Shown here: positions 1-64,000 of the stretch, piece by piece
How the letters are laid out: the number at the start of each line of letters is the position of its first letter
Numbering within the stretch: position 1 is the first letter of the stretch
Assembly: GCA_964410105.1 (NCBI GenBank)
Contig: CAYPFY010000003.1
Location: 16,754-80,753, forward strand
Length of the DNA stretch: 64,000 bases
Direction of reading: 5' to 3'
Origin: an uncultured Chlorobiaceae bacterium
GTDB lineage: Bacteria; Bacteroidota; Ignavibacteria; UBA10030; SZUA-254
Notes under the pieces: model-generated
Told to the model about the DNA's origin: nothing
Databases searched by the model: none
What the model saw: the letters and a program-made list of their open reading frames with translations, nothing else
Made by a program: the position numbers and the translations under genes

Positions 1-674
1 GAGTTGGAGGCTGAGGGGGGAGTAAGGATATCCTGCTGCCCCACAAGGATGAGGGCCGGAACGTTGATCCCGTAGAGCGCCGCAGTGGTGTCGGTCCGCG
101 CCGCAAGCGCAGAGAGTGTTCCCGCCGTGGCAAGCGGGCTCGTCGAGGCGATGATTTTTCGTATTTTCTCGACGGCCGCCGGATTTTTCTCGAAGGTGCC
201 GGAACAAAAGACCGTCTTCACGAAATTCTGGGAAAAACTCTCCATCCCGCCGGCCTTGATCGATTTCATCTGCGCAGCACGGCGAAGTTTGCCTTCGTTG
301 TTGTCGGCTTCGCTCTTGGTGTCGCAGAGGACGAGTGCGCGGATCCTCTCAGGATTCCTCTCCACCGCCCGCAGGGCGATGTATCCCCCCATGGACAGTC
401 CCACGGCGACACAGCGGGATATTTTTAAATGCTCGAGGAGGCCGATGAAATCATCGACAAAGAGTTCGAGGGAATACTGCCCGTCTCCGACCTCGCTTTT
501 CCCGTGCCCCCGGATGTCATAGCTGACGACGTACGAATCCTTCGCGAGCATGTCATGCTGAGGCTCCCACATTTCCTTGCTGAAGGGGAAACCGTGGATC
601 AGGACCAGCGGAAGCCCCGTCCTTGGTCCCGCCACCGTGTACTCGATCCCATTGCCTTCCGATTTGAAGCGCAT
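1..674 (-). CDS. alpha/beta-fold hydrolase (partial; C-terminus lies beyond the left window edge)
   Basis: The reverse-strand frame starting at the ATG at 672-674 reads MRFKSEGNGIEYTVAGPRTGLPLVLIHGFPFSKEMW...RCVAVGLSMGGYIALRAVERNPERIRALVLCD. It runs with no stop codon to position 1, which is why it is absent from the ORF track. It has an HG oxyanion motif and a G-x-S-x-G nucleophile elbow (GLSMGG). Confidence 0.6.
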   Translation of the reverse strand, partial: MRFKSEGNGIEYTVAGPRTGLPLVLIHGFPFSKEMWEPQHDMLAKDSYVVSYDIRGHGKSEVGDGQYSLELFVDDFIGLLEHLKISRCVAVGLSMGGYIALRAVERNPERIRALVLCDTKSEADNNEGKLRRAAQMKSIKAGGMESFSQNFVKTVFCSGTFEKNPAAVEKIRKIIASTSPLATAGTLSALAARTDTTAALYGINVPALILVGQQDILTPPSASN

Positions 675-779
675 CAGGACCGCTCCGGCCGGAGACCCCA
701 CGGCATGCTGTCAGGCTGAGTCAGTGGACCCATGAGAGACCCCTTCGGATCAGAAACCCTTGATGTAAAGATCTTCCGC

Positions 780-1703
780 TCATCCCACGGGACTCCGTGC
801 TCTGTCGGAGATGACCGAGGCTGCGATCGAGCTCGCGATCAAGCCGAAGATCACGATGAGGGAGACGCCGATGGGAACCTCGAGGAATGGCTCGATTAGC
901 ATTTTCACCCCGATGAATCCCAGGACGAGCGACAGTCCGTATTTGAGGAACCTGAATCCCTTCATCGCTCCGGCTACCACGAAATAGAGCGACCGCAATC
1001 CAAGCACGGCAAATATATTCGACGTGTATATGATGACGGTGTCGCGCGTGATCGCAAAGATCGCCGGGATAGAATCGGTCGCAAACGCGATATCGGTCGT
1101 CTCGATCATGACGAGAACGAGGAATAATGGAGTCATCAGTTTTTTCCCACCCGCTCTGACGAAGAATCTCCCTCCCTCGTACTTATCGGTCATGGGGAAG
1201 AATCTCCTCGCGAACCGCACCGCTGGGTTGCGCTCGGGATGGACCTCCGTTTCCTTCTGCAGCGCAAGCTTGACCGCCGTGAAGACGAGGAATAGTCCCA
1301 GGATGTAGAGTATCCAGTGGAATTTTGCCACAAGCGCCGCCCCCAGAACGATGAACAGCGCCCTGAGGATGATGGCGCTCAATACTCCCCAGAACAGGAC
1401 CTTGTGCTGATCATCGCGGGGAACCGCAAAATAGGCCAGGATGACGATGAAGACGAAAACATTGTCGACCGAGAGGGCCTGCTCGACCAGATAGCCCGCG
1501 AGGAACTCCAGGGCCTTCGTTTTTCCGAGCTCAAAGAAGACGAAAACGTTGAAAAGAAGCGCCAGGCCGATCCATGCCAGCGACCATCCGAGGGCCTCCT
1601 TCATCGTCGGGAAGTGCGCCCTCCGCTGGATGATGCCGAGATCCACCGCCAGGAGCAGAAGGATGAACAGGTTGAACAGGACGAGAATGAGGCGTTCGCT
1701 CAC
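780..1703 (-). CDS. TerC family integral membrane protein
   Basis: 307 aa and very hydrophobic, with several predicted transmembrane segments. The protein shows TerC/Alx-type conservation, for example LAGYLVEQALSVDNVFVFIVIL, and a second half-repeat DSIPAIFAITRDTVIIYTSNIFAVLGLRSLYF. Confidence 0.8.
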   Translation of the reverse strand: MSERLILVLFNLFILLLLAVDLGIIQRRAHFPTMKEALGWSLAWIGLALLFNVFVFFELGKTKALEFLAGYLVEQALSVDNVFVFIVILAYFAVPRDDQHKVLFWGVLSAIILRALFIVLGAALVAKFHWILYILGLFLVFTAVKLALQKETEVHPERNPAVRFARRFFPMTDKYEGGRFFVRAGGKKLMTPLFLVLVMIETTDIAFATDSIPAIFAITRDTVIIYTSNIFAVLGLRSLYFVVAGAMKGFRFLKYGLSLVLGFIGVKMLIEPFLEVPIGVSLIVIFGLIASSIAASVISDRARSPVG

Positions 1704-1748
1704 GGCGCAACTCCCGCGGGGCCGGCTGAGGTGGTCACCCCGGCCGGA

Positions 1749-3119
1749 TCAGGCGCCGTTTTTGCCTTTTTTCGGCTCGTCCCTCTTGCCCATCATGACG
1801 TAATCACGAACGCCGTGGCCCATGTAGATCTGCCGGGGACGGGCGATCTTCTGCTCCTGGTCGAGGAGCATTTCCTGCCACTGCGACACCCATCCTGGAG
1901 TCCGGCCGATCGCGAAGAGCACCGGGAACATTTCCACCGGGAAGCCCATCGCCTGGTAGATGAGGCCGGAATAAAAATCGACGTTGGGATAGAGCTTTCT
2001 CTTAATGAAATACTCGTCCTCAAGCGCAATTCTCTCCAGCTCCAGCGCAATGTCGAGTTTCGGACTCCGCCCGGTGACCTCGAACACCTCGTCAGCCAGC
2101 TTCTTGATGACCTTCGCCCGGGGATCGTAGTTCTTATACACCCTGTGACCGAAGCCCATCAGCTTCCCCTTGCCCTCTTTGACCGAAGCGATGAAGCCCG
2201 GAACATTGTTCTTGTTGCCGATCTCATCCAGCATCACAAGGACCGCCTCGTTCGCTCCCCCGTGCAACGGCCCGTAAAGGGCCGCAGCCGCGGCGGTCGT
2301 CGCCGAGTAAGGGTCGACATGAGAGCTTCCCACGCTCCGCATCGCGCTGGCGCTGCAATTCTGCTCGTGGTCTGCATGCAGGATGAAGAGAACGTCCAGA
2401 GCATGCTCCAGGACCGGATGGACCTTGTATTTAAGCTCCGTCATCTTGAAGAGCATGCTGAGGAAATTCCCCGCATAACTCATCTCGTTGTCAGGATACA
2501 CGTAGGGACGCCCGACGCTGTGCCGGAATGCAAACGCGGCGAGCGTCGGCATCTTTCCGACAAGCCTGAATATCTGAAGCTGCCGAGATTGCGGATCGAA
2601 TATGTTCTTTGCATCGGTATAAAAAGTCGATAGGGCCGCCACGGAGCTGATGAGCATTCCCATCGGATGAGCGTCGTAGTGGAACCCGTCCACGAATTTC
2701 TTTATGTTTTCGTGAATGAGCGTGTGCATCATGACGTCGTTCACCCAATCCTCATACTGCGACTTTCTCGGCAATTCGCCGTAGATGATCAGATATGCGG
2801 TCTCGAGGAAATTGCTTTTCTCCGCCAGCTGCTCTATGGGGTACCCCCGGTACCGGAGGATTCCCTTATCCCCGTCGATGAAAGTGATCTTGCTCTTGCA
2901 GGCCGCCGTGTTCATGAACGCGGGATCGTACGTCATCAGGCCGAAATCATCCGGATTAACCCTGATTTGCCGTAAATCCATCGCCCGGATGGTCTCCATC
3001 TCGATAGGAACCTCGTACTGCCTGCCCGTGCGGTTATCGGTGATGGTGAGAGTGTTCTTGCCGTTGGAAGGCGCGCCGGTCTTCTGGTCAACTTTCAAAG
3101 GCGCCGTTGCATTCGCCAT
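1749..3119 (-). CDS. gltA: citrate synthase
   Basis: 456 aa. It contains the citrate synthase signature GFGHRVYKNYDPRA together with HADHEQNCSASAMR and GPLHGGANE. Confidence 0.9.
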   Translation of the reverse strand: MANATAPLKVDQKTGAPSNGKNTLTITDNRTGRQYEVPIEMETIRAMDLRQIRVNPDDFGLMTYDPAFMNTAACKSKITFIDGDKGILRYRGYPIEQLAEKSNFLETAYLIIYGELPRKSQYEDWVNDVMMHTLIHENIKKFVDGFHYDAHPMGMLISSVAALSTFYTDAKNIFDPQSRQLQIFRLVGKMPTLAAFAFRHSVGRPYVYPDNEMSYAGNFLSMLFKMTELKYKVHPVLEHALDVLFILHADHEQNCSASAMRSVGSSHVDPYSATTAAAAALYGPLHGGANEAVLVMLDEIGNKNNVPGFIASVKEGKGKLMGFGHRVYKNYDPRAKVIKKLADEVFEVTGRSPKLDIALELERIALEDEYFIKRKLYPNVDFYSGLIYQAMGFPVEMFPVLFAIGRTPGWVSQWQEMLLDQEQKIARPRQIYMGHGVRDYVMMGKRDEPKKGKNGA

Positions 3120-3213
3120 AGCTTTACTCCCCGAAGAAGATGTTAACTACTCAAGGACTTGGCCGAAATGTACGAAGATTTGCGGAAAGATGCATGCCGG
3201 TTGTGATGAGAGG

Positions 3214-4584
3214 CTACCCCAAAAGCGCCCCCGCACGGTCCGCGACGGCGCGGGCACTCTCGACGCAATCACCGACCGCGATCCCTCCCTTGAAGTTGCT
3301 GCAGAAAAAAGCCCCGCGGTAGTTTTCCTCAAACCTTTCCATGGCCCGCACGACCCGGCCATGCCCGAGGTTGTACTGCGGGATGGCCCGATCCCACCGT
3401 GAGATTCTTGTGTAGACAGGCTCCCCCCGCACTCCGATCAATTCCCTGAGTTCGGCCGCTGCAATCCCCGCCAGCCCGCCGTCGTCGAAAGAGACGAGAT
3501 CGGGCTGCCGCGCGCCCCCGACGAATGTCGTGATCCCCTCAAACCCTTGCGGCGAGCGTTCCGGAAACAGGGCTGACGACCAGATGCTCCCCAGGATTCT
3601 TCTCCCCTCGACTTTCGGCACCAGAAATCCAAATCCATCGAGCTGACGGCCGATCTGATCACGCCGGTACCCCGTGAAAATCTCGGCAACCGGCGGATAG
3701 TATATCGCCTCCAGGCCCGATGCCATCTCGGGATCGATCGCCCGTACGATCTCCGCAGATGCGTGCGCCGGGGCCGCGAGTACTACTCCATCCGCCTCGA
3801 GCGAGGACCGCTGCCCGTTCTCCTCGTAGGATACCGTGTAGACAGGAAGTCTTCCCGCCCTGGCAGGTATGATGTTTATGACGGAAACCGAGCAAAGAAC
3901 GTTTTTCCCCAGTTTTCCCGCCAGGGCGTCCGGAAGACTCTGCATTCCTCGTACAAACGAAAAGAGCCTTGAGCGGGTTTTCGATCCCGGGCTCCGCCGC
4001 GAGAAGATCGCCCCCTTCATCAGCGAACCGTGAGCCGACTCAAGCGCATGGAGCTTCGGAAAGGCTGCCTGGACCGAAAGCTTTTCGGGACTTCCAGCAT
4101 ACACGCCCGCGACAAATGGGTCTATGGTGTAGTCCAGGAATTCCCTGCCAAGCCGGCGCTCCACAAACTCGGCGACCGTTTCCTCCCATCTCGCCCTGCC
4201 GACAAAGGGTTCCTTAAGTAGTCGCGCTTTTCCCCGAAGACTCCACAACCGGGAGCCGAGGAACGAGAGAGGTCCCGAGGGCAACTCCTCCAGGACCCCG
4301 CTGCGGACAATATAACGCCGCTTCGCCGCCGGGTTCGCGTAAATTTTCTCGCCGGCGATGCCAAGGTCCCCAAAGAGATCAGCAAGCAGGGGGGTCGATT
4401 CAAGGGCGCTGTTCGGCCCTGTCTCGACCAGCCAACCCCCCTCACGAATCGTTTTCATCGTGCCCCCCGGCGAGCTTCCCTTCTCCATGACCGTCACGCG
4501 ATAACCTTTCTTTGCGAGCCAGTAGGCCGCCGAGAGTCCCGAAATCCCGGCACCGACCACCACGATGTGTTTTGCAAGGCTCAT
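3214..4584 (-). CDS. hemY: protoporphyrinogen oxidase (FAD-dependent; HemY/PgoX-type)
   Basis: N-terminal FAD dinucleotide-binding fold HIVVVGAGISGLSAAYWLAKKGYRVTVMEKG. The likely start is the internal Met (MSLAKH...) at 4584, which directly abuts the hemH stop at 4581-4583. It is the last gene of the heme cluster. Confidence 0.7.
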   Translation of the reverse strand: MSLAKHIVVVGAGISGLSAAYWLAKKGYRVTVMEKGSSPGGTMKTIREGGWLVETGPNSALESTPLLADLFGDLGIAGEKIYANPAAKRRYIVRSGVLEELPSGPLSFLGSRLWSLRGKARLLKEPFVGRARWEETVAEFVERRLGREFLDYTIDPFVAGVYAGSPEKLSVQAAFPKLHALESAHGSLMKGAIFSRRSPGSKTRSRLFSFVRGMQSLPDALAGKLGKNVLCSVSVINIIPARAGRLPVYTVSYEENGQRSSLEADGVVLAAPAHASAEIVRAIDPEMASGLEAIYYPPVAEIFTGYRRDQIGRQLDGFGFLVPKVEGRRILGSIWSSALFPERSPQGFEGITTFVGGARQPDLVSFDDGGLAGIAAAELRELIGVRGEPVYTRISRWDRAIPQYNLGHGRVVRAMERFEENYRGAFFCSNFKGGIAVGDCVESARAVADRAGALLG

Positions 4585-5624
4585 CGCCCATGGGGGCAGA
4601 GCGCCGGGCACTGAGCGAAATCCCGGCAGCCTGGAAGGTTCATCGGCTCACCCCTGAGGCGGCGAAGGACGAGGTCCTCCAGACATTCTATGAACTTGGG
4701 ACGGTCGTTCAGCGCGCCCATCATCTCGAATTGTTCGATTCCGTGTTCTTGTGCCAGAGCCCGCGCCTCGATGTCGATCTCATGAAGCGTTTCGATGTGC
4801 TCGGTGACGAACGCGACGGGGACTACCAGCAGTTTCTTTCTCCCGGACGCTGCCAGATCCCGGATGGTATCGGTGAGCGAAGGTTTGACCCACTCCGCCG
4901 GTCCTACCCTGCTCTGGTAGCAGAGATGAGATGGCGACGGCCAGCCTCCCTTCTTAGCCACGAGGCGCACCGTTTCTTCAATTTGCAGCGTGTAGGGATC
5001 CCCTTCCTCCACCAGGCTCATAGGTACGCCGTGGGCGCTGAACACGAGGTCGACCTCCTCGATCCGAGGCTGAAACTTCGCGAAGGTTCTGTTGATGTTA
5101 TCAACGATGCCCTCAATGTAGAGGGGATGGTTGTAGTAACAGCAAATCCCCTCACTGGGGACATGATTGAAATTCTGGACATTGCACTGCCGGGTCCATT
5201 CCTTCATGCTCGAGAGAGTGGTGGCCTTCGAGTACTGGGGATAGAGGGGGAGAAGTATCACCCGCTGAAAGTTTTGCTCCTTCAGCCGGGGAATCACCTC
5301 CTGAGTCAGCGGGTGCCAGTAGCGCATCGCAACGAAAACCCTCGCGGATCCGTTCAGACGGGTTTCCAGCGCGCGGGCCTGCGCAAGGGTGAGTTCGAGG
5401 ATTGGGGATTTGCCCCCGATCTCCCGGTAATGCTCGGCTACCTTCGTGGCACGTCGGCTCGCGATGAAACGAGCCAGGGGACGCCGGGCGAGGAACGCCC
5501 CGGGAAAGTTGATGATGTCCGGATCACGGAAGAGATTGCGGAGGAAGGGTTCGACCGCCTCGAGGGAATCGGGGCCCCCGAGCTGAAAGAGAACGACCGC
5601 AATCTTATGATTCGGAGCGCTCAT
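4581..5624 (-). CDS. hemH: ferrochelatase
   Basis: 347 aa. The N-terminus KIAVVLFQLGGPDSLEAVEPFLRNLFRDPDII is typical of HemH. The gene overlaps hemF by 4 nt. Confidence 0.9.
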   Translation of the reverse strand: MSAPNHKIAVVLFQLGGPDSLEAVEPFLRNLFRDPDIINFPGAFLARRPLARFIASRRATKVAEHYREIGGKSPILELTLAQARALETRLNGSARVFVAMRYWHPLTQEVIPRLKEQNFQRVILLPLYPQYSKATTLSSMKEWTRQCNVQNFNHVPSEGICCYYNHPLYIEGIVDNINRTFAKFQPRIEEVDLVFSAHGVPMSLVEEGDPYTLQIEETVRLVAKKGGWPSPSHLCYQSRVGPAEWVKPSLTDTIRDLAASGRKKLLVVPVAFVTEHIETLHEIDIEARALAQEHGIEQFEMMGALNDRPKFIECLEDLVLRRLRGEPMNLPGCRDFAQCPALCPHGR

Positions 5625-6505
5625 GCCCAGGATCGCGGCGTTTGTAATACCTGAACGAGCGCTTCCTCCCGGGAACCCGGCTCAATCCGGTGCCCGTACA
5701 CCCAGCGTACCTCCGGCGGGAGAGAAGCCAGGATCGATTCGGTCCTTCCTCCGGTCTCAAGGCCGAATATCGTTCCCCGGTCGTAGATCAGATTGAATTC
5801 GACGTACCTCCCGCGGCGGACAAGCTGCCATCTCTTCTCCGAATCGTGCCAGGTTTCACCGGTGCGCCTCGTGACGATCGGCATGTAAGCCGGCAGGAAA
5901 CTAGCCCCCACATCCTTGACGAACAGGAAGAAACGGTCAGGGTCCGCACGCTCATTGTCAAAGAAAATCCCGCCGATCCCCCGCGATTCCTGCCGGTGAG
6001 GGAGGTAGAAATATTCGTCGCACGACCTCTTGAAGCGGGGATACCACCGAGGATCATGCTTATCGCATGCAACCTTCAGAACTCGGTGGAAATGCCGCGC
6101 GTCTTCTTCGAAGAGATAGCACGGGGTGAGATCGATCCCTCCCCCAAACCACGAGTCGCCGTCGTCGCGCTCCAGGTAACGCAGGTTCATGTGCACCGTC
6201 GGCACCATGGGGCTCACGGGATGGATGATGACCGAAATGCCGGTTGCGAAGATTGTTCCGGTCCTGACATTCATTTTCTCCGAAAGCCGCGGGGTGATGT
6301 CGCTCCGGATTGCGGAGAAATTTGCGGCACCTTTTTCGACCCAATCTCCTCCCTGGACCGTGCGCGACCTTCCGCCCCCCCCGCCGGGATGCGACCAGAG
6401 ATCCTCAATGAAGACCCCTGTCTGCAATCCCTCACATATCGTATCCTGCAGAGTCTGGAAAAAATCTCTGGCCCTATCCCTTAGCGGTCCCTCGATGGCC
6501 GGCAT
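5621..6505 (-). CDS. hemF: oxygen-dependent coproporphyrinogen-III oxidase
   Basis: 294 aa. Conserved HemF blocks are present: RSRTVQGGDWVEKGAANFS, GISVIIHPVSPMVPTVHMNLRY and WFGGGIDLTPCY. Confidence 0.9.
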   Translation of the reverse strand: MPAIEGPLRDRARDFFQTLQDTICEGLQTGVFIEDLWSHPGGGGGRSRTVQGGDWVEKGAANFSAIRSDITPRLSEKMNVRTGTIFATGISVIIHPVSPMVPTVHMNLRYLERDDGDSWFGGGIDLTPCYLFEEDARHFHRVLKVACDKHDPRWYPRFKRSCDEYFYLPHRQESRGIGGIFFDNERADPDRFFLFVKDVGASFLPAYMPIVTRRTGETWHDSEKRWQLVRRGRYVEFNLIYDRGTIFGLETGGRTESILASLPPEVRWVYGHRIEPGSREEALVQVLQTPRSWA

Positions 6506-6662
6506 GCCTTATGCCTGACGGCGGCTCAGGTGCACGCTGCCGTCGAAACCGAAACTGCCGGAACATTCCGCACCCGCCGGACGCTCTCCCCCGGTGCGGA
6601 TAGGTATTTTGCCCCGGCTACCGTTGGACCGTGATGTCCGGCGAGCGCCCGGAAGCCCGGCA

Positions 6663-7085
6663 TCACATCCCTCGCAATATGCGCTCCAGTTTCTCCGCAT
6701 GCATAGTCTCGTCAACAATCAATTCTTCAAGCTTCACCTTCAGACCCAGCTCCCCCGCCTCCTCCGCCTGAAGACAACGCTGCTTGTAGCTCTCAATGGC
6801 TTCACGCTCAAGTTTCAGGTCGTATCTCAACATGCCCTTGACGTCCTTCGGACATTTGTGCTGCACGGGCTCCGTCGTCGGTTTCCCCCCGAGCGATGCG
6901 ATCTTCTCGGCCAGGAAAACCGCGTGCTGCATTTCCCCGCTGACTTCCGGGGAGAGAAGCTCCCTCAGCTCTTCTCCATCCCAGCCCGATGCCACTGCTG
7001 TCTGGTAAAGGTAAAGGATAGATGCTCCCAGCTCGTTCGCCAGGTCCCCGTTCAGTCCCGCAATCAGTGCTTTCTTATCCGCCAT
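6663..7085 (-). CDS. bfr: bacterioferritin (heme-binding ferritin-like iron-storage protein)
   Basis: 140 aa. The N-terminal block LNGDLANELGASILYLYQ matches the Bfr N-terminus. GEMQHAVFLAEKIASLGG aligns with E. coli Bfr DEMKHADRYIERILFLEG and keeps the heme-ligand Met. The C-terminal LIVDETMHAEKLERIL matches Bfr ILRDEEGHIDWLE. Confidence 0.7.
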   Translation of the reverse strand: MADKKALIAGLNGDLANELGASILYLYQTAVASGWDGEELRELLSPEVSGEMQHAVFLAEKIASLGGKPTTEPVQHKCPKDVKGMLRYDLKLEREAIESYKQRCLQAEEAGELGLKVKLEELIVDETMHAEKLERILRGM

Positions 7086-7100
7086 GTCTTTCTCCTCGTG

Positions 7101-8129
7101 TTAGTGATAGATAAGGCTCTCCTCCCTCACTGCCGCGATCAGATGCTTGACGTGGTCGACCGGAATGTCAGGGAAGATGCCGTGGCCCAGGTTGAATATA
7201 TGCCCCGGACCCTTGCCGAATTTTTTCAAGATTTTGCCTGTTTCGTCACGTATTGTGTCGGGGTTCGCATACAGCACTGCCGGGTCCAGGTTACCCTGGA
7301 GCGCTACCTTTTCCCCAACAAGGTCCCGGGCCTTCCCGATATCGGTCGCCCAGTCAAGCCCCACTCCCCGCGCTCCGCTCGAGGCGATTTTTTCCAGCGA
7401 GTGGCCGCAATCCTTGCAAAAGACGATCACGGGCAAGTTCCCCAGCTCCGAAATGACCTGGCTAATGTAATGAAGCGAAAACTCCCGGAATGCCTCCTGC
7501 GTGAGGATCCCCCCCCATGTGTCAAAGATCTGAACCGCCTGAGCGCCCGCTTCGCACTGTTCGCGCAAGTACGCTGCCACGCTCCGGGCCAGCTTCGCCA
7601 GCAGACGGTGAGCGAGCTCCGGCCGCTCATAGATCAACTGCCTGATGAGCCGGAAATCCTTGGTGCCGCGCCCTTCGACCATGTACGCGGCCAGCGTCCA
7701 GGGAGAGCCCGAAAACCCGATCAGAGGTACACGCCCCCGGAGCTCCCGCCTGGTGAGAGAAATCGCATCCATGACGAATTTCATTTTCCCGGCAGGATCG
7801 CGGAGTTTTTCTATCTGCGATTCCGTCCTGATCGGCGCGGGAAACTGCGGACCCCCTTCTCCTTCCCGGACGATGAGCTCCATCCCCATCGCCTCCGGGA
7901 CAACGAGAATATCGGAAAAAATTATCGCGGCGTCAACCCCCAGGATCTCGACCGGCTGCAGCGTCGCCTCGGCGGCGAGCTCCGGCGTCTTGCAGAGGGT
8001 CAGAAAATCCGCCCGCTGCCTGAGGGCCCGGTACTCGGGCAGATATCGCCCCGCCTGCCGCATGATCCAGACCGGAGTCCTTGCCACGGGCTCTCTCATA
8101 AGAGCCCTGAGGAAGAGATCGTTCGTCAT
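7101..8129 (-). CDS. hemE: uroporphyrinogen decarboxylase
   Basis: 342 aa. The N-terminus NDLFLRALMREPVARTPVWIMRQAGRYLPEYR is the HemE signature. Confidence 0.9.
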   Translation of the reverse strand: MTNDLFLRALMREPVARTPVWIMRQAGRYLPEYRALRQRADFLTLCKTPELAAEATLQPVEILGVDAAIIFSDILVVPEAMGMELIVREGEGGPQFPAPIRTESQIEKLRDPAGKMKFVMDAISLTRRELRGRVPLIGFSGSPWTLAAYMVEGRGTKDFRLIRQLIYERPELAHRLLAKLARSVAAYLREQCEAGAQAVQIFDTWGGILTQEAFREFSLHYISQVISELGNLPVIVFCKDCGHSLEKIASSGARGVGLDWATDIGKARDLVGEKVALQGNLDPAVLYANPDTIRDETGKILKKFGKGPGHIFNLGHGIFPDIPVDHVKHLIAAVREESLIYH

Positions 8130-8917
8130 CCGGATGCCGTCGAAAAGGTTTTTGCCATCGCCTCCACCATCGATTCAACGGTCGATCCACCGGCCACGAT
8201 CTCAGCGCGAAAACCCTCCCTCTCGACCGCCTCACGCGTCGCAGGGCCGATGACGGCTATTTTTGCATGAGCGAAAATCTCGGCGAGCTCCGCCGGCGGG
8301 AAGAGTTTTGCAAAGTTCAGAAAGGCCGACGGGCTCGTGAAACTCACGATATCGATTTCCCGGAAGAGAAACTTTTTTTTCAGCTCATGGATGTCTGACT
8401 GCTCCGGCTCAGTGGTCCGGTAGACGGTCACCGAATCAATGCTTGCTCCGAGCAGCCGCAGGTTGTCGGCCAGGATGTCCTTTCCCAGGCTCCCCCTCGG
8501 AAAGAGGAATGACCGCCCCTTCAAATCCTCCTGTTCGAGCCGCCGGGAGAGATCGGCTGCCGTGAATTTGTCCGGCATCGCCACGACGTGCGGCGTGAAC
8601 TCCTCAACAGCCCGCCGGGTTTTCTCTCCCACCACAAAAATCTTCTTTGATGCGCATTCGTGAGGGCCGGCGCCCCGCTCCTTTAGCCTCTGGAAAAAAT
8701 ATCGGACGCCGTTCGCGCTCGTGAAGATAAGGCCGTCGTACATGGAGAGACCACCGAGCGCGCGATCGCATTCCTCCCACGTCTCGGGAGGGGCGATTTC
8801 AATGGTGGGAAAGTGCAGGGCTCGCCCCCCGAAGCGTTCGATCGCAGCCACCATTCCTCCGGCCTGATCGCGGGGACGGGTGACGAGGACAGTCTTCCCG
8901 GCAAGCGGCTGGTTCAA
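8126..8917 (-). CDS. hemD: uroporphyrinogen-III synthase
   Basis: 263 aa. It has the HemD-like N-terminal block GKTVLVTRPRDQAGGMVAAIERFGGRALHFPTIEI and the IFTSANGV motif. It overlaps hemE and hemC by 4 nt each. Confidence 0.8.
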   Translation of the reverse strand: MNQPLAGKTVLVTRPRDQAGGMVAAIERFGGRALHFPTIEIAPPETWEECDRALGGLSMYDGLIFTSANGVRYFFQRLKERGAGPHECASKKIFVVGEKTRRAVEEFTPHVVAMPDKFTAADLSRRLEQEDLKGRSFLFPRGSLGKDILADNLRLLGASIDSVTVYRTTEPEQSDIHELKKKFLFREIDIVSFTSPSAFLNFAKLFPPAELAEIFAHAKIAVIGPATREAVEREGFRAEIVAGGSTVESMVEAMAKTFSTASG

Positions 8918-9864
8918 GTGAGGATTTCGCCCTGAATTTCGAGGCTGCGGATTTTTTCCAGAATTTCCCGGCCTCCCCCCTCAAACAGGGTGCTGGCCAG
9001 GGTCGAGCCGAGTTTTTCAGAATCTTCGGGGGGGCCGTGAATAGCCCCCCGCACGATCTTTTTCCCGTCGAGGCTGCCGATCATCGCGTCGAGACGAAAG
9101 GTATTTTGCTCGATCCTCCCGTAAGCCCCGATCGGGACCTGGCAACCGCCTTCAAGCACACGCAGAAGTGCCCTTTCCCCCAGGGCTGAGATTGTCGCAG
9201 CGCTGTTTCCCAGCTCCCTTACGTACCGAAGGAGCGGCGACTTCTCCCTGACCTGAATTCCCAAAGAACCCTGTCCCACCGCCGGCAATACCCGCTCCAG
9301 AGGGAGGACCTCAGAGATCCTCTCGCCACAGCCCAGCCTGATCACCCCGGCGCGGGCAAGAACCATTCCCCCCCACTCGGAGGAGTCAAGCTTCGAAAAC
9401 CGGGTGTCGAGATTTCCCCGCAAATCGACAATTTTCAGGTCAGGCCTCCAGCTGAGGAGCTGGGATTTTCTCCTCAAACTTCCGGTCGCGACCGTCGCCC
9501 CCCGAGGAAGCCCCCCGAACGTCATGCCGTTCGTGCGTGCGATGAAGACGTCGCGGACATCCTCCCGGCGGGTGATCGCGCCGATTTCGAGTCCCTCCGC
9601 AAGCTTCGTGGGAAGGTCCTTGAGGGAGTGCACAGCGAGGTCGATCTCTTCCCTGAGCAGTGCATTTTCGATTTCTTTTGTGAAAACTCCCTTCCCGATC
9701 CTTGAGAGGGGGGCATCCATGATCACATCCCCCGCCGTCCGGATGATTTTTATCGATACGCTTAAACCGGGAAAACGGCGCTCGAGCTCTCCTTTTGTCC
9801 ACTCCGCCTGCCAGAGGGCAAGACGGCTCCCCCGGGAGCCGATGACGATTTTCTGCCCGCTCAC
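8914..9864 (-). CDS. hemC: hydroxymethylbilane synthase (porphobilinogen deaminase)
   Basis: 316 aa. The N-terminus IVIGSRGSRLALWQAEWTKGELERRFPGLSVSIKIIRTAGD is a classic HemC N-terminus. Confidence 0.9.
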   Translation of the reverse strand: MSGQKIVIGSRGSRLALWQAEWTKGELERRFPGLSVSIKIIRTAGDVIMDAPLSRIGKGVFTKEIENALLREEIDLAVHSLKDLPTKLAEGLEIGAITRREDVRDVFIARTNGMTFGGLPRGATVATGSLRRKSQLLSWRPDLKIVDLRGNLDTRFSKLDSSEWGGMVLARAGVIRLGCGERISEVLPLERVLPAVGQGSLGIQVREKSPLLRYVRELGNSAATISALGERALLRVLEGGCQVPIGAYGRIEQNTFRLDAMIGSLDGKKIVRGAIHGPPEDSEKLGSTLASTLFEGGGREILEKIRSLEIQGEILT

Positions 9865-11114
9865 GACCCCGCCTCCTTGTCCAGCCCGAAGATGTGCCGG
9901 ATGATCGAGACTTTTGCCCGGGTTTCCGTCGAACCGCTTTTCAGATTGACCATCGGGGCGTGGAGGATCTTGTTCACGATCCGCTTCGTCATCGTTTCGA
10001 TTTCCGCACGGCTCTCCGGGGAAAACCGGCTGAGGTGCTTTTCAACCTCCTCCGTGCGAATGAATTCAAAATGCTCGCGCAGCTGCTGAATCGTCGGGGT
10101 GACATCGAGCGAGTCATACCAGTGCGTGAAGCGGGTCAGCTCGTCGAGGATGATCTGCTCGACCTTCGGGATCTCGTCCCGGCGGTGCCGGAGGTTCCTG
10201 TCGACGGCATGGTTGAGGACGTCGATATCCTTGAGAAAGACGTTTTCAATGGAATTCGCGGAAGGGTCAATGTTCCTCGGAACCCCGATGTCGATGATGA
10301 ACAAGGGGCGCTTTTCCCTCGATCTCATGGCACGACGAAGGTCCTCGGCGGAGAGTATGTACGCCGGGGATTCGACCGAGCTTATGAGAATGTCGACCCG
10401 GTGGATTTCCCCCATCATGCGGTCCATGTCGACGACCTCGGCCCCAAGATCCGCCGCAAGCTCGGCCGCGCGCTCCCTCGTGCGGTTGGCGATGAGGAGC
10501 GTCCCGAGACCCCTTCCGGCCAGATGCCGCGCCGTGAGTTTTCCCGTTTCACCGGCCCCGATGAGAAGGGCCGTTCTGCGGGAAAAGTCTTCAAAGATTT
10601 TTGTCGCAAGCTCTGCCGCAGCATAGCTGACCGATACGGCCCCTTCGCCGATCTCCGTTTCGGTCCGGGCCCGCTTGCCGGTGTGAAACGCAGCGTCAAA
10701 CAGGCGGCTCATGATCGCGCCCGTAAACCTCTGCTCCCGGGCCGAAGCGTAGGCCTCCTTCATCTGGGAGAGAATCTGGTCCTCGCCGAGCACCATCGAA
10801 TCGATCCCGGAGGCGACGCTGAATATGTGCCTCACGGCGTGCGCCGAAGTGAAATTGTAAAAATGCTTTTCCTCAAAATCTGACCCATTTTTATTCCGCG
10901 CCAGAATGGTCCAGAGCGGCGAGCCGTTCACGTCGCCGGGAATATAATAAAGCTCCGTCCGGTTGCACGTCGAGACGAGGACCGCTTCACGAACGAGCTT
11001 TTTTGCAAAAAGCTCCGAAAGTGCTCGCGCGGATTCCACGGCCGAGAACCAGAATTTCTCCCGGATCTCAACCGGAGCCGTCCGGTGATTTATGCCGATG
11101 CAGCCGATGTTCAC
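9861..11114 (-). CDS. hemA: glutamyl-tRNA reductase
   Basis: The protein contains NIGCIGINHRTAPVEIREKF and LVSTCNRTELY (catalytic Cys) plus the NADPH-binding GAGETGKLTARHL. The ATG-initiated ORF would add 41 non-homologous residues, so the probable start is the in-frame GTG at 11112-11114 (VNIGC...). That start gives about 417 aa and a 14-nt gap to the upstream gene. Confidence 0.85.
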   Translation of the reverse strand: MNIGCIGINHRTAPVEIREKFWFSAVESARALSELFAKKLVREAVLVSTCNRTELYYIPGDVNGSPLWTILARNKNGSDFEEKHFYNFTSAHAVRHIFSVASGIDSMVLGEDQILSQMKEAYASAREQRFTGAIMSRLFDAAFHTGKRARTETEIGEGAVSVSYAAAELATKIFEDFSRRTALLIGAGETGKLTARHLAGRGLGTLLIANRTRERAAELAADLGAEVVDMDRMMGEIHRVDILISSVESPAYILSAEDLRRAMRSREKRPLFIIDIGVPRNIDPSANSIENVFLKDIDVLNHAVDRNLRHRRDEIPKVEQIILDELTRFTHWYDSLDVTPTIQQLREHFEFIRTEEVEKHLSRFSPESRAEIETMTKRIVNKILHAPMVNLKSGSTETRAKVSIIRHIFGLDKEAGS

Positions 11115-11128
11115 TCGAGGGAGCCGAC

Positions 11129-11950
11129 TCAGTAGAATTTGTGAAAACCGCTGAAGAACATGTTGATGATGGTCATGGAGAACATCGCGATGGCAAACCC
11201 CATCATCGAGATGACCATGATCCGCCTTCCCTGCCATCCGGCCACTTTTTTCGCTCCAAGCTCGACCCCGTAGATAAGCCAGATCATAGCCGTCCCGATG
11301 AGTTTCGGGTCGGTATAGGGGGATCCCGATACGCTCGGCAGCCAGATCAGCCCGAGGATGATCGCCACCGTCAGGAGTATGAATCCGAAAACCGTCGCAG
11401 TGAAACTCATTCTCTCAAGGATTTCCAGGTTGGGAAGACGCTTGTAGATGACCCCGAACTGGCTCGATTTTATGTCGTGATATAACATCAGGTAGAGGAA
11501 TCCATAGACGGCCGAGATGGTGATCGCGGCATAGCCTAATAGCGCGCTCGTGACATGAAACCCGAGGAGATTATTCCTCAAAATCGGGGGTATTTCCGCC
11601 ACTTCCCGTATAAACAGAGACGAGATGAGCTGGAAGAAAAAAGGGAACATCAGAATGAAATAGCCCGTCGCGCTGTTCTTCGTCCTCATTTCAATGTACG
11701 TGTAAGAGACGGTGACGGTGAAGGCGATCAGCGAAAAGAGTTCAAATACGGATGTGATGGGGGGGTGCCCGAACTGGATCGTCCGGAGCGCTATATACAG
11801 GGCATGGACAAGGACAGTTGTGCGAAGGAGCGGCGTTTTGAGGTTCCCGAAGTACCTGATGCCGCTGAAAAACGATTTCGCGTAAGCCCAGATGGCGGCA
11901 AAATAGAGAAGCGGGAGCAGTACCTCGAACAGGCCGATAAGTGTACGCAT
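11129..11950 (-). CDS. cytochrome c assembly protein family membrane protein (HemX/CcsA-like) located upstream of hemA
   Basis: 273 aa with about 8 predicted transmembrane helices. It carries a Trp-rich WAYAKSFF region. The family and its position next to hemA resemble Bacillus HemX. Confidence 0.65.
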   Translation of the reverse strand: MRTLIGLFEVLLPLLYFAAIWAYAKSFFSGIRYFGNLKTPLLRTTVLVHALYIALRTIQFGHPPITSVFELFSLIAFTVTVSYTYIEMRTKNSATGYFILMFPFFFQLISSLFIREVAEIPPILRNNLLGFHVTSALLGYAAITISAVYGFLYLMLYHDIKSSQFGVIYKRLPNLEILERMSFTATVFGFILLTVAIILGLIWLPSVSGSPYTDPKLIGTAMIWLIYGVELGAKKVAGWQGRRIMVISMMGFAIAMFSMTIINMFFSGFHKFY

Positions 11951-12043
11951 GGAGGCAGAATCTTAACGGAAGATACCTATTCCAGCCGCCATTTTCAAGA
12001 ATTTTAAACGGCTCACGGCTCCTGAATGCGGGCGGAGCTCATC

Positions 12044-12072
12044 TTGCAACTCCACCCCCTCTTTGTTATATT
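12044..12072 (+). promoter_or_regulatory. candidate sigma70-like promoter (TTGCAA-N17-TATATT) 6 nt upstream of the peptidase start
   Basis: TTGCAA at 12044-12049 is followed by a 17-nt spacer and TATATT at 12067-12072, with ATGATG at 12079. No RBS is evident, so the transcript may be short-leadered. The organism may use non-canonical promoters. Confidence 0.3.
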
Positions 12073-12078
12073 GAATTG

Positions 12079-13470
12079 ATGATGGAACGTGTTCTCGATT
12101 ACATAGCTCAGAATAAGCTCCGCCATGTTGATGAGCTTAAAACTCTCCTTGAGATTCCGAGCATAAGCACCAACCCGGAAAACAAACCCGATGTTGAACG
12201 GTGCGCGACCTGGGTCGCCGATCACCTGCGCCAGATCGGGATGCAGAATGTCACTCTGTTCCCCACGGCCGGTCACCCGGTTGTCTACGCGGACTGGCTC
12301 CACGCCCCGGGCAAACCGACCGTGCTTTTTTACGGCCACTACGACGTCCAGCCCGTCGACCCTCTGAATCTCTGGACCTCGGCCCCGTTCGAACCCGAAA
12401 TCCGCGGCGAGAATCTCTATGCTCGCGGGTCCGCCGACGATAAAGGCCAGGTCTTTATACACCTTAAGAGCGTCGAGGCTTTTTTGAGAATCCAGGGAAG
12501 CCTCCCCGTCAACCTGAAGATGATCATAGAAGGGGAGGAGGAGATCGGGAGCGAACACCTGCAATCCTTCGTTGAGGGGCAGAAAAAGCTGCTGGAGGCC
12601 GATCTCGTCCTCATCTCCGATACATCGATGTTTGCCCGCGGCGTCCCGTCGGTCTGCTACGGTCTCCGGGGACTGGCCTATATGCAGGTTGAGCTCGTCG
12701 GGCCCGACAAGGATCTCCACTCGGGTTCGTTCGGCGGCTCCGTGCATAATCCCATCCAGGCTCTCTCGGAACTTATCTCCCAGCTTCACGACCGCGACGG
12801 CCGCATCACCATCCCGGGCTTTTATGACGATGTCAGGAAGCTGACGCCCCGGGAACGCGCGGCGTATAAGAAACTCCCCTGGAACGACAGGAATTACGCT
12901 CGCGGCCTCGGAGTCGCCTCGCTTTACGGCGAGAAGGGCTTCACGACCCTCGAAAGGCTCTGGGCCCGCCCGACTCTCGAGTGTAACGGCATCTGGGGAG
13001 GTTTCACAGGCGAAGGGGCGAAGACGGTCCTGCCGTCGAAAGCCTCGGCAAAGATTTCAATGAGACTCGTCCCCGACCAGAAATCCGACCGTATCGCCGG
13101 CCTCTTCACGAAACATTTCAGAAAGATCACTCCAAGGACAGTCAAGGTTTCCGTGAATTATCTTCACGGAGGCGAGGCGGCTATCACTCCGATCGAAAGC
13201 CCCGGCGTCCAGGCCGCCGCCAGGGCGCTTGAAAAAGGATTTGGGAAGAAACCGCTCTTCCAGAGGGAAGGGGGATCGATCCCGATCGTTGTCCAGTTCA
13301 AAGAGCTGCTCGGGCTCGACACTGTGCTCCTCGGGTTCGGCCTGCCTGATGAAAACGCGCACGCCCCGGATGAGTTCATCAACCTCGAAAATTTCTACGG
13401 CGGCATCAGAACCGTCGCCCATTTTTACAACGAACTGCCTCGCTTCATCTCCGACGGAAGAAAGGGCTAA
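12079..13470 (+). CDS. M20 family metallopeptidase (dipeptidase / ArgE-DapE-CPG2 family)
   Basis: The internal Met start (MMERVLDY...) is used. Motifs present are GHYDVQP, ARGSADDKGQ and IIEGEEEIGS, which are the M20 metal-binding and catalytic blocks. A dimerisation-domain segment is also present. Confidence 0.85.
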   Translation: MMERVLDYIAQNKLRHVDELKTLLEIPSISTNPENKPDVERCATWVADHLRQIGMQNVTLFPTAGHPVVYADWLHAPGKPTVLFYGHYDVQPVDPLNLWTSAPFEPEIRGENLYARGSADDKGQVFIHLKSVEAFLRIQGSLPVNLKMIIEGEEEIGSEHLQSFVEGQKKLLEADLVLISDTSMFARGVPSVCYGLRGLAYMQVELVGPDKDLHSGSFGGSVHNPIQALSELISQLHDRDGRITIPGFYDDVRKLTPRERAAYKKLPWNDRNYARGLGVASLYGEKGFTTLERLWARPTLECNGIWGGFTGEGAKTVLPSKASAKISMRLVPDQKSDRIAGLFTKHFRKITPRTVKVSVNYLHGGEAAITPIESPGVQAAARALEKGFGKKPLFQREGGSIPIVVQFKELLGLDTVLLGFGLPDENAHAPDEFINLENFYGGIRTVAHFYNELPRFISDGRKG

Positions 13471-13525
13471 CGATTTCCGTGACCGGCGCGCTCCCTCCCC
13501 CGCGGGCGCCCCGATCACATCCAGG

Positions 13526-14791
13526 ATGTACCCAATGAAGTTTACCGTACTATTGATCTCCCTCGCCGCGCTTTCGTGCAAGGTCGGCAATATGACCGGG
13601 CCGGGACAGAATGGGCAGGTCCCCGTCAACCGTCCCCCCGGCACTCCGGCGTACTTGCGCGCAACCGCGCTCTCCGCTTCGCTGATCGAAGTCGAATGGA
13701 TCGATACCTCACGCATCGCCTCGGGATTTGCCGTCGAAAGGCTCATCAGGGGCGACAGCACCTGGGATTTTGTCGACTCCGTCGTCGCCCCGGCAACCAA
13801 GTACCAGGACGCAGGCCTGCGCTGCGCCAGCACCTACTCGTACCGCGTGTACGCCTATAACGACCTTGGCCGCTCGTTTAACTCGAATATCGCCGACGCC
13901 TCTACTCCCTTCGACTCCATCATCGTCGAAAAAAGCCCCGACCGCCAGGATCTTTACGGGATCGCATTCTATGACGCCCACACCGGCATCGGCGTCGGGA
14001 ACCATGGCGCCGTCATCCGCACGCTGAACGGGGGCGGGCAGTGGGATTCGGTACGCCGCGTCACCGGCGAACTTCTCCGGTCGGTCGCCCTTTCTACCGG
14101 CTCCGTCGCCATGGCTGTCGGCACCGGGGGGACGATCATCCGCTCCACCGATCGCGGCGCCTCCTGGGGAACACTGACGAGCGGCACACAAAACGATCTT
14201 CGCTCCGTCGCCTACATCGGAGGAACAAGCTGGATCGCCGTCGGCTACGGAGGCACCATCCTCCGCTCGAGCAACGCCGGGGTAACCTGGCTCCGCCTCA
14301 CGTCGGGGATCAGCGCAACGTTATATGGGGTCGCCTTCTCCGGGTCCTCGATGGGAGTCGCCTCGGGCACAGGCGGCGTCATCCTCTGGTCCTCCAACAG
14401 CGGAATCGACTGGGCGAAACAGAATAGCGAGACCGCCCGCGCCCTCTATTCAGTCTCAATGCCCGCGCCAGGCATGGCCGTCGCCGTCGGGGAACTGGGC
14501 ACCATCATCCGCACGACGGATGCCGGCGGAACCTGGGTCCCCATTTCGTGGGGATCCCTCTTTCAGCTCTATGCCGTCTCTCTCGCCGATTCTATGCATG
14601 GGGTCGCTACCGGCGCTACCGGCGGGATCGTCCATACTGAAGACGGCGGATTGACCTGGGTCCGCCAGCCTTTCTCCGTCCCCTCTATCTTCCTCGGGAT
14701 CTCCGCCCACCACGGCGGGGAGGTCACGGCGGTCGGGAGCTCAGGGACCATCGTCCATACCGTCTCCTGCTCCGGCGGCTCCCCTCCGTGA
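13526..14791 (+). CDS. lipoprotein with a fibronectin type III domain and a BNR/Ycf48-like beta-propeller
   Basis: Signal peptide with lipobox (MYPMKFTVLLISLAALSC). The FN3-like segment reads LRATALSASLIEVEWID...YSYRVYAYNDLGRS. At least 7 Asp-box/BNR repeats of type S/T-x-D/N-x-G-x-T/S-W follow (STDRGASW, SSNAGVTW, SSNSGIDW, TTDAGGTW, TEDGGLTW ...). Confidence 0.7.
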   Translation: MYPMKFTVLLISLAALSCKVGNMTGPGQNGQVPVNRPPGTPAYLRATALSASLIEVEWIDTSRIASGFAVERLIRGDSTWDFVDSVVAPATKYQDAGLRCASTYSYRVYAYNDLGRSFNSNIADASTPFDSIIVEKSPDRQDLYGIAFYDAHTGIGVGNHGAVIRTLNGGGQWDSVRRVTGELLRSVALSTGSVAMAVGTGGTIIRSTDRGASWGTLTSGTQNDLRSVAYIGGTSWIAVGYGGTILRSSNAGVTWLRLTSGISATLYGVAFSGSSMGVASGTGGVILWSSNSGIDWAKQNSETARALYSVSMPAPGMAVAVGELGTIIRTTDAGGTWVPISWGSLFQLYAVSLADSMHGVATGATGGIVHTEDGGLTWVRQPFSVPSIFLGISAHHGGEVTAVGSSGTIVHTVSCSGGSPP

Positions 14792-15327
14792 GGATTTATA
14801 CCCGGAAGGGAGACAAAGGCGAAACCTCGTTTTTCGGCGGGAAAAGAGTTTTGAAAAACTCCCTCCGCATCGAAACCTACGGGACCGTCGATGAACTGAA
14901 TAGCATCGTCGGGGTCTGCCGGTCTCTCAACACGGTCAGCGAAATTGACGGAATTCTTGAAAGAATTCAGAACGATCTCTTCGTGCTCGGAGCCGAACTC
15001 GCAACGGTCTCGCCCCCGAAGAAGAGTTCTCCCCGGATCCTCGCCAAAGACATCTCCCGCCTTGAAATGGAGATCGATACGATCGAGGCCCTTCTCAAGC
15101 CGCTCAAACACTTCATCCTTCCCGGCGGCAACCGCACCGCCGCCATGATTCATTTCGCCCGGACTGTATGCCGCAGAGCTGAGAGGCTCGCCGTGAGCCT
15201 GTCACGGAAAGAATCGGTCAGCGACGTCTCTGTCGCCTACCTCAACCGGCTTTCAGACCTGCTGTTCGTTCTGGCGCGCCGGATCAATTCTCTCGGGAAT
15301 TCTCCCGAACGAGAGTGGAATCCATAA
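14788..15327 (+). CDS. ATP:cob(I)alamin adenosyltransferase, PduO-type
   Basis: 179 aa. The N-terminus MRIYTRKGDKGETSFFGGKRV is the hallmark of the PduO/MMAB family. Its start overlaps the stop of the upstream lipoprotein gene. Confidence 0.85.
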   Translation: MRIYTRKGDKGETSFFGGKRVLKNSLRIETYGTVDELNSIVGVCRSLNTVSEIDGILERIQNDLFVLGAELATVSPPKKSSPRILAKDISRLEMEIDTIEALLKPLKHFILPGGNRTAAMIHFARTVCRRAERLAVSLSRKESVSDVSVAYLNRLSDLLFVLARRINSLGNSPEREWNP

Positions 15328-15614
15328 TACCCCGGGGTTTTCGAAATCTGGCTTCACAACGGAGTGGCTGAAGGGGGGCGCTCGGAGAGGAAATAAAAAA
15401 CCGGGCGAGTATGGCATTCCAACTTGGGAGGCGAAGTCAGAAACCGTGGGTCCCGCCCGGTTGATACCAAGATAATACAACGGCTGACAAAAGTCAAGGT
15501 TTTTTTAGTGTCGCCCCCCGATTCTGCGCTCGATCGGCCGGAAAACCCTTTGACTTTCAGGCTATTTCTTTCTATATTCCCGTGCTTCCTGAGCGAAAAC
15601 TCGAATAAAATTCC

Positions 15615-16055
15615 GTGCTGACTGAATTCGGACGAATTTTTATCTTCTTTATCGTCGGCGTCATTTTCGTCGCCGGAGGTCTCATCACCGCATGGCTGGT
15701 CCGCCCCAAGCGATGGTATCCCAATAAGTTGACGTCTTATGAATGCGGCGAAGAACCGGTCGGCGATTCCTGGGTCAGATTCAACATCCGGTTTTATGTC
15801 GTCGCCCTGATTTTTCTCGTCTTCGACGTCGAAGTCATCTTTCTTTTTCCCTGGGCTGTCGTCTACCAGAAACTCGGGATGTTCGCTTTTGTCGAAATGC
15901 TGATTTTTATCGCGATCCTGCTCCTCGGATATGCCTATGTCTGGAGGAAAGGGGATCTCGACTGGGATAAGCCTGAGCCCATGATCCCTACCCTCCCCTC
16001 ATCAGCCCCGCGTGACGAAATGGAACTTGCCAGACCTTATGGGACTCCTCGATAA
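15615..16055 (+). CDS. nuoA: NADH-quinone oxidoreductase subunit A
   Basis: The protein contains [40 protein letters not shown]. It has a short Pro-rich C-terminal tail that overlaps the nuoB start. Confidence 0.85.
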
Positions 16056-16533
16056 ACAGTTCAATAACAGCAATGTTGTGATCACTTCCCTCGATAACCT
16101 GCTCAACTGGGCCCGGTTATCGTCCCTCTGGCAGATGCAGTTCGGCCTCGCCTGCTGCGCCATCGAGATGATGGCGACCTCCGCCTCCCACTACGACTTC
16201 GACCGATATGGCGTGATCCCCCGGGCAACCCCACGGCAATCCGATCTCATGATCGTCGCAGGGACGGTGACTCTGAAGATGGCGATACGCATCAAACGCC
16301 TCTACGACCAGATGTCTGAGCCGCGCTACGTGATCTCCATGGGAAGCTGTTCGAACTGCGGAGGGCCCTACTGGGAGCACGGTTACCACGTACTCAAAGG
16401 GGTCGATCGTGTCATACCCGTCGATGTCTATGTCCCCGGCTGCCCCCCGCGGCCCGAGGCTCTGATGGAAGGCGTCATCAAATTGCAGGAGAAGATCCGG
16501 AACGAAAGCCTGGTGAAGGCGAACCGCGTATGA
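16012..16533 (+). CDS. nuoB: NADH-quinone oxidoreductase subunit B
   Basis: The protein contains [18 protein letters not shown] and [10 protein letters not shown] with [16 protein letters not shown], which are the N2 cluster ligands. The start could instead be the downstream Met at about 16039. Confidence 0.9.
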
Positions 16534-16991
16534 CTCCTACCGAGATCGGCGAGAGGCTCAAGTCGGCATTTTCCGAAAAAATCATCGACGTGAAACCGGG
16601 GGGAGAAGCGAAGGTTTCCCCGGCAAGTATAAGGGAGTTAGCAAAATTTCTCCGGGACGAACTTCAGTTCGACTACCTGATGTGCCTGAGCGGGATGGAT
16701 TACGGGAAAAATGTCCTGGGAGTGGTCTATAACATCGCCTCAGTGAGCACCAAGGTGAAGTATACGCTGAAACTCGAGGTTCCCGCCGACAATCCCGACG
16801 TCCCCTCCGTCTTCGAGATCTGGCCTTCGGCGAACTGGCATGAGCGTGAGGCTTACGACCTTTTTGGAATACGCTTTGCCGATCACCCCGATCTCCGGCG
16901 CATTCTTCTCCCGGACGACTGGGAGGGATTCCCCTTGAGGAAGGACTACAAGCTCCCCGAGTTTTATCAGGGGATGAAGGTTCCATACTGA
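16530..16991 (+). CDS. nuoC: NADH-quinone oxidoreductase subunit C
   Basis: The protein contains [39 protein letters not shown], which is the 30-kDa subunit signature. Confidence 0.85.
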
Positions 16992-16992
16992 T

Positions 16993-18147
16993 ATGTTTGA
17001 GACCCGCACCATAAGGACCAGCACCGGCCGCGCCCTCCGGACAGAGGAGATGATCGTGAATATGGGCCCCCAGCACCCCTCTACTCACGGGGTGCTCAGA
17101 CTCGAACTTGTGGTCGACGGCGAAATCGTCGTCGATGTGATCCCTCATGTCGGCTACCTCCACCGCTGTTTTGAGAAGCACGCGGAAGCAATGACGAACT
17201 ATCAGCAGGTGATACCGTACTGCGACCGGATGGACTATGTGGCCGCCATGAATATGGAGTACGGATATGTTCTCGGGGTGGAGAGGCTGCTCGGAATCCA
17301 GGTTCCCGAACGGGTGGAGTATATCAGGGTGATCATGCTCGAACTCCAGCGCATCGCCTCTCACCTGATCGCCCTCGGCACCTACGGACTCGATATCGGC
17401 GCATTCACGCCGTTCCTCCTCATGTTCCGCGACCGTGAACGGATTCTCGATCTCTTCGAGACCACCTGCGGAGCCCGGCTTCTCTATAATTACATCTGGG
17501 TGGGCGGTCTGTCTCATGACCTCCCCCCGGGATTCGTCGATAAAGCAAAGGCATTCTGCCACTACTTCCGCCCGAATATCAAGGAGTTCAACGATCTGCT
17601 ATCGTATAACGAGATTTTTGTGAAACGGACGGCAAACGTCGGCGTCCTGCCCGCCAGGGTGGGGATCGCCTATGGCTGCTCAGGCCCCATGCTCCGCGGC
17701 TCAGGCGTCGACTGGGACCTCCGGCGCGATGACCCCTATTCGATCTATGATCGCTTCCAGTGGGCAGTTCAGGTGGGGCGAGGGGAAGCGGGAACCGTCG
17801 GAGACTGCTGGGACCGGTATATGGTCCGGATGCGAGAAATGGAGCAGAGCGTCTCGATTATTGAACAGGCCCTCGAAAATATTCCGCCGGGCGACGTTCA
17901 GTCCGCCGTCCCGCGCCGCATCCGTCCGAACGCAGGCGACATCTATGTCCGCACCGAGTCCTCGCGCGGCGAGCTCGGCTTCTACATTGTAAGCGACGGG
18001 TCGACGAGCCCCTACCGCGTGAAGGCGCGCTCGCCGTCCTTCGTCAACCTGAGCGTGATGCCAGAAATCTGCCGCGGCTCGATGATCGCCGACATCATCG
18101 CCATCACCGGAAGCACCGATATCGTCCTCGGGGAAGTGGACCGCTGA
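16993..18147 (+). CDS. nuoD: NADH-quinone oxidoreductase subunit D
   Basis: The protein contains [18 protein letters not shown] and [10 protein letters not shown], which are the 49-kDa subunit blocks. Confidence 0.9.
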
Positions 18148-19166
18148 TGGATCAGTTCCTCAAGGCCACGCTGGGAAGCGACCTCCTCGCCTACGTCGTC
18201 ATGGCGGCGCTTCCTCTCGCCTGGATCCTTCCCTACGCGCTCTTTGCCGTCTGGCTCGAGCGCAAGGTTTCGGCCCATATGCAGGACCGGCTCGGCCCGA
18301 TGCGCGTCGGAGGATGGCACGGATGGGCCCAGACTCTTGCCGATATCCTCAAGCTGATCCAGAAGGAAGACATCGTTCCCGCGGCCGCCGACAAGACGCT
18401 TCACTTTCTTGCTCCCTGGGTCGTGTTCATCGGCTCGTACGCGGCTTTCGCGGCGATTCCCTTCAGCAGCGCGTTCGTCGGAAGCAATATCAATCTCGGA
18501 CTCTTTTATGTGATCGCCGTTTCGTCCCTCGTCGTCGTGGGGCTCCTCATGGCCGGCTGGTCGTCCAACAATAAATGGTCCCTGTTCGGAGCCATGCGCT
18601 CCGCCGCCCAGATCGTGAGTTACGAGATTCCGACCATTCTCGCCCTGCTCGCCGTGGTCATGATCGCCGGCACCCTGAATCTCCAGGAGATCAACCAGCA
18701 GCAGACCGGGTGGTTCTGGAACTGGTTTATTTTCAAAAAATTCCCCTTCGTCTTCGTGGCCTTCATCATCTATTTTGTGGCTTCCCTCGCCGAGACGAAC
18801 CGCACCCCGTTCGATATCCCCGAGGCGGAATCGGAACTCGTCGCAGGTTACCATACCGAGTACAGCGGGATGAAGTTTGCCCTCTTCTTCCTGGCCGAGT
18901 ATGCAAATATGTTTGCCGTCTCGGCAATTGGATCGAGCCTTTTCCTCGGAGGATGGAACAGCCCGTTCGGATCGTATCTCAGCGGCCCGCTCTGGGGCGT
19001 GTTCTGGTTCCTGTCGAAAGGGATGTTCTTTGTGTTCGTTCAGATGTGGCTGCGCTGGACCCTTCCCCGTCTGCGGGTCGATCAGCTGATGTACGTTTCA
19101 TGGAAAGTCCTCACCCCCTGGGCATTTGTCTGCATACTGGGAGTGGGATTCTGGATGATGCTCTGA
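18147..19166 (+). CDS. nuoH: NADH-quinone oxidoreductase subunit H
   Basis: The protein contains [34 protein letters not shown]. It is multi-pass. It follows nuoD directly with a shared stop/start and no nuoEFG in between. Confidence 0.9.
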
Positions 19167-19768
19167 TGGGCCGCTATTTCTCCGATATCTTCAAATCAGT
19201 CTGGACGGTCCTCATCGGGATGAAGGTGACCTTCAGGCACCTCTTCACCCCCGCCGTCACGATCCAGTATCCGGACGTCAAACTCAAGCTACCGGAGCGC
19301 GCCCGCAACCGTCTCTACGTCAATATGGACGATTGCATCGGCTGCTTCCAGTGCGATATGGCCTGCCCCGTCGACTGCTTCAAGATCGAAACGGTGAAGA
19401 GCCTCCCGACAGAAGATCTCGGCATGACATCGACAGGCCAGAAGAAACGGCTCTGGGTGCCGACGTTCGATATCGATATCGCAAAGTGCTGCTACTGCGG
19501 GCTCTGCGTCTATCCCTGCCCGACCGAATGCATCAAGATGACCGATGTGTACGAATTCTCCGAGTTCAACCGCCAGAACCTCATCTATAATTATGCGACG
19601 GTCACTGCCGACGAAGCGGCAACGATAAGGACGCGCGCTGCGGACTTTGAAAAAGAACAGGCCGCGAAAAAAGCCGCTGCCGCCCAGGCCGCCGCCGCCG
19701 CCAAGGCCGCACAGCCGCCGGCATCCGGGCCATCATCCCCCGCTCCTCCCCCGGAAAAGAAACCATGA
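19166..19768 (+). CDS. nuoI: NADH-quinone oxidoreductase subunit I (2x[4Fe-4S]) with an Ala/Pro-rich C-terminal tail
   Basis: Two C-x2-C-x2-C-x3-CP motifs are present (CIGCFQCDMACP and CCYCGLCVYPCP). The start overlaps the nuoH stop (ATGA). The last roughly 55 residues are low-complexity (AAKKAAAAQAAAAAKAAQPPASGPSSPAPPPEKKP). Confidence 0.85.
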   Translation: MGRYFSDIFKSVWTVLIGMKVTFRHLFTPAVTIQYPDVKLKLPERARNRLYVNMDDCIGCFQCDMACPVDCFKIETVKSLPTEDLGMTSTGQKKRLWVPTFDIDIAKCCYCGLCVYPCPTECIKMTDVYEFSEFNRQNLIYNYATVTADEAATIRTRAADFEKEQAAKKAAAAQAAAAAKAAQPPASGPSSPAPPPEKKP

Positions 19769-20283
19769 GCTTCTACGACGCGATTTTCTATTTCTTCGCC
19801 GCCGTGACCCTTGCATCGGGCGCCATCGTGGTTTTCACCAGGAATATTGTCTACTCAGCGTTCGCGCTTCTCTTTACATTTTTCGGGGTCGCCGGCCTCT
19901 ATGTCCTCCTCAATGCGGACTTCATCGCCGTGGCCCAGCTGCTGATCTACGTCGGCGGCATCCTCGTCCTTTTGATCTTCGGCGTCATGCTCACCCACAA
20001 GGTGGTGAGCGTCGAGATGAAGACGGGCACCCTGCAGACACTTCCCGCCTCCATCCTCGTCGCCATGACCGCAGGCTCGCTCTGCGGCGTCTTCTATGTC
20101 ACCGACTGGAAAATTGTCCGGGGCCTCCGGGAACCCGCCGCGACGGCCGGTTCGCTGGGAGAGATGTTCATGACCTCCTATGTTCTCCCGTTCGAGGTCG
20201 CTTCGGTCGCGCTCCTCGTCGCCCTTCTCGGCGCCGCCATGATCGCGCGAAAAGTTCCCCGAAATATTTCCCGGGGGACCTGA
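19765..20283 (+). CDS. nuoJ: NADH-quinone oxidoreductase subunit J
   Basis: 172 aa and hydrophobic. Its position and the motif LIYVGGILVLLIFGVML fit NuoJ. Confidence 0.8.
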   Translation: MSFYDAIFYFFAAVTLASGAIVVFTRNIVYSAFALLFTFFGVAGLYVLLNADFIAVAQLLIYVGGILVLLIFGVMLTHKVVSVEMKTGTLQTLPASILVAMTAGSLCGVFYVTDWKIVRGLREPAATAGSLGEMFMTSYVLPFEVASVALLVALLGAAMIARKVPRNISRGT

Positions 20284-20284
20284 T

Positions 20285-20593
20285 ATGGAGGTCGGACTCA
20301 CTCATTATCTCTTCCTGAGCGCAATTCTCTTCTCCCTCGGGATCTACGGCATCATTACCCGGCGGAACGCGATCATGGTTCTCATGGGGATCGAGCTGGT
20401 GCTGAATGCGTCCAATATCAACTTTATCGCCTTCTCCCGGTTCGGGGGGATGCGGCTCGACGGCCAGGCGATCGCCGTGTTTGTCATCATTCTCGCCGCC
20501 GCCGAAGCCGCCATAGCCCTAGCGATCGTCCTCCATATCTATCAGAAATTCCATACGGTGAACGTGGATGAAGTCAGCAAACTGAAGGAGTGA
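20285..20593 (+). CDS. nuoK: NADH-quinone oxidoreductase subunit K
   Basis: 102 aa. The protein contains LFSLGIYGIITRRNAIMVLMGIELVLNASNINFIAFS, which is the NuoK/ND4L signature. Confidence 0.9.
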   Translation: MEVGLTHYLFLSAILFSLGIYGIITRRNAIMVLMGIELVLNASNINFIAFSRFGGMRLDGQAIAVFVIILAAAEAAIALAIVLHIYQKFHTVNVDEVSKLKE

Positions 20594-20594
20594 A

Positions 20595-22829
20595 ATGTTG
20601 GAGCTTCTTGTCCGATCGTCCATCCTCGTCCTCCTGCTCCCGCTCCTGAGCTTTCTCACCCTGATTTTCCTGGGCAAGAAACTCTCCCGGGGAGGGGACT
20701 GGCTCGCCACGGCAAGCCTCTTCGCCGCCCTCGCCCTCTCGGCGATCGTCCTCGTCGGAAAACTTTCCATCGAGAAGCCGGTCGTCTTCACCTTTCCCTG
20801 GATCGATTTCGGAGCCCTCCCGGGCGGAGCCCCCTTCGAGGTGTTCCTCGGGCTCACGATCGATAATCTGTCGGCCATCATGATGCTCGTCGTGACGCTG
20901 GTGAGCTCCCTCGTTCACCTCTTTTCGATAGGGTATATGCACGGGGACGTCCGCTACTCGCGATATTTCGCGTTTCTCGGCCTCTTCACGTTCTCGATGC
21001 TGGTGATCGTGCTGACGAGTAATTTTTTCACGATGTACGTGGGCTGGGAACTCGTCGGTCTGAGCTCCTACCTCCTCATCGGACACTGGTATGAGAAAAA
21101 ATCCGCGGCCGATGCGTCGAAGAAGGCCTTCATCGTCAATAGGATAGGGGATATCGGCATGTTCACCGGCATCCTTATCCTGTATCATACATTCCGCACC
21201 TTCGGCTTCGCGGAGATTTTCTCCGCCATCCGCGGTGGACAGCTTCCGATGGGAAGCGAGTCGTGGCTTACCGCCGCCGGGATTCTCATTTTTTGCGGAG
21301 CCGTAGGCAAGTCCGCGCAATTCCCCCTCCACGTCTGGCTTCCGGACGCCATGGAGGGCCCTACCCCGGTGAGCGCCCTCATCCATGCCGCCACGATGGT
21401 CGCCGCAGGCGTTTACCTCGTCGCTCGCACCTTCCCCATCATGACCGGAACCGCCCTGACCGTCATCGCCTACATCGGAGCCATCACCGCCTTCATCTCC
21501 GCGACGATCGCAATCGCACAGAATGACATCAAAAAAGTTCTTGCATATTCGACGATATCGCAGCTCGGCTATATGATCATGGGGCTCGGCGTCGGCGCCT
21601 ATACGGCCGGCTTCTTCCACCTCGCCACCCACGCCATGTTCAAGGCCGGGCTCTTCCTGGGCTCAGGCTCCGTCATCCACGCCATGCACCATGCCCTCGG
21701 CCACGAAGGGCATACGGATCCCCAGGATATCCGGAATATGGGGGGCCTCAGGAAGAAGATGCCGGTGACTTTTACGACATTTTTGATCTACACCCTCGCG
21801 ATCAGCGGAGTTCCGCTTACCTCGGGATTCCTCAGCAAGGACTCGATCCTTGCCGGAACCCTCGCCTTCGCACATCTCACCGGCCATACTCTCATTCCCG
21901 TCGTGGGTTTCGGCGTCGCCGGGCTGACCGCGTTCTATATGTTCCGTCTGGTCATTCTGACTTTTTTCGGGAACCATGCCGATGAACACCGGTCGGAATC
22001 TCTTAAAGAATCTCCTCAGACGATGACGATTCCGCTCATAATCTTTGCCGCCCTGAGTCTTTTCGTTTTCTTTTCCTCCGATCCGATGGATGCATCGCAA
22101 GGGTGGTTCGCACGCGCCGTCGAAAGGCCGCTCTCGGTTGTTCCCGAGACTGCCCGCGCCGCCGGCATCGAGGTCTTCGAAGAGGCCCACCATGCCGCCC
22201 ACTCGACGGCCATGGTTCTCTCCCTCGCCGTCGCAGGGTTCGGGTTTCTTCTCTCCTTCCTGACCTCCTCCTGGAAGACCTTCAGCGCCGACCGGTGGGC
22301 CGAGAGGTTCGGGGCAGTTCACACGTTTTTGGCGAACAAGTGGTATTTCGACGAGCTCTACGGCGCCGTGGTCGTCGGAGGCACTCTCGCCATCACGCGC
22401 ATGTGCCGCTGGTTCGATACCTATGTCGTCGATGCGATCGTGAACGGCACCGCAAGCTGGACCCGGGCGATCGTCTTCGGATACGGCGAACATTCGCACG
22501 ATAAGAAGTTCAGCGCCGCAGCTTTCATGGCCCTGAGCATCGCGGCAGCCCTCGGCGTCGCGGTCTGGACCGGCCAGTGGTTCTGGTCACAGGGTTCCTA
22601 TATCAGCGCCTTCAGCATGCCGCTCCTTACCGGCGCCCTCACCTTTTTCTTCTTCTTCTCGGGCGTGGGAGGATTTGATAAGTATGTGGTCGACGGGGCG
22701 GTCAACGGGGTTGCGTATTTTTCGGGGTTTTTCGGGATCCTCATGCGAAAACTTCAGACCGGAAGGGTGCAGTCCTATATCCTCTTCGTCCTTCTCGGCG
22801 TGATGATCCTTTTTTACATTTTTCGTTGA
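20595..22829 (+). CDS. nuoL: NADH-quinone oxidoreductase subunit L
   Basis: 744 aa. It is an antiporter-like subunit with a long C-terminal extension. Motifs WLPDAMEGPTPVSALIHAATMV are present. Confidence 0.9.
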   Translation: MLELLVRSSILVLLLPLLSFLTLIFLGKKLSRGGDWLATASLFAALALSAIVLVGKLSIEKPVVFTFPWIDFGALPGGAPFEVFLGLTIDNLSAIMMLVVTLVSSLVHLFSIGYMHGDVRYSRYFAFLGLFTFSMLVIVLTSNFFTMYVGWELVGLSSYLLIGHWYEKKSAADASKKAFIVNRIGDIGMFTGILILYHTFRTFGFAEIFSAIRGGQLPMGSESWLTAAGILIFCGAVGKSAQFPLHVWLPDAMEGPTPVSALIHAATMVAAGVYLVARTFPIMTGTALTVIAYIGAITAFISATIAIAQNDIKKVLAYSTISQLGYMIMGLGVGAYTAGFFHLATHAMFKAGLFLGSGSVIHAMHHALGHEGHTDPQDIRNMGGLRKKMPVTFTTFLIYTLAISGVPLTSGFLSKDSILAGTLAFAHLTGHTLIPVVGFGVAGLTAFYMFRLVILTFFGNHADEHRSESLKESPQTMTIPLIIFAALSLFVFFSSDPMDASQGWFARAVERPLSVVPETARAAGIEVFEEAHHAAHSTAMVLSLAVAGFGFLLSFLTSSWKTFSADRWAERFGAVHTFLANKWYFDELYGAVVVGGTLAITRMCRWFDTYVVDAIVNGTASWTRAIVFGYGEHSHDKKFSAAAFMALSIAAALGVAVWTGQWFWSQGSYISAFSMPLLTGALTFFFFFSGVGGFDKYVVDGAVNGVAYFSGFFGILMRKLQTGRVQSYILFVLLGVMILFYIFR

Positions 22830-22851
22830 ATTGAATTTTTAAGGAGCGACA

Positions 22852-24444
22852 ATGGTCTTCGGAATTCTCACGTGGCTGACGTTCCTGCCGATCGCAGGGA
22901 TGGTCATCGTTCTGCTCCTGCCGAAGGAGCGGCTCGACACTATACGGTGGACCTCGGCCTTCGTCGCCGGGGCCCAGGTCATCCTCGCCGCCATCGTCTG
23001 CCTGAACTTCAACCGGGGGATGGGCGGGATCAACACCGCCGAGGGCTTTCAGTTCATCGAAAAAGCCACCTGGATCGACGTCAAGTCGGTCGCATGGTTC
23101 GGCCGGGTCCATATCGATTATTTCCTGGGGATCGACGGCCTCAGCGTCCTCATGGTGATCCTCACCGCCCTCATTTCGTTCATCGCCGTCTTCGCCTCCT
23201 GGGGGATCCAGAAGTCGGTCAAAGGCTATTTTGCACTGCTCCTGCTGCTCGATGCCGGGATGATGGGGGTGTTCGTCTCCCTCGACTTTTTCCTCTTCTA
23301 CGTTTTCTGGGAGCTGATGCTTCTGCCGATGTACTTCCTCATCGGCGTTTGGGGGGGACCCCGCCGCGAATACGCCGCCATAAAATTCTTCATCTATACT
23401 CTCTTCGGGTCGGTGCTGATGCTCCTTGCGCTTCTGGCCTTGTATTTCAGCGTCTCCGTCGCTGACCCCGCCACAGGGGAGAGGATTCATACCTTTAATA
23501 TGCTCGCCATGATGAACCCGGCCAACTATGACCCCGGCTCCATACTGGCCGGGATCAATACGTCGTGGCGCTACCTCGCCTTCATCGCCCTTTTCATCGG
23601 GTTCGCCATCAAAGTGCCCATCTTCCCGTTCCATACCTGGCTGCCCGATGCTCACGTCGAAGCGCCGACGGCGATCAGCGTGATCCTCGCCGGAGTTCTG
23701 CTCAAGATGGGGACCTACGGGCTTCTGCGCGTAAGCTTCCCGATGTTTCCCGACGCCACCGTCCATTACCAGGTGCCCCTCGCCATCCTGGCTTTCATCA
23801 ATATCGTCTACGGGGCTCTCTGCGCCATGGCGCAGGATGATTTCAAGAAACTGATCGCCTACTCAAGCATAAGCCATATGGGCGTGGTTCTTCTGGGCAT
23901 GGCCGCGCTCAATACGCAGGGGATCACCGGGGCGGTGTTCCAGATGTTCAATCACGGCACCATCACCGCCATGCTCTTTCTTATCGTCGGGGTCATCTAC
24001 GACCGCGCCCATACCCGCGGCCTCGACGATTTCGGGGGGCTCATGAACCAGATGCCGAGATACTCAGGCATCATGACCGTGGCATTCTTCGCGGCGCTCG
24101 GTCTGCCGGGCCTGAGCGGCTTCATCAGCGAGGCTTTTTCGTTCCTGGGGGCGTTTCAGGCCGAATCGATCCGCACGATCACGATCGCATCGACCGTCGG
24201 GATCGTCCTCACGGCAGCCTATATGCTGTGGACTCTCCAGCGGGTTTTCCTCGGCAGCCTGCCCGATAAGTGGAAGTCGCTGCCCGATATCAACGGCCGG
24301 GAATTGTTCACGCTCGTCCCGCTGGCCGTCATCGTAATTTTTCTGGGGATCTACCCCGCGCCGGCCATTAACCTGATGAGCTCCGCCGTCAATACCCTGG
24401 TCGATGTGGTCGGAAAAAGCGGCGGGATGGCCCTTGGACGCTGA
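22852..24444 (+). CDS. nuoM: NADH-quinone oxidoreductase subunit M
   Basis: 530 aa. The protein contains FPFHTWLPDAHVEAPTAISVILAGVLLKMG. Confidence 0.9.
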   Translation: MVFGILTWLTFLPIAGMVIVLLLPKERLDTIRWTSAFVAGAQVILAAIVCLNFNRGMGGINTAEGFQFIEKATWIDVKSVAWFGRVHIDYFLGIDGLSVLMVILTALISFIAVFASWGIQKSVKGYFALLLLLDAGMMGVFVSLDFFLFYVFWELMLLPMYFLIGVWGGPRREYAAIKFFIYTLFGSVLMLLALLALYFSVSVADPATGERIHTFNMLAMMNPANYDPGSILAGINTSWRYLAFIALFIGFAIKVPIFPFHTWLPDAHVEAPTAISVILAGVLLKMGTYGLLRVSFPMFPDATVHYQVPLAILAFINIVYGALCAMAQDDFKKLIAYSSISHMGVVLLGMAALNTQGITGAVFQMFNHGTITAMLFLIVGVIYDRAHTRGLDDFGGLMNQMPRYSGIMTVAFFAALGLPGLSGFISEAFSFLGAFQAESIRTITIASTVGIVLTAAYMLWTLQRVFLGSLPDKWKSLPDINGRELFTLVPLAVIVIFLGIYPAPAINLMSSAVNTLVDVVGKSGGMALGR

Positions 24445-25928
24445 TGCTCGAACAGATCACACATAGCACGAGGCTTTTCCTCCCCGAGACGATCCTGGGC
24501 GCAACTCTCTGCGCGATCATCCTGGCGGATCTTCTCGGAATAAGGAGGACCGCGTGGCTCGCCCTTGGCGGGATCGCCGCCGCCGCATGGTTTGTCCTCA
24601 AACAAGTCTCCCTCGCGCCGAATTCGATTTTTTCGAACATGGTCGCCGTCGATCCCTTTTCGGTCTTCTTCCGCATCGTCATATTGGGAACAAGCGCCCT
24701 CATCGTGATCTTTTCAATCCAGGCGAGCGAGCTGAAGTCGAAAAATCTGGCCGAATACTTTGCCCTCATCATGTCGCTCACGCTGGGCATGATGCTTATG
24801 GCCGGCGCCAGCAATCTGCTGATGATGTATCTCTCCCTGGAACTCACAAGCCTCAGTTCGTATGTCCTGGCCGGGTTCACAAAGGAGGCCGATGACTCAA
24901 GCGAGGCGTCGCTCAAATACGTGATCTACGGAGCCGTGTCTTCCGGAATGATGCTCTACGGCATCTCCATCCTGTACGGGCTCACCGGAGCGGTCGATAT
25001 CTACGGGATCAACCGGGCCCTCCTGACCACCGATATCAACCCCGTCGCCCTCATCATCGCGGGAATTCTGGTCGTCGCCGGCTTCGGCTATAAGATTTCC
25101 GCGGCGCCGTTCCATTTCTGGACGCCCGACGTCTATGAGGGAGCCCCGATCACAATCACGGCATTTCTATCGGTCGCATCGAAGGCCGCCGGGTTTGCCA
25201 TGATGATCCGGTTCTTCAAAGTCTCCTTCCTCGACCCCGCCATCGGCAACCTCGCTCTCGGCTCCTGGGCTTCCTTCCGCGGGTTCGAATGGAACCAGAT
25301 CCTCGCCATGCTCTCCGTCCTGACGATGATCCTGGGGAATCTCGTCGCCATCTGGCAGAAAAACCTGAAACGCCTCCTCGCCTACTCGAGCATCGCCCAC
25401 GCGGGCACGATGCTCATGGCCGTCGTGGTGCTCTCCAACGAGGGGATCGCGGCGGTGCTCATTTACTTCGTCGTCTATCTCTTCATGAACCTCGGGGCGT
25501 TTTACCTCGTGATGCTCATCGCGAATAAGATCGGAAGCGAGGATATCGATCACTATAAAGGCCTCGGCGCACGCTCGCCGTTTGCCTGCGTCGCGATGAC
25601 GGTCTTTCTTCTCTCCCTCACCGGCATTCCCCCCACCGCCGGCTTCGTCGGAAAGCTGTATGTGTTCGCCGCGCTCATCAATGCGAAATGGTTCTGGCTG
25701 GCCCTCGTCGGAGTGCTCAACGGCGTCGTATCGCTTTATTATTACGTCAGGATCGTGCGCAATATGTTCCTGCGAGGCGACGACGCGCCCGGCCCCCCGG
25801 TCGAATTCTCTTTCCTTGAAATCTCCCTCGTGCTTGTCCTTCTGGTGCCGACCCTCCTATTGGGGCTCTATTTCGGCCCCCTGGTCGAATTCGCCCAGGC
25901 CTCGGTCGCCATGTTCGGCGTCCGCTGA
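24444..25928 (+). CDS. nuoN: NADH-quinone oxidoreductase subunit N
   Basis: 494 aa. The protein contains ISAAPFHFWTPDVYEGAPITITAFLSVASK. It is the last gene of the operon. Confidence 0.9.
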   Translation: MLEQITHSTRLFLPETILGATLCAIILADLLGIRRTAWLALGGIAAAAWFVLKQVSLAPNSIFSNMVAVDPFSVFFRIVILGTSALIVIFSIQASELKSKNLAEYFALIMSLTLGMMLMAGASNLLMMYLSLELTSLSSYVLAGFTKEADDSSEASLKYVIYGAVSSGMMLYGISILYGLTGAVDIYGINRALLTTDINPVALIIAGILVVAGFGYKISAAPFHFWTPDVYEGAPITITAFLSVASKAAGFAMMIRFFKVSFLDPAIGNLALGSWASFRGFEWNQILAMLSVLTMILGNLVAIWQKNLKRLLAYSSIAHAGTMLMAVVVLSNEGIAAVLIYFVVYLFMNLGAFYLVMLIANKIGSEDIDHYKGLGARSPFACVAMTVFLLSLTGIPPTAGFVGKLYVFAALINAKWFWLALVGVLNGVVSLYYYVRIVRNMFLRGDDAPGPPVEFSFLEISLVLVLLVPTLLLGLYFGPLVEFAQASVAMFGVR

Positions 25929-25997
25929 GCCCCTCCGCCCTGCCCCCTCCACGGTCCGGATTGACGTTAAGGGGAATATTTTGTAGTTTTTTTTACA

Positions 25998-26717
25998 ATG
26001 CCGAAGAAAGCGAACCAGGAGAGCCGCCCCCTCCCGGCCCAGCACGCCTCCATCCTCGTCGTCGAGGATGAACGCCACCTCGCGGATTCCGTCGCGCGGC
26101 GGCTGCAGGAGGAGGGTTATGCGGTCGATATCGCCCACGACGGGGAAGAGGGGTTCCAGCTCGCCAGCACGAAAAAATATGACCTCATCATCCTCGATCT
26201 CCTTTTGCCGCGCAAGGATGGTTTGCATGTCCTCAGGGAACTGAGGCGCAACAAAGTCCAGAGCATGGTGCTCGTCCTGACGGCGAAAAGCACGATCGAG
26301 GACCGGGTCGAAGGGCTGCGAGGCGGGGCCGATGACTATCTCTCAAAACCCTTCGCCTTCGCCGAGCTGGTCGCCCGGGTCGAAACTCTGCTCCGCCGCC
26401 ACGGCGCCGAGCAGAACACGGTGCTCCGTGTCGCCGACCTCGAGCTCGATATCGACACCCGGCACGTCCGCCGCGCGAGCCGGAATATTCACCTCACCGC
26501 AAAGGAGTTCCTTCTTTTAGAACTTCTCATGCGCAATAAGAACCGGATCATGACCCGCCGCGCTATCGCCGAACAGGTGTGGGGTTATAATTTCGAGACC
26601 GGCACCAACGTCGTCGACGTGTATGTCAACTACCTCCGGAAGGCGGTCGACGAGGGTTTTCCACGGAGACTGATCCATACGATCCGCGGGGTGGGCTTCA
26701 TCCTCAAGGAGGAGTAA
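25998..26717 (+). CDS. OmpR-family response regulator (receiver + winged-helix DNA-binding domain)
   Basis: The receiver domain has the phospho-acceptor Asp in LIILDLLLP and the conserved LTAKS and ADDYLSKPF blocks. The C-terminal winged helix includes RIMTRRAIAEQVWGYNFE...VDVYVNYLRKAV. Confidence 0.9.
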   Translation: MPKKANQESRPLPAQHASILVVEDERHLADSVARRLQEEGYAVDIAHDGEEGFQLASTKKYDLIILDLLLPRKDGLHVLRELRRNKVQSMVLVLTAKSTIEDRVEGLRGGADDYLSKPFAFAELVARVETLLRRHGAEQNTVLRVADLELDIDTRHVRRASRNIHLTAKEFLLLELLMRNKNRIMTRRAIAEQVWGYNFETGTNVVDVYVNYLRKAVDEGFPRRLIHTIRGVGFILKEE

Positions 26718-28091
26718 GTGCTTCGCTCGGTCCGATCCCGCCTCACCCTCTGGTTCACCGTGGTTTTCGCCGTCTCCTTTCTCCTCGTTTCCGTTCTCAT
26801 CTATGAGTATATCAGCACGATACTCTCCGATTCCCTCAACCAGGCGCTGACACGGGAGACGATGTGGCTGGCGGCACGCATGGAGCGCTCAACCGAGAGG
26901 AATGAGCCGAGGAGCGAAGTGCAGGATGAGATTTTCGAGCACGCCGCGTTTTATCCGGAAAAGGAGTATATCGAAATCTGGGACGACAGCGGGAAGATTT
27001 TTTATCATTCCATGAATCTCGGGAAGGTCGATACCCTGCTGAGCCACATCCCCCCGTCGAATACCTCCAGGATCGTGACGGTGCCGAACTTCCACGACCA
27101 GGAGATCCGGATCGCTACCGCTAAGAATGCCGTCGCTACGGTCTACCTCGCCATGCCCACCGACAGCATCACGAGCCCGGTGAGCCACCTCATGCGGATT
27201 TTTGTCTGGATCCTCCCGGTGGTGATTGTCGTCGCCCTTGCCGCGGGGACGTTTTTTGCAAAAAAATCGTTTTCTAAAATCAACGAGGTGGTGAAGGCCG
27301 CCCAGCATATCACGGCCGACCGGCTCGATAACCGCATCCCCCCGCATCATACGGACGACGAGATCGGCCGGGTCATCTCGACATTCAATGAGATGATTTC
27401 ACGGCTGGATGTTTCGTTCGCCCAGATGAAACAGTTCTCCGCCGACGCCTCCCACGAGCTCCGCACACCCCTCACCGTGATGCGCTCCCAGCTCGAAACC
27501 GCCCTCCACAGCGGGGCAAGTCTGGGGGAAATCCGTGAGCTTGTCGCCAATTGCCTCGATGAGGCCCTCCGTATGTCGAGCATCATCGATAACCTCCTCC
27601 TGCTGGCGAAAGGGGACGCGCAGACGATCAGACAGGAGCCCGTGGACCTCCGCCGGCTTCTCAGGATCACCTACGACGAGAGCGTGATCCTCGCCTCCGT
27701 GAAATCGATCGCCGTTACCCTGGAGGCCCCCTGCCACGCAACCGTCAGGGGCGACGAGGAACGCCTGAGGCAGATGCTCTTGAACCTCATCGACAACGCG
27801 ATCAAGTACAGCCCGCCGAACGGGACGATCATGCTGAAGCTGTCACGGGAGGATGGGCGGGCGGCGATCTCCGTGAGGGACCGCGGGATCGGAATCCCTC
27901 CGTCGGAAATCCCGAGAATCTTTGACCGGTTCTACCGCGTGGACCGGGCCCGGTCCCGCGAGCTGGGAGGAGCAGGCCTCGGGCTCTCGATCGCACAATG
28001 GATCGTCCAGGCCCACGGCGGCACGATCGATGTGAAAAGCGATGTCAATTCGGGAAGCCAGTTCACGGTCTTCCTCCCCCTGGCCGCTTAG
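26718..28091 (+). CDS. sensor histidine kinase (two transmembrane segments, periplasmic loop, HAMP, HisKA, HATPase_c)
   Basis: The H-box is ADASHELRTPLTVM. The N-box is LIDNAIKYSPPNG. The G-boxes are RDRGIGIPPSE and GGAGLGLSIAQ. It is translationally adjacent to the response regulator. Confidence 0.9.
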   Translation: MLRSVRSRLTLWFTVVFAVSFLLVSVLIYEYISTILSDSLNQALTRETMWLAARMERSTERNEPRSEVQDEIFEHAAFYPEKEYIEIWDDSGKIFYHSMNLGKVDTLLSHIPPSNTSRIVTVPNFHDQEIRIATAKNAVATVYLAMPTDSITSPVSHLMRIFVWILPVVIVVALAAGTFFAKKSFSKINEVVKAAQHITADRLDNRIPPHHTDDEIGRVISTFNEMISRLDVSFAQMKQFSADASHELRTPLTVMRSQLETALHSGASLGEIRELVANCLDEALRMSSIIDNLLLLAKGDAQTIRQEPVDLRRLLRITYDESVILASVKSIAVTLEAPCHATVRGDEERLRQMLLNLIDNAIKYSPPNGTIMLKLSREDGRAAISVRDRGIGIPPSEIPRIFDRFYRVDRARSRELGGAGLGLSIAQWIVQAHGGTIDVKSDVNSGSQFTVFLPLAA

Positions 28092-28839
28092 CGCTCTTTC
28101 GAACCCGTTCGTAGATCAGCCGCGCCCCCTCCAGGACGAGCAACGGCTCTACATACCTGATCTCATTGCTCATCTCGGCCAGGACCTTCGAAAATCCCCC
28201 CGTCGCGACGACGATAGCGTGCTTCCCCAGAATCCTCTTTATTCTTCTGATCATTCCGTCGGCGGCTTCCACGGCCCCGAACATTATGCCCGATTGCATC
28301 GCCTCCACAGTTCCGGTTCCCAGTATGTTTTCCGGGTACTTGAACGCGACCTCCGGCAATAACGCCCCCCGGCGGAAGAGCTCCGCCGCGGACGTGCCGA
28401 CTCCCGGGGCGATAACGCCGCCGAGGAATTCCCCCTTTTTTGAGATGGCATCGTACGTGGACGCCGTGCCGAAATCAGCGACGATCACCGGCCCGCCATA
28501 TTTCGCGAAAGCCGCCACCGCCGCAGCGATCCTGTCCGCCCCGAGAGCCGCTGCTTCATATTTGATTTGCAGCCCCACCTCAAGCGCCCCGCTGATGATG
28601 ACCGGTTCCTTCCCCAAAAATTTTCTCGACATCCGGACGTAAGCCGCCGTGAGCGCCGGAACGACGCTCGCGATCACGACCCCCTCCACCTGCTTGACCC
28701 GCTGCTCGAGGATGTTGCGCACCCCCGCCCAGATCTCGTCGTCCGTCTGTTCGCGGCTCGTCAGATGCCCCTCGATCAGCGGCTTCCGGAATCCGGCAAG
28801 ACGGGTCCGCGTGTTCCCGATGTCTACGGCCAGGATCAT
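28063..28839 (-). CDS. coaX: type III pantothenate kinase
   Basis: The N-terminus MILAVDIGNTRTRLAGF is the Baf/CoaX signature. Its 3' end overlaps the histidine kinase 3' end by 29 nt, and the two genes are convergent. Confidence 0.85.
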   Translation of the reverse strand: MILAVDIGNTRTRLAGFRKPLIEGHLTSREQTDDEIWAGVRNILEQRVKQVEGVVIASVVPALTAAYVRMSRKFLGKEPVIISGALEVGLQIKYEAAALGADRIAAAVAAFAKYGGPVIVADFGTASTYDAISKKGEFLGGVIAPGVGTSAAELFRRGALLPEVAFKYPENILGTGTVEAMQSGIMFGAVEAADGMIRRIKRILGKHAIVVATGGFSKVLAEMSNEIRYVEPLLVLEGARLIYERVRKSAKRPGGGRP

Positions 28840-29570
28840 GAGATGACCGTGACCTCCCCCGCGTTCACTTTCTGGATGCCGCCCCCGGCTTCAAGCATGA
28901 GCCCACCGTCCTCGGCAAGGCCGGCCGCCTTTCCCTTGAGAACTGTTTCCCCGCTCAAAACCGTGACAACCCTGCCGATCATGGAACTGTAAGAAAGCCA
29001 GCCATCAAGGATGGTCCGGTGATCGCCCTGTTTCAGAGTCGGGTAGAGAGACTCCATCTGCCACAAAATCTCGGCCATGAGGCCGAACCGCTCAAAACTT
29101 TTCCCCGAGTGGAGCGCAAGGGATGTCGCCCCGATGTTTTCGGGAAAACGGGTCTGGTTAACATTGACTCCGATCCCCGCGACGATCTCTCCCGTAAGAT
29201 TTTCGCAGAGAATGCCAGAGAATTTGCCCCCCGCCAGGAGCAGATCGTTCGGCCATTTGCATGTGGGGACGATGCCTGTAAAACATTCAACCGCGCGCGC
29301 GACGGCCAAGGCGGCGTAAAGTGAAAATATTCCAAAATTTTCCGGGGGAATGCCCGGACGCAGTTTTACCGAAAAGGTCAGATTCTTCCCCGGTTCAGAA
29401 TGCCATTTCCGCTGAAATCTGCCGCGGCCCGCCGTTTGCTCCTCGGCAAAGACAACCCCCCCTTCCGGGAGATCGTGAAGCTTCGCATACGTGTTTGTCG
29501 AATCAATCATTTTGAAGAAAACAAGTTTTTTCCCGAACGATCCCTTGATCAGTTTGCTAAACTCTTCCAT
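28836..29570 (-). CDS. birA: biotin--[acetyl-CoA-carboxylase] ligase (no N-terminal HTH domain)
   Basis: The protein contains EQTAGRGRFQRKWHSEPGKNLTFS, which is the BirA catalytic GRGRxxR/W motif. At 244 aa it is shorter than HTH-bearing BirA. Its start overlaps coaX by 4 nt. Confidence 0.85.
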   Translation of the reverse strand: MEEFSKLIKGSFGKKLVFFKMIDSTNTYAKLHDLPEGGVVFAEEQTAGRGRFQRKWHSEPGKNLTFSVKLRPGIPPENFGIFSLYAALAVARAVECFTGIVPTCKWPNDLLLAGGKFSGILCENLTGEIVAGIGVNVNQTRFPENIGATSLALHSGKSFERFGLMAEILWQMESLYPTLKQGDHRTILDGWLSYSSMIGRVVTVLSGETVLKGKAAGLAEDGGLMLEAGGGIQKVNAGEVTVIS

Positions 29571-29847
29571 GGCGATGGGATGGTAGCAAAATAGTCGAGA
29601 AAAGTCAACTGCCTCTGTCAGAAAAGCGGCGGAATGTCAGTGAAATCGCCATTTTCTGACATGCTGACAGAGTCGATGCGTTCCTCAATTAAGGGTCATG
29701 CATAAGAATCCCGGAAAAACGACTGTTTTGGCTGGTAACACAGATACTGGGGGCTGGCACAGGCATTGTAAGAGAAAGTGTGTGGATTTTAAAATCCGGC
29801 CGGCATGCCCGGACGGATTATCGAATTTTTCAAAGGAGAGAAATACA

Positions 29848-31794
29848 ATGGCAGGAAAAATAATTGGAATCGACCTCGGAACCACAAATTCCGTGGTCGC
29901 AGTGATGGAAGGAAATGACCCCGTCGTGATCGCGAACTCGGAAGGGGCCCGCACGACGCCCTCCGTCGTGGCATTCACCAAAGGAGGCGAGCGCCTCGTC
30001 GGACAGGCTGCCAAACGGCAGGCGGTGACGAATTCCCAGAATACGATTTTTTCCATAAAGCGGTTCATGGGACGGTTCTTCAACGAGGTTACCGAGGAAA
30101 TGAAGCTCGTCCCCTACAAGGTGGTCCAGGGAGAGAATGTTACGGCGCGCGTCCAGATCGGTGATCGCGTCTACTCGCCGCCGGAGATCAGCGCAATGAT
30201 CCTTCAGAAGATGAAGCAGACGGCCGAGGATTATCTCGGCACGAAGATCAGCGATGCGGTGATCACCGTCCCCGCGTATTTCAACGACGCGCAGCGGCAG
30301 GCCACCAAGGAAGCCGGGGAGATCGCAGGCCTTAACGTCCGGCGCATCATCAATGAGCCGACCGCCGCGGCCCTCGCCTACGGCCTCGACAAGAAACATA
30401 AGGATATGAAAGTTGCCGTCTTCGATCTCGGCGGAGGAACGTTCGACATTTCCATCCTCGAGCTGGGCGAAGGCGTTTTTGAAGTGAAGTCGACCAACGG
30501 CGACACTCATCTCGGCGGAGATAATTTCGACCAGCGCCTCCTCGACTATATCGCCGATGAATTCAAGAAGCAGGAAGGGGTGGATCTCCGTAAGGATCCG
30601 ATGGCCCTCCAGCGGATGAGGGAAGCCGCCGAGAAAGCGAAGATGGAGCTTTCGCAGCTCCTCCAGACGGAGGTTAACCTCCCGTTCATCACCGCCACAA
30701 GCGAGGGGCCGAAGCATCTCAACCTCAATATCACCCGTGCGAAATTTGAGCAGCTGGTCGAGGACCTCATCCAGCGCTGCATGCCTCCGGTTGAAAAGGC
30801 TCTCAGCGATGCAGGCCTGAGGCCGAACCAGATCGATGAGGTCATACTCGTCGGCGGAATGACCCGGGTCCCGCGGGTCCAGCAGCTGGTGAAGAGTATT
30901 TTCGGCAAAGAAGGACACAAGGGAGTCAATCCGGACGAGGTGGTTGCCGTCGGCGCCGGAATCCAGGGCGGAGTCCTCTCAGGGGACGTCTCCGATGTGC
31001 TCCTCCTCGACGTTACCCCGCTCACGCTCGGCATCGAAACGCTCGGCGGAGTCATGACGCACATGATCACAGCCAATACGACGATCCCGACCAAGAAGAG
31101 CGAAATCTTCTCTACCGCTTCCGACAGCCAGCCCTCGGTCGAGATCCATGTCCTTCAGGGAGAACGACAGTTCGCCGTCGATAACCGCACGCTCGGCCGC
31201 TTTCACCTCGACGGAATCCCACCGGCTCCCCGGGGGGTCCCCCAGATCGAGGTCACCTTCGATATCGACGCCAACGGGCTTCTCCATGTGGCCGCCAAGG
31301 ACAAGGCGACGAATAAGGAACAAAGCATCCGGATCACGTCCTCCAGCGGATTGAGCAAGGAGGAGGTGGAAAAGATGAAGGCCGATGCCACCGCCCACTC
31401 GGCGGAAGACAAGAAGCGCAGGGAAGAGGTCGATACGAAGAATCAGGCCGATACCCTCGTGTTCCAGACCCGGAAACAGATGAAGGAGTTCGGCGAGAAG
31501 ATTCCGGCCGACGTGAAATCGAAGGTCGAATCGGCCGCCGACGCCCTCGAGGCTGCCATCAAGTCGGGGAATATGGCCGATATCAAATCGAAGATGGAGT
31601 CCCTCAATAACGCCTGGAACGAAGCGTCCGGAGCCATGTACCAGGCGGCAACTGCCGCCGGAGGCGCTGACGCGCACGGCGGAGCGGAGACGACGCCTCC
31701 CCCCCCGGGAGGCCCTGCCCCGGAAGCGAAAAAGCAGGCGGGGAAAGCCGTTGAGGACGCCTCCTTCGAGGTTGTCGACGATAAGGATAAATGA
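29848..31794 (+). CDS. dnaK: chaperone DnaK (Hsp70)
   Basis: The start [19 protein letters not shown] is preceded by the RBS AAAGGAGAGAAA. Motifs [12 protein letters not shown] and [14 protein letters not shown] are present. The upstream 50 codons of the listed ORF are not DnaK-like. Confidence 0.95.
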
Positions 31795-31918
31795 CCCTAT
31801 TGTCGGCACTCGGCGGGAGAGACGGCGCACACGGTTCGTCACCGGCGGGCGGGTACGATTCTCAACAAAATCGGCTGCACGAGCTCACCGCCCGCGGGAA
31901 CTGATCACTCAGCTATAG

Positions 31919-31962
31919 GAAGCCGCCGCTGATCGCTGAGGCGATCGGCGTGCGGCTTTTTC
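31919..31962 (+). terminator. rho-independent terminator downstream of dnaK
   Basis: A GC-rich imperfect hairpin (GAAGCCGCCGCTGATCGC ... GCGATCGGCGTGCGGC) is followed by TTTTT. Confidence 0.5.
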
Positions 31963-31989
31963 ATTGACCAGGAAAAGGATGGAATTTTT

Positions 31990-34617
31990 ATGAACTTTAA
32001 TAAATTCACGATTAAATCACAGGAGGCGGTCTCGAACGCGCAGGAGATCGCCGCCAATTACCAGAATCAGGCGATCGAATCGGAACATCTCCTTGCCGCC
32101 CTTGTCCAGGACAGCCAGGGGGTCGTCGTCCCGCTCCTCCAGAAGGTCGGCGCGAATGTCGATTATATCAAGATAAAAATCAACGAAGCGATCGAGCGCC
32201 TTCCCAAAGTATCGGGCGTGACCAACCATTACGCCGGCGGCACCCTGAATCAGGTGTTCGACGCCGCCCTCAAGGAGGCCAACCTTCTCAAAGACGAATT
32301 CATCAGCACCGAACACCTCCTTCTTGGCCTTCTCACGATCAAGTCCGCCGCCGCACAGCTGCTCACCGACCAGGGGGTGACCAAGGACGAACTTTACAGG
32401 GCGTTGAAGGATATCCGGGGGTCCCAGCGCGTGACTGACCAGACCCCTGAGGAAAAATACCAGTCCCTCGAAAAATTCGGCCGCGACCTTACCGACCTTG
32501 CCCGCAATGGGAAACTCGACCCGGTGATTGGACGTGACGAGGAGATCCGGCGCGTTCTCCAGGTCCTCTCCCGCCGTACGAAGAATAACCCGGTCCTTAT
32601 CGGCGAGCCGGGCGTCGGCAAGACCGCCATCGCCGAAGGCCTCGCACACAGGATCATGCAGGGGGATGTGCCCGAGAATCTGAAGTCCAAGAGGATCATC
32701 GCCCTCGATATGGGGTCCCTCATCGCCGGCACGAGTTTCAGGGGGCAGTTCGAAGAAAGGCTGAAAGCCGTCCTCAAGGAGGTCACTGAATCCAACGGCG
32801 AGATCATTCTTTTCATCGATGAGCTCCATACGCTCGTCGGGGCCGGGGCGGCTCAGGGTGCCGTGGACGCCGCCAACATGCTGAAACCCGCCCTCGCCAA
32901 GGGTGAGCTCAGGGCGATCGGCGCGACGACAATCGATGAATACAGAAAATATATTGAAAAGGACCCCGCCCTCGAACGCCGGTTCCAGCCCGTGCTTGTC
33001 GACGAGCCGTCGGTCGAGGATACCATCTCCATCCTCCGGGGCCTCAAAGAACGCTACGAAGTGCACCACGGAGTGCGCATCACCGACGGCGCGATCGTCG
33101 CCGCCGCCCAGCTCAGCTACCGCTATATAAGCGACCGCTTCCTTCCCGATAAAGCCATAGACCTCGTCGATGAAGCGGCGTCGAAGCTCCGTATCGAGAT
33201 CGACTCGATGCCTGAGGAGCTCGATGAGATCGAGCGACGCATCAAGCAGCTTGAGATTGAACGGGTGGCGGTGATGCGGGAGAAGGATGATGAGTCGCGG
33301 GACCGCGTCGCCACGATCCAGCGCGAGCTCGCGGACCTCAATCAGAAGCGCACCAGCCTCCGTGCACACTGGGATGTCGAAAAGGAGCTTATTTCCTCGA
33401 TCCGCAAGATGAAGGAGGAGATTGAGGCCGCAAAAGCCGAGGCCGACCGGAATGAGAGGGAGGGAAACCTGGCCAAGGTTGCCGAGCTGCGTTATGGCGT
33501 CATCGCGTCTCTGGAAAAAAAGCTGAAAGAGGCAGGTGCCAAGCTCGCCTCAGCACAAAAGGACAAGAAAATGCTCAAGGAGGAGGTCGACGCCGACGAC
33601 ATCGGCGAAATCGTCTCCCGCTGGACGGGCATCCCCCTCAACCGGATGCTCGAAAGCGAACGCTCAAAGCTCCTTCACCTCGAAGAAAGGCTCCACCGGC
33701 GAATCGTCAACCAGACCGAGGCGGTGCATGCCATCAGCGACGCGATCCGCCGCAGCAGGGCGGGCCTGCAGGATGAAAAACGGCCGATCGGCTCGTTTAT
33801 TTTCCTCGGGACGACCGGGGTGGGTAAGACGGAGCTTGCCCGCGCCCTGGCCGAAGAACTCTTCAATGACGAGAATGCCCTCGTCCGGATCGATATGAGC
33901 GAGTACATGGAAAAATTCTCCGTCTCGCGCCTCATCGGCGCCCCGCCCGGCTACGTCGGCTACGAAGAGGGGGGCCAGCTGACCGAAGCGGTGCGGCGCA
34001 AACCCTATTCCGTCGTGCTCCTCGATGAGATCGAGAAGGCCAATCCCGAGGTTTTTAACCTGCTCCTCCAGCTGCTCGAGGACGGCAGGCTCACCGATAG
34101 CAAGGGTCGCACGGTCAATTTCAAGAATACGATCATCATCATGACGTCCAACCTCGGCTCGCAGCTCATTCAGGAGCGGCTCGCCGGAAAGGCAACACGG
34201 AACGGCGACCTGGAAAAAACATACGGCGAACTCAGGGTGGCGCTTTTCGAGATGCTCAGGCAAAACATCCGGCCCGAATTCCTGAACAGGATTGACGAAA
34301 TCATTCTGTTCAAACTGCTCGGGAGAAAGGAGATCCGCAGCATTGTCGACCTTCAGCTGGCCCGCGTCCATCAGATGCTCGAAGACAAGCATATTTCTCT
34401 CGAAGTCTCCGAGGAAGCGAAAGACTGGCTCGGTAAACTCGGCTACGACCCGACCCTGGGCGCCCGGCCCCTCAAGAGGGTTATTCAGAAATATGTGGTG
34501 AACAAACTCTCGGAGCGCCTGCTCGCCGGGGATTTCTCCGACGGCGATACGGTCTCTGTCGAGCTCGATAAACGGGGCCTCATCGAGTTTGTGAAAAGAA
34601 TTCCCGCCGTAGCCTGA
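31990..34617 (+). CDS. clpB: ATP-dependent chaperone ClpB
   Basis: 875 aa. It has two AAA+ modules ([15 protein letters not shown] and [17 protein letters not shown]), a coiled-coil middle domain, and a Clp N-domain. Confidence 0.95.
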
Positions 34618-34631
34618 CTCATTTCACCGAT

Positions 34632-34662
34632 GGCGGGGAAGATCCCCTTTTCCCCGCCTTTT
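34632..34662 (+). terminator. rho-independent terminator downstream of clpB
   Basis: The hairpin is GGCGGGGAAGATCCCCTTTTCCCCGCC, followed by TTTT. Confidence 0.55.
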
Positions 34663-34758
34663 GTGACAGGGTTTTCCTCCCCGCAGAAAACTCTTTGCTT
34701 ATCCTTCCGGATTTTAGTACTTTTAATCCTCCAAGTGTATTCCCACGATTGACAATCT

Positions 34759-35661
34759 ATGATTTCTCTCATCGTCCACGGCGGCGCATGGGACATCCCC
34801 GAGCGCGAAATCGACGCTCATCGCCAGGGATGCCTTGCGGCGGTTAATCTCGGCTGGCAGCTCCTGCAAAACGGACGCAGCGCTGTGGATACCGTCGAAC
34901 AGGTCGTCCGGTTGCTCGAGGATGACGTGACGTTCGATGCCGGGAAGGGTTCCCATTTGAACGCCGCGGGAGAGGTTGAGCTGGACGCAAGTATCATGGA
35001 CGGGACTACCTTCCGGTGCGGCTCGGTTGCCGCAGTGCATCGCGTCTCAAACCCCATCTCCCTCGCCCGCAAGGTCATGGACGAGAGCGAACATGTGCTC
35101 CTCGTCGGAGAGGGCGCAGAACGGTTTGCCGCCGAATGCAAGCTTGCCCTCTGCAACCCCGAAGAGCTGATTATCCCGCGGGAAAGGGCGCGATGGGAAT
35201 CTTTGAGAGGGAAGGCTCGTTTTAGCTCAAAAGACGCGTTCATGAAGACCGCAGGCGATACCGTCGGCGCCGTGGCGCTCGACAGCAAGGGAAAAATCTG
35301 CGCCGGAACCTCGACCGGGGGTACGCTGAACAGATATCCGGGTCGCGTCGGCGATTCACCCCTCATCGGCTGCGGCTCCTATGCGGATTCCGCCGTCGGA
35401 GGAGTCTCCGCCACGGGCTGGGGGGAGGCGATTATCAAGGTGGTCCTTTCGAAGACTATCATCGATATCATGGACACGAACGGGCATGATCCGCAGGCCG
35501 CCGCCTCGCGAGGCATCGAGATTCTTAAGGTCAAAGCGGAGGGTTTTGGCGGAGTGATCGTGATGAACCGTGAGGGGTCCGTCGGCTTATCCTATAACAC
35601 CCCCCGCATGGCCCGCGCATTCATGTGCTCCGGCATGGCCGAGCCCGTCGCATCAGTATGA
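34759..35661 (+). CDS. isoaspartyl peptidase / L-asparaginase (Ntn-hydrolase, plant-type asparaginase family)
   Basis: The N-terminal LIVHGGAW and the autoproteolytic site GDTVGAVALD, with Thr as nucleophile, are followed by GTSTGG. Confidence 0.85.
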   Translation: MISLIVHGGAWDIPEREIDAHRQGCLAAVNLGWQLLQNGRSAVDTVEQVVRLLEDDVTFDAGKGSHLNAAGEVELDASIMDGTTFRCGSVAAVHRVSNPISLARKVMDESEHVLLVGEGAERFAAECKLALCNPEELIIPRERARWESLRGKARFSSKDAFMKTAGDTVGAVALDSKGKICAGTSTGGTLNRYPGRVGDSPLIGCGSYADSAVGGVSATGWGEAIIKVVLSKTIIDIMDTNGHDPQAAASRGIEILKVKAEGFGGVIVMNREGSVGLSYNTPRMARAFMCSGMAEPVASV

Positions 35662-36989
35662 ATCCCTCGTCACTGACCGGCCATATGCTCGAGCTCCTAG
35701 GCCGGATCAATAATAACCACCATCCACCGGATCGCATCGTCTCCGATTTCTTCCGGTCAAGGACATATCTGGGATCCCATGACCGCCGCGTCATCGCCGA
35801 ATCGGTCTTCAACCTCCTACGCTACCGCCGGGGCGCCGAGGCCCTGCTGCAGCAGTTTGCAAAAACGTCGGGCAAGGAGTTCACGGAGGGCCCCGGTCGC
35901 TTGATCCCGCTCCTGGCTGCCTCTGGAATCATCCACCCGCCGGAAGCTCCCCCATTCCAGATTCCGAGATCAGTCTGGGTTGAAAAACTCCCGGATCTGG
36001 ATATGGAAGTGTTTCTGAGCTGGATCCGGGCACACGGGGGCTTTGATTTTCTTGACAAAGACGACCCCGAAACACTCGGCGTACGCTACTCTTTCCAGGA
36101 CTGGATGGTCGGGGAATGGGAGGCCCGCTATGGCGCTGGAACGGAGGGACTTCTCCACGAGCTGAACGCCCCCGCCCCCGTTACTCTGCGCGTGAATTTT
36201 TCAAGGGCGACGCGGGAAGAGTGCCGCTCCAGATTACAGGGTGAGGGAATTGAAAGTGAGCCGACGAGACTGTCTCCGGCAGGCCTCACGGCAATGCGAA
36301 GGTTTTCCGTGGGATCCTCTCAAACTTTTAAGGATGGCTGGTTTGAGATACAGGATGAGGGGAGCCAGGTCGTTTCTCTCGTCGCTGACCCCTCCCCGGG
36401 CGAAACCGTCATCGACAGTTGCGCGGGGACAGGCGGGAAATCACTCCACCTGGCAGATCTCATGAGGCATTCGGGTGAGATCCTCTCGCTCGACATCGAT
36501 CCGCACCGCCTGGAAGAGCTCGGGCGACGGGCCCGCAGGCAGGGTGCCTCCATAGTCAAGGCGATGCGGCAGGTTGAGCCGGACAAACTGGCCGATGCTG
36601 TGCTCGTCGATGCCCCGTGCAGCGGTTCGGGAACTATTCGCCGCAATCCCGCCCTGAAATGGATCCCCGAATCGCTCGTCGATCGCAGCGCCGCCAGGCA
36701 GCGGGAAATCCTCGCGCGCAGCGCCCGCTTTGTCAAGCCCGGGGGAAGAATCGTCTACGCCACCTGCTCGCTATTCAAGAGGGAGAACGAGGATGTTGTC
36801 GAACATTTTCTTTCCGGCAATCCGGACTTTTTTGCCGACACCTCCGAATCGACGCTCTTCCCGGGAAGGCCGGACGTGACTCTGCTTCCCCATATTCACG
36901 GGACCGACGGATTTTTCATTTCGCGGATGAGACGACGGAGTCTCACGCCTCAGGAGTCAAATGAAAATATCTCACGAGAGGATTTATGA
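35658..36989 (+). CDS. rsmB: 16S rRNA (cytosine-C5)-methyltransferase, NOL1/NOP2/Sun family (RsmB-like) with a NusB-like N-domain
   Basis: SAM-binding DSCAGTGGKS and the catalytic block DAPCSGSGTIRRNPALKW are present. The internal Met start (MNPSS...) overlaps the asparaginase stop (ATGA). Confidence 0.85.
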   Translation: MNPSSLTGHMLELLGRINNNHHPPDRIVSDFFRSRTYLGSHDRRVIAESVFNLLRYRRGAEALLQQFAKTSGKEFTEGPGRLIPLLAASGIIHPPEAPPFQIPRSVWVEKLPDLDMEVFLSWIRAHGGFDFLDKDDPETLGVRYSFQDWMVGEWEARYGAGTEGLLHELNAPAPVTLRVNFSRATREECRSRLQGEGIESEPTRLSPAGLTAMRRFSVGSSQTFKDGWFEIQDEGSQVVSLVADPSPGETVIDSCAGTGGKSLHLADLMRHSGEILSLDIDPHRLEELGRRARRQGASIVKAMRQVEPDKLADAVLVDAPCSGSGTIRRNPALKWIPESLVDRSAARQREILARSARFVKPGGRIVYATCSLFKRENEDVVEHFLSGNPDFFADTSESTLFPGRPDVTLLPHIHGTDGFFISRMRRRSLTPQESNENISREDL

Positions 36990-37480
36990 AAAAACTTTTT
37001 CTCTTCGCCCTGGTGATTGCATCCTGTTCGCGCAAGGACGAAGCGCTGTTATACAAAGAAGGGCGCGAGGCGGAATCCCGGAAAAACTATCAGCTCGCCG
37101 CCGAGCGGTTTGAAGACATTGTCGACAGATTCCCCTCACGCCCTTACGCGGAGAGCTCGCTCGTCCGGCTTGCAGACATTTACACGAATGGCGCCAAGGA
37201 TGTTCCCAAGGCGGTTCGAGCCTACCGCCGTTACTATCTCATGTTCCCCGAGAGCAAACAGGCCCCTACGATGCTTTTTCTCTCGGGTTTTCTGTACAAT
37301 AACGATCTCCATCAGCTGGACAGCGCGAGATCGGTTTATGAAATTTTCCTTTCACACTATCCCCATCACGAGCTCGCGGCATCCGCGAAGTTCGAGCTCG
37401 AAACTCTCGGGAAAGATCCCGGGGCAGCGCTCGAACCGAGGGTGAGCTCGGGCGATTCCGGGCGGGCCGGAAGGCAGTGA
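36986..37480 (+). CDS. small TPR-like lipoprotein
   Basis: Lipobox MKKLFLFALVIASC. The rest is helical TPR-like repeats (YQLAAERFEDIV..., YAESSLVRLADIY...). It is translationally coupled on both sides (ATGA and GTGA overlaps). Confidence 0.6.
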   Translation: MKKLFLFALVIASCSRKDEALLYKEGREAESRKNYQLAAERFEDIVDRFPSRPYAESSLVRLADIYTNGAKDVPKAVRAYRRYYLMFPESKQAPTMLFLSGFLYNNDLHQLDSARSVYEIFLSHYPHHELAASAKFELETLGKDPGAALEPRVSSGDSGRAGRQ

Positions 37481-38379
37481 CCCCCCAGGACTACCGAAAG
37501 TTTTTACGGCCGGAGGTCGTCGCCAAGCTCGCCAATATGGAACTGGTGGCGCGCCTCGTCGTCGAGGGGTTCATCACGGGGCTCCACAAAAGCCCCTACC
37601 ACGGCTTCAGCGTCGAATTCGCCGAGCACCGGCAGTATATGCCGGGCGACGAGGTGAAACATATCGACTGGAAGATATTCGGAAGGACGGACCGCTACTA
37701 CATCAAACAATTTGAGGAGGAGACGAATCTCAAGTCGTATCTCATCGTCGACGCAAGCAAGTCGATGGCCTACGCTTCGGAAGGACATCCCACCAAGCTT
37801 GAGTACGCCTGCTACATCAGCGCCGCACTCGCCCACCTCATGGTCCAGCAACGCGATGCCGTCGGCCTCACAACATACGACGAGAATGTCCGGACCTATA
37901 TGCCTCCGCACGCGACGAAGGGCTATCTCACGGAGATCCTGAGGCAGCTTCAAAACCTGACCCCCGGCCAGAAGACCCGGACGGCAAATTCCCTTCATCA
38001 GGTCGCCGAACGCATCAGGCGCCGCGGACTTGTGATCGTCATGAGCGATCTGTTCGATTCGCCCGGCGACGTCATGAAGGCGCTCCGTCACTTCCGGCAC
38101 AAGAAAAATGAGGTGATCGTGCTCCAGATCCTCGATCCGATGGAACGGAGCTTCGCCTTCGGCAGGGATGCCATCTTCAAGGACATCGAAACGTCGGAAG
38201 AGCTCGCGACGCAGCCCTGGCATATTCAGAAATCATACCAGGAGGAAATGAAGCGGTTCCTGGAAAAACTCAAGAAGGAGTGCCGGGAGAATAAAATCGA
38301 CTACGCGCTGCTCGATACCACCACCCCCTTCGACGTCGCCCTTTTCGAGTATCTGCACAAACGGCAGAAATTGGGGTAA
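37477..38379 (+). CDS. DUF58 domain protein (vWA-like; MoxR/Bat-operon associated family)
   Basis: The DUF58 core is LHKSPYHGFSVEFAEHRQYMPGDEVKHIDWKIFGRTDRYYIKQFEEE...LIVDASKSM. The gene has a GTG start. Confidence 0.8.
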   Translation: MTPQDYRKFLRPEVVAKLANMELVARLVVEGFITGLHKSPYHGFSVEFAEHRQYMPGDEVKHIDWKIFGRTDRYYIKQFEEETNLKSYLIVDASKSMAYASEGHPTKLEYACYISAALAHLMVQQRDAVGLTTYDENVRTYMPPHATKGYLTEILRQLQNLTPGQKTRTANSLHQVAERIRRRGLVIVMSDLFDSPGDVMKALRHFRHKKNEVIVLQILDPMERSFAFGRDAIFKDIETSEELATQPWHIQKSYQEEMKRFLEKLKKECRENKIDYALLDTTTPFDVALFEYLHKRQKLG

Positions 38380-38509
38380 GTCCGGTGTGCAGACAAGAGT
38401 CCGTCCTCTAACCGGAAACCCGTCGGTCCAGCGTCTTCCCGCTCCGGGCTCGCAGCATTGACCGGCTTTGCGTAGGAGCAACGTTTACACCGTGTGAGGG
38501 AGAGATTTT

Positions 38510-38959
38510 GTGAGATCGAATCTGGTAATCATAGTCGTGCTCGCGACTTCTCTGAGCTGCACCGGGCCTGCCGGGTCCGAAGGGCCGATGGGGGAAGGCC
38601 TCGCATCCCTCTCCGACCCGGAGATAATGCCGACCGTCATCTATACGAATCCTGCCAATAATGCGACCGGCCGTTTGGCGGACTTCACGAACCTCGTCGC
38701 AGTTCGGTTGAATTAGGTCGTGGACGTTAGCCCCATCAGACCATCGGTGATGCTCTCATGTCCCGTCGGAGATGTATTGTTTGATACCACAGCGATCCCC
38801 GCACAGAATACGGACGCGGCCGGCCTCGGCCCGATCGATGCGAGCACTTCCTCCTTTCATTTTCTTTGGAAAATATCCCAACAGTATTCTCCCCGCATGG
38901 ATTCTTCGGCAACCGGGGCCAACAGCAACCCCTCAAAACTCCATTCTTATTCCGGTTGA
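38510..38959 (+). pseudogene. remnant of a secreted/lipoprotein gene with a Big_5/SbsA-type Ig-like domain, interrupted by an in-frame TAG
   Basis: Two ORF-track entries (38510-38716 and 38720-38959) lie in the same frame and are separated by a single stop. The combined product has a signal peptide with a Cys (LATSLSC) followed by PTVIYTNPANNATG...VAVRLN*VVDVSPIRPSVML. That pattern resembles the P-x-V-x-x-x-P-x-x-G-A-T-x-V ... F-x-x-x-M beginning of SbsA-type Ig domains. It sits at the edge of the lower-GC island. Confidence 0.3.
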
Positions 38960-39084
38960 CCCCCGAACCGTATTTCAGGGTGCTGAGCTGCCCCACCCTG
39001 AAATATGAAGACCCCAGCATCAAAGCAGCAGGCAAAGCTTCTTAGCAGATTCGAGAGCGTGTTGTTGGCGAAAGAGAAATTCAG

Positions 39085-39459
39085 ATGAAGAGATTCACGG
39101 GACGGAAAGGAATGTGCTGCAACTCTGCTATGCAGTCGAAAGATATTCCGAAATATTGCAAGCTCGATTTGATCGGAGAGGAGTTGTTGAGGATGGCAAT
39201 TACCAAAGTGGGACTTTCTGCTCGCGCGTACGATCGCATCCTTAAGATTGCAAGAACCATTGCCGATCTCGCCTGTTCAACCAATGCACATCCCGAACGC
39301 ATCAGCGAAGCGATTCAGTATAGGAGATTGGACAGGGATCTGCGGCAAGCGCAACTGAGCAATAGTTTCCGCCATGATATTGCTCCAATGATACTTAAAC
39401 AAAAAAATCCTGCCCTCTCGATACTACTGATTGAGAGCAGGATTGTCCCCTGCCGTTAA
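39085..39459 (+). pseudogene. orphan 3' fragment of a comM/yifB (Mg-chelatase-like AAA+ ATPase) gene, copy 1
   Basis: Residues ...GEELLRMAITKVGLSARAYDRILKIARTIADLACSTNAHPERISEAIQYRRLDR match the extreme C-terminal Mg_chelatase_C helix bundle of YifB/ComM (E. coli ...LGLSIRAWQRLLKVARTIADIDQSD...EAVSYRAIDR). No AAA+ or Lon-like N-terminal part is present upstream. Confidence 0.55.
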
Positions 39460-39505
39460 GTGGTTGCTTCCTCAGCCTAAGGTCTTCTCACCATACTGTT
39501 TCGTG

Positions 39506-40378
39506 TCACTTCACGCGTTGAATAGTTATTCGAGCCACGGGATTCTGCCATCCGTGCAGAGAGGGACTTAGATTTCCTACTCCGAGGATGCCCCGATGGT
39601 GAGAGATGACATCGTTCGTTGCGGTGCGATTGTTGCCGTCTGGCGGCATGGAGACGGGACCGATTGAACCACATGGATCGACGATGCTCGTTGAGAGTTC
39701 ATCGTTCGCTTCGGTGCCAGCATCGTAGCCATTTGTGTAGAAGACCTTCGATTTATAGCCGCCAGGAAGTTTTACACCATCAAGGCCTGTGAAGCCATCG
39801 TTAGTGCAGATAAGCATCGTAGCCACGGAAAGACGCTTTGCTTGATCTGCCGTGGTGATTCGGAATGTTCGGGAATTGGGTCCCGGACCGCCCACCCGAT
39901 GTATCGGCGCATTGATGACAACAACGTCGAACACACCTGCGCGAGTTTTCAGATCTGTTTCCGCCACGCTCGGATCGCCATTTTCGGCAATCAACCGAAT
40001 CCCCTCTGAAGCGGCAGCGCCAATTTGAAATAGATGGACGTTTTTTGTATGGGTTGCGATCACGCCCGGTGAAAACGGTTGACCAGTCGTAAGATTCTCA
40101 ACCGTCACGTCGTACATCTTAAGGGCATCGTCATCCGCCGACTCCGTGTCATCGTCACTCTCTGATCCAGCGGTTTCTTTTGCAAGATTTTGTTGAGAGC
40201 CTATTCCTGGATCCGTCGAGGCGTGCATATCGCCGGACTTGCTCGAGCAACCGGATAGAACCAAAAGCGCCACAGGGACGGAAGCAACCACTAGGATCAC
40301 TAACGATGGAAAAACTGCGGTGAGTTTCATAATCGATCTCCTTGATATGTCAGAGAGAGAGTTGTGAACTGAATACAC
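39506..40378 (-). CDS. lipoprotein with a spondin_N-like domain
   Basis: Signal peptide with lipobox (LLVLSGCSS) and an acidic low-complexity linker. The block MYDVTVENLTTGQPFSPGVIATHTKNVHLFQIGAAASEGIRLIAENGDP recalls bacterial Spondin_N proteins (TxxNLTxxQPxSPxxxxTH). The family assignment is from memory and was not searched. Confidence 0.5.
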   Translation of the reverse strand: MYSVHNSLSDISRRSIMKLTAVFPSLVILVVASVPVALLVLSGCSSKSGDMHASTDPGIGSQQNLAKETAGSESDDDTESADDDALKMYDVTVENLTTGQPFSPGVIATHTKNVHLFQIGAAASEGIRLIAENGDPSVAETDLKTRAGVFDVVVINAPIHRVGGPGPNSRTFRITTADQAKRLSVATMLICTNDGFTGLDGVKLPGGYKSKVFYTNGYDAGTEANDELSTSIVDPCGSIGPVSMPPDGNNRTATNDVISHHRGILGVGNLSPSLHGWQNPVARITIQRVK

Positions 40379-40556
40379 AAGGTAGCATATACCGTCACAA
40401 AACTATTGCGGAAGCTTAACATTTTAATAAAGGTTGAAACGATTGCGGCTCGACCCAGTCACCACGCATTTTAACCGGCCTTCACTCATGATACTTTTGT
40501 GACAAATTTTCCTATCTTTATACGAGAATGAGCACCGAAAATTCATACAGACAACG

Positions 40557-41279
40557 GTGAAACGAGTACTCATCATTGAAGACGATACAGCGATTGCCAA
40601 CCTGGTGGAAATCCACCTCAAGGATTTGGAATGTGCTGTCGACAAGGTTGCTGACGGCGCCGAAGGGCTCACGAAGGCGTGGGCGGGACGGCATGACCTG
40701 ATCATTCTTGACCTTATGCTTCCCAGCATGAGCGGACTTGACGTCTGTAAAGAGATTCGATCTGTGAACAGGACTATTCCAATTCTCATGCTGACTGCTC
40801 GATCGGAGGAATTTGATCGTGTCCTCGGACTTGAATTAGGTGCCGACGATTACTTGACGAAACCGTTCAGTGTGCGTGAGCTCGTGGCTCGAGTTAAGGC
40901 GATCTTTCGCCGGGTTGAGGTTGCAAAGCAGGAGCAACAGCAAGGCGAGATGAACGCACTAACCATCGGAGAGATTGCAATTGATCCTCTCAAGCGACGA
41001 GTAACTCTGAAGGGTGAGAAGATCGAGCTGACCGCTAAAGAATTTGACCTGCTCCGAATCTTCATGCAGAATCCTGGCCGAACCTACTCTCGACAGGAGC
41101 TTCTGGACATCGTGTGGGGGTACCACTTCGACGGGTACGATCATACCGTGAACTCACACATCAACCGACTTCGGACAAAAATCGAAACAGATCCATCCAA
41201 GCCGAAGTACATTCTCACCGTCTGGGGCGTCGGATACCGATGCGCCGAAGTAGAAGAAATTGAGTTAGGAAATGCCTAG
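40557..41279 (+). CDS. OmpR-family response regulator (second copy, on the island)
   Basis: The protein contains RVLIIEDD, DLIILDLMLPSMSGLDV, LMLTARSEE and GADDYLTKPFSVRELVARV, plus a winged helix. It is divergent from the lipoprotein gene across a 178-bp intergenic region. Confidence 0.9.
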   Translation: MKRVLIIEDDTAIANLVEIHLKDLECAVDKVADGAEGLTKAWAGRHDLIILDLMLPSMSGLDVCKEIRSVNRTIPILMLTARSEEFDRVLGLELGADDYLTKPFSVRELVARVKAIFRRVEVAKQEQQQGEMNALTIGEIAIDPLKRRVTLKGEKIELTAKEFDLLRIFMQNPGRTYSRQELLDIVWGYHFDGYDHTVNSHINRLRTKIETDPSKPKYILTVWGVGYRCAEVEEIELGNA

Positions 41280-42735
41280 ACTCTTTTTCAAGAGTCTGTA
41301 CTGGAAGATTTCCGCCGTCTTCCTCCTGCTACTTCTCCTTCTCGGTATCGCCTTTAACTTTATCACGCTGTTCTCTACTGAAATGTACTTCCAGGAGGGA
41401 AATCAGCGGCTTCATCGTCGTTTTGCCAGCTTCGTTGCAGATTTATTACAATCGTACAGCAGTACCTCGCTTGACCAAGGTGAAATTCAAAAGGTGTTCG
41501 AACAGGTGAACAAGATGAATCCGAGCGTCGAGGTGTATCTCATCGATGAGCAGGGAACCATCCTCTACTCATCTACGCCGTTTGAGAACTTGAAGCTTCA
41601 TCAGATTGACATCCAACCCATTAAGAAATTTCTTGCTGTAGAAGGTAAACAATTTACGATGGGAGAAGATCCGAAAGGTATCCATAAAGAAAAGGTGTTC
41701 ACCGCCGCTCCGTTCGTCTTTCATGAGAAAAAGGGTGGCTACGTGTACGTGATTTTAGGCGGTGAGGAATATGATTCAGCTCTTCAGTTTATTCAACAAA
41801 ACTACATTCTCCGTCTCGGCGTTAAAACGCTCATCATCAGTTTGATTGCCGCAGCGATCATCGGCTTGCTGAGCATCGGATTCCTCACCCGTCGTTTATA
41901 CAGGTTGACAAAGGCAATGACTGAATTCAGTATCGGCAACTTTTCACAGCGGGTTTGTAACGTGAGCGATGATGAGATCGGCACAGCCGCACGCACATTC
42001 AATCAGATGGCAGAAATGATTCAACGGCATGTTGATGAGCTTGCGGCAATCGATTCGTTGCGTCGGGAACTTATTGCGAATGTTTCGCACGATCTCCGCA
42101 CCCCGTTGTCATCAATGCAGGGGTACGTTGAAACAGTGATTCTTAAAGACGCATCTCTTACGACCAGTGAGCGTCAAAAGTACCTTCAGACGATTCTTGA
42201 GAGCACGATCAAACTCAACGCGCTTGTGCAAGAATTATTTGAGTTGAGCAAACTCGATGCAAGGCAGACATTGCCAAAGCCGGAGTCATTCTCGCTCTCG
42301 GAACTCGTCCAAGATGTCGCGCAAAAGTTTCACCTGCGGGCGGAGAAGAATAATATTCAGATTGATACGTCTCTCCCCAACGATCTTCCGTTCGTTCGAG
42401 CAGATATTGGGATGATCGACCGAGTATTGCAGAACTTAATAGAAAACGCCATCAACTACACGGCAGCAAATGGACGCATAACCCTGCACGTAGCCCGCGT
42501 TGAGGACAAATTGCGCGTTGATATTGCCGATACAGGATGCGGTATTCCTGCGAGGGACCTTGCCAGCGTGTTTGACCGTTTTTACCGGGCCCGAAGTAAC
42601 CGCTCAGCCAATGATGGCACAGGTCTGGGGCTGGCGATTGTGAAGAAGATATTGACGCTCCACGGCGAGGATATTCACGTGGAGAGTCGTGAGCATGTTG
42701 GGACCAGATTCTACTTCACGTTACCATTGTCCTGA
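41272..42735 (+). CDS. sensor histidine kinase (second copy, on the island)
   Basis: Two transmembrane segments flank a periplasmic domain of about 150 aa. The H-box is VSHDLRTPLSSM. The N-box is LIENAINYTAANG. The G-boxes are ADTGCGIP and GTGLGLAIV. It overlaps the response regulator by 8 nt. Confidence 0.9.
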   Translation: MPRLFFKSLYWKISAVFLLLLLLLGIAFNFITLFSTEMYFQEGNQRLHRRFASFVADLLQSYSSTSLDQGEIQKVFEQVNKMNPSVEVYLIDEQGTILYSSTPFENLKLHQIDIQPIKKFLAVEGKQFTMGEDPKGIHKEKVFTAAPFVFHEKKGGYVYVILGGEEYDSALQFIQQNYILRLGVKTLIISLIAAAIIGLLSIGFLTRRLYRLTKAMTEFSIGNFSQRVCNVSDDEIGTAARTFNQMAEMIQRHVDELAAIDSLRRELIANVSHDLRTPLSSMQGYVETVILKDASLTTSERQKYLQTILESTIKLNALVQELFELSKLDARQTLPKPESFSLSELVQDVAQKFHLRAEKNNIQIDTSLPNDLPFVRADIGMIDRVLQNLIENAINYTAANGRITLHVARVEDKLRVDIADTGCGIPARDLASVFDRFYRARSNRSANDGTGLGLAIVKKILTLHGEDIHVESREHVGTRFYFTLPLS

Positions 42736-42764
42736 AATTTAACACGTTATGCCCTTCTGATATG

Positions 42765-42988
42765 CAGTCGCAAGATATTCAGAGCTAGTGTAGGCTCGAT
42801 TCAGCGGAAGAAGAGTTGTTAAGAATGGCAATTACGAAACTGGGGCTTTCCGCGCGAGCTTATGATTGCATTTTGAAGGTGGCACGCACCATTGCTGACC
42901 TCGCGGCTTCAACCGATATTCGTCCCGAGCATATTAACGAGGCACTACAGTCCAGAAGCGCGGACAGGAATTTGTGGCAGAGTGGATA
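42765..42988 (+). pseudogene. orphan 3' fragment of a comM/yifB gene, copy 2 (diverged direct repeat of copy 1)
   Basis: The fragment translates to ...EEELLRMAITKLGLSARAYDCILKVARTIADLAASTDIRPEHINEALQSRSADRNL, which is the same Mg_chelatase_C end as copy 1 in the same orientation. Identity to copy 1 is roughly 75% at the nucleotide level over about 215 bp. It begins about 30 nt after the histidine kinase stop. Confidence 0.5.
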
Positions 42989-43399
42989 GCGATCAGAACA
43001 GCAGCACTTGAAAGAAATTTGATTGACTAAGTTTTAGCATCATTCAGATTGACTGATACTTGTATTTCTTGAGTAAAGTGAACAAATTTGCACTCGTTTA
43101 TCGCATGAATCTCACCCCATTTTTCACATCGTGACAATTGAATTATGAAGTTCAGTGCTCGGAACAGATCATAAGGCAGGATCACTGCAGTTGAGGATCC
43201 TCAGCTCAAAGTCGGTGATACGGCTTAGGCCGTCATCAAATCTACGAAACTATTATCGGAAAGGATGGTCTCCCAATGTCCTCTTTCTGCCCTCGGAGAG
43301 TTGCTAATGTTGTTCAATGAGACAATGAGCCCGTGGATGGCTGATCCAGCGAAATAAGGAGTCAGTACACATCATTCGGTCGATTCCTGACTCGGTTAT

Positions 43400-45712
43400 T
43401 CACTCCATTCCTAACTTCCTCAAAAACACACCGTAGCGTGTGTCTGAGCGCAGATTTTTGAACCGCGGATCGACCTTGACCCATGGCAAGTGGTCGTCAC
43501 CCTCCTCAATTCCCTTGTTGAGATATTCGAATGCTTTGTCATTATCCCCCGCCCGTGCATACAATACGGAAAGTGTCCAGGGATAGTGGTAGCCCTCCTT
43601 CTCGAGATAAAGCTCGATAGACTTCAGCACAAATCCATTCCAGCCCGAATGTGAGAACGCACGTCGCAGTTCCACTGTGTCAGCAGGACTTGACCAGAAT
43701 TCTGATCCGGCGAGGTAGTGAGAAACGGCTTTGTCATAAAACCCTTTCTGTTCATCAATCAGTCCTGATAGCCAGACCCAGGGTGTGACCTGCAGCTGTT
43801 CAAGGGCAAGATCACTCCGACCTAAATGGAAGTACGAGAGCGCCAACTGCTGACCTAAAAGATTTGACAGCGGATCACGCTGGTAGGCAAGCCTATTCTG
43901 CTTGATCGCCTCCTCGAACCGTCCCATCGCGAGCAGGGCATAAGCGTATTCCATGTAAGACCACGCGTATCCGGGGTTAAGTTCGATGGCCTTTCTGAAT
44001 TCACTCTCGCCATCTGCAAACTTCCAATCGGAAAACACCTTTACATAGCCGAGCGGGCCATGCGCCTCACCGAGGGAACTGTCTATCTCCAGAGCTTTTG
44101 TTGCAGCCGCCCGTATCTTCGGTACTGCCTCCCTCGCGGGCATCAGTTCACCGGAGACTAGAAGGTATGCTTCAGCAAGTCCAACGTACGCTGAGGCATA
44201 TGATGGGTCTATCTCGATTGCCTTTTGGAAAAATTCTACTCCTTTGCTAGATCCGTTTGGCCCCGTGCAATTAATTTCATAGCGACCTTTCAGATAGAAT
44301 TGGTACGCTTCAGTGTTCTCAGTATAACGTCTGGTGAGCTTTTGCCGCTCTTCGCCGGTCAACCTCACCCTCAAATTCTGCAGAATATTGTTCGCAATTT
44401 CCTCTTGAACAGAAAAGATATCGGCAAGCTTTCGGTTGTAGTGATCTCCCCAGATCTGACTCTTGTCATGGGTGTCCACAAGTTCGGTCTTGATTGAAAT
44501 CTCGTCCCCTCGGCTGAGAACTCTGCTCATCAGCACGGCACGGACGCCGTTTAAATCCTTGCTGACTGCCTGCGGGTCAATCAGCCGGTGCTTGTATCCT
44601 ATCACGGAGCTGAACGCCGTCACCCTCACATTGGGCAATCGAGAAAGATTGTCAATGATGCTTTCTGCAACTCCATCGCTGAAGTACTCGAGGGTTGTAT
44701 CCGCGCTCTCATTGACGAACGGCAATACTGCAAGATCGATCCCATAAGAGTGTCGTGGAAATAAGAACAAGCTTATGGCAGCAACCAACACAGCGAGACC
44801 GATTCCCCCAACATATAGGTGACTTCGCTTTACCCGATAGATCATTGCCCTGATCGGATGGAGTTTCAGGGTGGAAGTCTCAAGCTCCGTCGCAATCTTC
44901 TTGAGGTCCGTGATCATATCCTGAATTCGTTGGTATCGATTGCGAGCGTTCCGCTGCATTGCTCTACCGGCAATCCCGACCAATTTCAACGGGACCTCCG
45001 GACGGACCTTTAGAATCGGCACTGGGTCGTCGTGGAGGATCTGGTAGATGATCGCCTGCTCATATTCGCCGGGAAACGGAAGCTTTCCGGTCATCATCTC
45101 ATACATCATGACGCCGAGCGACCAGATGTCGGTCCGCTGATCGACCTCCTCGCCGCGCGCTTGCTCGGGTGACATATATATGACCGTCCCGACAATCGAA
45201 CCGAATTTGGTGAGACGTGTTTGACCGGAGAATCTAGCGATTCCGAAATCGAGAATTTTCACGACGCCATCGCCGGTCACTATGATATTTTGAGGCTTGA
45301 TGTCACGGTGGATGATGCCGGACTGATGCGCCTTTGATAATCCTTGCGAGATCTGAATCCCGATTTCGACGGCTTCCTTTACGTCAAGAGGGCCCCGGGC
45401 GATTTTCTTTGCGAGCGTCTCACCTTCATAGTATGCCATGCTGATGAACAATTGCCCCGGCCCTTCGGGACCATGTTCGGTCTCCCCGATTTCATAGATT
45501 GTGCAGATGTTCGGATGGTCAAGTGCTCGCGCCGCCCGCGCCTCGTGAATGAACCGTTCTCTTGCTTCCGGATCGGCTGTGACGTCTCTCGGCAGAAACT
45601 TCAGCGCAACAGGGCTCTTAAGTCTTGAGTCCTCCGCCTTGTAAACTATGCCCATCCCGGCTTCGCCGAGTTTTTCCACAATCCTATAGTGCGAGATTGT
45701 TGAGCCGATCAT
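43400..45712 (-). CDS. transmembrane Ser/Thr protein kinase with an extracytoplasmic TolB-N-like module and TPR repeats
   Basis: The N-terminal Hanks kinase has GxGxxG-like YRIVEKLGEAGMGIVYKA, catalytic HRDIKPQNII, DFGIA and the activation-loop GTVIYMSPE. A transmembrane helix at about aa 300 is followed by LPFVNESADTTLEYFSDGVAESIIDNLS and then several TPR-like repeats (AYVGLAEAYLL..., EAIKQNRLAYQRDP...). Confidence 0.85.
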   Translation of the reverse strand: MIGSTISHYRIVEKLGEAGMGIVYKAEDSRLKSPVALKFLPRDVTADPEARERFIHEARAARALDHPNICTIYEIGETEHGPEGPGQLFISMAYYEGETLAKKIARGPLDVKEAVEIGIQISQGLSKAHQSGIIHRDIKPQNIIVTGDGVVKILDFGIARFSGQTRLTKFGSIVGTVIYMSPEQARGEEVDQRTDIWSLGVMMYEMMTGKLPFPGEYEQAIIYQILHDDPVPILKVRPEVPLKLVGIAGRAMQRNARNRYQRIQDMITDLKKIATELETSTLKLHPIRAMIYRVKRSHLYVGGIGLAVLVAAISLFLFPRHSYGIDLAVLPFVNESADTTLEYFSDGVAESIIDNLSRLPNVRVTAFSSVIGYKHRLIDPQAVSKDLNGVRAVLMSRVLSRGDEISIKTELVDTHDKSQIWGDHYNRKLADIFSVQEEIANNILQNLRVRLTGEERQKLTRRYTENTEAYQFYLKGRYEINCTGPNGSSKGVEFFQKAIEIDPSYASAYVGLAEAYLLVSGELMPAREAVPKIRAAATKALEIDSSLGEAHGPLGYVKVFSDWKFADGESEFRKAIELNPGYAWSYMEYAYALLAMGRFEEAIKQNRLAYQRDPLSNLLGQQLALSYFHLGRSDLALEQLQVTPWVWLSGLIDEQKGFYDKAVSHYLAGSEFWSSPADTVELRRAFSHSGWNGFVLKSIELYLEKEGYHYPWTLSVLYARAGDNDKAFEYLNKGIEEGDDHLPWVKVDPRFKNLRSDTRYGVFLRKLGME

Positions 45713-46225
45713 AGGGGTGCATTCACCAGCCGATTTTTTGAGTGTTCCGTTTTTTCACGTACTGATCACGCCCGGAAATTCAGTCGATAAGAGTATGACA
45801 CAACTGAGCAATCTGTTGGTTCATTCCCACATGACTTCTTCGGGCATTTGTCAAGGAAACGATTACAGGATAAGCGGATGATTGACGCGCTCCACGTGAG
45901 ATGGTTTATTGGGATATGGGTTGGCCGATCGTGATTCTCCTCTACCCCCGAAAATCGAGAATCGAAATGAACGAAACGACTGAAACTAAGAAGAATATAT
46001 CTGATTGTCAAAACTAACAACTCGTGATCGAAAAACCAACGAAGTTTGTCCGCGGGCAGTGACTTTGCGAACATGGCCGACGATGGACGATAGCACCGAT
46101 CGAGGCCGGATCCAGGGGCTTTTGTGCCATGAAGGTGACATGGCAAGAAGGCACCAGACCCTTCCTCTTTCGCTCTCGTTCGCTACGGGGAACTGAAGGC
46201 GCCCGCACGCGGGATCGCCCTGTAA

Positions 46226-49147
46226 TTGCATGTTTCTGGCCCATTCGATAAATTGACATCGAAGGTCTCGTTCCCTTCTCACTTTTTCCCTTGGAAAACT
46301 TTGGAAACGCTCGTCGTCAAGGGCGCCCGCGTCCATAATCTGAAAAATATCGACGTGGAGATGCCCCGCGATAAACTGATAGTCATCACGGGCCTCTCCG
46401 GCTCCGGCAAATCGAGTCTTGCGTTCGATACGATTTACGCCGAGGGGCAGAGACGGTATGTCGAAAGCCTCTCCGCGTACGCCCGCCAGTTTCTCGGCCT
46501 CATGGAAAGGCCCGATGTCGATAAAATCGAGGGGTTGAGCCCCGCGATATCGATAGAGCAAAAGTCGGTCTCCCATAACCCCCGCTCCACAGTCGGTACC
46601 GTCACCGAGATCTACGACTACCTGAGACTCCTTTTTGCCCGGGTCGGGATCCAGCATTGTTACAATTGCGGCCGGAGAGTCCAGAGGCAATCAGTCGACC
46701 AGATCATCGATGCCGTCATGTCGTACTCTTCCGGCTCGAAGATCCACATCCTTGCGCCCGTCATCCGGGGGCGAAAAGGCCATTACCGTGAACTTTTTGA
46801 GGAAATCCTTCGGGAAGGCTTCCTTCGCGCGAGGGTCGACGGCGAGATCAGAGAGATTTCGCGGGGGATGCAGGTCGACCGCTATAAGGTGCATAATATC
46901 GAGATCGTCGTGGATCGGCTCTCCGTGAAGGGAGATATGCGCAGCCGCATTGCTGATTCCATCGAAACAGCTCTCCGGATGGGGTCCGGGCTGGTCATCA
47001 TCGACTCCGGAGCCAAGGAACAGCTTTTCAGCCAGCATCTCGCCTGCCTCTACTGCGGGATAAGCTATGATGAGCCCGCTCCGAATTCTTTTTCGTTCAA
47101 TTCGCCCTATGGCTCATGCCCTTCCTGCAGCGGGCTCGGCGAAACAAAGGAGTTCGATCTGGACCTCATCATGCCGAACCGCTCACTTTCCATTAACCAG
47201 GAGGGGCTCGCTCCGCTCGGAAAGCCGCGCGACACATGGCTCTGGCGACAGGTCCGGGCGGTGGCTTCAAGATTCCAGGCGGATCTCGACCAACCCCTTT
47301 CCCAGCTTCCAAAGAACTTTGTCGATGTCCTCATCAAAGGGGGAGGGAATGAAAAATTCGACATTCGTTACACCTACTCGACGGGCCGCATCGCCACGTA
47401 CCGGCAGCGGTTCGAGGGTCTGCTGAAGATGCTGAAGCATTACTACGACCAGACCTCCTCCGAGGGAATCCGGCAATGGGTGGAGTCTTATATGCGCACG
47501 AAAGCCTGTCCCCTGTGCGGGGGAGGACGGTTGCGCCGCGAGAGCCTCGCCGTCCGCCTTGTCGACTCCGAAACCGCCCGTGAAGTCAATATCCGCGATC
47601 TGGTGCAATTCTCAATCCGGGAGGCTTTCGGTTTTTTCTCACAACTGCACCTGAGCGCCCGCCAGATGGAGATCGCCCGGCAGGTTTTGAAGGAAATAAC
47701 GCAGCGGCTCGGTTTTCTCCTCAACGTCGGCCTCGATTACCTCACGCTTGACCGCTCCGCGCGCACCCTTTCCGGAGGAGAAGCGCAGCGCATACGGCTT
47801 GCCACCCAGATCGGCTCACGCCTCGTCGGCGTCCTCTACATCCTCGACGAACCGAGCATCGGACTTCACCAGCGGGATAACGTGAAGCTGATCGACAGCC
47901 TCAAGGAGCTGAGGGATATGGGTAACACGGTCATCGTCGTCGAGCATGACAGGGAGATGATCCGCTCCGCCGATTACCTTGTCGACCTCGGACCCGGCGC
48001 CGGCGAACACGGAGGCCATGTCGTCGCGACAGGGAAACCCTCCCGGCTCCGGATGGGAAAATATGACGGCGCTTCGTCGTCGACTGCCGAATATATAACC
48101 GGGAAGAGAATCATCGAACTTCCCAGGAGCCGGCGGGACGGTTCGGGCAATGTCATTAGGCTCCGGGGTGCCCGGGGGAATAACCTGAAATCGGTGACGC
48201 TCGCGGTCCCCCTGGGAAAATTCGTGTGCATCACGGGGGTGAGCGGCTCGGGGAAATCGACGCTTATTTCAGAAACCCTTTACCGGATTTTGTCCAGAAA
48301 GTTTTATAAGTCAAAAGACGTCCCGCTCCCCTACGGTTCCATTGACGGCCTCGCCTATGTCGACAAGGTGATAGAGATCGACCAGTCCCCCATCGGACGT
48401 ACTCCCCGCTCAAACCCGGCGACTTATACCGGCTTATTCACGTATATCCGGGATCTCTATGCGCAACTTCCCGAGGCGAAGATACGGGGCTATAAGGTGG
48501 GCCGGTTCAGCTTCAACGTGAAGGGGGGACGCTGCGAAGAATGCCAGGGGGACGGAGTCCGGAAAATTGAAATGAATTTCCTGCCCGACGTCTATGTCCT
48601 CTGCGAAGTCTGCAAGGGAAAAAGATATAACAGGGAGACGCTCGAGATTCTGTTCAAATCGAAATCCATCGCAGATGTTTTGAATATGACCGTCGAGGAG
48701 GCCGTCACTTTTTTCAGCGAAATCCCCCGCCTCCGCCGAAAGCTCGAAACCCTGCGAGATGTCGGCCTCGGTTATATCAGGCTCGGCCAGCAGGCAACAA
48801 CCCTCTCCGGCGGGGAAGCCCAGAGGGTCAAACTCTCAACAGAACTCTCCAAGGTGGGGACCGGAAAAACTCTCTATATCCTTGATGAGCCCACGACCGG
48901 GCTTCATTTTGAGGATATCCGGATGCTCCTCTCGGTTCTGAATAAGCTCGTCGATAAGGGAAATACCGTCGTCGTCACCGAGCATAATCTCGACGTGATC
49001 AAGACGGCCGACTGGATCATCGACCTGGGACCGGAAGGGGGGAAGGAGGGGGGTGAAATCATCGCCGAGGGAACTCCAGAAGCGGTTGCCAGGAACCGAC
49101 GCTCCTATACGGGGATGTTTCTGAAGGGGGAATTGAAACTCTCGTAG
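46226..49147 (+). CDS. uvrA: excinuclease ABC subunit A
   Basis: Two ABC ATPase modules are present ([12 protein letters not shown] and [11 protein letters not shown]) with zinc-finger Cys clusters. The probable true start is the in-frame TTG at about 46301 ([31 protein letters not shown]...), matching canonical UvrA N-termini. The 25 residues upstream of it are non-homologous. Confidence 0.9.
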
Positions 49148-49159
49148 GAAATCCCTACC

Positions 49160-50212
49160 TTGCCGAAACCTACCATGGCGGGTTTCTCACAGAAAGATAA
49201 AACACGCCTCATCCCGGTTTTCAAGGCAATCCTGACCGGCGCATACACCCCGCTCGACCTGCGGGAATTCGTCCTTCTTTGTCACGATCTCGCTCTTCCT
49301 TTTCTTCGGAAAAAGATTCATCAGGGCAAGCTTAACCTCGCCTCGATCCGTCTCAATGAACATGATGCGGTCTATGATTGCCTCGCCGACCTTTTCGCAC
49401 GCGATGATCAGGGGAATTTCCAGTCCATCCGTAAGTTTTTCGACGCTCAGCTTCCCGATTGGGAATCCGGCGATGCCGATGGCCTCATCGTCACCCTCCG
49501 CCATCTCGTCTTCGCCAAGATTAATAACGGCATCATCAGGCTTTATTCCGAGGCGGATCCCGCGCTCGGAAAAATTCTCAGGAACATGAAGAAAGCGCTG
49601 GAAACCAGGTCACTGTTCGAGCAGACGACGAGATTCGGCGATGTCTTCCTCGTCCCTGCCGGAGCCGACCCGCTCTTTCATCTGCCCCCCCTGGCACCAG
49701 ATCAGATCCAGCGTGCCTTCTCTCTCGCCGTTCTTTTGCACGACAATGTCCCGACGATGCTCTCCAAACTCCGGTCCGTCCTCATCGACCAGAACGATTG
49801 CCAGAGATCGGTACTTATGATGACCGCAGCCCTGATGTTCAAGGAAATCTATGAGTTGGGCGGGGAGGAGGCGTCCCAACCCAACGTTGCTGAGGAACGC
49901 CTGGAGAGAGAGCGTCTGGGCAAAATTATCACAAAAATTCGGGGGGAAATGTGGGCCGAACTGCATCCAGGCTATGTCGGGAAGGGGAAGTGCAGCGAGG
50001 AGATTTTTGCAAAATACCTGGACGCCATGGATGATATACTCCAGGGGTTTCTCGCCGATGATAATCCGGACGGATTTACTTTTTACGAGCATCTGAGGGC
50101 AAAAATGCCCGAGCTCACTCCCGGGGAGTACAGGAAAAATCACCGGATCACGCTTGAATATTTTGCCAAGGTCGGCCGGGAACGCATCCGAAAGGAACTG
50201 AAATCTGAGTGA
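49160..50212 (+). CDS. hypothetical protein (no recognisable domain), first gene of the FG-GAP/anti-sigma-like module
   Basis: 350 aa, predicted soluble and helical. It starts 13 nt after uvrA. No sigma-70 region 2 or region 4 signature could be identified by eye. Confidence 0.5.
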   Translation: MPKPTMAGFSQKDKTRLIPVFKAILTGAYTPLDLREFVLLCHDLALPFLRKKIHQGKLNLASIRLNEHDAVYDCLADLFARDDQGNFQSIRKFFDAQLPDWESGDADGLIVTLRHLVFAKINNGIIRLYSEADPALGKILRNMKKALETRSLFEQTTRFGDVFLVPAGADPLFHLPPLAPDQIQRAFSLAVLLHDNVPTMLSKLRSVLIDQNDCQRSVLMMTAALMFKEIYELGGEEASQPNVAEERLERERLGKIITKIRGEMWAELHPGYVGKGKCSEEIFAKYLDAMDDILQGFLADDNPDGFTFYEHLRAKMPELTPGEYRKNHRITLEYFAKVGRERIRKELKSE

Positions 50213-50256
50213 TCTCCGTTGCCATTGTCACCGGTTAGTTTACTGATAAAGCGCAT

Positions 50257-51633
50257 ATGAAGCATATCGAAGAAAAGATACTGGAGCGTTATGTCCTCAG
50301 GGCGGACGGGGGGACGGACCCCGCGATTGAGGCGCATCTGAAGGAATGCCCCGGTTGCGACGCGCTGAGGCAACAGATCAAGTCCTATTACGACGAATTC
50401 TCCGAAATCCGCCGCGAGCGGACTGTGGAAAACCCGGAGGCGATCACGCTCAGGAATATGCGCGTCGCGCCTTTTGAAACATTGCGCATGCCTGTCACGC
50501 TTCCGGCCCGCGTCGTTCTGTTCGCCATCCGCCATCCCGCTTACTCCGTCATGAGCCTTGCCGCGGCCATCGTTCTTGCGCTCGTGCTTCTCTACCCCGG
50601 CAAGGCGCCCAAGGATCTGAATCCTTCGTATGCGCGCCCGAAGGATGAATTCCTCGTCGTCTATAACAAGGACGGCGAAGAGCTCTGGCGTAAACATGTC
50701 GAGAAGGGGTGGGACATCGAACTTGCCAAATGGCCGCTGAACCGCCGATCGATTTTTACCGCCGACGCGGACGGCGATGGAAAGAACGAAGTTTTCTGCA
50801 TCTATGGCGGCATCTACGATAATCCGACTCTGAATGCCGTGTTCTGCTACAACCCGGACGGCTCAGAGCGGTGGAAGTATCAGTATCATCGGAATATCAG
50901 TTTTGGGTCGGAATCTTTCGTCGATAACTACTTCTTTAACTCGATGGTCGTCGGCGATTTTGACCGGGACGGTCACCTCGATATTATTGCCGAGCTGGAA
51001 CATGCCAAGCGCTATCCCAACGTGATCATCCGTCTGGACGCAAAAACGGGCGATTTTCTGGGAGAGTTCTGGCACCCGGGGAATGTCGAGTACATGGCCC
51101 ACAGGGATATCGACGGCGACGGCGTCGAGGAGATTTTCCTGACAAGTTCCAACGCGTTCGCCGGCGCCGCACCCCTCCTCGTGCTTGATCCGCGTGCGAT
51201 CAAGGGGGTGGCCCCCGTTCCGCCCGAATTCGCTCCCCCGGGAGTTCCGCAGGGTCTTGAAAAATACTATCTCCTCTTCCCTCGGAGCGGCCTGGAAAAA
51301 TCAAAAGATTTTCTCTCTACCGCGGGCGAGGTGATGTACTTCAAGTCCGACGGGACTCTTGAACTGATCGTATCCGATCACTTCAAAAACGGAACGTCTT
51401 TTGCGCTCAATTTTTACCTCGATTCGACGATGCGCTGCACGAAGGTGCTCGCCACCGAGCCGAATCTGCAATACGCGCGCAGGCTCCAGTCCGAGGAGCT
51501 GACGCTCCGGAAGATCACCGAGAGCATCCTGGACTCGCTCCGGACGTCGATTCAGTATTGGGATGGGGAAAAATTTGTGAACGAGCCGACGATGAATAAG
51601 TACTATAAGTCGGCCCTTAAACCCCTGCCATGA
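50257..51633 (+). CDS. anti-sigma-factor-like membrane protein: N-terminal zf-HC2 zinc finger, one transmembrane helix, and an extracytoplasmic FG-GAP-repeat domain
   Basis: The N-terminus ILERYVLRADGGTDPAIEAHLKECPGCDALRQQI has the H-x3-C-x2-C motif of zf-HC2 anti-sigma factors. The transmembrane helix is VVLFAIRHPAYSVMSLAAAIVLALVLLY. The ectodomain has FG-GAP-type Ca-binding repeats (DADGDGKNE, GDFDRDGHLDII, DIDGDGVEEIF). Confidence 0.65.
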   Translation: MKHIEEKILERYVLRADGGTDPAIEAHLKECPGCDALRQQIKSYYDEFSEIRRERTVENPEAITLRNMRVAPFETLRMPVTLPARVVLFAIRHPAYSVMSLAAAIVLALVLLYPGKAPKDLNPSYARPKDEFLVVYNKDGEELWRKHVEKGWDIELAKWPLNRRSIFTADADGDGKNEVFCIYGGIYDNPTLNAVFCYNPDGSERWKYQYHRNISFGSESFVDNYFFNSMVVGDFDRDGHLDIIAELEHAKRYPNVIIRLDAKTGDFLGEFWHPGNVEYMAHRDIDGDGVEEIFLTSSNAFAGAAPLLVLDPRAIKGVAPVPPEFAPPGVPQGLEKYYLLFPRSGLEKSKDFLSTAGEVMYFKSDGTLELIVSDHFKNGTSFALNFYLDSTMRCTKVLATEPNLQYARRLQSEELTLRKITESILDSLRTSIQYWDGEKFVNEPTMNKYYKSALKPLP

Positions 51634-53084
51634 AGACGGCCGTGGCTGTCTTTCTTGTCCTGGCGTGGATCACCCCTTCCGAGGCCCTCCATGTGAAAAA
51701 AGTCTCGCCCGGCCAGAACGCGCTCAATGTCCAAAAAAATTCCCGGATCGCTGTGACGTTTGATGATCCAATCACTCCCGCGGCTGCCGCCGGACAGACA
51801 ATACGCGTGGTCGGGAGTCTCAGCGGGTTTCACCTCAACAACTGGGTCGCTTATGACGCAGCCACCCGAACCCTTACGATCAGCGCGCGGTCGCCTTTTG
51901 CGGTCGGCGAGGTGGTGACCGTTATTCTGACGACGGGTCTGACAGATTCATCCGGCACTCCCATGCTGCGGCCTTTTGTGTGGAGCTTTACGATTCGAGC
52001 TGAACGGGGGACGGGCACCTTTGCCGAGACGCAACGCGTCCCGGTCGGCTCCGAGATAAATTCGGTTGCCGCATGCGATCTGGACTCCGACGGCGCCCTC
52101 GACCTTGTCAGCTCCAACGGCCGGGGTAGCAGCATCTCCACTCTCAGGAACGACGGACACGGCTCGTTCACCCTCCATCAGACTGTCGAGACCGGCATGA
52201 ATACGCTCGACGCTTTCCCCATCGATATCGACGCCGATGGATTTGCGGACGTCGCGGCAGTTCACTGGAATGCCAGCGATCTCTATATACTTCACAACGA
52301 CGGCCACGGTAACCTGACGACCCGGTCACGGATCGAACCCGGCTACATACCGTACGATGTCGCCATCGCGGATTTCAACGGCGACGGAAACCTCGATATA
52401 GCTCTCCCCAATCAATGGGGGAACGACGTTGCGGTGCTCACGAATGACGGCACCGGGTCTTTCACGAAATCCCAGGCGCTCCCCTCCGGGGTGATGCCCA
52501 GCGCCATCTGCGTAGGGGATTTCGATAACGACGGGGATATCGACTTTGCAGTCGTCAATTTCAGTCTCAACAATGTGACGATTTTCACCAACGATGGAAA
52601 AGGGATTTTTAGCGAAGCGTCCTCGGTTGATGTGGGGAGCAACCCGCTATCGATTGCGGCCGGCGATTTCGACGGGGACGGTTTTCTGGACCTCGCCGTT
52701 GTGAATCACAATATGGTGAGCGTCTCGATCTTGAAAAACGACGGCACGGGACACTTCCGCCATTCACAGACTTTTTTTACCAAGGGGAGGCCATTCTGGG
52801 TCGTCTGCGGGGACTTTGACGCCGACGGCGACCTCGACCTCGCCGTGTCGATATTTTCCCCCGGCGGTGTTACAATTCTCCGGAATGACGGTCACGGGAA
52901 TTTCATCTCTGGAGGCACTATACCGACAAGCCCCATGAATCTGCGCCTCGCCTGCGGCGACTGGAACGGTGACGGGGCTCTCGACATCGCAGTCGCCAAT
53001 AGAAACCCAAACGGCGTCCTCGTTCTCACAAACCAAAAATCGAAACCCCGCCAGGAATCCCTAAAACAGTCCGGTTTCCGCTGA
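51630..53084 (+). CDS. secreted protein: SbsA-type Ig-like (Big_5) domain followed by a 7-bladed FG-GAP beta-propeller
   Basis: Signal peptide MKTAVAVFLVLAWITPSEA. The Ig-like domain begins VSPGQNALNVQKNSRIAVTFDDPITPAA. Seven repeats follow, of the pattern D-x-D-x-D-G-x-x-D (CDLDSDGALDLV, IDIDADGFADVA, ADFNGDGNLDIA, GDFDNDGDIDFA, GDFDGDGFLDLA, GDFDADGDLDLA, GDWNGDGALDIA). The start overlaps the stop of the upstream gene (ATGA). Confidence 0.75.
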   Translation: MKTAVAVFLVLAWITPSEALHVKKVSPGQNALNVQKNSRIAVTFDDPITPAAAAGQTIRVVGSLSGFHLNNWVAYDAATRTLTISARSPFAVGEVVTVILTTGLTDSSGTPMLRPFVWSFTIRAERGTGTFAETQRVPVGSEINSVAACDLDSDGALDLVSSNGRGSSISTLRNDGHGSFTLHQTVETGMNTLDAFPIDIDADGFADVAAVHWNASDLYILHNDGHGNLTTRSRIEPGYIPYDVAIADFNGDGNLDIALPNQWGNDVAVLTNDGTGSFTKSQALPSGVMPSAICVGDFDNDGDIDFAVVNFSLNNVTIFTNDGKGIFSEASSVDVGSNPLSIAAGDFDGDGFLDLAVVNHNMVSVSILKNDGTGHFRHSQTFFTKGRPFWVVCGDFDADGDLDLAVSIFSPGGVTILRNDGHGNFISGGTIPTSPMNLRLACGDWNGDGALDIAVANRNPNGVLVLTNQKSKPRQESLKQSGFR

Positions 53085-53373
53085 TTCACCGGCGGTAGAC
53101 TTAAGGAACACCCCCCTGCAAAGAATTTTTTTTTGAAAATTCTCTGCAACCCTCCCCAACTGCCTGTATAAGGTACTAGAAGCGGTTACAGATTGACCGA
53201 TCACTCCTCTCGGAATATGGATCAGGGAGTAGAGGAGATGGGGAGAGGCAGATTAAATGCTGCCCTCCTCTCTATCCCCAAAGGGCTTGCGATCTCACCG
53301 CGCTAGGGGCCCGAATCGCATCAGGATTTTACAGGTGCGAATCACCGTACGTTTCTTCATAGGAGGGTTTTCC

Positions 53374-56300
53374 ATGTACAGTTGCGTCCGTATGTTCCTG
53401 CTCGCTTCCATTCTGCCCACCCTTGCTCTGTCACAAAATCCGACGACCAGCTGGCAACCGGTATTTCCCTATCCGACCGGGGGCGATCTGTATGCCATCA
53501 CGAGCGTCGGGGGTGTCCTGACGGCCGTCGGTACCGGGGGAACCATGGTAACCTCTTCCGACGGAGGGCAGACATGGCGGCTTCACCCGTATGTGGGCGG
53601 AACCACTGAAACATTCAAAGCCCTCGCCTACAAGTACCTTTCGAAAACGGTGCCGCCCCTGCAGAATTTCCCCACTGCGATTGCAGTCGGTACCAATGGA
53701 ACGATCGTGCGGACGACAAACGGCGGCACCTCGTGGTCGAAAGCCACCAGCGGCTCAACCCGTAATCTCTATGGAATCTCATTCAACGGAATTGATAATC
53801 CGGTGAACGGTACCGGCGGTGCAGTCGCGGTCGGGGATTCGGGGACGATTCTCTACAGCTCGAATTCGGGCAGCAGCTGGAATTCCATCTCGTCTCCGAC
53901 TTCTTCGAGGATCGTAGGGGTTTCGTTCAGCCCCGTCATAGCCGGACTAGGAATTGCCTCCGCTGCTAACGGAGACCTTCTTCGGACGAAGAACGGCGGG
54001 ACCAGCTGGACGCCCCTGGGAAATTTCCCTATTTCGCCGCGGCAGGTTAGATTCATTGACACTGCCAAAGTCATAGTTCTTGACAACGTCTCATTCTTCA
54101 TTAGCTCGGATAGCGGTTCGAACTGGTCACAGAATTTTATCTCCAACAGCGATTCCCTTGTGAAGAATTTTCAATGTTTCGCGGCCTGGAATAAAGACAC
54201 TATTCTTGTGGGATCCGAATACCGTCTCTGGCGAACGACCGAGAATTTCGGGTCGGGCTGGCACCTCTGGCCTCCCCGCGGACAGACTGAGCGTGACATA
54301 CTCTATTACGGGCTCGTTTTCGTAAACAATACTACGGCGATAGCGGTGGGGTATGGAGGAGTCATCGCGAGGACCACAAATGCCGGCGACGACTGGACAA
54401 CGGTGGCATACGGGGCGTCGGGCTCGTATAAATCGGTCTCGTTCAGTGACGAAAAGCACGGATGGGTGGTCGGCGAGAATTCCGCAATCGTCCGGACCAC
54501 AAACGGCGGCCAGAGCTGGGCCGCGCTCTCCGGCTATCCCTGGAGCAACGTCCACGAGGACCAATTTCACGGATACCGCGGCGTTCATTTCATCAATAAC
54601 GATACCGGGTGGGTCGTCGGCGATTTGGGAAAGATTCTGCGAACATACGACGGCGGCGTTTCATGGGCGGACAGGAACACCGGGTCGTCTTCCAATAACG
54701 CCGTGCATTTCTTCAATGCCGAGACGGGTATCGTTGTGGGCACGGGCGGTTTCTACGGACAGGTAAATTACCCCAACGATGTCCCCGGAATATACCGTAC
54801 AACCAACGGAGGCGACACGTGGGCAATCCAGGAGAGTCTCTTTACGCCGGGCACCCGTGGCCATCTCTATAACATGTGCTTCGTCGACGCCAATCATGGC
54901 TGGGCCGTAGGAGATACAGGCTCCTATCCTTCGTTTGTGCCTGGCATCGCCCAGACCACCGACGGCGGCTTGTCGTGGACGGATAGCCTCCTACCGTTCG
55001 CGGGTTCGTTTAAGGGGATCTTCTTCAGGGATATTTCCCACGGCTGGGCCGTGGGGATGAAAGGGATATATCCCTCCGCGCAACCGCTGATCCTCCAGAC
55101 GACAAACGGCGGCACGAGCTGGTCCGAGGAAACAGGACACCCATACTTTTCCTCAGCTCTGAATGCCTCGTTCGAAAATGTCTTCTTTATCAGTTCGGCA
55201 GTCGGTTTTGTGGTCGGTTCGTCCCGTATCGACCCGGCCATCAATCCTTACGTGCCCGTCCCCGCGTTCGGTGCGCTGGCGTTCACGACGAACGGCGGAT
55301 TGTCCTGGAGCAGGGATACATCGTCCGCAGCCTATCTCAAGGACATAAGTTTCGCTCAGATCCCGGGATTTGGCTTTGTGGGATTCTCGGTGGTAGCCGG
55401 CATTTATTGCTCGGCCACGATTGTCGGTCCAGTGCAGACGGATACGTGGACGGGAGCCGTCGATAGCAATTGGAATAACGGGGCAAACTGGAGCCTCGGG
55501 ATCGCTCCCCTCAAATTTCATCATGTTCTGATTAGCCCTAACTCCATTCATCCCGACCCGGTCATATTTCACCGGCAGGATATTGTTGCCATAGCAAGCC
55601 TGTATCTCGCCGACACATTAACAGTGAGGGATTCTGTAAGGCAGTTTGTTGTGAAAGGGCCGGTGACGCGTCAGGCTGGCGGATATATCAACGCGAAGGG
55701 AACACACGGTAACTATCTGTTCGGAGGAGGGTTCATTGTCATCCCGGGCTTTCTCTCGAACGCATCCGGATCCTCGTCCGTCAGCGCCGTCGCCGGATCC
55801 TTCATCGATCTTGGGAACTCGAGCGCCTCATTCAGGGGAACGGGGGACGTTTTCGGAAACTACTATGACCTGATATTCGATTCCTCGTCGGTCATGAGAT
55901 CGGCCGGCGGAATATCCGTGGAGAACACTCTCACCGTTCTCAAGAGGCTTGATGTCAACGACAACGATACTGTCGAGGTTACAAATGCCGATCCGCAGTC
56001 GATCCAGGGGGACGGAAAAGTTGAGGGGGGCACAATAAGCCGGAAAATTCAGGTCGACGCATCAGACCAATACCGCTTCGAGAGTTCCGGTTCATTTGTC
56101 CGGTTCGACGTCGGGTCGACGTACCCGGATCTGATGGACATGACCGTCAAGGCAGGATCAACGCCCCGGGCCTTCGAGTTGAACTGGGAACCCGTCCCCG
56201 TAAGCCAGCGAAGCGTCACAGACCACACGATCCGTGCATATCCCGTTCAACAGTCCACGAAGTACGTCATCGGGATCCCGGGCTCATCTCTGGCCCTCAG

Positions 56301-57633
56301 GAAGACGGGCAGTATACTCTACGATCCCAATTTCAAGCCGAAAGTGAAACGGATCTATTCGGTCAGGGCCCGGGGCGGCGGAGGGGGAGGGCTAGGGAAG
56401 ACCGGAGCGTCGCCTGAGAACCGGTTCCAGGCAGAACTTTCTCTCAGGTATGAACCCTCCGAAGTCGATTCGGCCGTCGTCGAGGATTCTCTTGTTCTCG
56501 CCCGCGGACCCGTCGCCGTGGATTCTGTCGTGGACGGCTGGAATATGGTCGCGCTCCCCGTGGTGCCGGAGAATACCACCAAGGACACCGTCTTCCCGGG
56601 GGCGATTTCCAGGGCGTACAACTACAACGGCTCGTACCAGATACAGACAACCCTTGCGCCTCAGACGGGCTACTGGCTGAAATATCCGTCAAGACGGGCG
56701 ATCGCGATTCTCGGGAACGACCAGGAGACTGCACCCGTCATCGTCAAAAAAGGATGGAATCTGATCGGTGCTCTCAGCTACGCTGTCAGCGCATCCACCG
56801 TCATCCCCTCCTCGCCCGGCCTGCTGGCGAGTCAGTTCTTCGGCTACAGCCGGGGATACAAACCCGCGGCCACACTGAGCGCGATGCGGGCTTACTGGAT
56901 AAAGGCGAACGCCGACGGGTCGATTTTCCTCGATGCCAATGCGGTCGCCTCGGCAAAAACAGTTTCTCCTCTCGCAGCATTGAACGACCTGAATGCGCTT
57001 ACAATTTCCGACAACTCGGGCACCGGGCATGAAATCTACTTTGGAGGAAACGTCGATCCGGCGCAGTTCGAGTTGCCGCCGCTGCCTCCTGAGGGGGTCT
57101 GCGATGTCCGGCTCTCGACCAACCGGATGGTCGAAGTTGCCGATCGGAAGAATGAGAAGGTAGTCCCCATAAAAATTACCTCGGCGCTTTATCCCGTGAC
57201 GATCCGATGGCAAATCAAGGATGAGAGCTACACCGGCGCTATCCGGGTGGGAGGAGTTTCCCGGCCGCTTCACGGCACGGGAAGCGTGACGGTCGATGAT
57301 CCGTCGTCCGCGATATTGCTCGTGCTTTCGCCGGTTCCGCGCCGCGAAATACCCGTCGAATTTGCCCTCCGGCAGAACTTTCCGAACCCGTTCAATCCGA
57401 GCACCACAATCCGCTACGAGCTTCCAGAGGGTGGCAGGGTGGCTTTGCGGATCTATAACATACTCGGGCAACTCGTCGCGACCCCCATCGACGAGGTGCA
57501 ACCTTCCGGGTTTAAATCCGTAGTATGGAATAGTGGAGGGTCGGCGAGCGGGGTTTATTTCTACCGGCTCGAGGTAACGACCAATAACAAGAATGTTTTT
57601 CTGAGCACGATGAAGATGGTCCTCCTAAGGTAA
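53374..57633 (+). CDS. giant (about 1,420 aa) secreted multi-propeller BNR/Ycf48-like repeat protein with a T9SS C-terminal sorting domain
   Basis: The Met is preceded by the RBS AGGAGGG. A signal peptide is present. At least 12 Asp-box repeats occur (SSDGGQTW, TTNGGTSW, SSNSGSSW, TKNGGTSW, TTNAGDDW, TTNGGQSW, TYDGGVSW, TTNGGDTW, TTDGGLSW ...). A middle region of about 650 aa has no recognised family. The C-terminus FPNPFNPSTTIRYELPEGGRVALRIYNILGQLV...VYFYRLEV matches the Por/T9SS C-terminal domain consensus. Confidence 0.8.
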   Translation: MYSCVRMFLLASILPTLALSQNPTTSWQPVFPYPTGGDLYAITSVGGVLTAVGTGGTMVTSSDGGQTWRLHPYVGGTTETFKALAYKYLSKTVPPLQNFPTAIAVGTNGTIVRTTNGGTSWSKATSGSTRNLYGISFNGIDNPVNGTGGAVAVGDSGTILYSSNSGSSWNSISSPTSSRIVGVSFSPVIAGLGIASAANGDLLRTKNGGTSWTPLGNFPISPRQVRFIDTAKVIVLDNVSFFISSDSGSNWSQNFISNSDSLVKNFQCFAAWNKDTILVGSEYRLWRTTENFGSGWHLWPPRGQTERDILYYGLVFVNNTTAIAVGYGGVIARTTNAGDDWTTVAYGASGSYKSVSFSDEKHGWVVGENSAIVRTTNGGQSWAALSGYPWSNVHEDQFHGYRGVHFINNDTGWVVGDLGKILRTYDGGVSWADRNTGSSSNNAVHFFNAETGIVVGTGGFYGQVNYPNDVPGIYRTTNGGDTWAIQESLFTPGTRGHLYNMCFVDANHGWAVGDTGSYPSFVPGIAQTTDGGLSWTDSLLPFAGSFKGIFFRDISHGWAVGMKGIYPSAQPLILQTTNGGTSWSEETGHPYFSSALNASFENVFFISSAVGFVVGSSRIDPAINPYVPVPAFGALAFTTNGGLSWSRDTSSAAYLKDISFAQIPGFGFVGFSVVAGIYCSATIVGPVQTDTWTGAVDSNWNNGANWSLGIAPLKFHHVLISPNSIHPDPVIFHRQDIVAIASLYLADTLTVRDSVRQFVVKGPVTRQAGGYINAKGTHGNYLFGGGFIVIPGFLSNASGSSSVSAVAGSFIDLGNSSASFRGTGDVFGNYYDLIFDSSSVMRSAGGISVENTLTVLKRLDVNDNDTVEVTNADPQSIQGDGKVEGGTISRKIQVDASDQYRFESSGSFVRFDVGSTYPDLMDMTVKAGSTPRAFELNWEPVPVSQRSVTDHTIRAYPVQQSTKYVIGIPGSSLALRKTGSILYDPNFKPKVKRIYSVRARGGGGGGLGKTGASPENRFQAELSLRYEPSEVDSAVVEDSLVLARGPVAVDSVVDGWNMVALPVVPENTTKDTVFPGAISRAYNYNGSYQIQTTLAPQTGYWLKYPSRRAIAILGNDQETAPVIVKKGWNLIGALSYAVSASTVIPSSPGLLASQFFGYSRGYKPAATLSAMRAYWIKANADGSIFLDANAVASAKTVSPLAALNDLNALTISDNSGTGHEIYFGGNVDPAQFELPPLPPEGVCDVRLSTNRMVEVADRKNEKVVPIKITSALYPVTIRWQIKDESYTGAIRVGGVSRPLHGTGSVTVDDPSSAILLVLSPVPRREIPVEFALRQNFPNPFNPSTTIRYELPEGGRVALRIYNILGQLVATPIDEVQPSGFKSVVWNSGGSASGVYFYRLEVTTNNKNVFLSTMKMVLLR

Positions 57634-57683
57634 GAACAGCCTCCTCCTATGCCTTGTGGATTAGGGAAGAGGTGAGGCGAAGT

Positions 57684-57719
57684 GAGAAACCCCGGTGCAG
57701 CCGCATGCGCCGGGGTCTC
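57684..57719. terminator. GC-rich hairpin between convergent genes (possible bidirectional terminator)
   Basis: GAGAAACCCCGGTGC ... GCGCCGGGGTCTC is an imperfect inverted repeat. It lies between the 3' ends of the giant protein gene (+) and the glycosylase gene (-). It has no clean U-tract. Confidence 0.3.
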
Positions 57720-57751
57720 ACGCGTTTAGGGGGGATCTCCCGGGAAGAAGT

Positions 57752-58339
57752 CTACGGCCTTGAAACGAACCGGCTTCCCTTGACGTGGAATCGCCACGGC
57801 TTTTCTGCACCTTTGCGTATCCCGATCCGGCGTGTGCGCCCGATTCGCGAGCTCGCGATTTTCGCCCCTCTTCCGATGTAAATCTCGCTCCCGGTCAAGT
57901 CGATTCCGTTCTCCTTGCGCCCGATCGCAAGGGCCTGACACAACCTGGCGGGGCCGCTCGTTAACTTGGTGTCATCCTCGACACCTCCCCTGTTCTTCAC
58001 CATGGTTGACATTCCCCTCAAAGGCTCGAGCGCCCGCAGGAGGATTGCTCGTCCCTTCCCCCGCCTTTCCGTCACGACATTCGAACAAAAATGCATCCCG
58101 TATGTAAAATAGACATAGAGGTGGCCTCCCTCCAGGAACATGACCTCGTTCCGCTTCGTTTTTCCCCGGTAAGCGTGACTCGCTGGGTCTATTTCCCCCA
58201 GGTAGGCTTCTACCTCGACAATTCTTCCCGCCAGAGTTTTCTTCCCGAGCTTGCGTACGAGAAGTTTTCCGAGTAAATCTTTTGCGACAGTGAGTGTAGG
58301 GCGGAGATAAAAGGAGCGGGGGAGCTTTTCGTGATGCAT
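57752..58339 (-). CDS. DNA-3-methyladenine glycosylase (MPG/AAG family)
   Basis: 195 aa. The protein contains LPRSFYLRPTLTVAKDLLGKLLV and GEIDPASHAYRGKTKRNEVMFLEGGHLYVYFTYGMHFC, which are the MPG-family signatures. Confidence 0.85.
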   Translation of the reverse strand: MHHEKLPRSFYLRPTLTVAKDLLGKLLVRKLGKKTLAGRIVEVEAYLGEIDPASHAYRGKTKRNEVMFLEGGHLYVYFTYGMHFCSNVVTERRGKGRAILLRALEPLRGMSTMVKNRGGVEDDTKLTSGPARLCQALAIGRKENGIDLTGSEIYIGRGAKIASSRIGRTRRIGIRKGAEKPWRFHVKGSRFVSRP

Positions 58340-58357
58340 CCGCGGAAATGGAGGGTG

Positions 58358-59965
58358 TTAGCGCTTTGTGAAGTCCTTGATGATTTTATCGACCTCCTCC
58401 TCCGAGATGCCGGTGCCGAGCTTAGAGCTGGATTTGGCCGCTGGCGGCGGCGGCACGGCGTCCGATTTTTTGGGCGCATTGCTCGCCTTCAGCCGGATTC
58501 TTTCGTCGATCTCCTCCATCCACGATTTTCCACCTTTTGCCGGTGTTTCCCGCTGTGCCGGCGGCCCCGGTGCGGGAGCGCTCCGCACTTCCTGGGGAGC
58601 GTCAGGCGGATTGATCGGACGTGTCTCGAAGGCCAGCCTTTTGACGTTGAACATGTGCTTGGCCGAAACGTTCTCTGAAATAATCGATCCGCCAAATGTC
58701 CCCGGCCCGAGCGTCATCGACGGCAGGAGCTCATTTGTGTACCCGACAGCGCCGAGCGCCGCCTGCGTATTGACGAGGACCCTGAAGGCCGGCTTTTCAA
58801 GCGCGAATTTCATGATGATATCCTCGTCCATCGAGTGGATCACCATCGTATGCCCGATCCCGCCGAATTCAAGGAGCTCGACGCAGCGTTCGCAACCCTC
58901 GCGCCAGTTTTCAACCGTGTAAAAAGAAAGGACGGGCGAAAGCTTTTCACGCGAGAGGGGGTGAGATCTTCCCACCTCCTGAAGTTCCGCGATCAATACC
59001 TGCGTATCTCCGGGGACGCTGATCCCAGCGTTCTGGGCGATGAATGTCGCCGGCTTTCCCACCATGTTCGGGTTGATGGCCCCTCGGGAATCAAACATGA
59101 GCCGTCCCAGTTTTTCCTTGTCGTCTCCTTCCACGAAGTGACATTTGCGGCGTTTGAGTTCCTCGACGACGACGGTTTTTACGGATGAATCGACGACGAC
59201 CGATGCCTCGGTCGAACAGAGGACCCCGAGGTCGAAGATTTTTCCGGAAACGACGTCCGCAACCGCTTTGCGGAGATTTGCGGTTTTTTCAATGTAGGCC
59301 GGCACATTTCCCGACCCCACCCCGTAGGCGGGCTTACCGGAGCTGTACGCGGAACGGACCATGGGATTGCTTCCCGTGGCAAGGATGATCGAGACGAGCT
59401 TGTGTTTCATCAGTTCGTTCGTGGCCTCAATCGTCGGGTTCGAGAGGCAGGACATCAGCCCCTGGGGGGCCCCGGCGGCCCCCGCTGCCTGGGCGATGCA
59501 ATTCATCGCCTCGACCGTGCACCGTGCAGCCCGGGGATGGGGACTGGCAACAATGGCGTTTCGTCCTTTGACGGAGATGATTGCCTTGAACATGACGGTC
59601 GAGGTCGGGTTCGTGGAAGGGATGAGGGCCGCGACCACTCCCATCGGCTCTGCAATCTCGATGATCTTTTTCTCCCTGTCTTCCCGGATGACGCCGACCG
59701 ACCGGAGGTCTTTGATCGATTCCCACACGCGTCGCGTCGCAAATTCGTTTTTCTTCCTCTTGTCCTCGGATTTGCCGAATCCCGTCTCCTCGTGGGCCAT
59801 CCGGCCGAGACGCTCCGCCGCTTCAAACCCCGCATCGGCCATGGCCTTCACGATCCTGTCAACGCGCACCTGGTCGTAGGCGCGGAATTCTCCCTGCGCC
59901 TGCTTCGCCTTCTGGACGAGATCGCGCATTTCCTGTATGGATTGAAGATCCTTGTCAAGCGCCAT
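58358..59965 (-). CDS. CoA-acylating aldehyde dehydrogenase, EutE/PduP family, with a C-terminal extension of about 95 aa
   Basis: About 440 aa align to the EutE/PduP architecture. The catalytic Cys lies in GVLCSTEASVV. The N-terminus MALDKDLQSIQEMRDLVQKAKQAQGEF is like EutE. After the domain ends (…NVKRLAFETRP), a Pro-rich linker (INPPDAPQEVRSAPAPGPPAQRETP) precedes two short amphipathic helical segments, SWMEEIDERIRLKA and GISEEEVDKIIKDFTKR. Confidence 0.75.
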   Translation of the reverse strand: MALDKDLQSIQEMRDLVQKAKQAQGEFRAYDQVRVDRIVKAMADAGFEAAERLGRMAHEETGFGKSEDKRKKNEFATRRVWESIKDLRSVGVIREDREKKIIEIAEPMGVVAALIPSTNPTSTVMFKAIISVKGRNAIVASPHPRAARCTVEAMNCIAQAAGAAGAPQGLMSCLSNPTIEATNELMKHKLVSIILATGSNPMVRSAYSSGKPAYGVGSGNVPAYIEKTANLRKAVADVVSGKIFDLGVLCSTEASVVVDSSVKTVVVEELKRRKCHFVEGDDKEKLGRLMFDSRGAINPNMVGKPATFIAQNAGISVPGDTQVLIAELQEVGRSHPLSREKLSPVLSFYTVENWREGCERCVELLEFGGIGHTMVIHSMDEDIIMKFALEKPAFRVLVNTQAALGAVGYTNELLPSMTLGPGTFGGSIISENVSAKHMFNVKRLAFETRPINPPDAPQEVRSAPAPGPPAQRETPAKGGKSWMEEIDERIRLKASNAPKKSDAVPPPPAAKSSSKLGTGISEEEVDKIIKDFTKR

Positions 59966-59976
59966 GAAAACCTCCT

Positions 59977-60414
59977 TTAAACCTCGGTGAGCTGGCCCGA
60001 TGTCCAGAGAAACAATCCGGTCCGATCATCCTGTGACCGAGACAATGGGTCTCCCTCGAATTCGTCAATGAAAACTTCAAGGGCGAAGAGTTTCGTCCCC
60101 GGGAGGACATGCCCGCCAAACACGCGTCCCTGAAAATCGCCGAGAAGAACATGGACGTGGACGAACGGCTTACCGTCCCGCACGCTGACGTTTCCGCTCA
60201 GGCTGAGGATCTCCATGCCCCCCGGGAATTCCATCGGATTGTACCTTTTCGTTCCCTGGTCGTAATAGGCGACGACGGCATGAGTCGTCGCGCCGATCGC
60301 CTGTATCCGCCCCAGCCGGATTTTTTCACGTTGGACGATTTCGGTGAGTCCCTCGAGCAGGTCTGCGCCCAGCGGCAGCTGACCCATGATCGTTCGCTTG
60401 ACGGTGTAGTTCAT
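59977..60414 (-). CDS. DUF296 / PPC-domain protein
   Basis: 145 aa. The protein contains RLGRIQAIGATTHAVVAYYDQ...VHVHVLLGDFQGRVFGGHVLPGTKLFALEVFI, typical of the PCC/DUF296 beta-fold. Confidence 0.6.
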   Translation of the reverse strand: MNYTVKRTIMGQLPLGADLLEGLTEIVQREKIRLGRIQAIGATTHAVVAYYDQGTKRYNPMEFPGGMEILSLSGNVSVRDGKPFVHVHVLLGDFQGRVFGGHVLPGTKLFALEVFIDEFEGDPLSRSQDDRTGLFLWTSGQLTEV

Positions 60415-61481
60415 CAGTTGCCGATTGCGGGGAATTCAAGCGCCTGCTGACCTGAAGCCGGAAGGGGGGAGCGCGGGATGTTGAAATGGGTGTAGGCGAG
60501 ATCCGTGGCCTCCCGGCCGCGCGGCGTCCGGACCATGAATCCTTCCTGAATCAGGTAAGGCTCATAAACCTCTTCGATCGTCCCGGGTTCTTCACCTACC
60601 GCGACCGCAAGGGTGTTGACTCCGACCGGCCCCCCGGCATATTTTTCCACGATCGTCCTCAAAATGCGCTTGTCCATCTCGTCGAGCCCGTGATCGTCGA
60701 CCTCGAGCTTGTTGAGGGAATAGACAGCCACATTCTTTGTGATCACGCCGCCGTATTTTTCCAGAGATTCCTCCACCTGGGCAAAGTCCCTGCACCTTTT
60801 CAGGAGCCTGTTGGCGATTCGCGGTGTTCCGCGTGAGCGCCGTGAGATCTCGCTCGAACCATCCCCGTCGATCCCGACGCTCAGGATCGCCGCGGAACGG
60901 GTGATGATGCGGCGCAGATCCTCCGGGCCGTAGTAATCCAGCCTGTTTGTTACGCCGAACCGGGATCTCAAGGGGGCGGAAAGGAGTCCCGCGCGCGTCG
61001 TTGCGCCCACAAGCGTGAACCGGGGTAGGCTGAGTTGAACGCTCCGGGCATTCGGACCGCTGTCGATGACGATGTCGATCCTGAAATCCTCCATGGCCGA
61101 ATAGAGGTATTCTTCGACGATCGGGTTCAGCCGGTGGATCTCGTCGATGAAGAGGACATCCCCGGTCTGGAGATTAGTGAGGACGCCGGCAAGGTTATAC
61201 GGTTTGTCGAGCGCCGGACCTGACGTCGACCGGATCTGTACACCCATCTCGTTGGCGATGACGTATGCAAGGGTGGTCTTTCCCAGCCCCGGAGGCCCGG
61301 TGAGGAGGACGTGATCCAGATTCTCGGCCCGTTTTCGCGCGGCCGTGATGAAGATGCGGAGATTATCGACGATCTTTCTCTGGCCGACGAAATCGCTGAA
61401 CCGAACCGGACGCAATGTCCGGTCGAGCTCGGCTTCCGATTCAGCGCGCTCGGGCGATGTATGGTCTGATCGCTTCGACAT
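60414..61481 (-). CDS. ruvB: Holliday junction branch-migration ATPase RuvB
   Basis: The Walker A is [14 protein letters not shown] and the Walker B is [11 protein letters not shown]. Sensor and winged-helix segments are present. Confidence 0.95.
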
Positions 61482-61520
61482 GTGGAAAATGTACTGAGAT
61501 TGGATTTTAATTGCAAGAGC

Positions 61521-62111
61521 CTATTTCGAGGCGTGGTGGAGCGCGCGCTTGATCATCTCCTCCACAGGGAGATCCCCCTCCTCGGCGAGGACCTGCCTGA
61601 GCGCCTGCTCGGCACCCGAACGCGTATGGCCCAGCGACATAAGCGCGATGATCGCCTCCGATCGGCTCTTCAGCTGAGCGCTCGTCGCGGCGAGCGGGGG
61701 CTCCTTCGCCTTTCCAAGCTTGTCGCGAAGTTCCAGACAAATCCTCTCGGCCGTCTTTCTCCCGACTCCCGAAATTGCCGTCAACGCGGATATTTTCCCC
61801 GACCCGATCGCCTCACGGATCTCTGCCGTCGAGAGGCCGGACAAAATACCCTGGGCAATTTTTGGGCCTATCCCTGTGACCGAGATGAGGAGACGGAAGA
61901 TCTCTCGCTCAATCTCGGTCGCGAATCCGTAGAGCTGCATGATATCCTCCCGGACGTGGAGATACGTCAGAATCGTGGCCTGGCCGTCGGCCTGCTGCAA
62001 TTTTTCGTAGGTGGAAAGGGGGATGGTGACCGCGTAGCCGACCCCGTTAACGTCGATGACGAGCTCGGTCGGCGCCCTGCTGACGATTCTGCCGCGGAGG
62101 TAGGAGATCAT
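61521..62111 (-). CDS. ruvA: Holliday junction DNA helicase subunit RuvA
   Basis: The N-terminus MISYLRGRIVSRAPTELVIDVNGVGYAV, the HhH motifs LISVTGIGPKIAQGIL, and a C-terminal domain III are present. Confidence 0.9.
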   Translation of the reverse strand: MISYLRGRIVSRAPTELVIDVNGVGYAVTIPLSTYEKLQQADGQATILTYLHVREDIMQLYGFATEIEREIFRLLISVTGIGPKIAQGILSGLSTAEIREAIGSGKISALTAISGVGRKTAERICLELRDKLGKAKEPPLAATSAQLKSRSEAIIALMSLGHTRSGAEQALRQVLAEEGDLPVEEMIKRALHHASK

Positions 62112-62662
62112 GAGAATTTTTCAGGGTGGGAAGCGTAGTATGATTTCCAGCTTCGCGCCCGAAGGGCGGGTGCCGAAGAGCGCCTGTGCACGTGGCAGAT
62201 CGATACGGCGAGGGCATCCGCGGCATCATGCTGCATGGGGGCCTCCTCCAGGTGGAGCAAGGCCTGCACCATGAACTGGACCTGCTCTTTTGAAGCGCTT
62301 CCCCTCCCCACGATCGCTCTTTTGACCTCGCGGGGGGAGTATTCATGCGCCGGAATGTTTCGCGCAACCGCGGCAAGCAGCGCTGCGCCCCGTGCGTGCC
62401 CGAGCTTCAGGGCCGACTGGGCGTTCCGTCCGCAAAATGCCGTCTCAATGGCGAATGCGTCCGGTCGATACCGTTCGATGACCGCCTCCAGCTCGTCGAA
62501 AATCTTTTTGAGCCTCTCCGGCATGCTCGCCCGGCTGTCGCTGCGAACCACGCCGCAGGCGAGCATCCGGACCTCCGTCCCCCCCCGCTCTCCGGAGTCG
62601 GGAGCCTGGACGACGCCGTACCCCGTCTTGAGACTGCCGGGGTCAATGCCGAGAATGATCAT
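62108..62662 (-). CDS. ruvC: crossover junction endodeoxyribonuclease RuvC
   Basis: The N-terminus MIILGIDPGSLKTGYGVV has the catalytic Asp. It overlaps ruvA by 4 nt. Confidence 0.9.
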   Translation of the reverse strand: MIILGIDPGSLKTGYGVVQAPDSGERGGTEVRMLACGVVRSDSRASMPERLKKIFDELEAVIERYRPDAFAIETAFCGRNAQSALKLGHARGAALLAAVARNIPAHEYSPREVKRAIVGRGSASKEQVQFMVQALLHLEEAPMQHDAADALAVSICHVHRRSSAPALRARSWKSYYASHPEKFS

Positions 62663-62665
62663 CGG

Positions 62666-63418
62666 TCATTCAGCGCTGAATCCCGCCATGACTTTTTCGT
62701 CGATGTCGAAGTTCGAGAAAATGTGCTGCACGTCGTCATGCTCTTCCAGCGCCTCGATGAGCTTCAGGACCTGCTCCGCCTCCCTCCCCTCGACCCTCAC
62801 GGTGAGTTCCGGGAGCCTCTGAATCTCCGCCTCCTCCATGGGTATTCCCTTCGATTCGATCGCACGCCGGACAGCCTCAAAGTTCTCGGGCGAAGTGACG
62901 ATCTCGTAGAGCTCGTCCTCCGCGACCATGTCGTCGGCCCCGGAATCGATGATGATGTCCATGAGCTGATCCTCCGGGTACTTCGCCCTCAAGACCCGGA
63001 TGATCCCTTTCCTGTGAAAGAGGCGCGTCACGGAGTTCGTCGCCGCCAGTTTTCCGCTGGAACGCTCAAGGATATGCCTGATCTCGGCAACGGTTCTGTT
63101 CTTGTTGTCCGTCACCGACTCGATGATCAGGGCCACCCCCCCGGGCGCGAACCCTTCATACGTCACTTCCTCGTACGAAACGCCGGGCAATTCCCCGGTC
63201 CCGCGCTGGATCGCCCTCTTGATATTCTCGGCGGGCATGTTCGCAGCCTGCGCCTTCTCGACGGCGAGCCGGAGCCTCGGATTTCCGGAAACGTTTCCGC
63301 CTCCGTCGCGCGCGGAGATGGTCATTTCCTTGATAAGCCTCGTGAACAGGCGTCCCCGCCTCGCATCGTTTACCCCCTTCTTCCTCTTGATCTTCGCCCA
63401 CTTATTGTGACCTGACAT
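62666..63418 (-). CDS. yebC: YebC/PmpR family DNA-binding transcriptional regulator
   Basis: The internal Met start is used. MSGHNKWAKIKRKKGVNDARRGRLFTRLIKEMTISAR is the YebC N-terminal signature. It is the first gene of the yebC-ruvCAB operon. Confidence 0.85.
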   Translation of the reverse strand: MSGHNKWAKIKRKKGVNDARRGRLFTRLIKEMTISARDGGGNVSGNPRLRLAVEKAQAANMPAENIKRAIQRGTGELPGVSYEEVTYEGFAPGGVALIIESVTDNKNRTVAEIRHILERSSGKLAATNSVTRLFHRKGIIRVLRAKYPEDQLMDIIIDSGADDMVAEDELYEIVTSPENFEAVRRAIESKGIPMEEAEIQRLPELTVRVEGREAEQVLKLIEALEEHDDVQHIFSNFDIDEKVMAGFSAE

Positions 63419-63440
63419 GACGGCCTTCCTTTGCAAGAGG

Positions 63441-64000
63441 TTATTGTGGCGCCGCGACGGGCTCGGCACCCGTGCGGATATCCTTGATCTTCAGTTGCGG
63501 AAAACTCGGGCCCCCGGGGAGCGACGCCGCTTCGTACTCGTCGACGGAAAAGACGACATCGAGGTTTTTCCCGTAGGTCCGCACTTCGTCAATCAGCCCG
63601 CCCAGCCCGAACCCGATCGCATCGAGGACGCGCTCTCCCTGACGGAGCTTCATACGGAGGTGATCCTTGCCGACAATTTTCGGATTTCCGAGCATCTCGA
63701 CATGACGGGCGAGGAAGACGGGGCGCATGTTGCCGGGACCGAACGGGGCGAATTCGCGGAGCACCCGGACGAACCGGGGCGTGAGCTCGGAGAGGGTGAT
63801 CTCCGCATCGATCTTTATCTCGGGAGTTCTCATTTCTTCGGACATCAGCTCGTCGACGACGAGGTTGAAGGCTTCCCGGAATTCGTCAAGCCTGTCGAGC
63901 GCCACCGTGACCCCCGCCGCGTATTTGTGGCCGCCGAACTGGATGAGCTTGTCTTCAACGCGCTTCAGCGCCTTGTGGATGTCGAATCCCACGACGCTCC
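63441..64000 (-). CDS. recJ: single-stranded-DNA-specific exonuclease RecJ (partial, C-terminal portion; the gene continues past the right window edge)
   Basis: ...FGGHKYAAGVTVALDRLDEFREAF... is the DHHA1 domain GGH motif, followed by a RecJ C-terminal OB-like region. The ORF is open to position 64000. Confidence 0.7.
   Translation of the reverse strand, partial: SVVGFDIHKALKRVEDKLIQFGGHKYAAGVTVALDRLDEFREAFNLVVDELMSEEMRTPEIKIDAEITLSELTPRFVRVLREFAPFGPGNMRPVFLARHVEMLGNPKIVGKDHLRMKLRQGERVLDAIGFGLGGLIDEVRTYGKNLDVVFSVDEYEAASLPGGPSFPQLKIKDIRTGAEPVAAPQ

Follow-up and report, generated by a model that had tools for sequence, protein, structure and literature searches.

A low-GC island upstream of uvrA as a probable remnant of comM-targeting cassette elements in Ignavibacteriota

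Introduction

ICEs and CIMEs accrete at fda in Streptococcus thermophilus. IMEX elements, e.g., TLC-phi with its HTH factor XafT, make use of host Xer recombinases. The ssrA islands of Dehalococcoides represent tandem genomic islands that accumulate where a target gene ends, at its 3' side (PMC3146451), and further gene-targeted islands are specific to dusA and trmE (PMC4482086, PMC8409611). The comM gene is itself the target of Tn6022/AbaR (Tn7-like, TnsF) and of the Tsy elements (YRec + HTH + TnsF). Their insertion at the Walker B region splits and inactivates comM (with a 5-bp duplication in the case of Tn6022), and they encode TnsABC/TniQ/TnsF or YRec/TnsF (PMC11014353, PMC10293859).

Against this backdrop, we examined a low-GC segment in a 64-kb stretch of DNA (hereafter the window) and propose that it is probably a decayed, integrase-less remnant with two cassettes, derived from comM-targeting elements and lying at an ectopic site. 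As a finding, the locus is an ordinary island remnant; the family of comM-linked cassette arrays to which it leads appears to be undescribed.

Results

Composition and extent of the island

The low GC content that the initial annotation had noted for 38400-46200 was recovered by GC content, segmentation, GC3 and tetranucleotide signature alike. This interval has 50.0% GC as against 58.1% in the remaining window, and the lowest-GC 7.8-kb stretch within all 64 kb begins at 38601. Fitting three GC segments by maximum likelihood places breakpoints at 38841 and 46040 with an LLR of 73.4, the block-shuffled sequence serving as control giving at most 14.7. The five island ORFs have GC3 values of 0.51-0.59 (median 0.553), as opposed to a median of 0.72 for the other ORFs (n=42; Mann-Whitney p=3.4e-4), only two of which are equally low. 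Markov-normalised tetranucleotide z-scores, computed in 4-kb windows, correlate with the remaining window at 0.20-0.43 for starts 39001-43001, at 0.38-0.51 at both segment edges and at 0.53-0.73 elsewhere, making the island segment the most deviant signature of the window. The GC, tetranucleotide and codon-usage comparison that had been suggested thus returned a significant difference. A further tetranucleotide dip was seen at 50-58 kb of the window.

Judged by homology, the island is the 7.2-kb segment from 38989 to about 46155, with 49% GC versus 57-58% in its flanks. This retains most of the span first proposed, less the left 590 nt (38400-38988), whose host-like GC (56-59%) marks them as host DNA. 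The long AT-rich spacers reported earlier are real: GC is 42.7% in 42990-43399, 49.7% in 45713-46225 and 39.9% in 40379-40556. Searches of Rfam and for DNA homology found no recognisable content in the first of these, and Rfam gave no family matches. As had been remarked, mobility genes and tRNAs are wanting: the 64-kb window has no tRNA, and a Pfam domain search found no recombinase domain in any island ORF. The features of the locus are as follows:

37477..38379, plus strand: DUF58/VWA gene, last conserved host gene left of the island (Pfam DUF58, 6.8e-52)
38516..38988, plus strand: pseudogene remnant of a Big_5 Ig-like lipoprotein gene, residues ~6-169 of 465 (tblastn with L004:10958-12355, E 4e-18, two frames; Pfam Big_5)
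38989..38991, no strand: left island junction, host pseudogene against ComM fragment A (lipoprotein homology stops at 38988)
38992..39459, plus strand: ComM 3' fragment A, pseudogene (Pfam Mg_chelatase_C, 5e-23; tblastn; NCBIfam YifB)
39506..40378, minus strand: spondin-domain lipoprotein, cassette A cargo (Pfam Spond_N, 2.8e-10; NCBIfam NF038123, 7.7e-47)
40489..42735, plus strand: portable module of promoter, response regulator (RR) and histidine kinase (HK), cassette A cargo (Pfam)
40557-41279, plus strand: OmpR-family RR (Pfam)
41272-42735, plus strand: HAMP/HisKA HK (Pfam)
42750..42989, plus strand: ComM 3' fragment B (Pfam Mg_chelatase_C, 2.5e-16; direct repeat D1; tblastn)
42990..43399, no strand: AT-rich spacer from fragment B to the 3' end of the kinase gene
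43400..45712, minus strand: Hanks-type Ser/Thr kinase, cassette B cargo (Pfam Pkinase, 2.1e-48, plus TPR families)
46103..46155, plus strand: remnant of the conserved element end at the right island edge (nhmmer E 2e-4, 14.9 bits, 53 nt)
46226..49147, plus strand: uvrA, first conserved host gene right of the island (Pfam UvrA domains, synteny)

The host locus and the two edges

The segment is foreign by composition and missing from the corresponding locus of relatives, and both its edges are defined by homology. The left-flank order asparaginase - RsmB - BamD-like TPR - DUF58 is conserved across 80 relatives. The synteny comparison proposed alongside the original claim shows that DUF58 is followed by uvrA either directly (about 35 of the 80 related Ignavibacteriota genomes) or behind an intact gene for a 465-aa Big_5 lipoprotein (about 20 closer relatives). 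None of the 80 species representatives has island genes between the two, i.e., the gene order of the window is not that of the clade. Where relatives have inserts at this site, their GC is that of their own genome, whereas the island lies 8-9 points lower.

The decayed gene that had been recognized at the left edge corresponds to the N-terminal third of this resident lipoprotein gene, with an in-frame stop at ~38717, a frameshift at ~38930 and a host-like GC of 56%. It breaks off 3 nt before fragment A, ComM homology beginning at 38992, or at 38983 when the query is full-length. The placement between DUF58 and uvrA stands, but not as a simple insertion, since the island has taken the place of the lipoprotein gene's 3' two-thirds.

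The right edge carries a remnant of the element end seen in other arrays. It comprises the first ~17 codons of a minus-strand XRE-HTH gene together with the junction motif, which reads GGCACC in the window as against the consensus GGCAAC. With a junction profile built from 13 sequences, it is the window-wide best nhmmer match (model positions 153-205, the junction lying at 200/201), and its peptide PSCHVTFMAQKPLDPA fits the N-terminal consensus of the HTH proteins. It coincides with the compositional boundary given by the right model breakpoint, and right of the terminal junction at 46155 there is no comM sequence. Further on, uvrA probably starts at TTG 46301, as suggested by alignment to relatives and to E. 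coli UvrA.

ComM fragments and cargo

The gene content originally described was recovered in full, namely two Mg_chelatase_C fragments (also found by tblastn), a spondin lipoprotein, an OmpR-type RR with an HK, and a Pkinase+TPR protein; all cargo genes are intact ORFs. Both ComM fragments are shortened and decayed. Fragment A corresponds to ComM residues 393-512 (63-65% identity), is interrupted by a TAG at 39043-39045 and lacks the normal stop, with a resulting 40-codon tail; short ComM-C-only ORFs, numbering in the thousands and in several cases assigned to Ignavibacteria, are its closest homologues. Fragment B, which begins 15 nt past the HK stop, corresponds to residues 438-515 (72-74% identity) and retains the normal stop. 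The two share 73% DNA identity. There is no intact comM in the 64-kb window, nor did the host's own copy come into view. Relative to the canonical fragments described below, their 5' ends are short by 42 and 87 codons, respectively, so that neither starts at the canonical residue 351; homology and context would place them in the array family.

In cassette A, the spondin lipoprotein has an LSGC lipobox and a likely start giving 274 aa, and is divergent from the RR-HK pair. DNA homology of the RR-HK module spans exactly 40489-42669, with 84% (RR) and 73% (HK) identity to a 50%-GC Ignavibacteria MAG, and the module has ~50% GC in every host examined; resident regulators elsewhere in the window have a GC3 of 0.79-0.80. 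The pair had been called paralogous to the one behind nuo: the families are indeed the same, but identities of 39% (RR) and 31% (HK) do not bespeak recent paralogues. RR-HK orthologues in other genomes have no adjoining ComM fragments, and cassette A may have acquired its cargo at a later step. The cassette B kinase is a 770-aa protein with a transmembrane segment and a C-terminal TPR domain, whose best non-self homologue is 49% identical. The cargo genes probably add to regulation and to the sensing of envelope or environment.

comM-linked cassette arrays in the phylum

Across Ignavibacteriota, accessory-gene cassettes form arrays in which they are separated from one another by comM 3' fragments with a common first codon (A351, "AMNPC"), at least 15 independent fragments starting at residue 351. 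In these contexts the fragments share the same orientation with cargo in between; for example, a 101-kb contig carries three fragments in succession directly downstream of an intact 514-aa comM. Immediately next to most of the array fragments sits a divergent XRE-HTH gene, and the conserved junction GCAACGCA abuts its TTG start. The module and cargo types of the island recur in other arrays. Sensors and regulators predominate in the cargo census, and Ser/Thr kinases lie beside fragments in four other arrays: TPR-type in L088, L095 and L178, where the adjoining enzymes are full-length homologues (33-37%) of the island kinase, and Tricorn-type in L084. In censuses of 140 ORFs that are cargo of other arrays or lie downstream of them, no recombinase recurs within the 25 commonest families of each, a scope from which a single hit could have escaped. 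In another array (L177), a complete canonical fragment lies against ordinary genes and the 5' part of comM is missing, which suggests that elements of the family can occupy non-comM sites. Given these phylum-wide arrays, the two comM fragments, initially listed as incidental, become the diagnostic feature of the island.

Separately, we considered whether the residue-351 breakpoint might be a boundary artefact of gene calling or tblastn; DNA alignment argues against this.

Origin of the island

We advance the following mechanism. The integration target of the elements would be one set position within comM, the A351-M-N-P-C codons, 165 codons before the stop, and it is from this fixed breakpoint that we infer site-specific integration. 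Each element would carry its own last 165 comM codons, such that integration rebuilds comM and displaces the old 3' end downstream; repeated integration would then yield arrays of the form comM, cargo, minus-strand HTH gene, comM 3' fragment, cargo. The segment 38989-46155 would have been gained by the Ignavibacteriota lineage after its split from the closest sampled relatives, with cassette A comprising fragment A, the spondin lipoprotein and the RR-HK pair, and cassette B comprising fragment B, the TPR Ser/Thr kinase and the terminal HTH stub with its junction. This array would have come to lie upstream of uvrA, away from comM and in place of the 3' two-thirds of the lipoprotein gene, arriving either en bloc or as an excised one- or two-cassette circle that a recombinase inserted into a secondary site. 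Subsequent deletions would have cost the two fragments their first 42 and 87 codons, cassette A its HTH gene, cassette B most of its own HTH gene, and the lipoprotein gene a part of its sequence. The truncated comM 3' fragments heading each cassette and the 53-nt element end at the right edge point to such a mobile remnant. Of the two origins first envisaged, an old, ameliorating acquisition or the scar of a larger element, these same features favor the scar; amelioration finds no support in the RR-HK module, which is at ~50% GC in every host examined.

The arrival of a 7-kb piece of a donor comM array, with both cassettes, by illegitimate or homology-facilitated insertion with random ends and no site-specific recombination is a less likely though still sizeable alternative. 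It would account for the shortening of both ComM fragments, for an island that encodes no recombinase, and for a left end at which a non-canonical break within fragment A meets the interior of a host gene; however, random ends would hardly place the right edge within a few nt of the conserved element junction, and the complete canonical fragment beside ordinary genes at L177 also speaks against it. We think it quite improbable that comM once stood between the lipoprotein gene and uvrA, gained insertions there and lost its 5' part. Although the fragments are oriented like the flanking operon and a deletion is demonstrable at the left junction, none of the 80 relatives has comM at this locus, the sequence right of the terminal junction is something other than comM, and a more distant clade has comM upstream of a conserved block whose gene sizes match nusG-rplKAJL-rpoB.

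Even less credible is a native origin, under which weakly expressed accessory genes would owe their low GC to relaxed selection or local mutation bias. The relatively GC-poor RR-HK orthologues in every host examined, and HK orthologues in the phylum at identities like those of core genes, agree with it; but the absence of island genes from the locus in all relatives, the high GC3 of the window's resident regulators, a tetranucleotide signature that is deviant despite Markov normalisation, the host gene cut at the junction and the mobile-element scars do not. The source is a metagenome-assembled genome, which raises the prospect of an assembly or binning chimera of two organisms; this is next to negligible because independent assemblies of several sequencing runs have the same arrangement. 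One 11.9-kb contig (SRR12313478) covers DUF58, the entire island and the beginning of uvrA, and partial contigs from three more runs agree with it; a contig of SRR12313477 runs from RsmB over the left junction to fragment B, and one of SRR12313481 holds the HK through part of the kinase gene.

Comparison with known systems

A displaced remnant of comM-targeting elements, the origin that we favor, has several partial counterparts. Tn6022/AbaR and Tsy likewise have comM as a specific target and are flanked by comM pieces, and Tsy also encodes a small HTH protein; in the comM arrays, however, the break lies ~40 codons further downstream and comM would be rebuilt, and TnsABC/TniQ/TnsF or YRec/TnsF genes are absent from the island (Pfam search) and from the commonest families of the array cargo census. 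Integrons, too, are arrays of accessory, 'promoter-independent' cassettes lacking a recombinase and split by a repeated sequence bearing a recombination site. In contrast, the repeats of the comM arrays are 495-bp gene fragments rather than attC hairpins, the cassettes are often multi-gene with their own promoters and in either orientation, and no IntI gene or attI was seen beside the arrays.

The IMEX elements resemble those described here in being integrase-less, in having a small HTH protein at the element end and in forming arrays at a single chromosomal site. The comM-element target, however, is not dif, there is no evidence for Xer involvement in the comM elements, and the element HTH shows only generic similarity to the VC1465/XafT family (21.6 bits; cut-off 70).

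With tandem islands and CIMEs, the comM arrays would share site-specific insertion into a conserved gene, a substitute gene end brought by the element, displaced target fragments that form direct repeats between cassettes, growth by accretion and non-autonomous members lacking a recombinase. They differ in that no cognate integrase was found in cis in the majority of them, in their target (the AMNPC codons), in the unusual length of the duplicated segment (495 bp), and in having a divergent XRE-HTH gene as the conserved element end, while the window differs further in that its copy of the comM element lies at a non-target site.

A low-GC island at a plastic locus

The host belongs to an Ignavibacteriota lineage that has not been cultivated; its DUF58 protein is 83% identical to that of the closest species representative. 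The initial annotation had set apart the interval 38400-46200 as a lower-GC accessory island, and sliding-window GC, GC3, tetranucleotide usage and segmentation all bear it out. In a 1-kb sliding window, GC falls from 0.57-0.61 to 0.47-0.52 between ~38.5 and 46 kb, and of all 7.8-kb windows in the 64 kb the one from 38601 is lowest in GC; the annotated interval has 50.0% GC against 58.1% in the remainder of the window, and the island as we delimit it (38989-46155) has 49.4% against 57-58% in host sequence. GC3 is 0.51-0.59 (median 0.55) in the five island ORFs and has a median of 0.72 in the 42 others (Mann-Whitney p=3.4e-4). The TETRA correlation with the remaining window (Markov-normalised z-scores) drops to 0.20-0.43 in 4-kb windows with starts at 39001-43001 and is 0.38-0.51 at both island edges and 0.53-0.73 elsewhere, except for a second dip at 50-58 kb. 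A three-segment likelihood model divides the sequence at 38841 and 46040 with an LLR of 73.4; block-shuffled controls reach 14.7 at most. The spacers first described as long and AT-rich are likewise present.

Composition deviates elsewhere too. The region at 50000-58000 (tetranucleotide correlation 0.39-0.52, GC slightly lower) holds ORFs at 50257-51633, 51630-53084 and 53257-57633, which encode FG-GAP/Big_5 proteins and a 1458-aa BNR/Sortilin T9SS-secreted protein; its signature may reflect repeat-protein composition rather than foreign origin. There are also two short GC dips to ~52%: one at 11000-12500, containing a 150-aa ORF (11555-12007; GC 0.497, GC3 0.46) with no Pfam family, and the other at 29000-30500, upstream of the HSP70 gene (dnaK, 29698-31794).

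Mapping the window's proteins onto 80 related loci from Ignavibacteriota species representatives shows that the block of asparaginase, RsmB, BamD-like TPR and DUF58 genes is kept across them. In ~35 of the 80 genomes uvrA follows 20-230 bp after DUF58; ~20 closer relatives have one to three tandem copies of a gene for a ~465-aa Big_5 Ig-like lipoprotein in between, and other relatives carry different inserts of 0.8-8 kb. Island genes lie between DUF58 and uvrA in none of the 80, and the gene order of the island is thus not one conserved at this locus; the comparison shows the segment to be an insertion, as first annotated. The junction as sampled in these loci (L004-L083) is plastic: it may be empty, or it may hold the Big_5 paralogues (e.g., L005, L018, L034), other inserts of up to 8 kb or, in L017, L020 and L021, a hybrid histidine kinase of 1010 aa. 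By ORF clustering and BLAST comparison, the relatives' inserts gave no sign of mobility genes. Inserted DNA of the relatives matches the GC of their own genomes, whereas the insert of the window is 8-9 points below its genome. The ~1.5-kb insert of close relatives was considered as a candidate intact comM and rejected, as it is the Big_5 lipoprotein gene.

The same lipoprotein gene marks the left edge of the island. The sequence 38516-38988 is homologous to its residues ~6-169 (tblastn E 4e-18); it has the GC of host DNA, its frame is interrupted by a stop codon near 38717 and shifted near 38930, and the other ~300 codons are gone. Hence, the decayed gene noticed at this edge is a truncated host gene, and the arrival of the island destroyed a surface lipoprotein gene. 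As Big_5 homology ends at 38988 and ComM homology begins at 38992, the left junction is pinned to 38989-38991; the island first annotated is real, but its left limit of 38400 is too far out, the first ~590 nt of that interval being host DNA. From left to right, the layout is: the host Big_5 remnant; a truncated ComM C-terminal fragment (A), a spondin-domain lipoprotein gene on the minus strand, a response regulator (RR) and a histidine kinase (HK); a second ComM fragment (B), a spacer, a TPR Ser/Thr kinase on the minus strand and a further spacer; and a truncated HTH gene with its junction, which abuts the region upstream of uvrA. The uvrA ORF is listed from TTG 46226, one gene call starts at 46361 and conservation with relatives begins at ~46305; judged from these sequences, the start is probably TTG 46301.

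Cargo genes and their relatives

The gene content first annotated was confirmed, including two Mg_chelatase_C (ComM C-terminal) fragments. The cargo comprises the spondin-domain lipoprotein, an OmpR-type RR, a HAMP histidine kinase and a 770-aa Hanks-type kinase with TPR repeats, all four being intact ORFs, and it probably adds envelope or environment sensing. For this genome the gain is an ordinary one: one more two-component system, together with a spondin-domain lipoprotein and a TPR Ser/Thr kinase.

The RR-HK pair had been called paralogous to the pair behind nuo, which holds at the level of the family and not beyond it, the identities being 39% and 31%. Its closest counterparts (84% for the RR and 73% for the HK) are found in a ~50%-GC Ignavibacteria MAG, the one that also supplied the related locus L005, and the DNA shared with this copy is exactly the promoter, RR and HK (40489-42669). 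A more distant copy of the pair (71%/67%) lies beside groES/EL on a 58%-GC contig (L173:9289-11482 and L174) and is low in GC relative to its neighbors (GC3 0.61 against 0.85 for groEL). The low GC in other hosts and the exact sharing of the module indicate that the RR-HK pair behaves as a portable ~50%-GC module within the phylum; the suggestion that the island is an ameliorating acquisition is accordingly not demonstrated. If the L173/L174 contig belongs to the organism of the window, the island pair would be a second, xenologous copy; that contig comes from run SRR12313479, one of several that also yielded the window's DUF58 gene.

The closest RR-HK copy itself lies within an accessory segment, L170:6070-15544 (GCA_016178595.1, JACOSY010000027.1), that also encodes a large serine recombinase of 498 aa, two small XRE-HTH proteins and a 559-aa protein without a Pfam family. 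This segment is probably an intact integrative element with the same sensory module.

The TPR kinase has a best homologue of only 49% identity, and its named matches are from Bacteroidota, KSB1 and Eisenbacteria. No comM was found near that closest homologue (P0137, on a multi-Mb contig). Full-length homologues with 33-37% identity directly adjoin ComM fragments in three of the retrieved contigs (L088, L095, L178), and in a fourth (L084) a different, Tricorn-type Ser/Thr kinase does so. On L178 (10611-18303), three different Ser/Thr kinase genes of the TPR and Tricorn/PD40 types follow a ComM fragment in a row. Kinases are strikingly over-represented in the cargo of the arrays described below; sensors and regulators, TonB-dependent receptors and T9SS-secreted proteins are enriched there as well. 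The PADLOC matches of the island kinase (PD-T4-6, Mad6) cover the generic kinase domain only, and we do not read them as a sign of a defense role.

comM-anchored cassette arrays across Ignavibacteriota

A database search with fragment A retrieved thousands of ORFs of 130-180 aa that consist of the ComM C-terminus only, at 66-77% identity and ahead of full-length ComM; several are labelled Ignavibacteria and sometimes two occur on one contig. Their contexts reveal arrays, in which several fragments in the same orientation are separated by cassettes of one to ~10 unrelated accessory genes. In a 101-kb contig (JGI 3300075153), an intact 514-aa comM is followed by an 8-kb arsenic-resistance cassette ending in an XRE-HTH gene, and then by a 160-aa fragment, cargo, a 105-aa fragment, cargo, a 53-aa fragment and more cargo. 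Another array, on L177, lies beside ordinary genes and lacks an intact-comM anchor; thus, ectopic arrays are not unique to the window. Whole-word searches of the searchable literature gave no account of comM arrays in Ignavibacteria, and the arrays appear to be undescribed.

Measured against full-length ComM, the start falls exactly at residue 351 ("AMNPC") in at least 15 independent fragments. Most of these open with a conserved GCAACGCA, where intact comM has GCGATGAATCC, and to their left a double-HTH XRE gene on the minus strand begins, with its TTG start within the junction. The fragments of L177 and L178 start with GCA|ATGAATCC, and the DNA to their left is unrelated, which indicates that different element ends share the same 10-15-bp crossover region.

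Repeats and end modules of the comM arrays, by retrieved contig
L084:1250-1744 and 10034-10528; 495-bp comM 3' fragments starting at residue 351
L085:4082-4570 and 9920-10414; 495-bp comM 3' fragments starting at residue 351
L095:625-1116 and 6586-7080; 495-bp comM 3' fragments starting at residue 351
L153:4455-4940; 495-bp comM 3' fragment starting at residue 351
L177:9998-10492; 495-bp comM 3' fragment starting at residue 351
L178:9980-10492; 495-bp comM 3' fragment starting at residue 351
L084:819-1352, L085:3606-4094, L095:6155-6589 and L107:1646-2059; minus strand; double-HTH XRE genes (110-160 aa) with TTG in the element/comM junction
L105:12421-12480, L106:4430-4498 and L111:3186-3248; short comM 3' repeats
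L113:11238-11345 and 12034-12141, L129:1810-1893 and L092:20456-20524; short comM 3' repeats

A second class of repeats consists of the last 20-36 comM codons, found 0.7-10 kb after many intact comM genes and often past a single cargo gene. Those of L106 and L111 bracket one T9SS-secreted Fib_succ_major gene, with no integrase. The 417-426-aa ORFs between comM and the short repeats in L106, L111 and L113, first taken for possible integrases, encode T9SS-secreted Fib_succ_major proteins.

The breakpoint is fixed, the end module is conserved, and in the single array seen with its head, that of the 101-kb contig, this head is an intact comM; serial site-specific integration would be expected to give such a pattern. 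In such a scheme, each incoming element would carry a surrogate comM 3' end, and serial integration would rebuild comM each time. As for the enzyme, the initial annotation's report of no integrase, transposase or tRNA stands: Pfam searches found no recombinase domain in any island ORF and the window has no tRNA. Further, the recurrent families listed for 70 cargo ORFs of the arrays, and for another 70 that follow intact comM genes, include no recombinase. These two negatives make the cassettes look non-autonomous, i.e., mobilized in trans or relics. The only recombinases encountered are isolated ones, a tyrosine integrase 9 kb from a ComM fragment on L178 and the serine recombinase near the L170 RR-HK orthologue. 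The double-HTH XRE protein scores 21.6 bits, below the cut-off of 70, against the VC1465/XafT family of Xer-activation factors; this likeness raises, and does not support, an IMEX-like mechanism. A phage origin was also considered, and a scan of IMG/VR viral contigs for ComM C-terminal fragments gave one weak match; hence, it is not supported.

Probable array remnants in the island

Both ComM fragments of the island precede cargo in the array orientation:
38992-39342, plus strand, ComM fragment A
42750-42983, plus strand, ComM fragment B

Their DNA is 73% identical, and they make up a direct repeat. Fragment A corresponds to ComM residues 393-512, is 63-65% identical to the query, has an internal TAG and has lost its stop codon, while fragment B corresponds to residues 438-515 and begins 15 nt past the HK stop. 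Neither has the canonical residue-351 start (junction GCAACGCA or GCAATGAA); with starts at residues 393 and 438, both are truncated at the 5' side and lack it and the preceding HTH gene alike. Nor is the array anchored on an intact comM, none being present within the 64-kb window. We regard the two as the diagnostic feature of the island and not as noise.

The best match in the whole window to a DNA profile of 13 canonical HTH|junction|ComM-C modules is 46103-46155 (nhmmer E 2e-4), at the right end of the island, which takes in ~48 nt from the end of the HTH side together with the junction; its peptide PSCHVTFMAQKPLDPA fits the N-terminal consensus of the HTH, and it sits at the compositional boundary, ~145 nt before the probable start of uvrA. 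These 53 nt are likely a remnant of the conserved XRE-HTH gene end and junction, with support that is moderate because of their shortness. When the spacers were searched for more of the HTH gene, for a serine recombinase or for the neighbors of the RR-HK orthologues, only the stub at 46089-46155 came up; no remnant of the L170 serine recombinase is present in the island. Rfam found no family, and promoter and terminator scans gave nothing notable. A GCATGTTTCTGG at 46228 was examined as the start of a third fragment; the profile search gave no support and we take it as chance.

Origin of the island

We conclude that the island is a small, dead, horizontally acquired region and a scar of mobile elements, and to that extent the overall interpretation of the initial annotation was essentially right. 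In its sequence organization it fits the comM-array family, in a decayed and misplaced form. We favor a route in which the array would have reached the region upstream of uvrA by a recombinase-mediated event at a secondary site, with deletions afterwards. The main rival is a block transfer, in which illegitimate recombination would have brought the array; between the two, the recombinase-mediated event is favored by the position of the right end, which falls almost exactly on the element junction.

The other readings fare worse. Decay in situ of a local comM is poorly supported, and so are the readings that these are native genes of low GC or the product of assembly chimerism.

The recombinase-mediated origin can be extended to a broader proposal, which we offer tentatively and hold to be rather doubtful as a whole. 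Ignavibacteriota would harbor widespread, undescribed, integrase-less cassettes that enter comM, a competence helicase gene, at the AMNPC codons with a 495-bp replacement 3' end, so that comM stays intact, guided by the XRE-HTH end module and moved by a recombinase acting in trans from the host or a helper element. They would collect sensor-kinase, receptor and secreted-protein genes in an integron-like manner and seed secondary sites, the island of the window being one ectopic, decayed seed.

Significance and comparison with known systems

The island alone is of modest interest; it is explained by the recurrent comM-anchored cassette arrays, and its "orphan" comM fragments become footprints of recurrent cassette accretion at comM in an uncultivated phylum. 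If the trans-acting recombinase were identified, the arrays would represent a new system of site-specific integration, one directed at a bacterial sequence that is conserved almost universally, and comM fragments would offer a simple marker for flexible-genome regions in Ignavibacteriota MAGs.

comM is a known target of other elements. Tn6022 and Tsy target it via TnsF at the Walker B region and split it; Tn6022/AbaR encodes tnsA, tnsB, tnsC, tniQ and tnsF and generates a 5-bp duplication, and Tsy has a YRec, an HTH and an active TnsF homologue, with the comM 5' and 3' parts flanking the element (PMC11014353, PMC10293859). In contrast to Tn6022/AbaR, the island has none of these five genes and its fragments break downstream of Walker B; unlike Tsy, it has neither a tyrosine-recombinase domain nor a comM 5' part. 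The arrays, too, break ~40 codons further downstream, rebuild comM and have no Tns, YRec or TnsF genes. Accretion at comM thus differs from both systems because comM is preserved.

An integron has an IntI integrase with attI beside an array of attC-bounded cassettes. In contrast, no integrase family recurs beside the comM arrays among the recurrent families listed, and their repeats are gene fragments; the analogies with the integron and with IMEX are functional only. The closest concept is that of islands or CIMEs that accrete on a conserved gene at its 3' end, where the displaced gene ends become repeats. A CIME has functional att sites on both sides, is devoid of recombination and transfer genes and is mobilized by a related element that comes in; the island has no recombination genes and a single junction remnant, at its right, its left and internal sites being deleted. 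Accretion of this kind is known from the ssrA islands of Dehalococcoides (PMC3146451) and from dusA- and trmE-specific islands (PMC4482086, PMC8409611), and has been reviewed for IMEs and CIMEs (PMC5704250).

Follow-up and report, generated by a model that had tools for sequence, protein, structure and literature searches.

Targeting of Mg-chelatase/comM genes by large serine recombinases (LSRs) has already been published. Among predicted site-specific LSRs, 12.4% target Mg-chelatase/ATP-dependent-protease homologs (PMC10083194), the supplements of PMC7192596 list serine-integrase elements that disrupt comM, and for sr1WO of the Wolbachia phage WO, secondary intergenic att sites have been documented, as have rearranged fragments that retain a gene piece (PMC9203015). 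The elements described in Mg-chelatase-like/comM (yifB) genes, both those of phage WO and those of the Durrant et al. 2022 survey, share this target with the element family described here, and they feature an LSR at one end, one or more HTH_XRE genes at the other, and flanking portions of the target gene; L171, L174-177, and L180 show the same attL arrangement. Our locus differs from them in lacking both an LSR and the comM 5′ part and in lying away from comM; the arrays that we find in Ignavibacteriota differ in that comM is intact and the cassettes carry no recombinase. The likeness to the WO recombinase is one of arrangement.

CIMEs and accretion-mobilisation arrays, exemplified by the ICESt1/ICESt3 family at fda in Streptococcus thermophilus, likewise consist of tandem recombinase-less, att-flanked cassettes that occupy a single conserved gene, each with a repeat of the target's 3′ portion as its boundary. 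Their integrases are of the tyrosine type, and their repeats are short and lie at the very 3′ end, whereas here the repeat is a 486-bp coding segment and the enzyme a serine integrase. A CIME-like architecture fits the arrays of the relatives, where cis-mobilisation is putative; at our locus, the att sites are destroyed. The SSV1 and Mx8 integrases are tyrosine recombinases with attP inside the integrase gene, and their integration also partitions the recombinase reading frame, but here it is an LSR core that is parted from a double-HTH module, and the latter retains a start codon of its own. Tn7-like AbaR/Tn6022 elements, for which comM of Acinetobacter is an insertion hotspot, and integrons, which form arrays of cargo cassettes, differ from the LSR/comM junction in junction chemistry and position. 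Tandem genomic islands at ssrA in Dehalococcoides (PMC3146451) are a further example of accretion-type arrays. In a limited search of the literature, we found no description of LSR-less arrays that keep comM intact, or of an XRE module that forms the C terminus of an LSR ORF with attP inside that ORF.

The window analyzed here is a 64-kb stretch of DNA from an uncultured Chlorobiaceae bacterium, in which two comM fragments lie within an island between a DUF58 gene and uvrA. Its features are as follows.

37477..38379, + strand, DUF58/VWA gene, left chromosomal flank (Pfam; synteny with L168-L170)
38380..46225, no strand, low-GC island between DUF58 and uvrA, likely an ectopic two-cassette piece of a comM-type array (GC, GC3, synteny)
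38983..39342, + strand, copy A, comM pseudogene fragment (tblastn, Pfam PF13335, nhmmer, translation)
39506..40378, − strand, cassette 1 lipoprotein with a Spondin_N domain (Pfam PF06468, E 2.8e-10)
40557..41279, + strand, cassette 1 OmpR-family response regulator (Pfam Response_reg and Trans_reg_C)
41272..42735, + strand, cassette 1 HAMP/HisKA/HATPase sensor histidine kinase (Pfam)
42750..42974, + strand, copy B, comM pseudogene fragment (tblastn, nhmmer, translation)
43400..45712, − strand, cassette 2 Ser/Thr protein kinase (STK) with TPR repeats (Pfam Pkinase, E 2e-48, and TPR)
45766..46151, − strand, apparent decayed double-HTH (XRE) gene (protein HMM; spacing to the STK start)
46104..46155, + strand, putative att-junction remnant, the element terminus (nhmmer profile positions 14-65; sequence read)
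46226..49147, + strand, uvrA, right chromosomal flank (Pfam UvrA domains; blastn synteny)

With an intact 510-aa ComM as the tblastn query, copy A (38983-39342) corresponds to residues 391-510 (68% identity, E 1e-46) and copy B (42750-42974) to residues 436-510 (76% identity, E 1e-29), both colinear with intact ComM and in the same orientation on the + strand. The Mg_chelatase_C domain (PF13335) is detected in the ORFs at 39085-39459 (E 5e-23) and 42816-42989 (E 2.5e-16), and a DNA profile of 24 related modules matches copy A at 38995-39350 (E 6e-83) and copy B at 42757-42981 (E 5e-54) in nhmmer. The identity of both as ComM/YifB C-terminal fragments is thereby established, as the preliminary description had read them; it had put them at roughly 65 codons; they are genuine comM 3′ pieces, and copy A is longer than it had stated. 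Its figure of about 75% identity between these diverged direct repeats is close to the 73% that we measure over 39124-39347 and 42756-42979 and to the 72% of nucleotides (68% of amino acids) over the 75 common codons. The closest database relatives of the two copies are short orphan comM C-termini from Ignavibacteria, several on each contig. No AAA+ body had been seen upstream, and tblastn finds neither an N-terminal or AAA+ part of ComM nor an intact comM anywhere in the 64 kb; a complete, uninterrupted ComM/YifB ORF (ChlI N-domain, AAA+ core, and C-domain) is absent from the window.

Both copies are interrupted by in-frame TAG codons, at 39043-39045 in copy A and 42786-42788 in copy B, which starts 15 nt after the stop codon of the histidine kinase. 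The normal stop of copy A is gone, so that the ORF beginning at 39085 extends to 39459. Translation shows that conserved residues are lost or mutated in both and that both lack their 5′ portion; because they are 5′-truncated pseudogenes, they are inert today and currently without function. Most of the divergence between them is older than pseudogenisation, and dN/dS between the two copies is therefore uninformative.

The island (7.85 kb) has a GC content of 0.47-0.51 versus 0.57-0.60 in the flanks, and a GC3 of 0.51-0.59 versus 0.67-0.78. In the relatives L169 and L170, the gap between DUF58 and uvrA consists of a 273-bp spacer alone, in the order ClpB-asparaginase-RsmB-YfiO-DUF58-(273 bp)-UvrA, which is colinear with the flanks of the window; on the uvrA side, homology to the relatives starts at 46303 (blastn). 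Given this empty site and the compositional contrast, 38380-46225 is an insertion, and since DUF58 directly adjoins uvrA in the relatives, the locus never housed comM. The insertion is thus established as ectopic. The 600-bp stretch at 38380-38983, which separates DUF58 from copy A, is GC-rich and of an origin that the cassette model does not account for; none of the loci retrieved contains a homologue of this stretch, the tail of copy A, or the spacer between copy B and the STK gene. Two independent assemblies, L165 and L166 (runs SRR12313477 and SRR12313478), span the island; that of a third sequencing run, L167, contains DUF58 only.

Neither tblastn nor a profile HMM detects an LSR remnant in the island, and no XRE or LSR remnant was found beside copy A or copy B. 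An LSR gene (Resolvase and Recombinase domains) at the element end is present in L171, L174-177, L180, and L134 and is not found in the island; nor is the target gene split into flanking 5′ and 3′ parts, as the comM 5′ part is absent and the island sits in the DUF58-uvrA spacer. Several other types of element were considered and rejected. The window and island contain no tRNA, tmRNA, or structured RNA as an att target. For a Tn7-like element, the island ORFs have no TnsABC(D) domains, and neither terminal repeats, inverted ones included, nor a 5-bp duplication were found. For an integron array, neither IntI nor attC was found, the repeats being coding fragments of 225-486 bp; for a tyrosine-integrase island with a replacement 3′ end, the five large island ORFs have no integrase domain (Pfam), and the longest identical runs between copies A and B are ~11 nt. 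The sole trace of TnsD is a sub-threshold, HTH-only match in a related XRE protein.

From left to right, the island comprises copy A, the lipoprotein and two-component system, copy B, the Ser/Thr kinase, and the apparent decayed XRE gene with the att remnant. A signal peptide and lipobox can be read off the translation of the Spondin_N protein. No near homologue of cassette 1 (Spondin_N, response regulator, and kinase) occurs in other arrays, in which only distant two-component-system matches were found. The kinase of cassette 2 is convergent with copy B, and cassettes homologous to this one (XRE, then STK, then comM fragment) are present in L086 and L087.

The XRE gene is the conserved right-end gene of these cassettes, and only its first ~16 codons (46104-46151) are recognisable in the island. 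A protein HMM of 81 module N-termini aligns "PSCHVTFMAQKPLDPA" as its top match in the window, and the spacing between the STK start and the XRE start is compatible with a ~142-aa gene like that of L087. The DNA profile match (46104-46155) runs ~5 nt beyond the canonical XRE/comM-349 junction, its core GGTTGCGTTGCC is shortened by a 6-nt deletion, and it adjoins the uvrA upstream spacer rather than comM. This remnant is short, with E-values no better than 5e-4 (DNA profile) and 3.6e-5 (protein HMM), and its location upstream of the kinase gene, its strand, and its spacing match the XRE-STK cassettes of L086 and L087. We read it as the probable remnant of a third, decayed module, which would mark the right end of the island. 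The island has neither a recombinase nor an intact att site, and its right end coincides with this putative att terminus.

In L134 and L144, the XRE module makes up the last 140 aa of a 643-aa LSR. Integration splits the recombinase reading frame, and the family therefore comes in two length classes, the fused form of ~645 aa and an HTH-less form of ~500 aa. Related genomes had been suggested as a place to look for comM insertions, and they do contain them: the ~500-aa LSR lies convergent with a comM cut after "...AMNP", an attL, in the planctomycete L171, a deltaproteobacterial MAG (L174-177), and the viral contig L180. Scans of viral contigs with the XRE protein or a single LSR sequence gave no matches, and a scan with an LSR alignment returned three loci, one of which shows the comM attL. 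When attP, attL, attB, and attR are aligned, the crossover falls at the Pro348/Cys349 codons, with the junction of XRE and comM residue 349 as attR, that of the LSR core and truncated comM as attL, and attP inside the uninterrupted LSR-XRE ORF. LSR-XRE proteins are predicted to act on the GGCAACGCA-N10-TGCGTTGCC site and on the AMNPC site of comM. At the level of these aligned sequences, the attL/attR/attP relationship of the family at comM is established.

On the Ignavibacteriota contigs, one to three recombinase-less cassettes lie downstream of an intact comM. Each of them terminates in a comM fragment that begins, in every case, at residue 349 and adjoins a divergent double-HTH (XRE) gene, an architecture that we consider established in these relatives. 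Among the 78 XRE modules with enough upstream sequence, 49 adjoin an antisense comM fragment, which has the exact residue-349 start in 42 of the 49. The 5′ end of XRE carries a nearly invariant TGCGTTGCC core with conserved synonymous sites regardless of the upstream partner, including partners other than comM. Within a single array, copies show 62-87% amino-acid identity to the L003 ComM that served as the tblastn query. None of the 21 loci that carry multiple comM pieces (together 256 kb) yielded an LSR core, and no recombinase appears in the per-gene tables of the arrays; a weaker indication is that none is among the top 25 families of a Pfam summary of 133 array ORFs. The cargo includes, for example, arsenic or chromate resistance, kinases, and two-component systems.

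We consider it likely that both repeats are non-functional relics of the boundary modules that delimit cassettes in a comM-targeting, LSR-associated family of elements, and that the window holds an ectopic piece of such an array. The suggestion that the fragment is a terminal module carried by a cassette thus came close to the data, in which comM-derived repeats delimit horizontally acquired cassettes in a recurrent system. The window copies are probably descended from attR-side modules, which consist of comM residues 349-510 and the XRE gene. Copy A begins at residue 391 and copy B at residue 436, and the residue-349 junction, the XRE gene, and the TGCGTTGCC core are absent there; because the first two are missing, this assignment draws on family resemblance and context. 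In the proposed mechanism, the LSR would integrate the element at the comM AMNPC codons (347-349) through an attP within its own LSR-XRE frame, which would leave the LSR core beside the comM 5′ part (attL) and the double-HTH XRE gene beside comM residues 349-510 (attR). Recombinase-less cassettes, each comprising comM′(349-510), cargo, and XRE, would then pile up in tandem downstream of an intact comM; we infer that arrays may grow as LSR elements integrate and excise via an alternative, relic attR, leaving a cassette behind and restoring comM. A 7.85-kb piece of an array would have been acquired from a lower-GC donor and may have used a secondary att site to enter the DUF58-uvrA spacer. The full version of this scheme is more doubtful: it is possible, though we would not expect it, that LSR elements with attP in their own LSR-XRE ORF, whose integration parts the catalytic core from the DNA-binding tail, deposit and pick up recombinase-less cassettes via relic attR sites, building integron-like arrays that restore comM, and that the window is a fossil multi-cassette element at a secondary site.

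The ORFs at 39085-39459 and 42816-42989 should accordingly be annotated as pseudogene scars, not genes, and the lipoprotein/two-component system and the kinase as horizontally acquired cargo. comM is the most common serine-integrase target; judging from the related loci, integration at this gene may leave a repaired comM together with ordered arrays of cassettes that lack a recombinase, and one LSR family, a very widespread one, may be separated from its XRE tail upon integration. If true, this would offer a route, open to testing, by which cargo could accrete at a competence gene, and it may provide a built-in directionality switch for an integrase family of biotechnological interest.

The preliminary description favored two elements with replacement 3′ ends that integrated serially at the 3′ end of a resident comM, whose 5′ body was then deleted. 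Same-orientation, diverged repeats bracketing cargo do match the topology expected from such events, and the same topology is seen downstream of intact comM in relatives. We nevertheless find this history very improbable, as DUF58 and uvrA are adjacent across a 273-bp spacer, with colinear flanks, in both syntenic relatives found, so that comM was never there; the fragments and all of 38.9-46.2 kb are compositionally foreign; the window has no comM body or body remnant; and neither an integrase nor a shared identical core was found, alignment of the two repeats for a common att core yielding identical runs of at most ~11 nt. The relatives' elements, moreover, insert 486 bp before the comM stop at the AMNPC codons, not at the 3′ tip, and they use an LSR, being neither Tn7-like, as had been proposed, nor of the tyrosine type. 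An assembly chimera of a metagenome-assembled genome, a concern raised by the metagenomic source and by an island whose GC is unlike that of its flanks, has a vanishingly small probability: the structure and its junctions are 100% identical in the separately assembled runs SRR12313477 and SRR12313478, and mis-assembly is therefore ruled out. Nearly as improbable as the serial integrations, or slightly more so, is that the fragments are functional stand-alone genes (e.g., the ORF at 39085-39459 and 138-166-aa ORFs elsewhere) encoding a small ComM C-terminal-domain protein paired with a divergent XRE regulator. Orphan ORFs in databases do recur at 138, 144, and 166 aa, with an ATG (MATQPC...) precisely at the junction, but these lengths match conserved internal Met codons of ComM. 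Several copies are frameshifted, both window copies show the in-frame stops, the missing or mutated conserved residues, and the 5′ truncation described above, and their amino-acid identity (68%) is not above their nucleotide identity (72%).

Of these alternatives, the one that we would give the most room, while still judging it unlikely, is that cassettes spread without a site-specific recombinase. The 486-bp comM 3′ segment would then act as a portable homology arm for RecA-dependent recombination after natural transformation, and the residue-349 boundary would be inherited from one ancestral junction. The arrays do lack any recombinase, and comM marks naturally transformable hosts. At 62-87% amino-acid identity to the L003 ComM, however, the array copies are a poor substrate for homologous recombination, the XRE terminus has a conserved DNA core that is also joined to non-comM partners, and the same junction is the LSR att site. 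Homologous recombination can coexist with LSR-mediated integration as a secondary route. In a GC3 change-point analysis of 66 comM genes, support for a chimeric gene is absent for L003, modest for L160, and strong for L006, whose intact comM drops in GC3 from 0.84 to 0.48 near codon 376, inside the homologous stretch and not at 349, with a breakpoint likelihood ratio of 62 versus a median of 4. This breakpoint suggests that at least some events involved homologous recombination.

ComM C-terminal sequence is present in two segments on the same strand of the window, as seen both in the ORF listing and by direct reading. The Pfam family Mg_chelatase_C matches each of them (E 5e-23 for the ORF at 39085-39459 and E 2.5e-16 for the ORF at 42816-42989), and the two form a direct repeat (39124-39347 versus 42756-42979, 73% identity). 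Their extents were determined by tblastn with the intact 510-aa ComM of a related contig, L003. The fragments, with the Pfam-annotated genes around them and the chromosomal flanks, are as follows.

left flank: RsmB, a YfiO-like protein and DUF58
38983-39342: copy A, ComM residues 391-510 (tblastn)
between copies A and B, minus strand: Spondin_N lipoprotein (Pfam)
between copies A and B: OmpR-type regulator and HAMP/HisKA kinase (Pfam)
42750-42974, same strand as copy A: copy B, ComM residues 436-510, in-frame TAG at 42786 (tblastn)
beyond copy B, convergent: Ser/Thr kinase with TPR repeats (Pfam)
right flank: UvrA

Both copies are decayed. Copy A, which proves 135 nt longer than in the preliminary description, carries an in-frame TAG at 39043, and its normal stop is mutated, so that the ORF runs on to 39459. 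Over their common 75 codons the copies share 72% nucleotide and 68% amino-acid identity, and their substitutions fall on ComM positions that are otherwise invariant. The same tblastn search recovered no further part of comM in the 64-kb window. Thus two ComM C-termini in one orientation, lacking an upstream AAA+ body, were correctly recognized from the sequence, and only their extents needed correction. Two sequencing runs, assembled independently, reproduce the arrangement with 100% identity. No tRNA genes were found, and there are no Rfam matches in 37.5-47 kb.

The fragments lie in an interval of distinct composition. GC content is 47-51% from about 38.9 to 46.2 kb versus 57-60% on either side, and the GC3 of its genes is 0.51-0.59 versus 0.67-0.78 for flanking genes. 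Two syntenic relatives (DUF58 82% identical) carry ClpB, asparaginase, RsmB, YfiO, DUF58, a 273-bp spacer and UvrA, colinear with 29847-38368 and 46303-49089 of the window at 70-78% DNA identity. Because only 273 bp separate DUF58 from uvrA in these relatives, the 7.85 kb found here (38380-46225) was inserted, and this is not a native comM locus. This excludes the history first proposed for the repeats, in which two integrations at a resident comM were followed by loss of its 5' body. Between DUF58 and copy A lie 600 bp of GC-rich DNA (38380-38983), double the length of the relatives' entire spacer. This stretch contains a 68-aa lipoprotein-like ORF (38510-38716) and has no homologue in any fetched locus. 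In another relative (L168:10945-12786, DUF58 81% identical), the place of uvrA downstream of DUF58 is taken by an ABC ATPase and a gene of the alpha-amylase family, which marks the downstream boundary of DUF58 as a recurrent rearrangement point in the lineage. Elsewhere in the window, GC dips to 0.52-0.535 in the 1-kb bins 11001-12000, 15001-16000 and 29001-30000, against a background of 0.57-0.62.

When copy A is compared with databases, nearly all top-scoring sequences are orphan ComM C-termini, short at 89-211 aa; where a source is named it belongs to Ignavibacteria, and several of the sequences share a single contig. Their loci share a recurrent layout, an intact comM followed by one to three cassettes, each closed by a comM fragment in the same orientation. 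The cargo includes an arsenic-resistance operon, a chromate transporter, a dehydrogenase/peptidase/AraC set, a hybrid kinase and secreted proteins; the per-gene Pfam tables of the arrays contain no recombinase. All array fragments start at ComM residue 349 (486 bp), with homology stopping at the comM stop codon, and each is adjoined on the opposite strand by a conserved double-HTH gene (XRE) whose start overlaps the Pro-Cys codons of comM.

A metagenome scan with an XRE alignment returned 80 loci. An antisense comM fragment adjoins 49 of the 78 XRE modules with enough upstream sequence, starting exactly at residue 349 in 42 of the 49; the remaining modules have unrelated DNA upstream. Tandem XRE-led arrays also occur without comM: L116 (6172-15974), L132 and L155 hold two to four such cassettes with no comM fragments, and the repeated unit is limited to the XRE gene with no more than ~50 nt of DNA before it. 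Regardless of the upstream DNA, the module opens with the near-invariant TGCGTTGCC. Even synonymous sites are constrained there, much more strongly than along the remainder of the gene, a pattern characteristic of a recombination core or the end of an element. A candidate partner of another sort is seen at L099:1175-1765, where an ORF whose N-terminus (CxxC...CPxC) resembles, by eye, an IS91-type transposase zinc-binding domain runs into the XRE 5' end.

In two loci, L134 and L144, the XRE module makes up the last 140 of the 643 residues of a large serine recombinase (LSR; L134:8501-10432). At the LSR/XRE boundary of L134, residue 500/501, lies a perfect inverted repeat, GGCAACGCA-N10-TGCGTTGCC. 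The family has thousands of close relatives; the best 120 (P0241-P0360) show 60-95% identity, and the source names among them span several phyla. It falls into two length classes, ~645 aa with HTH domains and ~500 aa without them, consistent with an attP lying at residue 500/501 of the ORF. In three settings, a Planctomycetes genome (L171), a deltaproteobacterial MAG (L174-177) and a predicted viral contig (L180), a ~500-aa LSR runs head-on into a comM truncated right after "...AMNP", at about residue 348. An alignment of attP, attL, attB and attR puts the crossover at the Pro348/Cys349 codons. It identifies the XRE-comM(349-510) junction as the attR of comM-inserting LSR elements, whose LSR-XRE frame appears to be divided when they integrate. 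Candidate sites are GGCAACGCAACTTCACTCCTGCGTTGCC for attP and ...GCGATGAACCCTTGTTTGTGCGG... for attB in comM, and the free XRE protein is a candidate directionality factor. The cargo of these elements includes CBASS, BrxR and a TraG-like protein. At L174:3994-9981 and L171:3092-8990 we observed a CBASS operon (SMODS, E2-CBASS, SAVED) with BrxR, and a TraG/TrwB-like coupling protein with PDDEXK and Macro domain genes, hinting at defence islands and conjugative functions.

Published work agrees with LSR insertion into comM: 12.4% of predicted site-specific LSRs target Mg-chelatase/ATP-dependent-protease homologs (PMC10083194), the TIGER supplements list serine-integrase elements that break comM (PMC7192596), and both secondary intergenic sites and rearranged fragments in which part of the gene survives have been described (PMC9203015). 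As far as a limited literature search goes, what appears new beyond these known elements is the array with an intact comM and no LSR, and the attP-within-ORF design of the LSR-XRE family; we found no description of either.

A DNA profile built from 24 modules, in which the XRE 5' end is joined to the comM fragment, matches copies A and B and gives one further, short match at 46104-46155, which spans the XRE 5' end to about 5 nt beyond the canonical junction. Searched with a protein HMM for the N-terminal part of XRE, the entire window gives as its best match "PSCHVTFMAQKPLDPA" at 46104-46151 on the minus strand. This remnant lies upstream of the Ser/Thr kinase gene, on the same strand, and the spacing between them suits a gene of ~142 aa; in L086 and L087, too, an XRE-kinase cassette precedes a comM fragment. 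Its core has a 6-nt deletion, and the adjoining DNA is uvrA spacer, not comM. From left to right, the island comprises copy A, cassette 1, copy B, cassette 2 (kinase and decayed XRE gene) and an element terminus. Cassette 1 reads as having lost its XRE gene, along with 87 codons at the start of the comM fragment that follows, and both truncated copies probably descend from attR-type modules. The position of the right end at an att terminus suggests that the island entered at a secondary site, by analogy with what is reported for WOCauB3; at the left end no matching junction is preserved, and no trace of an LSR remains in the island. What remains in the window is an inert relic, left by an element of a known type. 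In the preliminary interpretation, the idea of comM-derived repeats delimiting mobile cargo, with the fragment as the terminal module of a cassette, is borne out by the arrays of the relatives; the proposed history and element type do not, the relatives' elements being LSR elements that insert at the Pro348/Cys349 codons.

Excision may explain the origin of cassettes that lack a recombinase and accompany a restored comM. An LSR element would integrate at an intact comM beside an existing relic attR and then excise via an alternative attL x attR pair, leaving or removing a cassette, in a manner analogous to CIME accretion-mobilisation. Copies within one array are 62-87% identical to the L003 query, and this strong divergence, together with the exact residue-349 boundaries, favours this model. 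The corresponding prediction is that the 3' part of the intact gene comes from the element and the distal orphan from the host. Homologous recombination within the 486-bp arm also operates, as indicated by the intact comM of L006, which argues against an exclusively LSR-mediated route. That gene, from an Ignavibacteria MAG of 62-65% GC (L006:3071-7400), is a strong compositional chimera (likelihood ratio 62 versus a median of 4) whose GC3 falls from 0.84 to 0.48 at about codon 376, as if sequence within comM had been replaced through homologous recombination. Downstream comes a low-GC Ser/Thr kinase gene, and neither an orphan fragment nor an XRE gene lies nearby. Lastly, the closest relative of the L134 LSR (L173:620-3120, 95% identity) is followed immediately not by comM or XRE but by a second Recombinase/Zn-ribbon ORF; a tandem element, or insertion into a different recombinase gene, may account for this.

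Follow-up and report, generated by a model that had tools for sequence, protein, structure and literature searches.

A conserved gene pair resembling a divergent sigma/anti-sigma system beside T9SS cargo genes in Ignavibacteria and related bacteria

Pairs of ECF-type sigma and anti-sigma factors are a major mechanism of bacterial signalling. In the DNA analysed here (a stretch of 64,000 nucleotides, hereafter the window), an initial annotation drew attention to a membrane protein with an anti-sigma-like N-terminus, preceded, in the slot of a sigma factor, by a protein with no recognisable sigma-70 regions. What is the protein in this slot, which of its neighbours belong with it, and what might the resulting system control? 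Our analysis suggests that the two proteins are, on balance, probably a very divergent sigma-like/anti-sigma pair that signals across the membrane and controls adjacent genes encoding secreted proteins.

A conserved pair within a four-gene locus

ORF reading of the window confirmed the four co-directional genes (g1 to g4) that the initial annotation had placed between uvrA and a DNA-glycosylase gene, together with both flanks, and all four ORFs lie on the plus strand (Table 1). The ATGA overlap of g2 and g3 was likewise seen (51630-51633, context GCCATGAAG), whilst the g4 ORF opens at 53257 (1458 codons), ahead of the likely start codon. Because the 44-nt g1-g2 spacer does not carry the motif described below, g1, g2 and g3 appear to form one transcription unit; g4 is probably a separate transcript, since 290 nt separate it from g3, and the position of the motif predicts a promoter of its own.

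Table 1 Features of the g1-g4 locus, in window coordinates
Feature	Nucleotides	Strand	Residues	Description
uvrA	46226-49147	+		upstream flank
g1	49175..50212	+	345 aa	ATG start as chosen by gene callers; alternative TTG 49160
g1-g2 spacer	50213..50256	+		44 nt
g2	50257..51633	+		single-pass membrane anti-sigma-type protein
g2 zinc-type anti-sigma domain			1-~90	cytoplasmic
g2 zinc-ligand candidates	50263-50265 and 50335-50360		H3, H27, C31, C34	
g2 transmembrane helix	~50542-50595		~96-113	one hydrophobic helix
g2 FG-GAP/VCBS-repeat domain			~120-458	extracytoplasmic
g3	51630..53084	+		start overlaps g2 stop (ATGA)
A+T-rich inverted repeat	53118..53147	+		GCAAAGAATTTT-TTTTTG-AAAATTCTCTGC, after g3
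Motif copy	53137-53180	+		AAATTCTCTGCAA-N12-TG-CCTG-TATAAG; upstream of g4
Motif parts	53146-53148; 53161-53162; 53167-53172	+		GCA; TG; TATAAG
g4	53374..57633	+	1419 aa	likely start ATG 53374, AGGAGG ahead
g4 sorting domain	~57379-57630	+	last ~85	T9SS type A
Methylpurine-DNA glycosylase gene	57752-58339	-		downstream flank

Neighbourhoods were compared across 80 related genome loci drawn from Ignavibacteriota, Bacteroidota and Rhodothermales. A g1 homologue is followed by a g2 homologue on the same strand in 64 of the 80, most of the remainder ending at contig edges, and the same order was found in 5/5 metagenome contexts. Upstream of g2, the neighbour is invariably g1. Several paralogous g1-g2 pairs occur per genome. 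The gene that follows g1 in Rhodothermales and Balneolaceae has lost its membrane portion and zinc ligands but keeps an anti-sigma-domain-like N-terminus. Canonical ECF sigma genes are rare in these surroundings: only 4 were found in about 1 Mb of loci, none beside a g1-g2 pair, and the 64-kb window holds none.

The conservation expected of a single four-gene module thus extends to g1 and g2 and stops there. A g3-like FG-GAP gene follows g2 in only three loci (L011, L043 and L080), making g3 a lineage-specific passenger outside the conserved core; the proposed pairing of the membrane sensor with a secreted FG-GAP co-receptor is therefore not general. Nor is g4 itself conserved. What recurs is a type of neighbouring gene, whose product is T9SS-sorted but varies in make-up: the density of genes with T9SS sorting domains in the 3 kb that follow g2 is 14-fold that upstream of g1 (p = 7e-14), and g4 is the local example of such interchangeable cargo downstream of g1-g2 pairs. 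The conserved unit is thus smaller than four genes, g1 and g2 forming a widespread, unnamed and undescribed module.

As single proteins, g3 and g4 match their earlier descriptions. The secreted g3, predicted to carry an SbsA-like Ig domain and a seven-bladed FG-GAP propeller, has a signal peptide for Sec export, a Big_5 Ig-like domain (Pfam, E=1.5e-14) and seven FG-GAP_3 stretches (Pfam, E=1.9e-54), as in a seven-repeat propeller; it has no T9SS sorting domain. The g4 product, described as a T9SS-exported protein with many BNR repeats, matches PSII_BNR/Ycf48 (1.2e-27) and Sortilin-Vps10 models and carries 13 S/T-x-D/N-x-G-x-x-W motifs of the BNR/Ycf48 type between residues ~61 and 645, followed by a long middle region with no domain matches. 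Its T9SS type A sorting domain scores 32.9 bits with TIGR04183 (cut-off 23; residues 1375-1445 of the 1458-codon ORF) and 24.7 bits with Pfam PF18962, slightly below the cut-off of 27.

A zinc-type membrane protein and its partner

By its sequence, g2 spans the membrane once and bears the signature of a zinc-type class I anti-sigma factor. The zf-HC2 N-terminus assigned to it earlier held as a motif but not as an HMM match: H27-x3-C31-x2-C34 is present, and 30 diverse homologues all retain H3, H27, C31 and C34, whilst Pfam zf-HC2 (PF13490) scored 15.9 bits (E=0.015), below its cut-off of 22.2. In almost all loci, the upstream His lies 24-26 residues ahead of the H-x3-C-x2-C motif, and the N-terminal sequence signature is that of a helical zinc-type domain. 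Searching the PDB with a g2 family profile placed RslA first (3hug_B, E=0.003) and RsiW second (5wuq_C, E=0.04); the scores are weak, yet these two zinc anti-sigma factors rank at the top among 177,635 sequences. The ligand invariance and the RslA and RsiW matches both count in favour of a sigma/anti-sigma reading.

The single transmembrane helix and the FG-GAP ectodomain attributed to g2 were also recovered. Hydropathy in the homologues peaks near residue 105, and PF13517 was found in most of them. In g2 itself one FG-GAP_3 stretch exceeds the threshold (residues 170-244, E=5.5e-10), so that a full propeller is not demonstrated.

The preceding gene, g1, encodes a cytoplasmic protein of an unnamed family that forms at least 1341 clusters when grouped at 50% identity, the 1341 cluster representatives (E<=1e-3) all being ~340 aa long. 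No Pfam or NCBIfam model matched g1 even at E<=10, and Pfam sigma families, including sigma-2 (PF04542) and sigma-4 (PF04545/PF08281), found no match at that threshold in 132 family members either. An HMM search against the PDB retrieved no sigma factor, and profile alignment with hhalign yielded probabilities of about 0.03-0.3 against ECF profiles and 0.08 for the C-terminal profile against sigma-4; neither a sigma-4 nor a helix-turn-helix domain was found. These searches agree with the view that the slot protein lacks recognisable sigma-70 regions.

Structure prediction (AF2 pLDDT 88.8 over the full length, 93.9 for the N-domain) gave a helical N-terminal domain spanning residues ~1-147, a candidate for a sigma-2-like fold. 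The most conserved motif of the family, E-A-D-P-x-L-G-K-I-L-R-N, occupies residues 126-137. The C-terminal ~200 aa are helical and well conserved, and match generic helical proteins structurally, with no specific relative. The comparison with sigma folds suggested by the initial annotation returned no sigma factor: with the N-domain, Foldseek gave a best E-value of 2.7. Its proposal that g1 may be a very divergent regulator gains from the predicted fold and from the recurrent pairing with g2.

A sigma-2-like fold with no detectable sigma-4 or sigma sequence signature would also suit a PhyR-type mimic, a decoy that would titrate g2 away from a canonical ECF sigma whose gene lies elsewhere, this sigma then reading the motif described below. 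We regard such a role as unlikely: g1 has no receiver or other input domain, a decoy has no need for about 200 well-conserved extra residues, and no canonical sigma is conserved nearby.

A promoter-like motif ahead of g2 and cargo genes

By k-mer enrichment, PWM scans and logo analysis, we found a bipartite and strand-specific motif, TTTCnGCA-N12-TG-N5-A, that precedes g2 in many loci and also stands ahead of downstream cargo genes. A PWM built from 14 sites downstream of g2 alone, with the g4 site among its seeds, detected 26 independent sites within 120 nt ahead of g2 start codons as compared to 68 in the remaining 2.08 Mb, an enrichment of about 107-fold (Poisson p = 4e-40). The end of the motif falls at 0±3 nt from the g2 ATG in 14/20 loci, whilst before the next downstream genes it lies 26-66 nt ahead, and 193 nt ahead at g4. 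Genes after the downstream sites encode a T9SS sorting domain in 11 of 22 cases, against 44/2572 ORFs overall. In the 64-kb window the PWM scan recovered a single copy, that upstream of g4, from which transcription is predicted to start at ~53179, 193 nt ahead of the g4 ATG; the g1-g2 spacer scored no better than random windows (best score -7.5). From its position, we infer that the motif would act as a promoter-like element. The motif linking g2 and the cargo genes had not figured in the initial annotation.

A sigma-54 promoter (TGGCAC-N5-TTGCA, GG/GC doublets 10 nt apart) was considered and rejected, the two GCA-like blocks of the motif lying 16 nt apart (G10 to G26) and the base that precedes GCA not being conserved (A20/C4/G10/T17).

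The variable bases beside the motif cores agree more often within a locus than between loci (0.54 vs 0.40, p = 0.0009), and spacer and tail positions show no such within-locus agreement. This co-variation fits a reader encoded by the locus, and would be left unexplained by the single shared sigma that the decoy implies. The core itself is identical in paralogous loci of one genome, and across phyla, as one common reader would give; it would allow either cross-talk or a single shared reader.

The motif consists of two similar elements, nGCA(A/C) and TG(C/T)AA, and a large part of g1, at its C-terminus, is non-sigma. Both features would be expected if g1 were an ordinary DNA-binding activator, sequestered by g2 and binding GCA half sites 16 nt apart beside a normal promoter. 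To this arrangement we assign a low probability. In many loci the motif runs right up to the g2 start codon (0±3 nt), so that an activator site could not be followed by a separate promoter; a housekeeping box of the TAnnTTTG type is not conserved within it. Pfam and PDB HMM searches detected no helix-turn-helix or other DNA-binding family in g1, and zinc-type anti-sigma domains partner with sigma-2/sigma-4 surfaces (PMC7406223).

In the window, the 3' arm of an inverted repeat overlaps the upstream motif element. RNA folding returned a hairpin there (116-nt region, z-score only -1.87), and the repeat may serve to terminate g3 or may belong to the regulatory site. This overlap, the strand specificity of the motif and its proximity to start codons could indicate an RNA element, leader or intercistronic, that acts on translation or stability, with g1 and g2 having no direct role in transcription initiation. 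To our knowledge, Bacteroidota do not use Shine-Dalgarno-based initiation, which makes other leader signals plausible. We nonetheless consider an RNA element very unlikely, given that no Rfam family matches the motif region and that conserved pairing potential is absent; instead, two short conserved blocks flank a fixed-length spacer of free sequence, an arrangement typical of promoters, and the distance from motif to ORF at cargo genes (26 to 193 nt) varies as 5' UTRs do.

The adjacency of the genes could finally be functional and not regulatory, with g1 serving, for example, as a cytoplasmic factor that assists the assembly, or controls the quality, of g2 and the secretion cargo. That g1 belongs to no recognised family and that the FG-GAP ectodomain has no assigned function would accommodate such a role, which we judge highly improbable: it leaves the invariant anti-sigma zinc signature, the predicted sigma-2-like fold and the shared, co-varying promoter-like motif unexplained.

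Proposed mechanism and relation to known systems

In the sigma-like/anti-sigma reading that we favour, the cytoplasmic domain of g2 would hold g1 at the membrane until the FG-GAP domain senses an extracytoplasmic cue; release of g1 may involve regulated proteolysis of g2, by analogy with ECF systems. Free g1, with its sigma-2-like N-domain and a novel C-terminal region in place of sigma-4, would then direct, or aid, RNA polymerase to start at motif-bearing promoters. Expression of the adjacent cargo (g4 in the window) would rise, and in many loci that of g2 as well, probably from a leaderless transcript, providing negative feedback. The shared motif points to an undescribed signalling route in bacteria of the Ignavibacteria/Bacteroidota group. 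More tentatively, and as a possibility we would not favour at present, g1 could be the founder of a new class of promoter-specificity factors, distantly derived from sigma-70, that retains only a sigma-2-like module and reads TTTCnGCA through a new C-terminal domain. Its paralogues, each gated by a zinc-type, propeller-sensor membrane anti-sigma, would together add a tier of regulation, not seen before, to the T9SS surface proteins of Ignavibacteriota, Bacteroidota and Rhodothermota.

Should g1 bind RNA polymerase, it would broaden the sigma architectures known to date and join SigI and phage gp55 as a factor with sigma-2 only or with sigma-2 plus another domain. The system would also be the first candidate for locus-specific control of T9SS cargo genes, for which the motif supplies a concrete candidate promoter. 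Only about 6% of ECF sigmas in Bacteroidota adjoin a class I anti-sigma (PMC7406223); here, numerous class I-type anti-sigma proteins have a partner that is not recognisable as a sigma factor.

The closest parallel in gene order is with ECF group 4 sigmas and their class I zinc anti-sigmas (SigW/RsiW, SigL/RslA, SigE/ChrR), in which a regulator is likewise followed by a single-pass anti-sigma-type protein. Shared features are the His...His-x3-Cys-x2-Cys pattern in an N-terminal cytoplasmic domain of ~90 aa, a putative sigma-2-like domain in the regulator, and a dedicated bipartite promoter-like motif that in many loci also precedes the anti-sigma gene. As this motif lies ahead of g2 and not g1, the sigma-like gene appears not to be auto-regulated. 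Many paralogous pairs per genome, as in ECF and SigI systems, again count in favour of a sigma/anti-sigma reading. The known ECF consensus is of the GGAAC-N16-17-CGT type, and we know of no ECF consensus that the motif resembles. Unlike an ECF sigma, g1 matches no sigma-70 model, has no detectable sigma-4 and is about 150 residues longer, and in no locus is the partner of g2 a canonical adjacent ECF sigma. [quoted passage not shown]

In PhyR, by contrast, the sigma-like domain is recognisable by sequence and fused to a receiver, which g1 lacks; NepR, of the PhyR-NepR-EcfG system, is small, soluble and without a zinc motif, whereas g2 is a membrane protein. In Porphyromonas gingivalis, of the Bacteroidota lineage, PorXY-SigP also ties a sigma-type regulator to T9SS-related genes (PMC7712824); SigP, however, is a canonical ECF sigma that serves secretion-machinery genes via a two-component system, whilst g1 is not a recognisable sigma and its neighbours are cargo genes. 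SigI of cellulolytic clostridia combines a sigma-2 domain with a C-terminal domain other than canonical sigma-4 (PMC6582324, PMC7826278), as predicted for g1, a likeness in architecture only. SigI/RsgI systems further share the multiple paralogous pairs, membrane anti-sigmas that each bear an extracellular sensing domain, and targets among genes for secreted or surface proteins. RsgI inhibits through a beta-barrel domain that binds SigI-C alone (PMC6582324), unlike the helical zinc-type signature of g2, and SigI/RsgI belongs to Firmicutes and Sec/cellulosome export, whereas the g1-g2 pair belongs to the FCB group and the T9SS.

The four-ORF set and its conserved core

Four co-directional ORFs lie between uvrA and a methylpurine-DNA glycosylase gene, and the initial annotation, which had read them as one envelope-sensing module, described them correctly in all essentials. 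We refer to them as g1 (unnamed protein), g2 (membrane anti-sigma-type protein), g3 (secreted protein) and g4 (exported BNR protein). As had been proposed, g2 has a single membrane helix (approximately residues 96-113) and an FG-GAP ectodomain (FG-GAP_3 match at residues 170-244), and the start of g3 overlaps the g2 stop codon (ATGA). Its N-terminus had been called zf-HC2-like: the motif H27-x3-C31-x2-C34 is present, but the Pfam zf-HC2 score is sub-threshold (15.9 bits versus 22.2). The Ig-like domain and seven FG-GAP repeats ascribed to g3 were both matched, and for g4, said to carry at least 12 BNR repeats and a T9SS sorting domain, the matches were of Ycf48/BNR and sortilin type, alongside 13 motifs resembling BNR repeats and, at 32.9 bits (cut-off 23), the T9SS type A sorting domain TIGR04183. 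The gap between uvrA and g1 is only 27 nt, that between g3 and g4 290 nt. PADLOC matched none of the four proteins to anti-phage defence, and a generic scan of the region for sigma-70 promoters and terminators gave counts no higher than the shuffled expectation.

Features of the g1-g4 region (coordinates within the window)
Feature	Position	Strand	Remarks
uvrA	46226-49147	+	upstream flank of the four-ORF set
g1	49175-50212 (ATG)	+	345 aa; upstream TTG at 49160 possible as start
g2	50257-51633	+	458 aa; begins 44 nt past g1
g3	51630-53084	+	signal peptide, Big_5 Ig-like domain, seven FG-GAP_3 stretches
Inverted repeat	53118-53147	+	A+T-rich, GCAAAGAATTTT / AAAATTCTCTGC; overlaps upstream element of motif
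Motif	53137-53180	+	only copy in 64 kb, between g3 and g4
Motif elements	GCA 53146-53148; TG 53161-53162; TATAAG 53167-53172	+	within the window copy
g4	53374 (likely start, ATG)	+	1419 aa, AGGAGG before start; same call in public assembly
Methylpurine-DNA glycosylase gene	57752-58339	-	downstream flank of the four-ORF set

Just upstream of uvrA, the reverse strand (43400-45712) encodes a Hanks-type Ser/Thr protein kinase of 770 aa whose C-terminal part has TPR repeats; a Ser/Thr kinase is also present a few kb upstream of g1 in another locus, L005, which is probably a coincidence. Beyond the glycosylase gene, a 535-aa ORF (58358-59965, reverse strand) matches the aldehyde dehydrogenase family only over residues 12-280 (E=1.3e-25), and its C-terminal half is without match.

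A word-indexed search for g1 relatives returned 65 proteins, all of about 340 aa, unnamed and from Ignavibacteria or Bacteroidota MAGs, and an exhaustive profile search returned cluster representatives numbering 1341 at E<=1e-3 and 587 at E<=1e-30, with no departure from the length of about 340 aa. g1 thus belongs to a large family without a name: database and literature searches gave no name, Pfam family or paper describing the family or its pairing, and full-text searches on anti-sigma factors with FG-GAP or VCBS domains, or on sigma/anti-sigma factors together with T9SS and Ignavibacteria, brought up no account of it. With a 42-sequence g1 alignment, 122 relatives were found among genomes taken one per species, and 80 loci were analysed, from Ignavibacteriota, Bacteroidota (including Chitinophagales), Rhodothermales, Balneolaceae and MAGs labelled Chlorobiaceae. 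MAGs bearing the names Ignavibacterium album (L019), Melioribacter roseus (L023) and Chitinophaga pinensis (L083) also hold relatives.

A g2-ectodomain homologue lies just downstream of g1 on the same strand in 64 of the 80 loci, most of the others ending too early to judge. In five of five metagenome or genome contexts, g1 is followed by a g2 homologue (466-507 aa) among unrelated flanking genes, and several genomes hold two to four such pairs. In a typical g2 homologue, which begins 0-230 nt past g1, H-x3-C-x2-C falls at residues ~29-45 and hydropathy peaks close to residue 105. A g3-like protein comes after g2 in just three loci (L011, L043 and L080), and g4-like BNR proteins occur in a few. 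The neighbourhood comparison therefore upholds g1-g2 adjacency but not the co-location of g3 and g4: the conserved core is g1 and g2, not four genes, and the suggested role of g3 as secreted co-receptor of the g2 sensor is rejected. Small genes whose products by eye resemble PD-(D/E)XK / DUF559-type endonucleases lie between g1 and g2 or directly after g1 (L036, 9094-9471, and L053, 5377-5787, both between the two genes; also L081, 9032-9454). They look like mobile elements that have entered between the partners and left g2 in place.

The g2 N-terminus and the fold of g1

The anti-sigma signature of g2 lies in its N-terminal 70 residues, where only H3, H27, C31 and C34 are invariant among 30 diverse homologues, the upstream histidine standing 24-26 residues ahead of H-x3-C-x2-C in almost all loci. 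By sequence, these residues make up a complete set of four candidate ligands, such as zinc anti-sigma factors have. When a profile of this region was compared with all PDB sequences, the two best matches were RslA (3hug_B, E=0.003), the Mycobacterium tuberculosis anti-SigL factor, and RsiW (5wuq_C, E=0.04) from Bacillus subtilis. The ectodomain gives FG-GAP/VCBS matches in most homologues. In one locus (L071, 4574-7015) an unusual g2 of 813 aa carries the ectodomain in two tandem copies, and in a Candidatus Zhuqueibacter locus (L068) an anti-sigma-like N-terminus (9067-9939, 290 aa) and an ectodomain protein (9936-12308, 790 aa) are separate, overlapping ORFs, which may reflect a frameshift or a real split.

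In three Rhodothermales/Balneolaceae loci, the protein encoded after g1 is short, and its N-terminus aligns by eye with that of g2. These proteins, at L065 (9043-9843), L073 (9284-9571) and L076 (4711-4941), keep g2-like N-terminal sequence (...IE+Y+R.P..LS...) without the His/Cys ligands, membrane helix or FG-GAP domain, and look like soluble zinc-less forms of the partner. They match the intermixing of zinc and non-zinc forms within class I anti-sigma groups (PMC7406223).

As the initial annotation had stated, g1 has no recognisable sigma regions, with no Pfam or NCBIfam match even at E<=10. A Pfam scan of 132 family members yielded no sigma family, an HMM search of the PDB found no sigma factor, and hhalign, run whole and by domain against Escherichia coli RpoE and a 5-sequence ECF alignment, gave no sigma link; a homology search with RpoE, meant to supply a diverse sigma alignment, yielded no relative below 86% identity. 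AlphaFold2 predicted g1 from the 42-sequence alignment as a confident, almost all-helical protein (pLDDT 88.8, pTM 0.55), and residues 1-150 alone reached pLDDT 93.9 and pTM 0.84, whereupon designed bundles and lambda Q disappeared from the match list. Nearly all of the sigma-2 domain aligned with the modelled N-domain at 2.4-3.2 A (94/106 residues of sigmaE region 2, 83/88 of SigC and 76/80 of the SigE N-domain). At the end of the sigma-2-like domain, residues 126-137 (E-A-D-P-x-L-G-K-I-L-R-N) are the best conserved in the family. Foldseek returned no significant PDB match for the N-domain, and the C-terminal 200 residues resembled only generic helical proteins, sigma-4 being undetectable. 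For the g1 N-domain, a sigma-2 fold is rated as likely rather than proven.

A bipartite motif before g2 and cargo genes

Counting k-mers in the 350 nt past g2 stop codons revealed TTCTGCA/TCGGCAA far above shuffled expectation, and alignment of these sites gave a bipartite pattern. A matrix built from 14 sites downstream of g2 only, one of its seeds being the g4 site of the window, picked up another 26 within 120 nt ahead of g2 starts (7.4 kb) against 68 in the other 2.08 Mb, both strands, an approximately 107-fold enrichment (Poisson p = 4e-40); of the 68, several likewise come directly after g1, where no g2 start had been placed. The logo of 51 sites reads T-T-T-C-n-G-C-A-(a/c), 12 free positions, then T-G-(c/t)-a-a-(g/c)-(G/T)-A-(t)-(a)-(a/t). 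It does not resemble the housekeeping box TAnnTTTG (PMC9723704), nor a sigma-54 promoter (block spacing 16 versus 11 nt, GG absent). A rival reading as an RNA-level element is disfavoured by the lack of an Rfam match at E<=1, which also speaks against a known RNA family.

In 14 of 20 loci with the motif ahead of g2, its 44-nt span ends 0+-3 nt from the ATG. Were the conserved A the -11 base of a -10-like element, the transcription start would fall on the g2 start codon or no more than ~2 nt away, and the g2 mRNA would be leaderless or nearly so. Downstream of g2, the motif precedes the next ORF by 26-66 nt in most loci, an ordinary 5' UTR length for a lineage with a median of 24-32 nt (PMC9723704). 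Many other cargo-proximal sites have a T-run then GAAAAATTTTC ahead of the motif, and in L054 one ~50-nt stretch containing a TCGGCAA element is present in two copies 200 nt apart (~10740-10790 and ~10940-10990) downstream of g2, so that the regulatory region is locally duplicated.

The genes so preceded often encode exported cargo. A profile that was iterated from the C-terminal tail of g4 located T9SS sorting domains at 14-fold higher density in the 3 kb past g2 (35 in 162 kb) than in sequence upstream of g1 (6 in 403 kb; p = 7e-14); they were found in 11 of 22 genes after a downstream motif site versus 44 of 2572 ORFs overall; the cargo itself varies by locus (Kelch, BNR, FG-GAP or unassigned). 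Where a locus has one site near g2 and another near the cargo gene (13 loci), the variable positions beside the conserved blocks agree within that locus in 54% of cases, against 40% after permuting loci (p = 0.0009); the same test on spacer and tail positions gave no such effect. This agreement is consistent with a locus-encoded reader, for which g1 is the only cytoplasmic candidate.

In the window, the motif stands 193 nt ahead of the g4 ATG, and the inverted repeat overlapping it could either terminate the gene before it or serve as an additional upstream element. In L011, the closest genome relative, the layout matches: g1, g2 and a g3-like gene are followed by the motif. Since g1 begins so close to uvrA and the g1-g2 spacer has no motif (score -7.5), g1, g2 and g3 probably form one transcript, with g4 separately controlled. 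No motif was found upstream of g1 across loci. TAnnTTTG-like boxes (TATATCTT/TATATTTT) were seen there by eye, and the k-mers TATCTT (16 loci versus 3.9 expected) and TGTATAT are enriched, with TGTATAT(T/C)TT-type boxes ~20-40 nt before the start (e.g. L039, L077, L078, L083, L063) that resemble the Bacteroidota housekeeping -7 element TAnnTTTG. Housekeeping-like boxes in place of the motif suggest that g1 is transcribed by the housekeeping sigma factor rather than auto-regulated.

A sigma-like/anti-sigma-type model

The best-supported model for g1-g2 is a sigma-like/anti-sigma-type module. g2, presumably by physical contact, would hold g1 at the membrane until a putative extracytoplasmic cue at its FG-GAP domain releases it; free g1, presumably bound to RNA polymerase, would then activate the candidate promoters formed by the motif, at the adjacent cargo gene and in many loci also at g2. 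Rival readings cast g1 as a PhyR-like sigma mimic or as an ordinary activator sequestered at the membrane, or take the motif as an RNA-level element. The closest known systems to the sigma-like module are ECF sigma/zinc anti-sigma pairs, but sequence-based membership tests place g1 outside the ECF sigma factors and it is therefore not filed as one. The g1-g2 pair would represent sigma/anti-sigma signalling in a new form, and g1 could be a new class of promoter-specificity factor. Closest in logic is SigI/RsgI, where genes for secreted proteins are under the control of a sigma factor whose C-terminal domain is non-canonical and of multiple paralogous anti-sigma factors in the membrane (PMC6582324).
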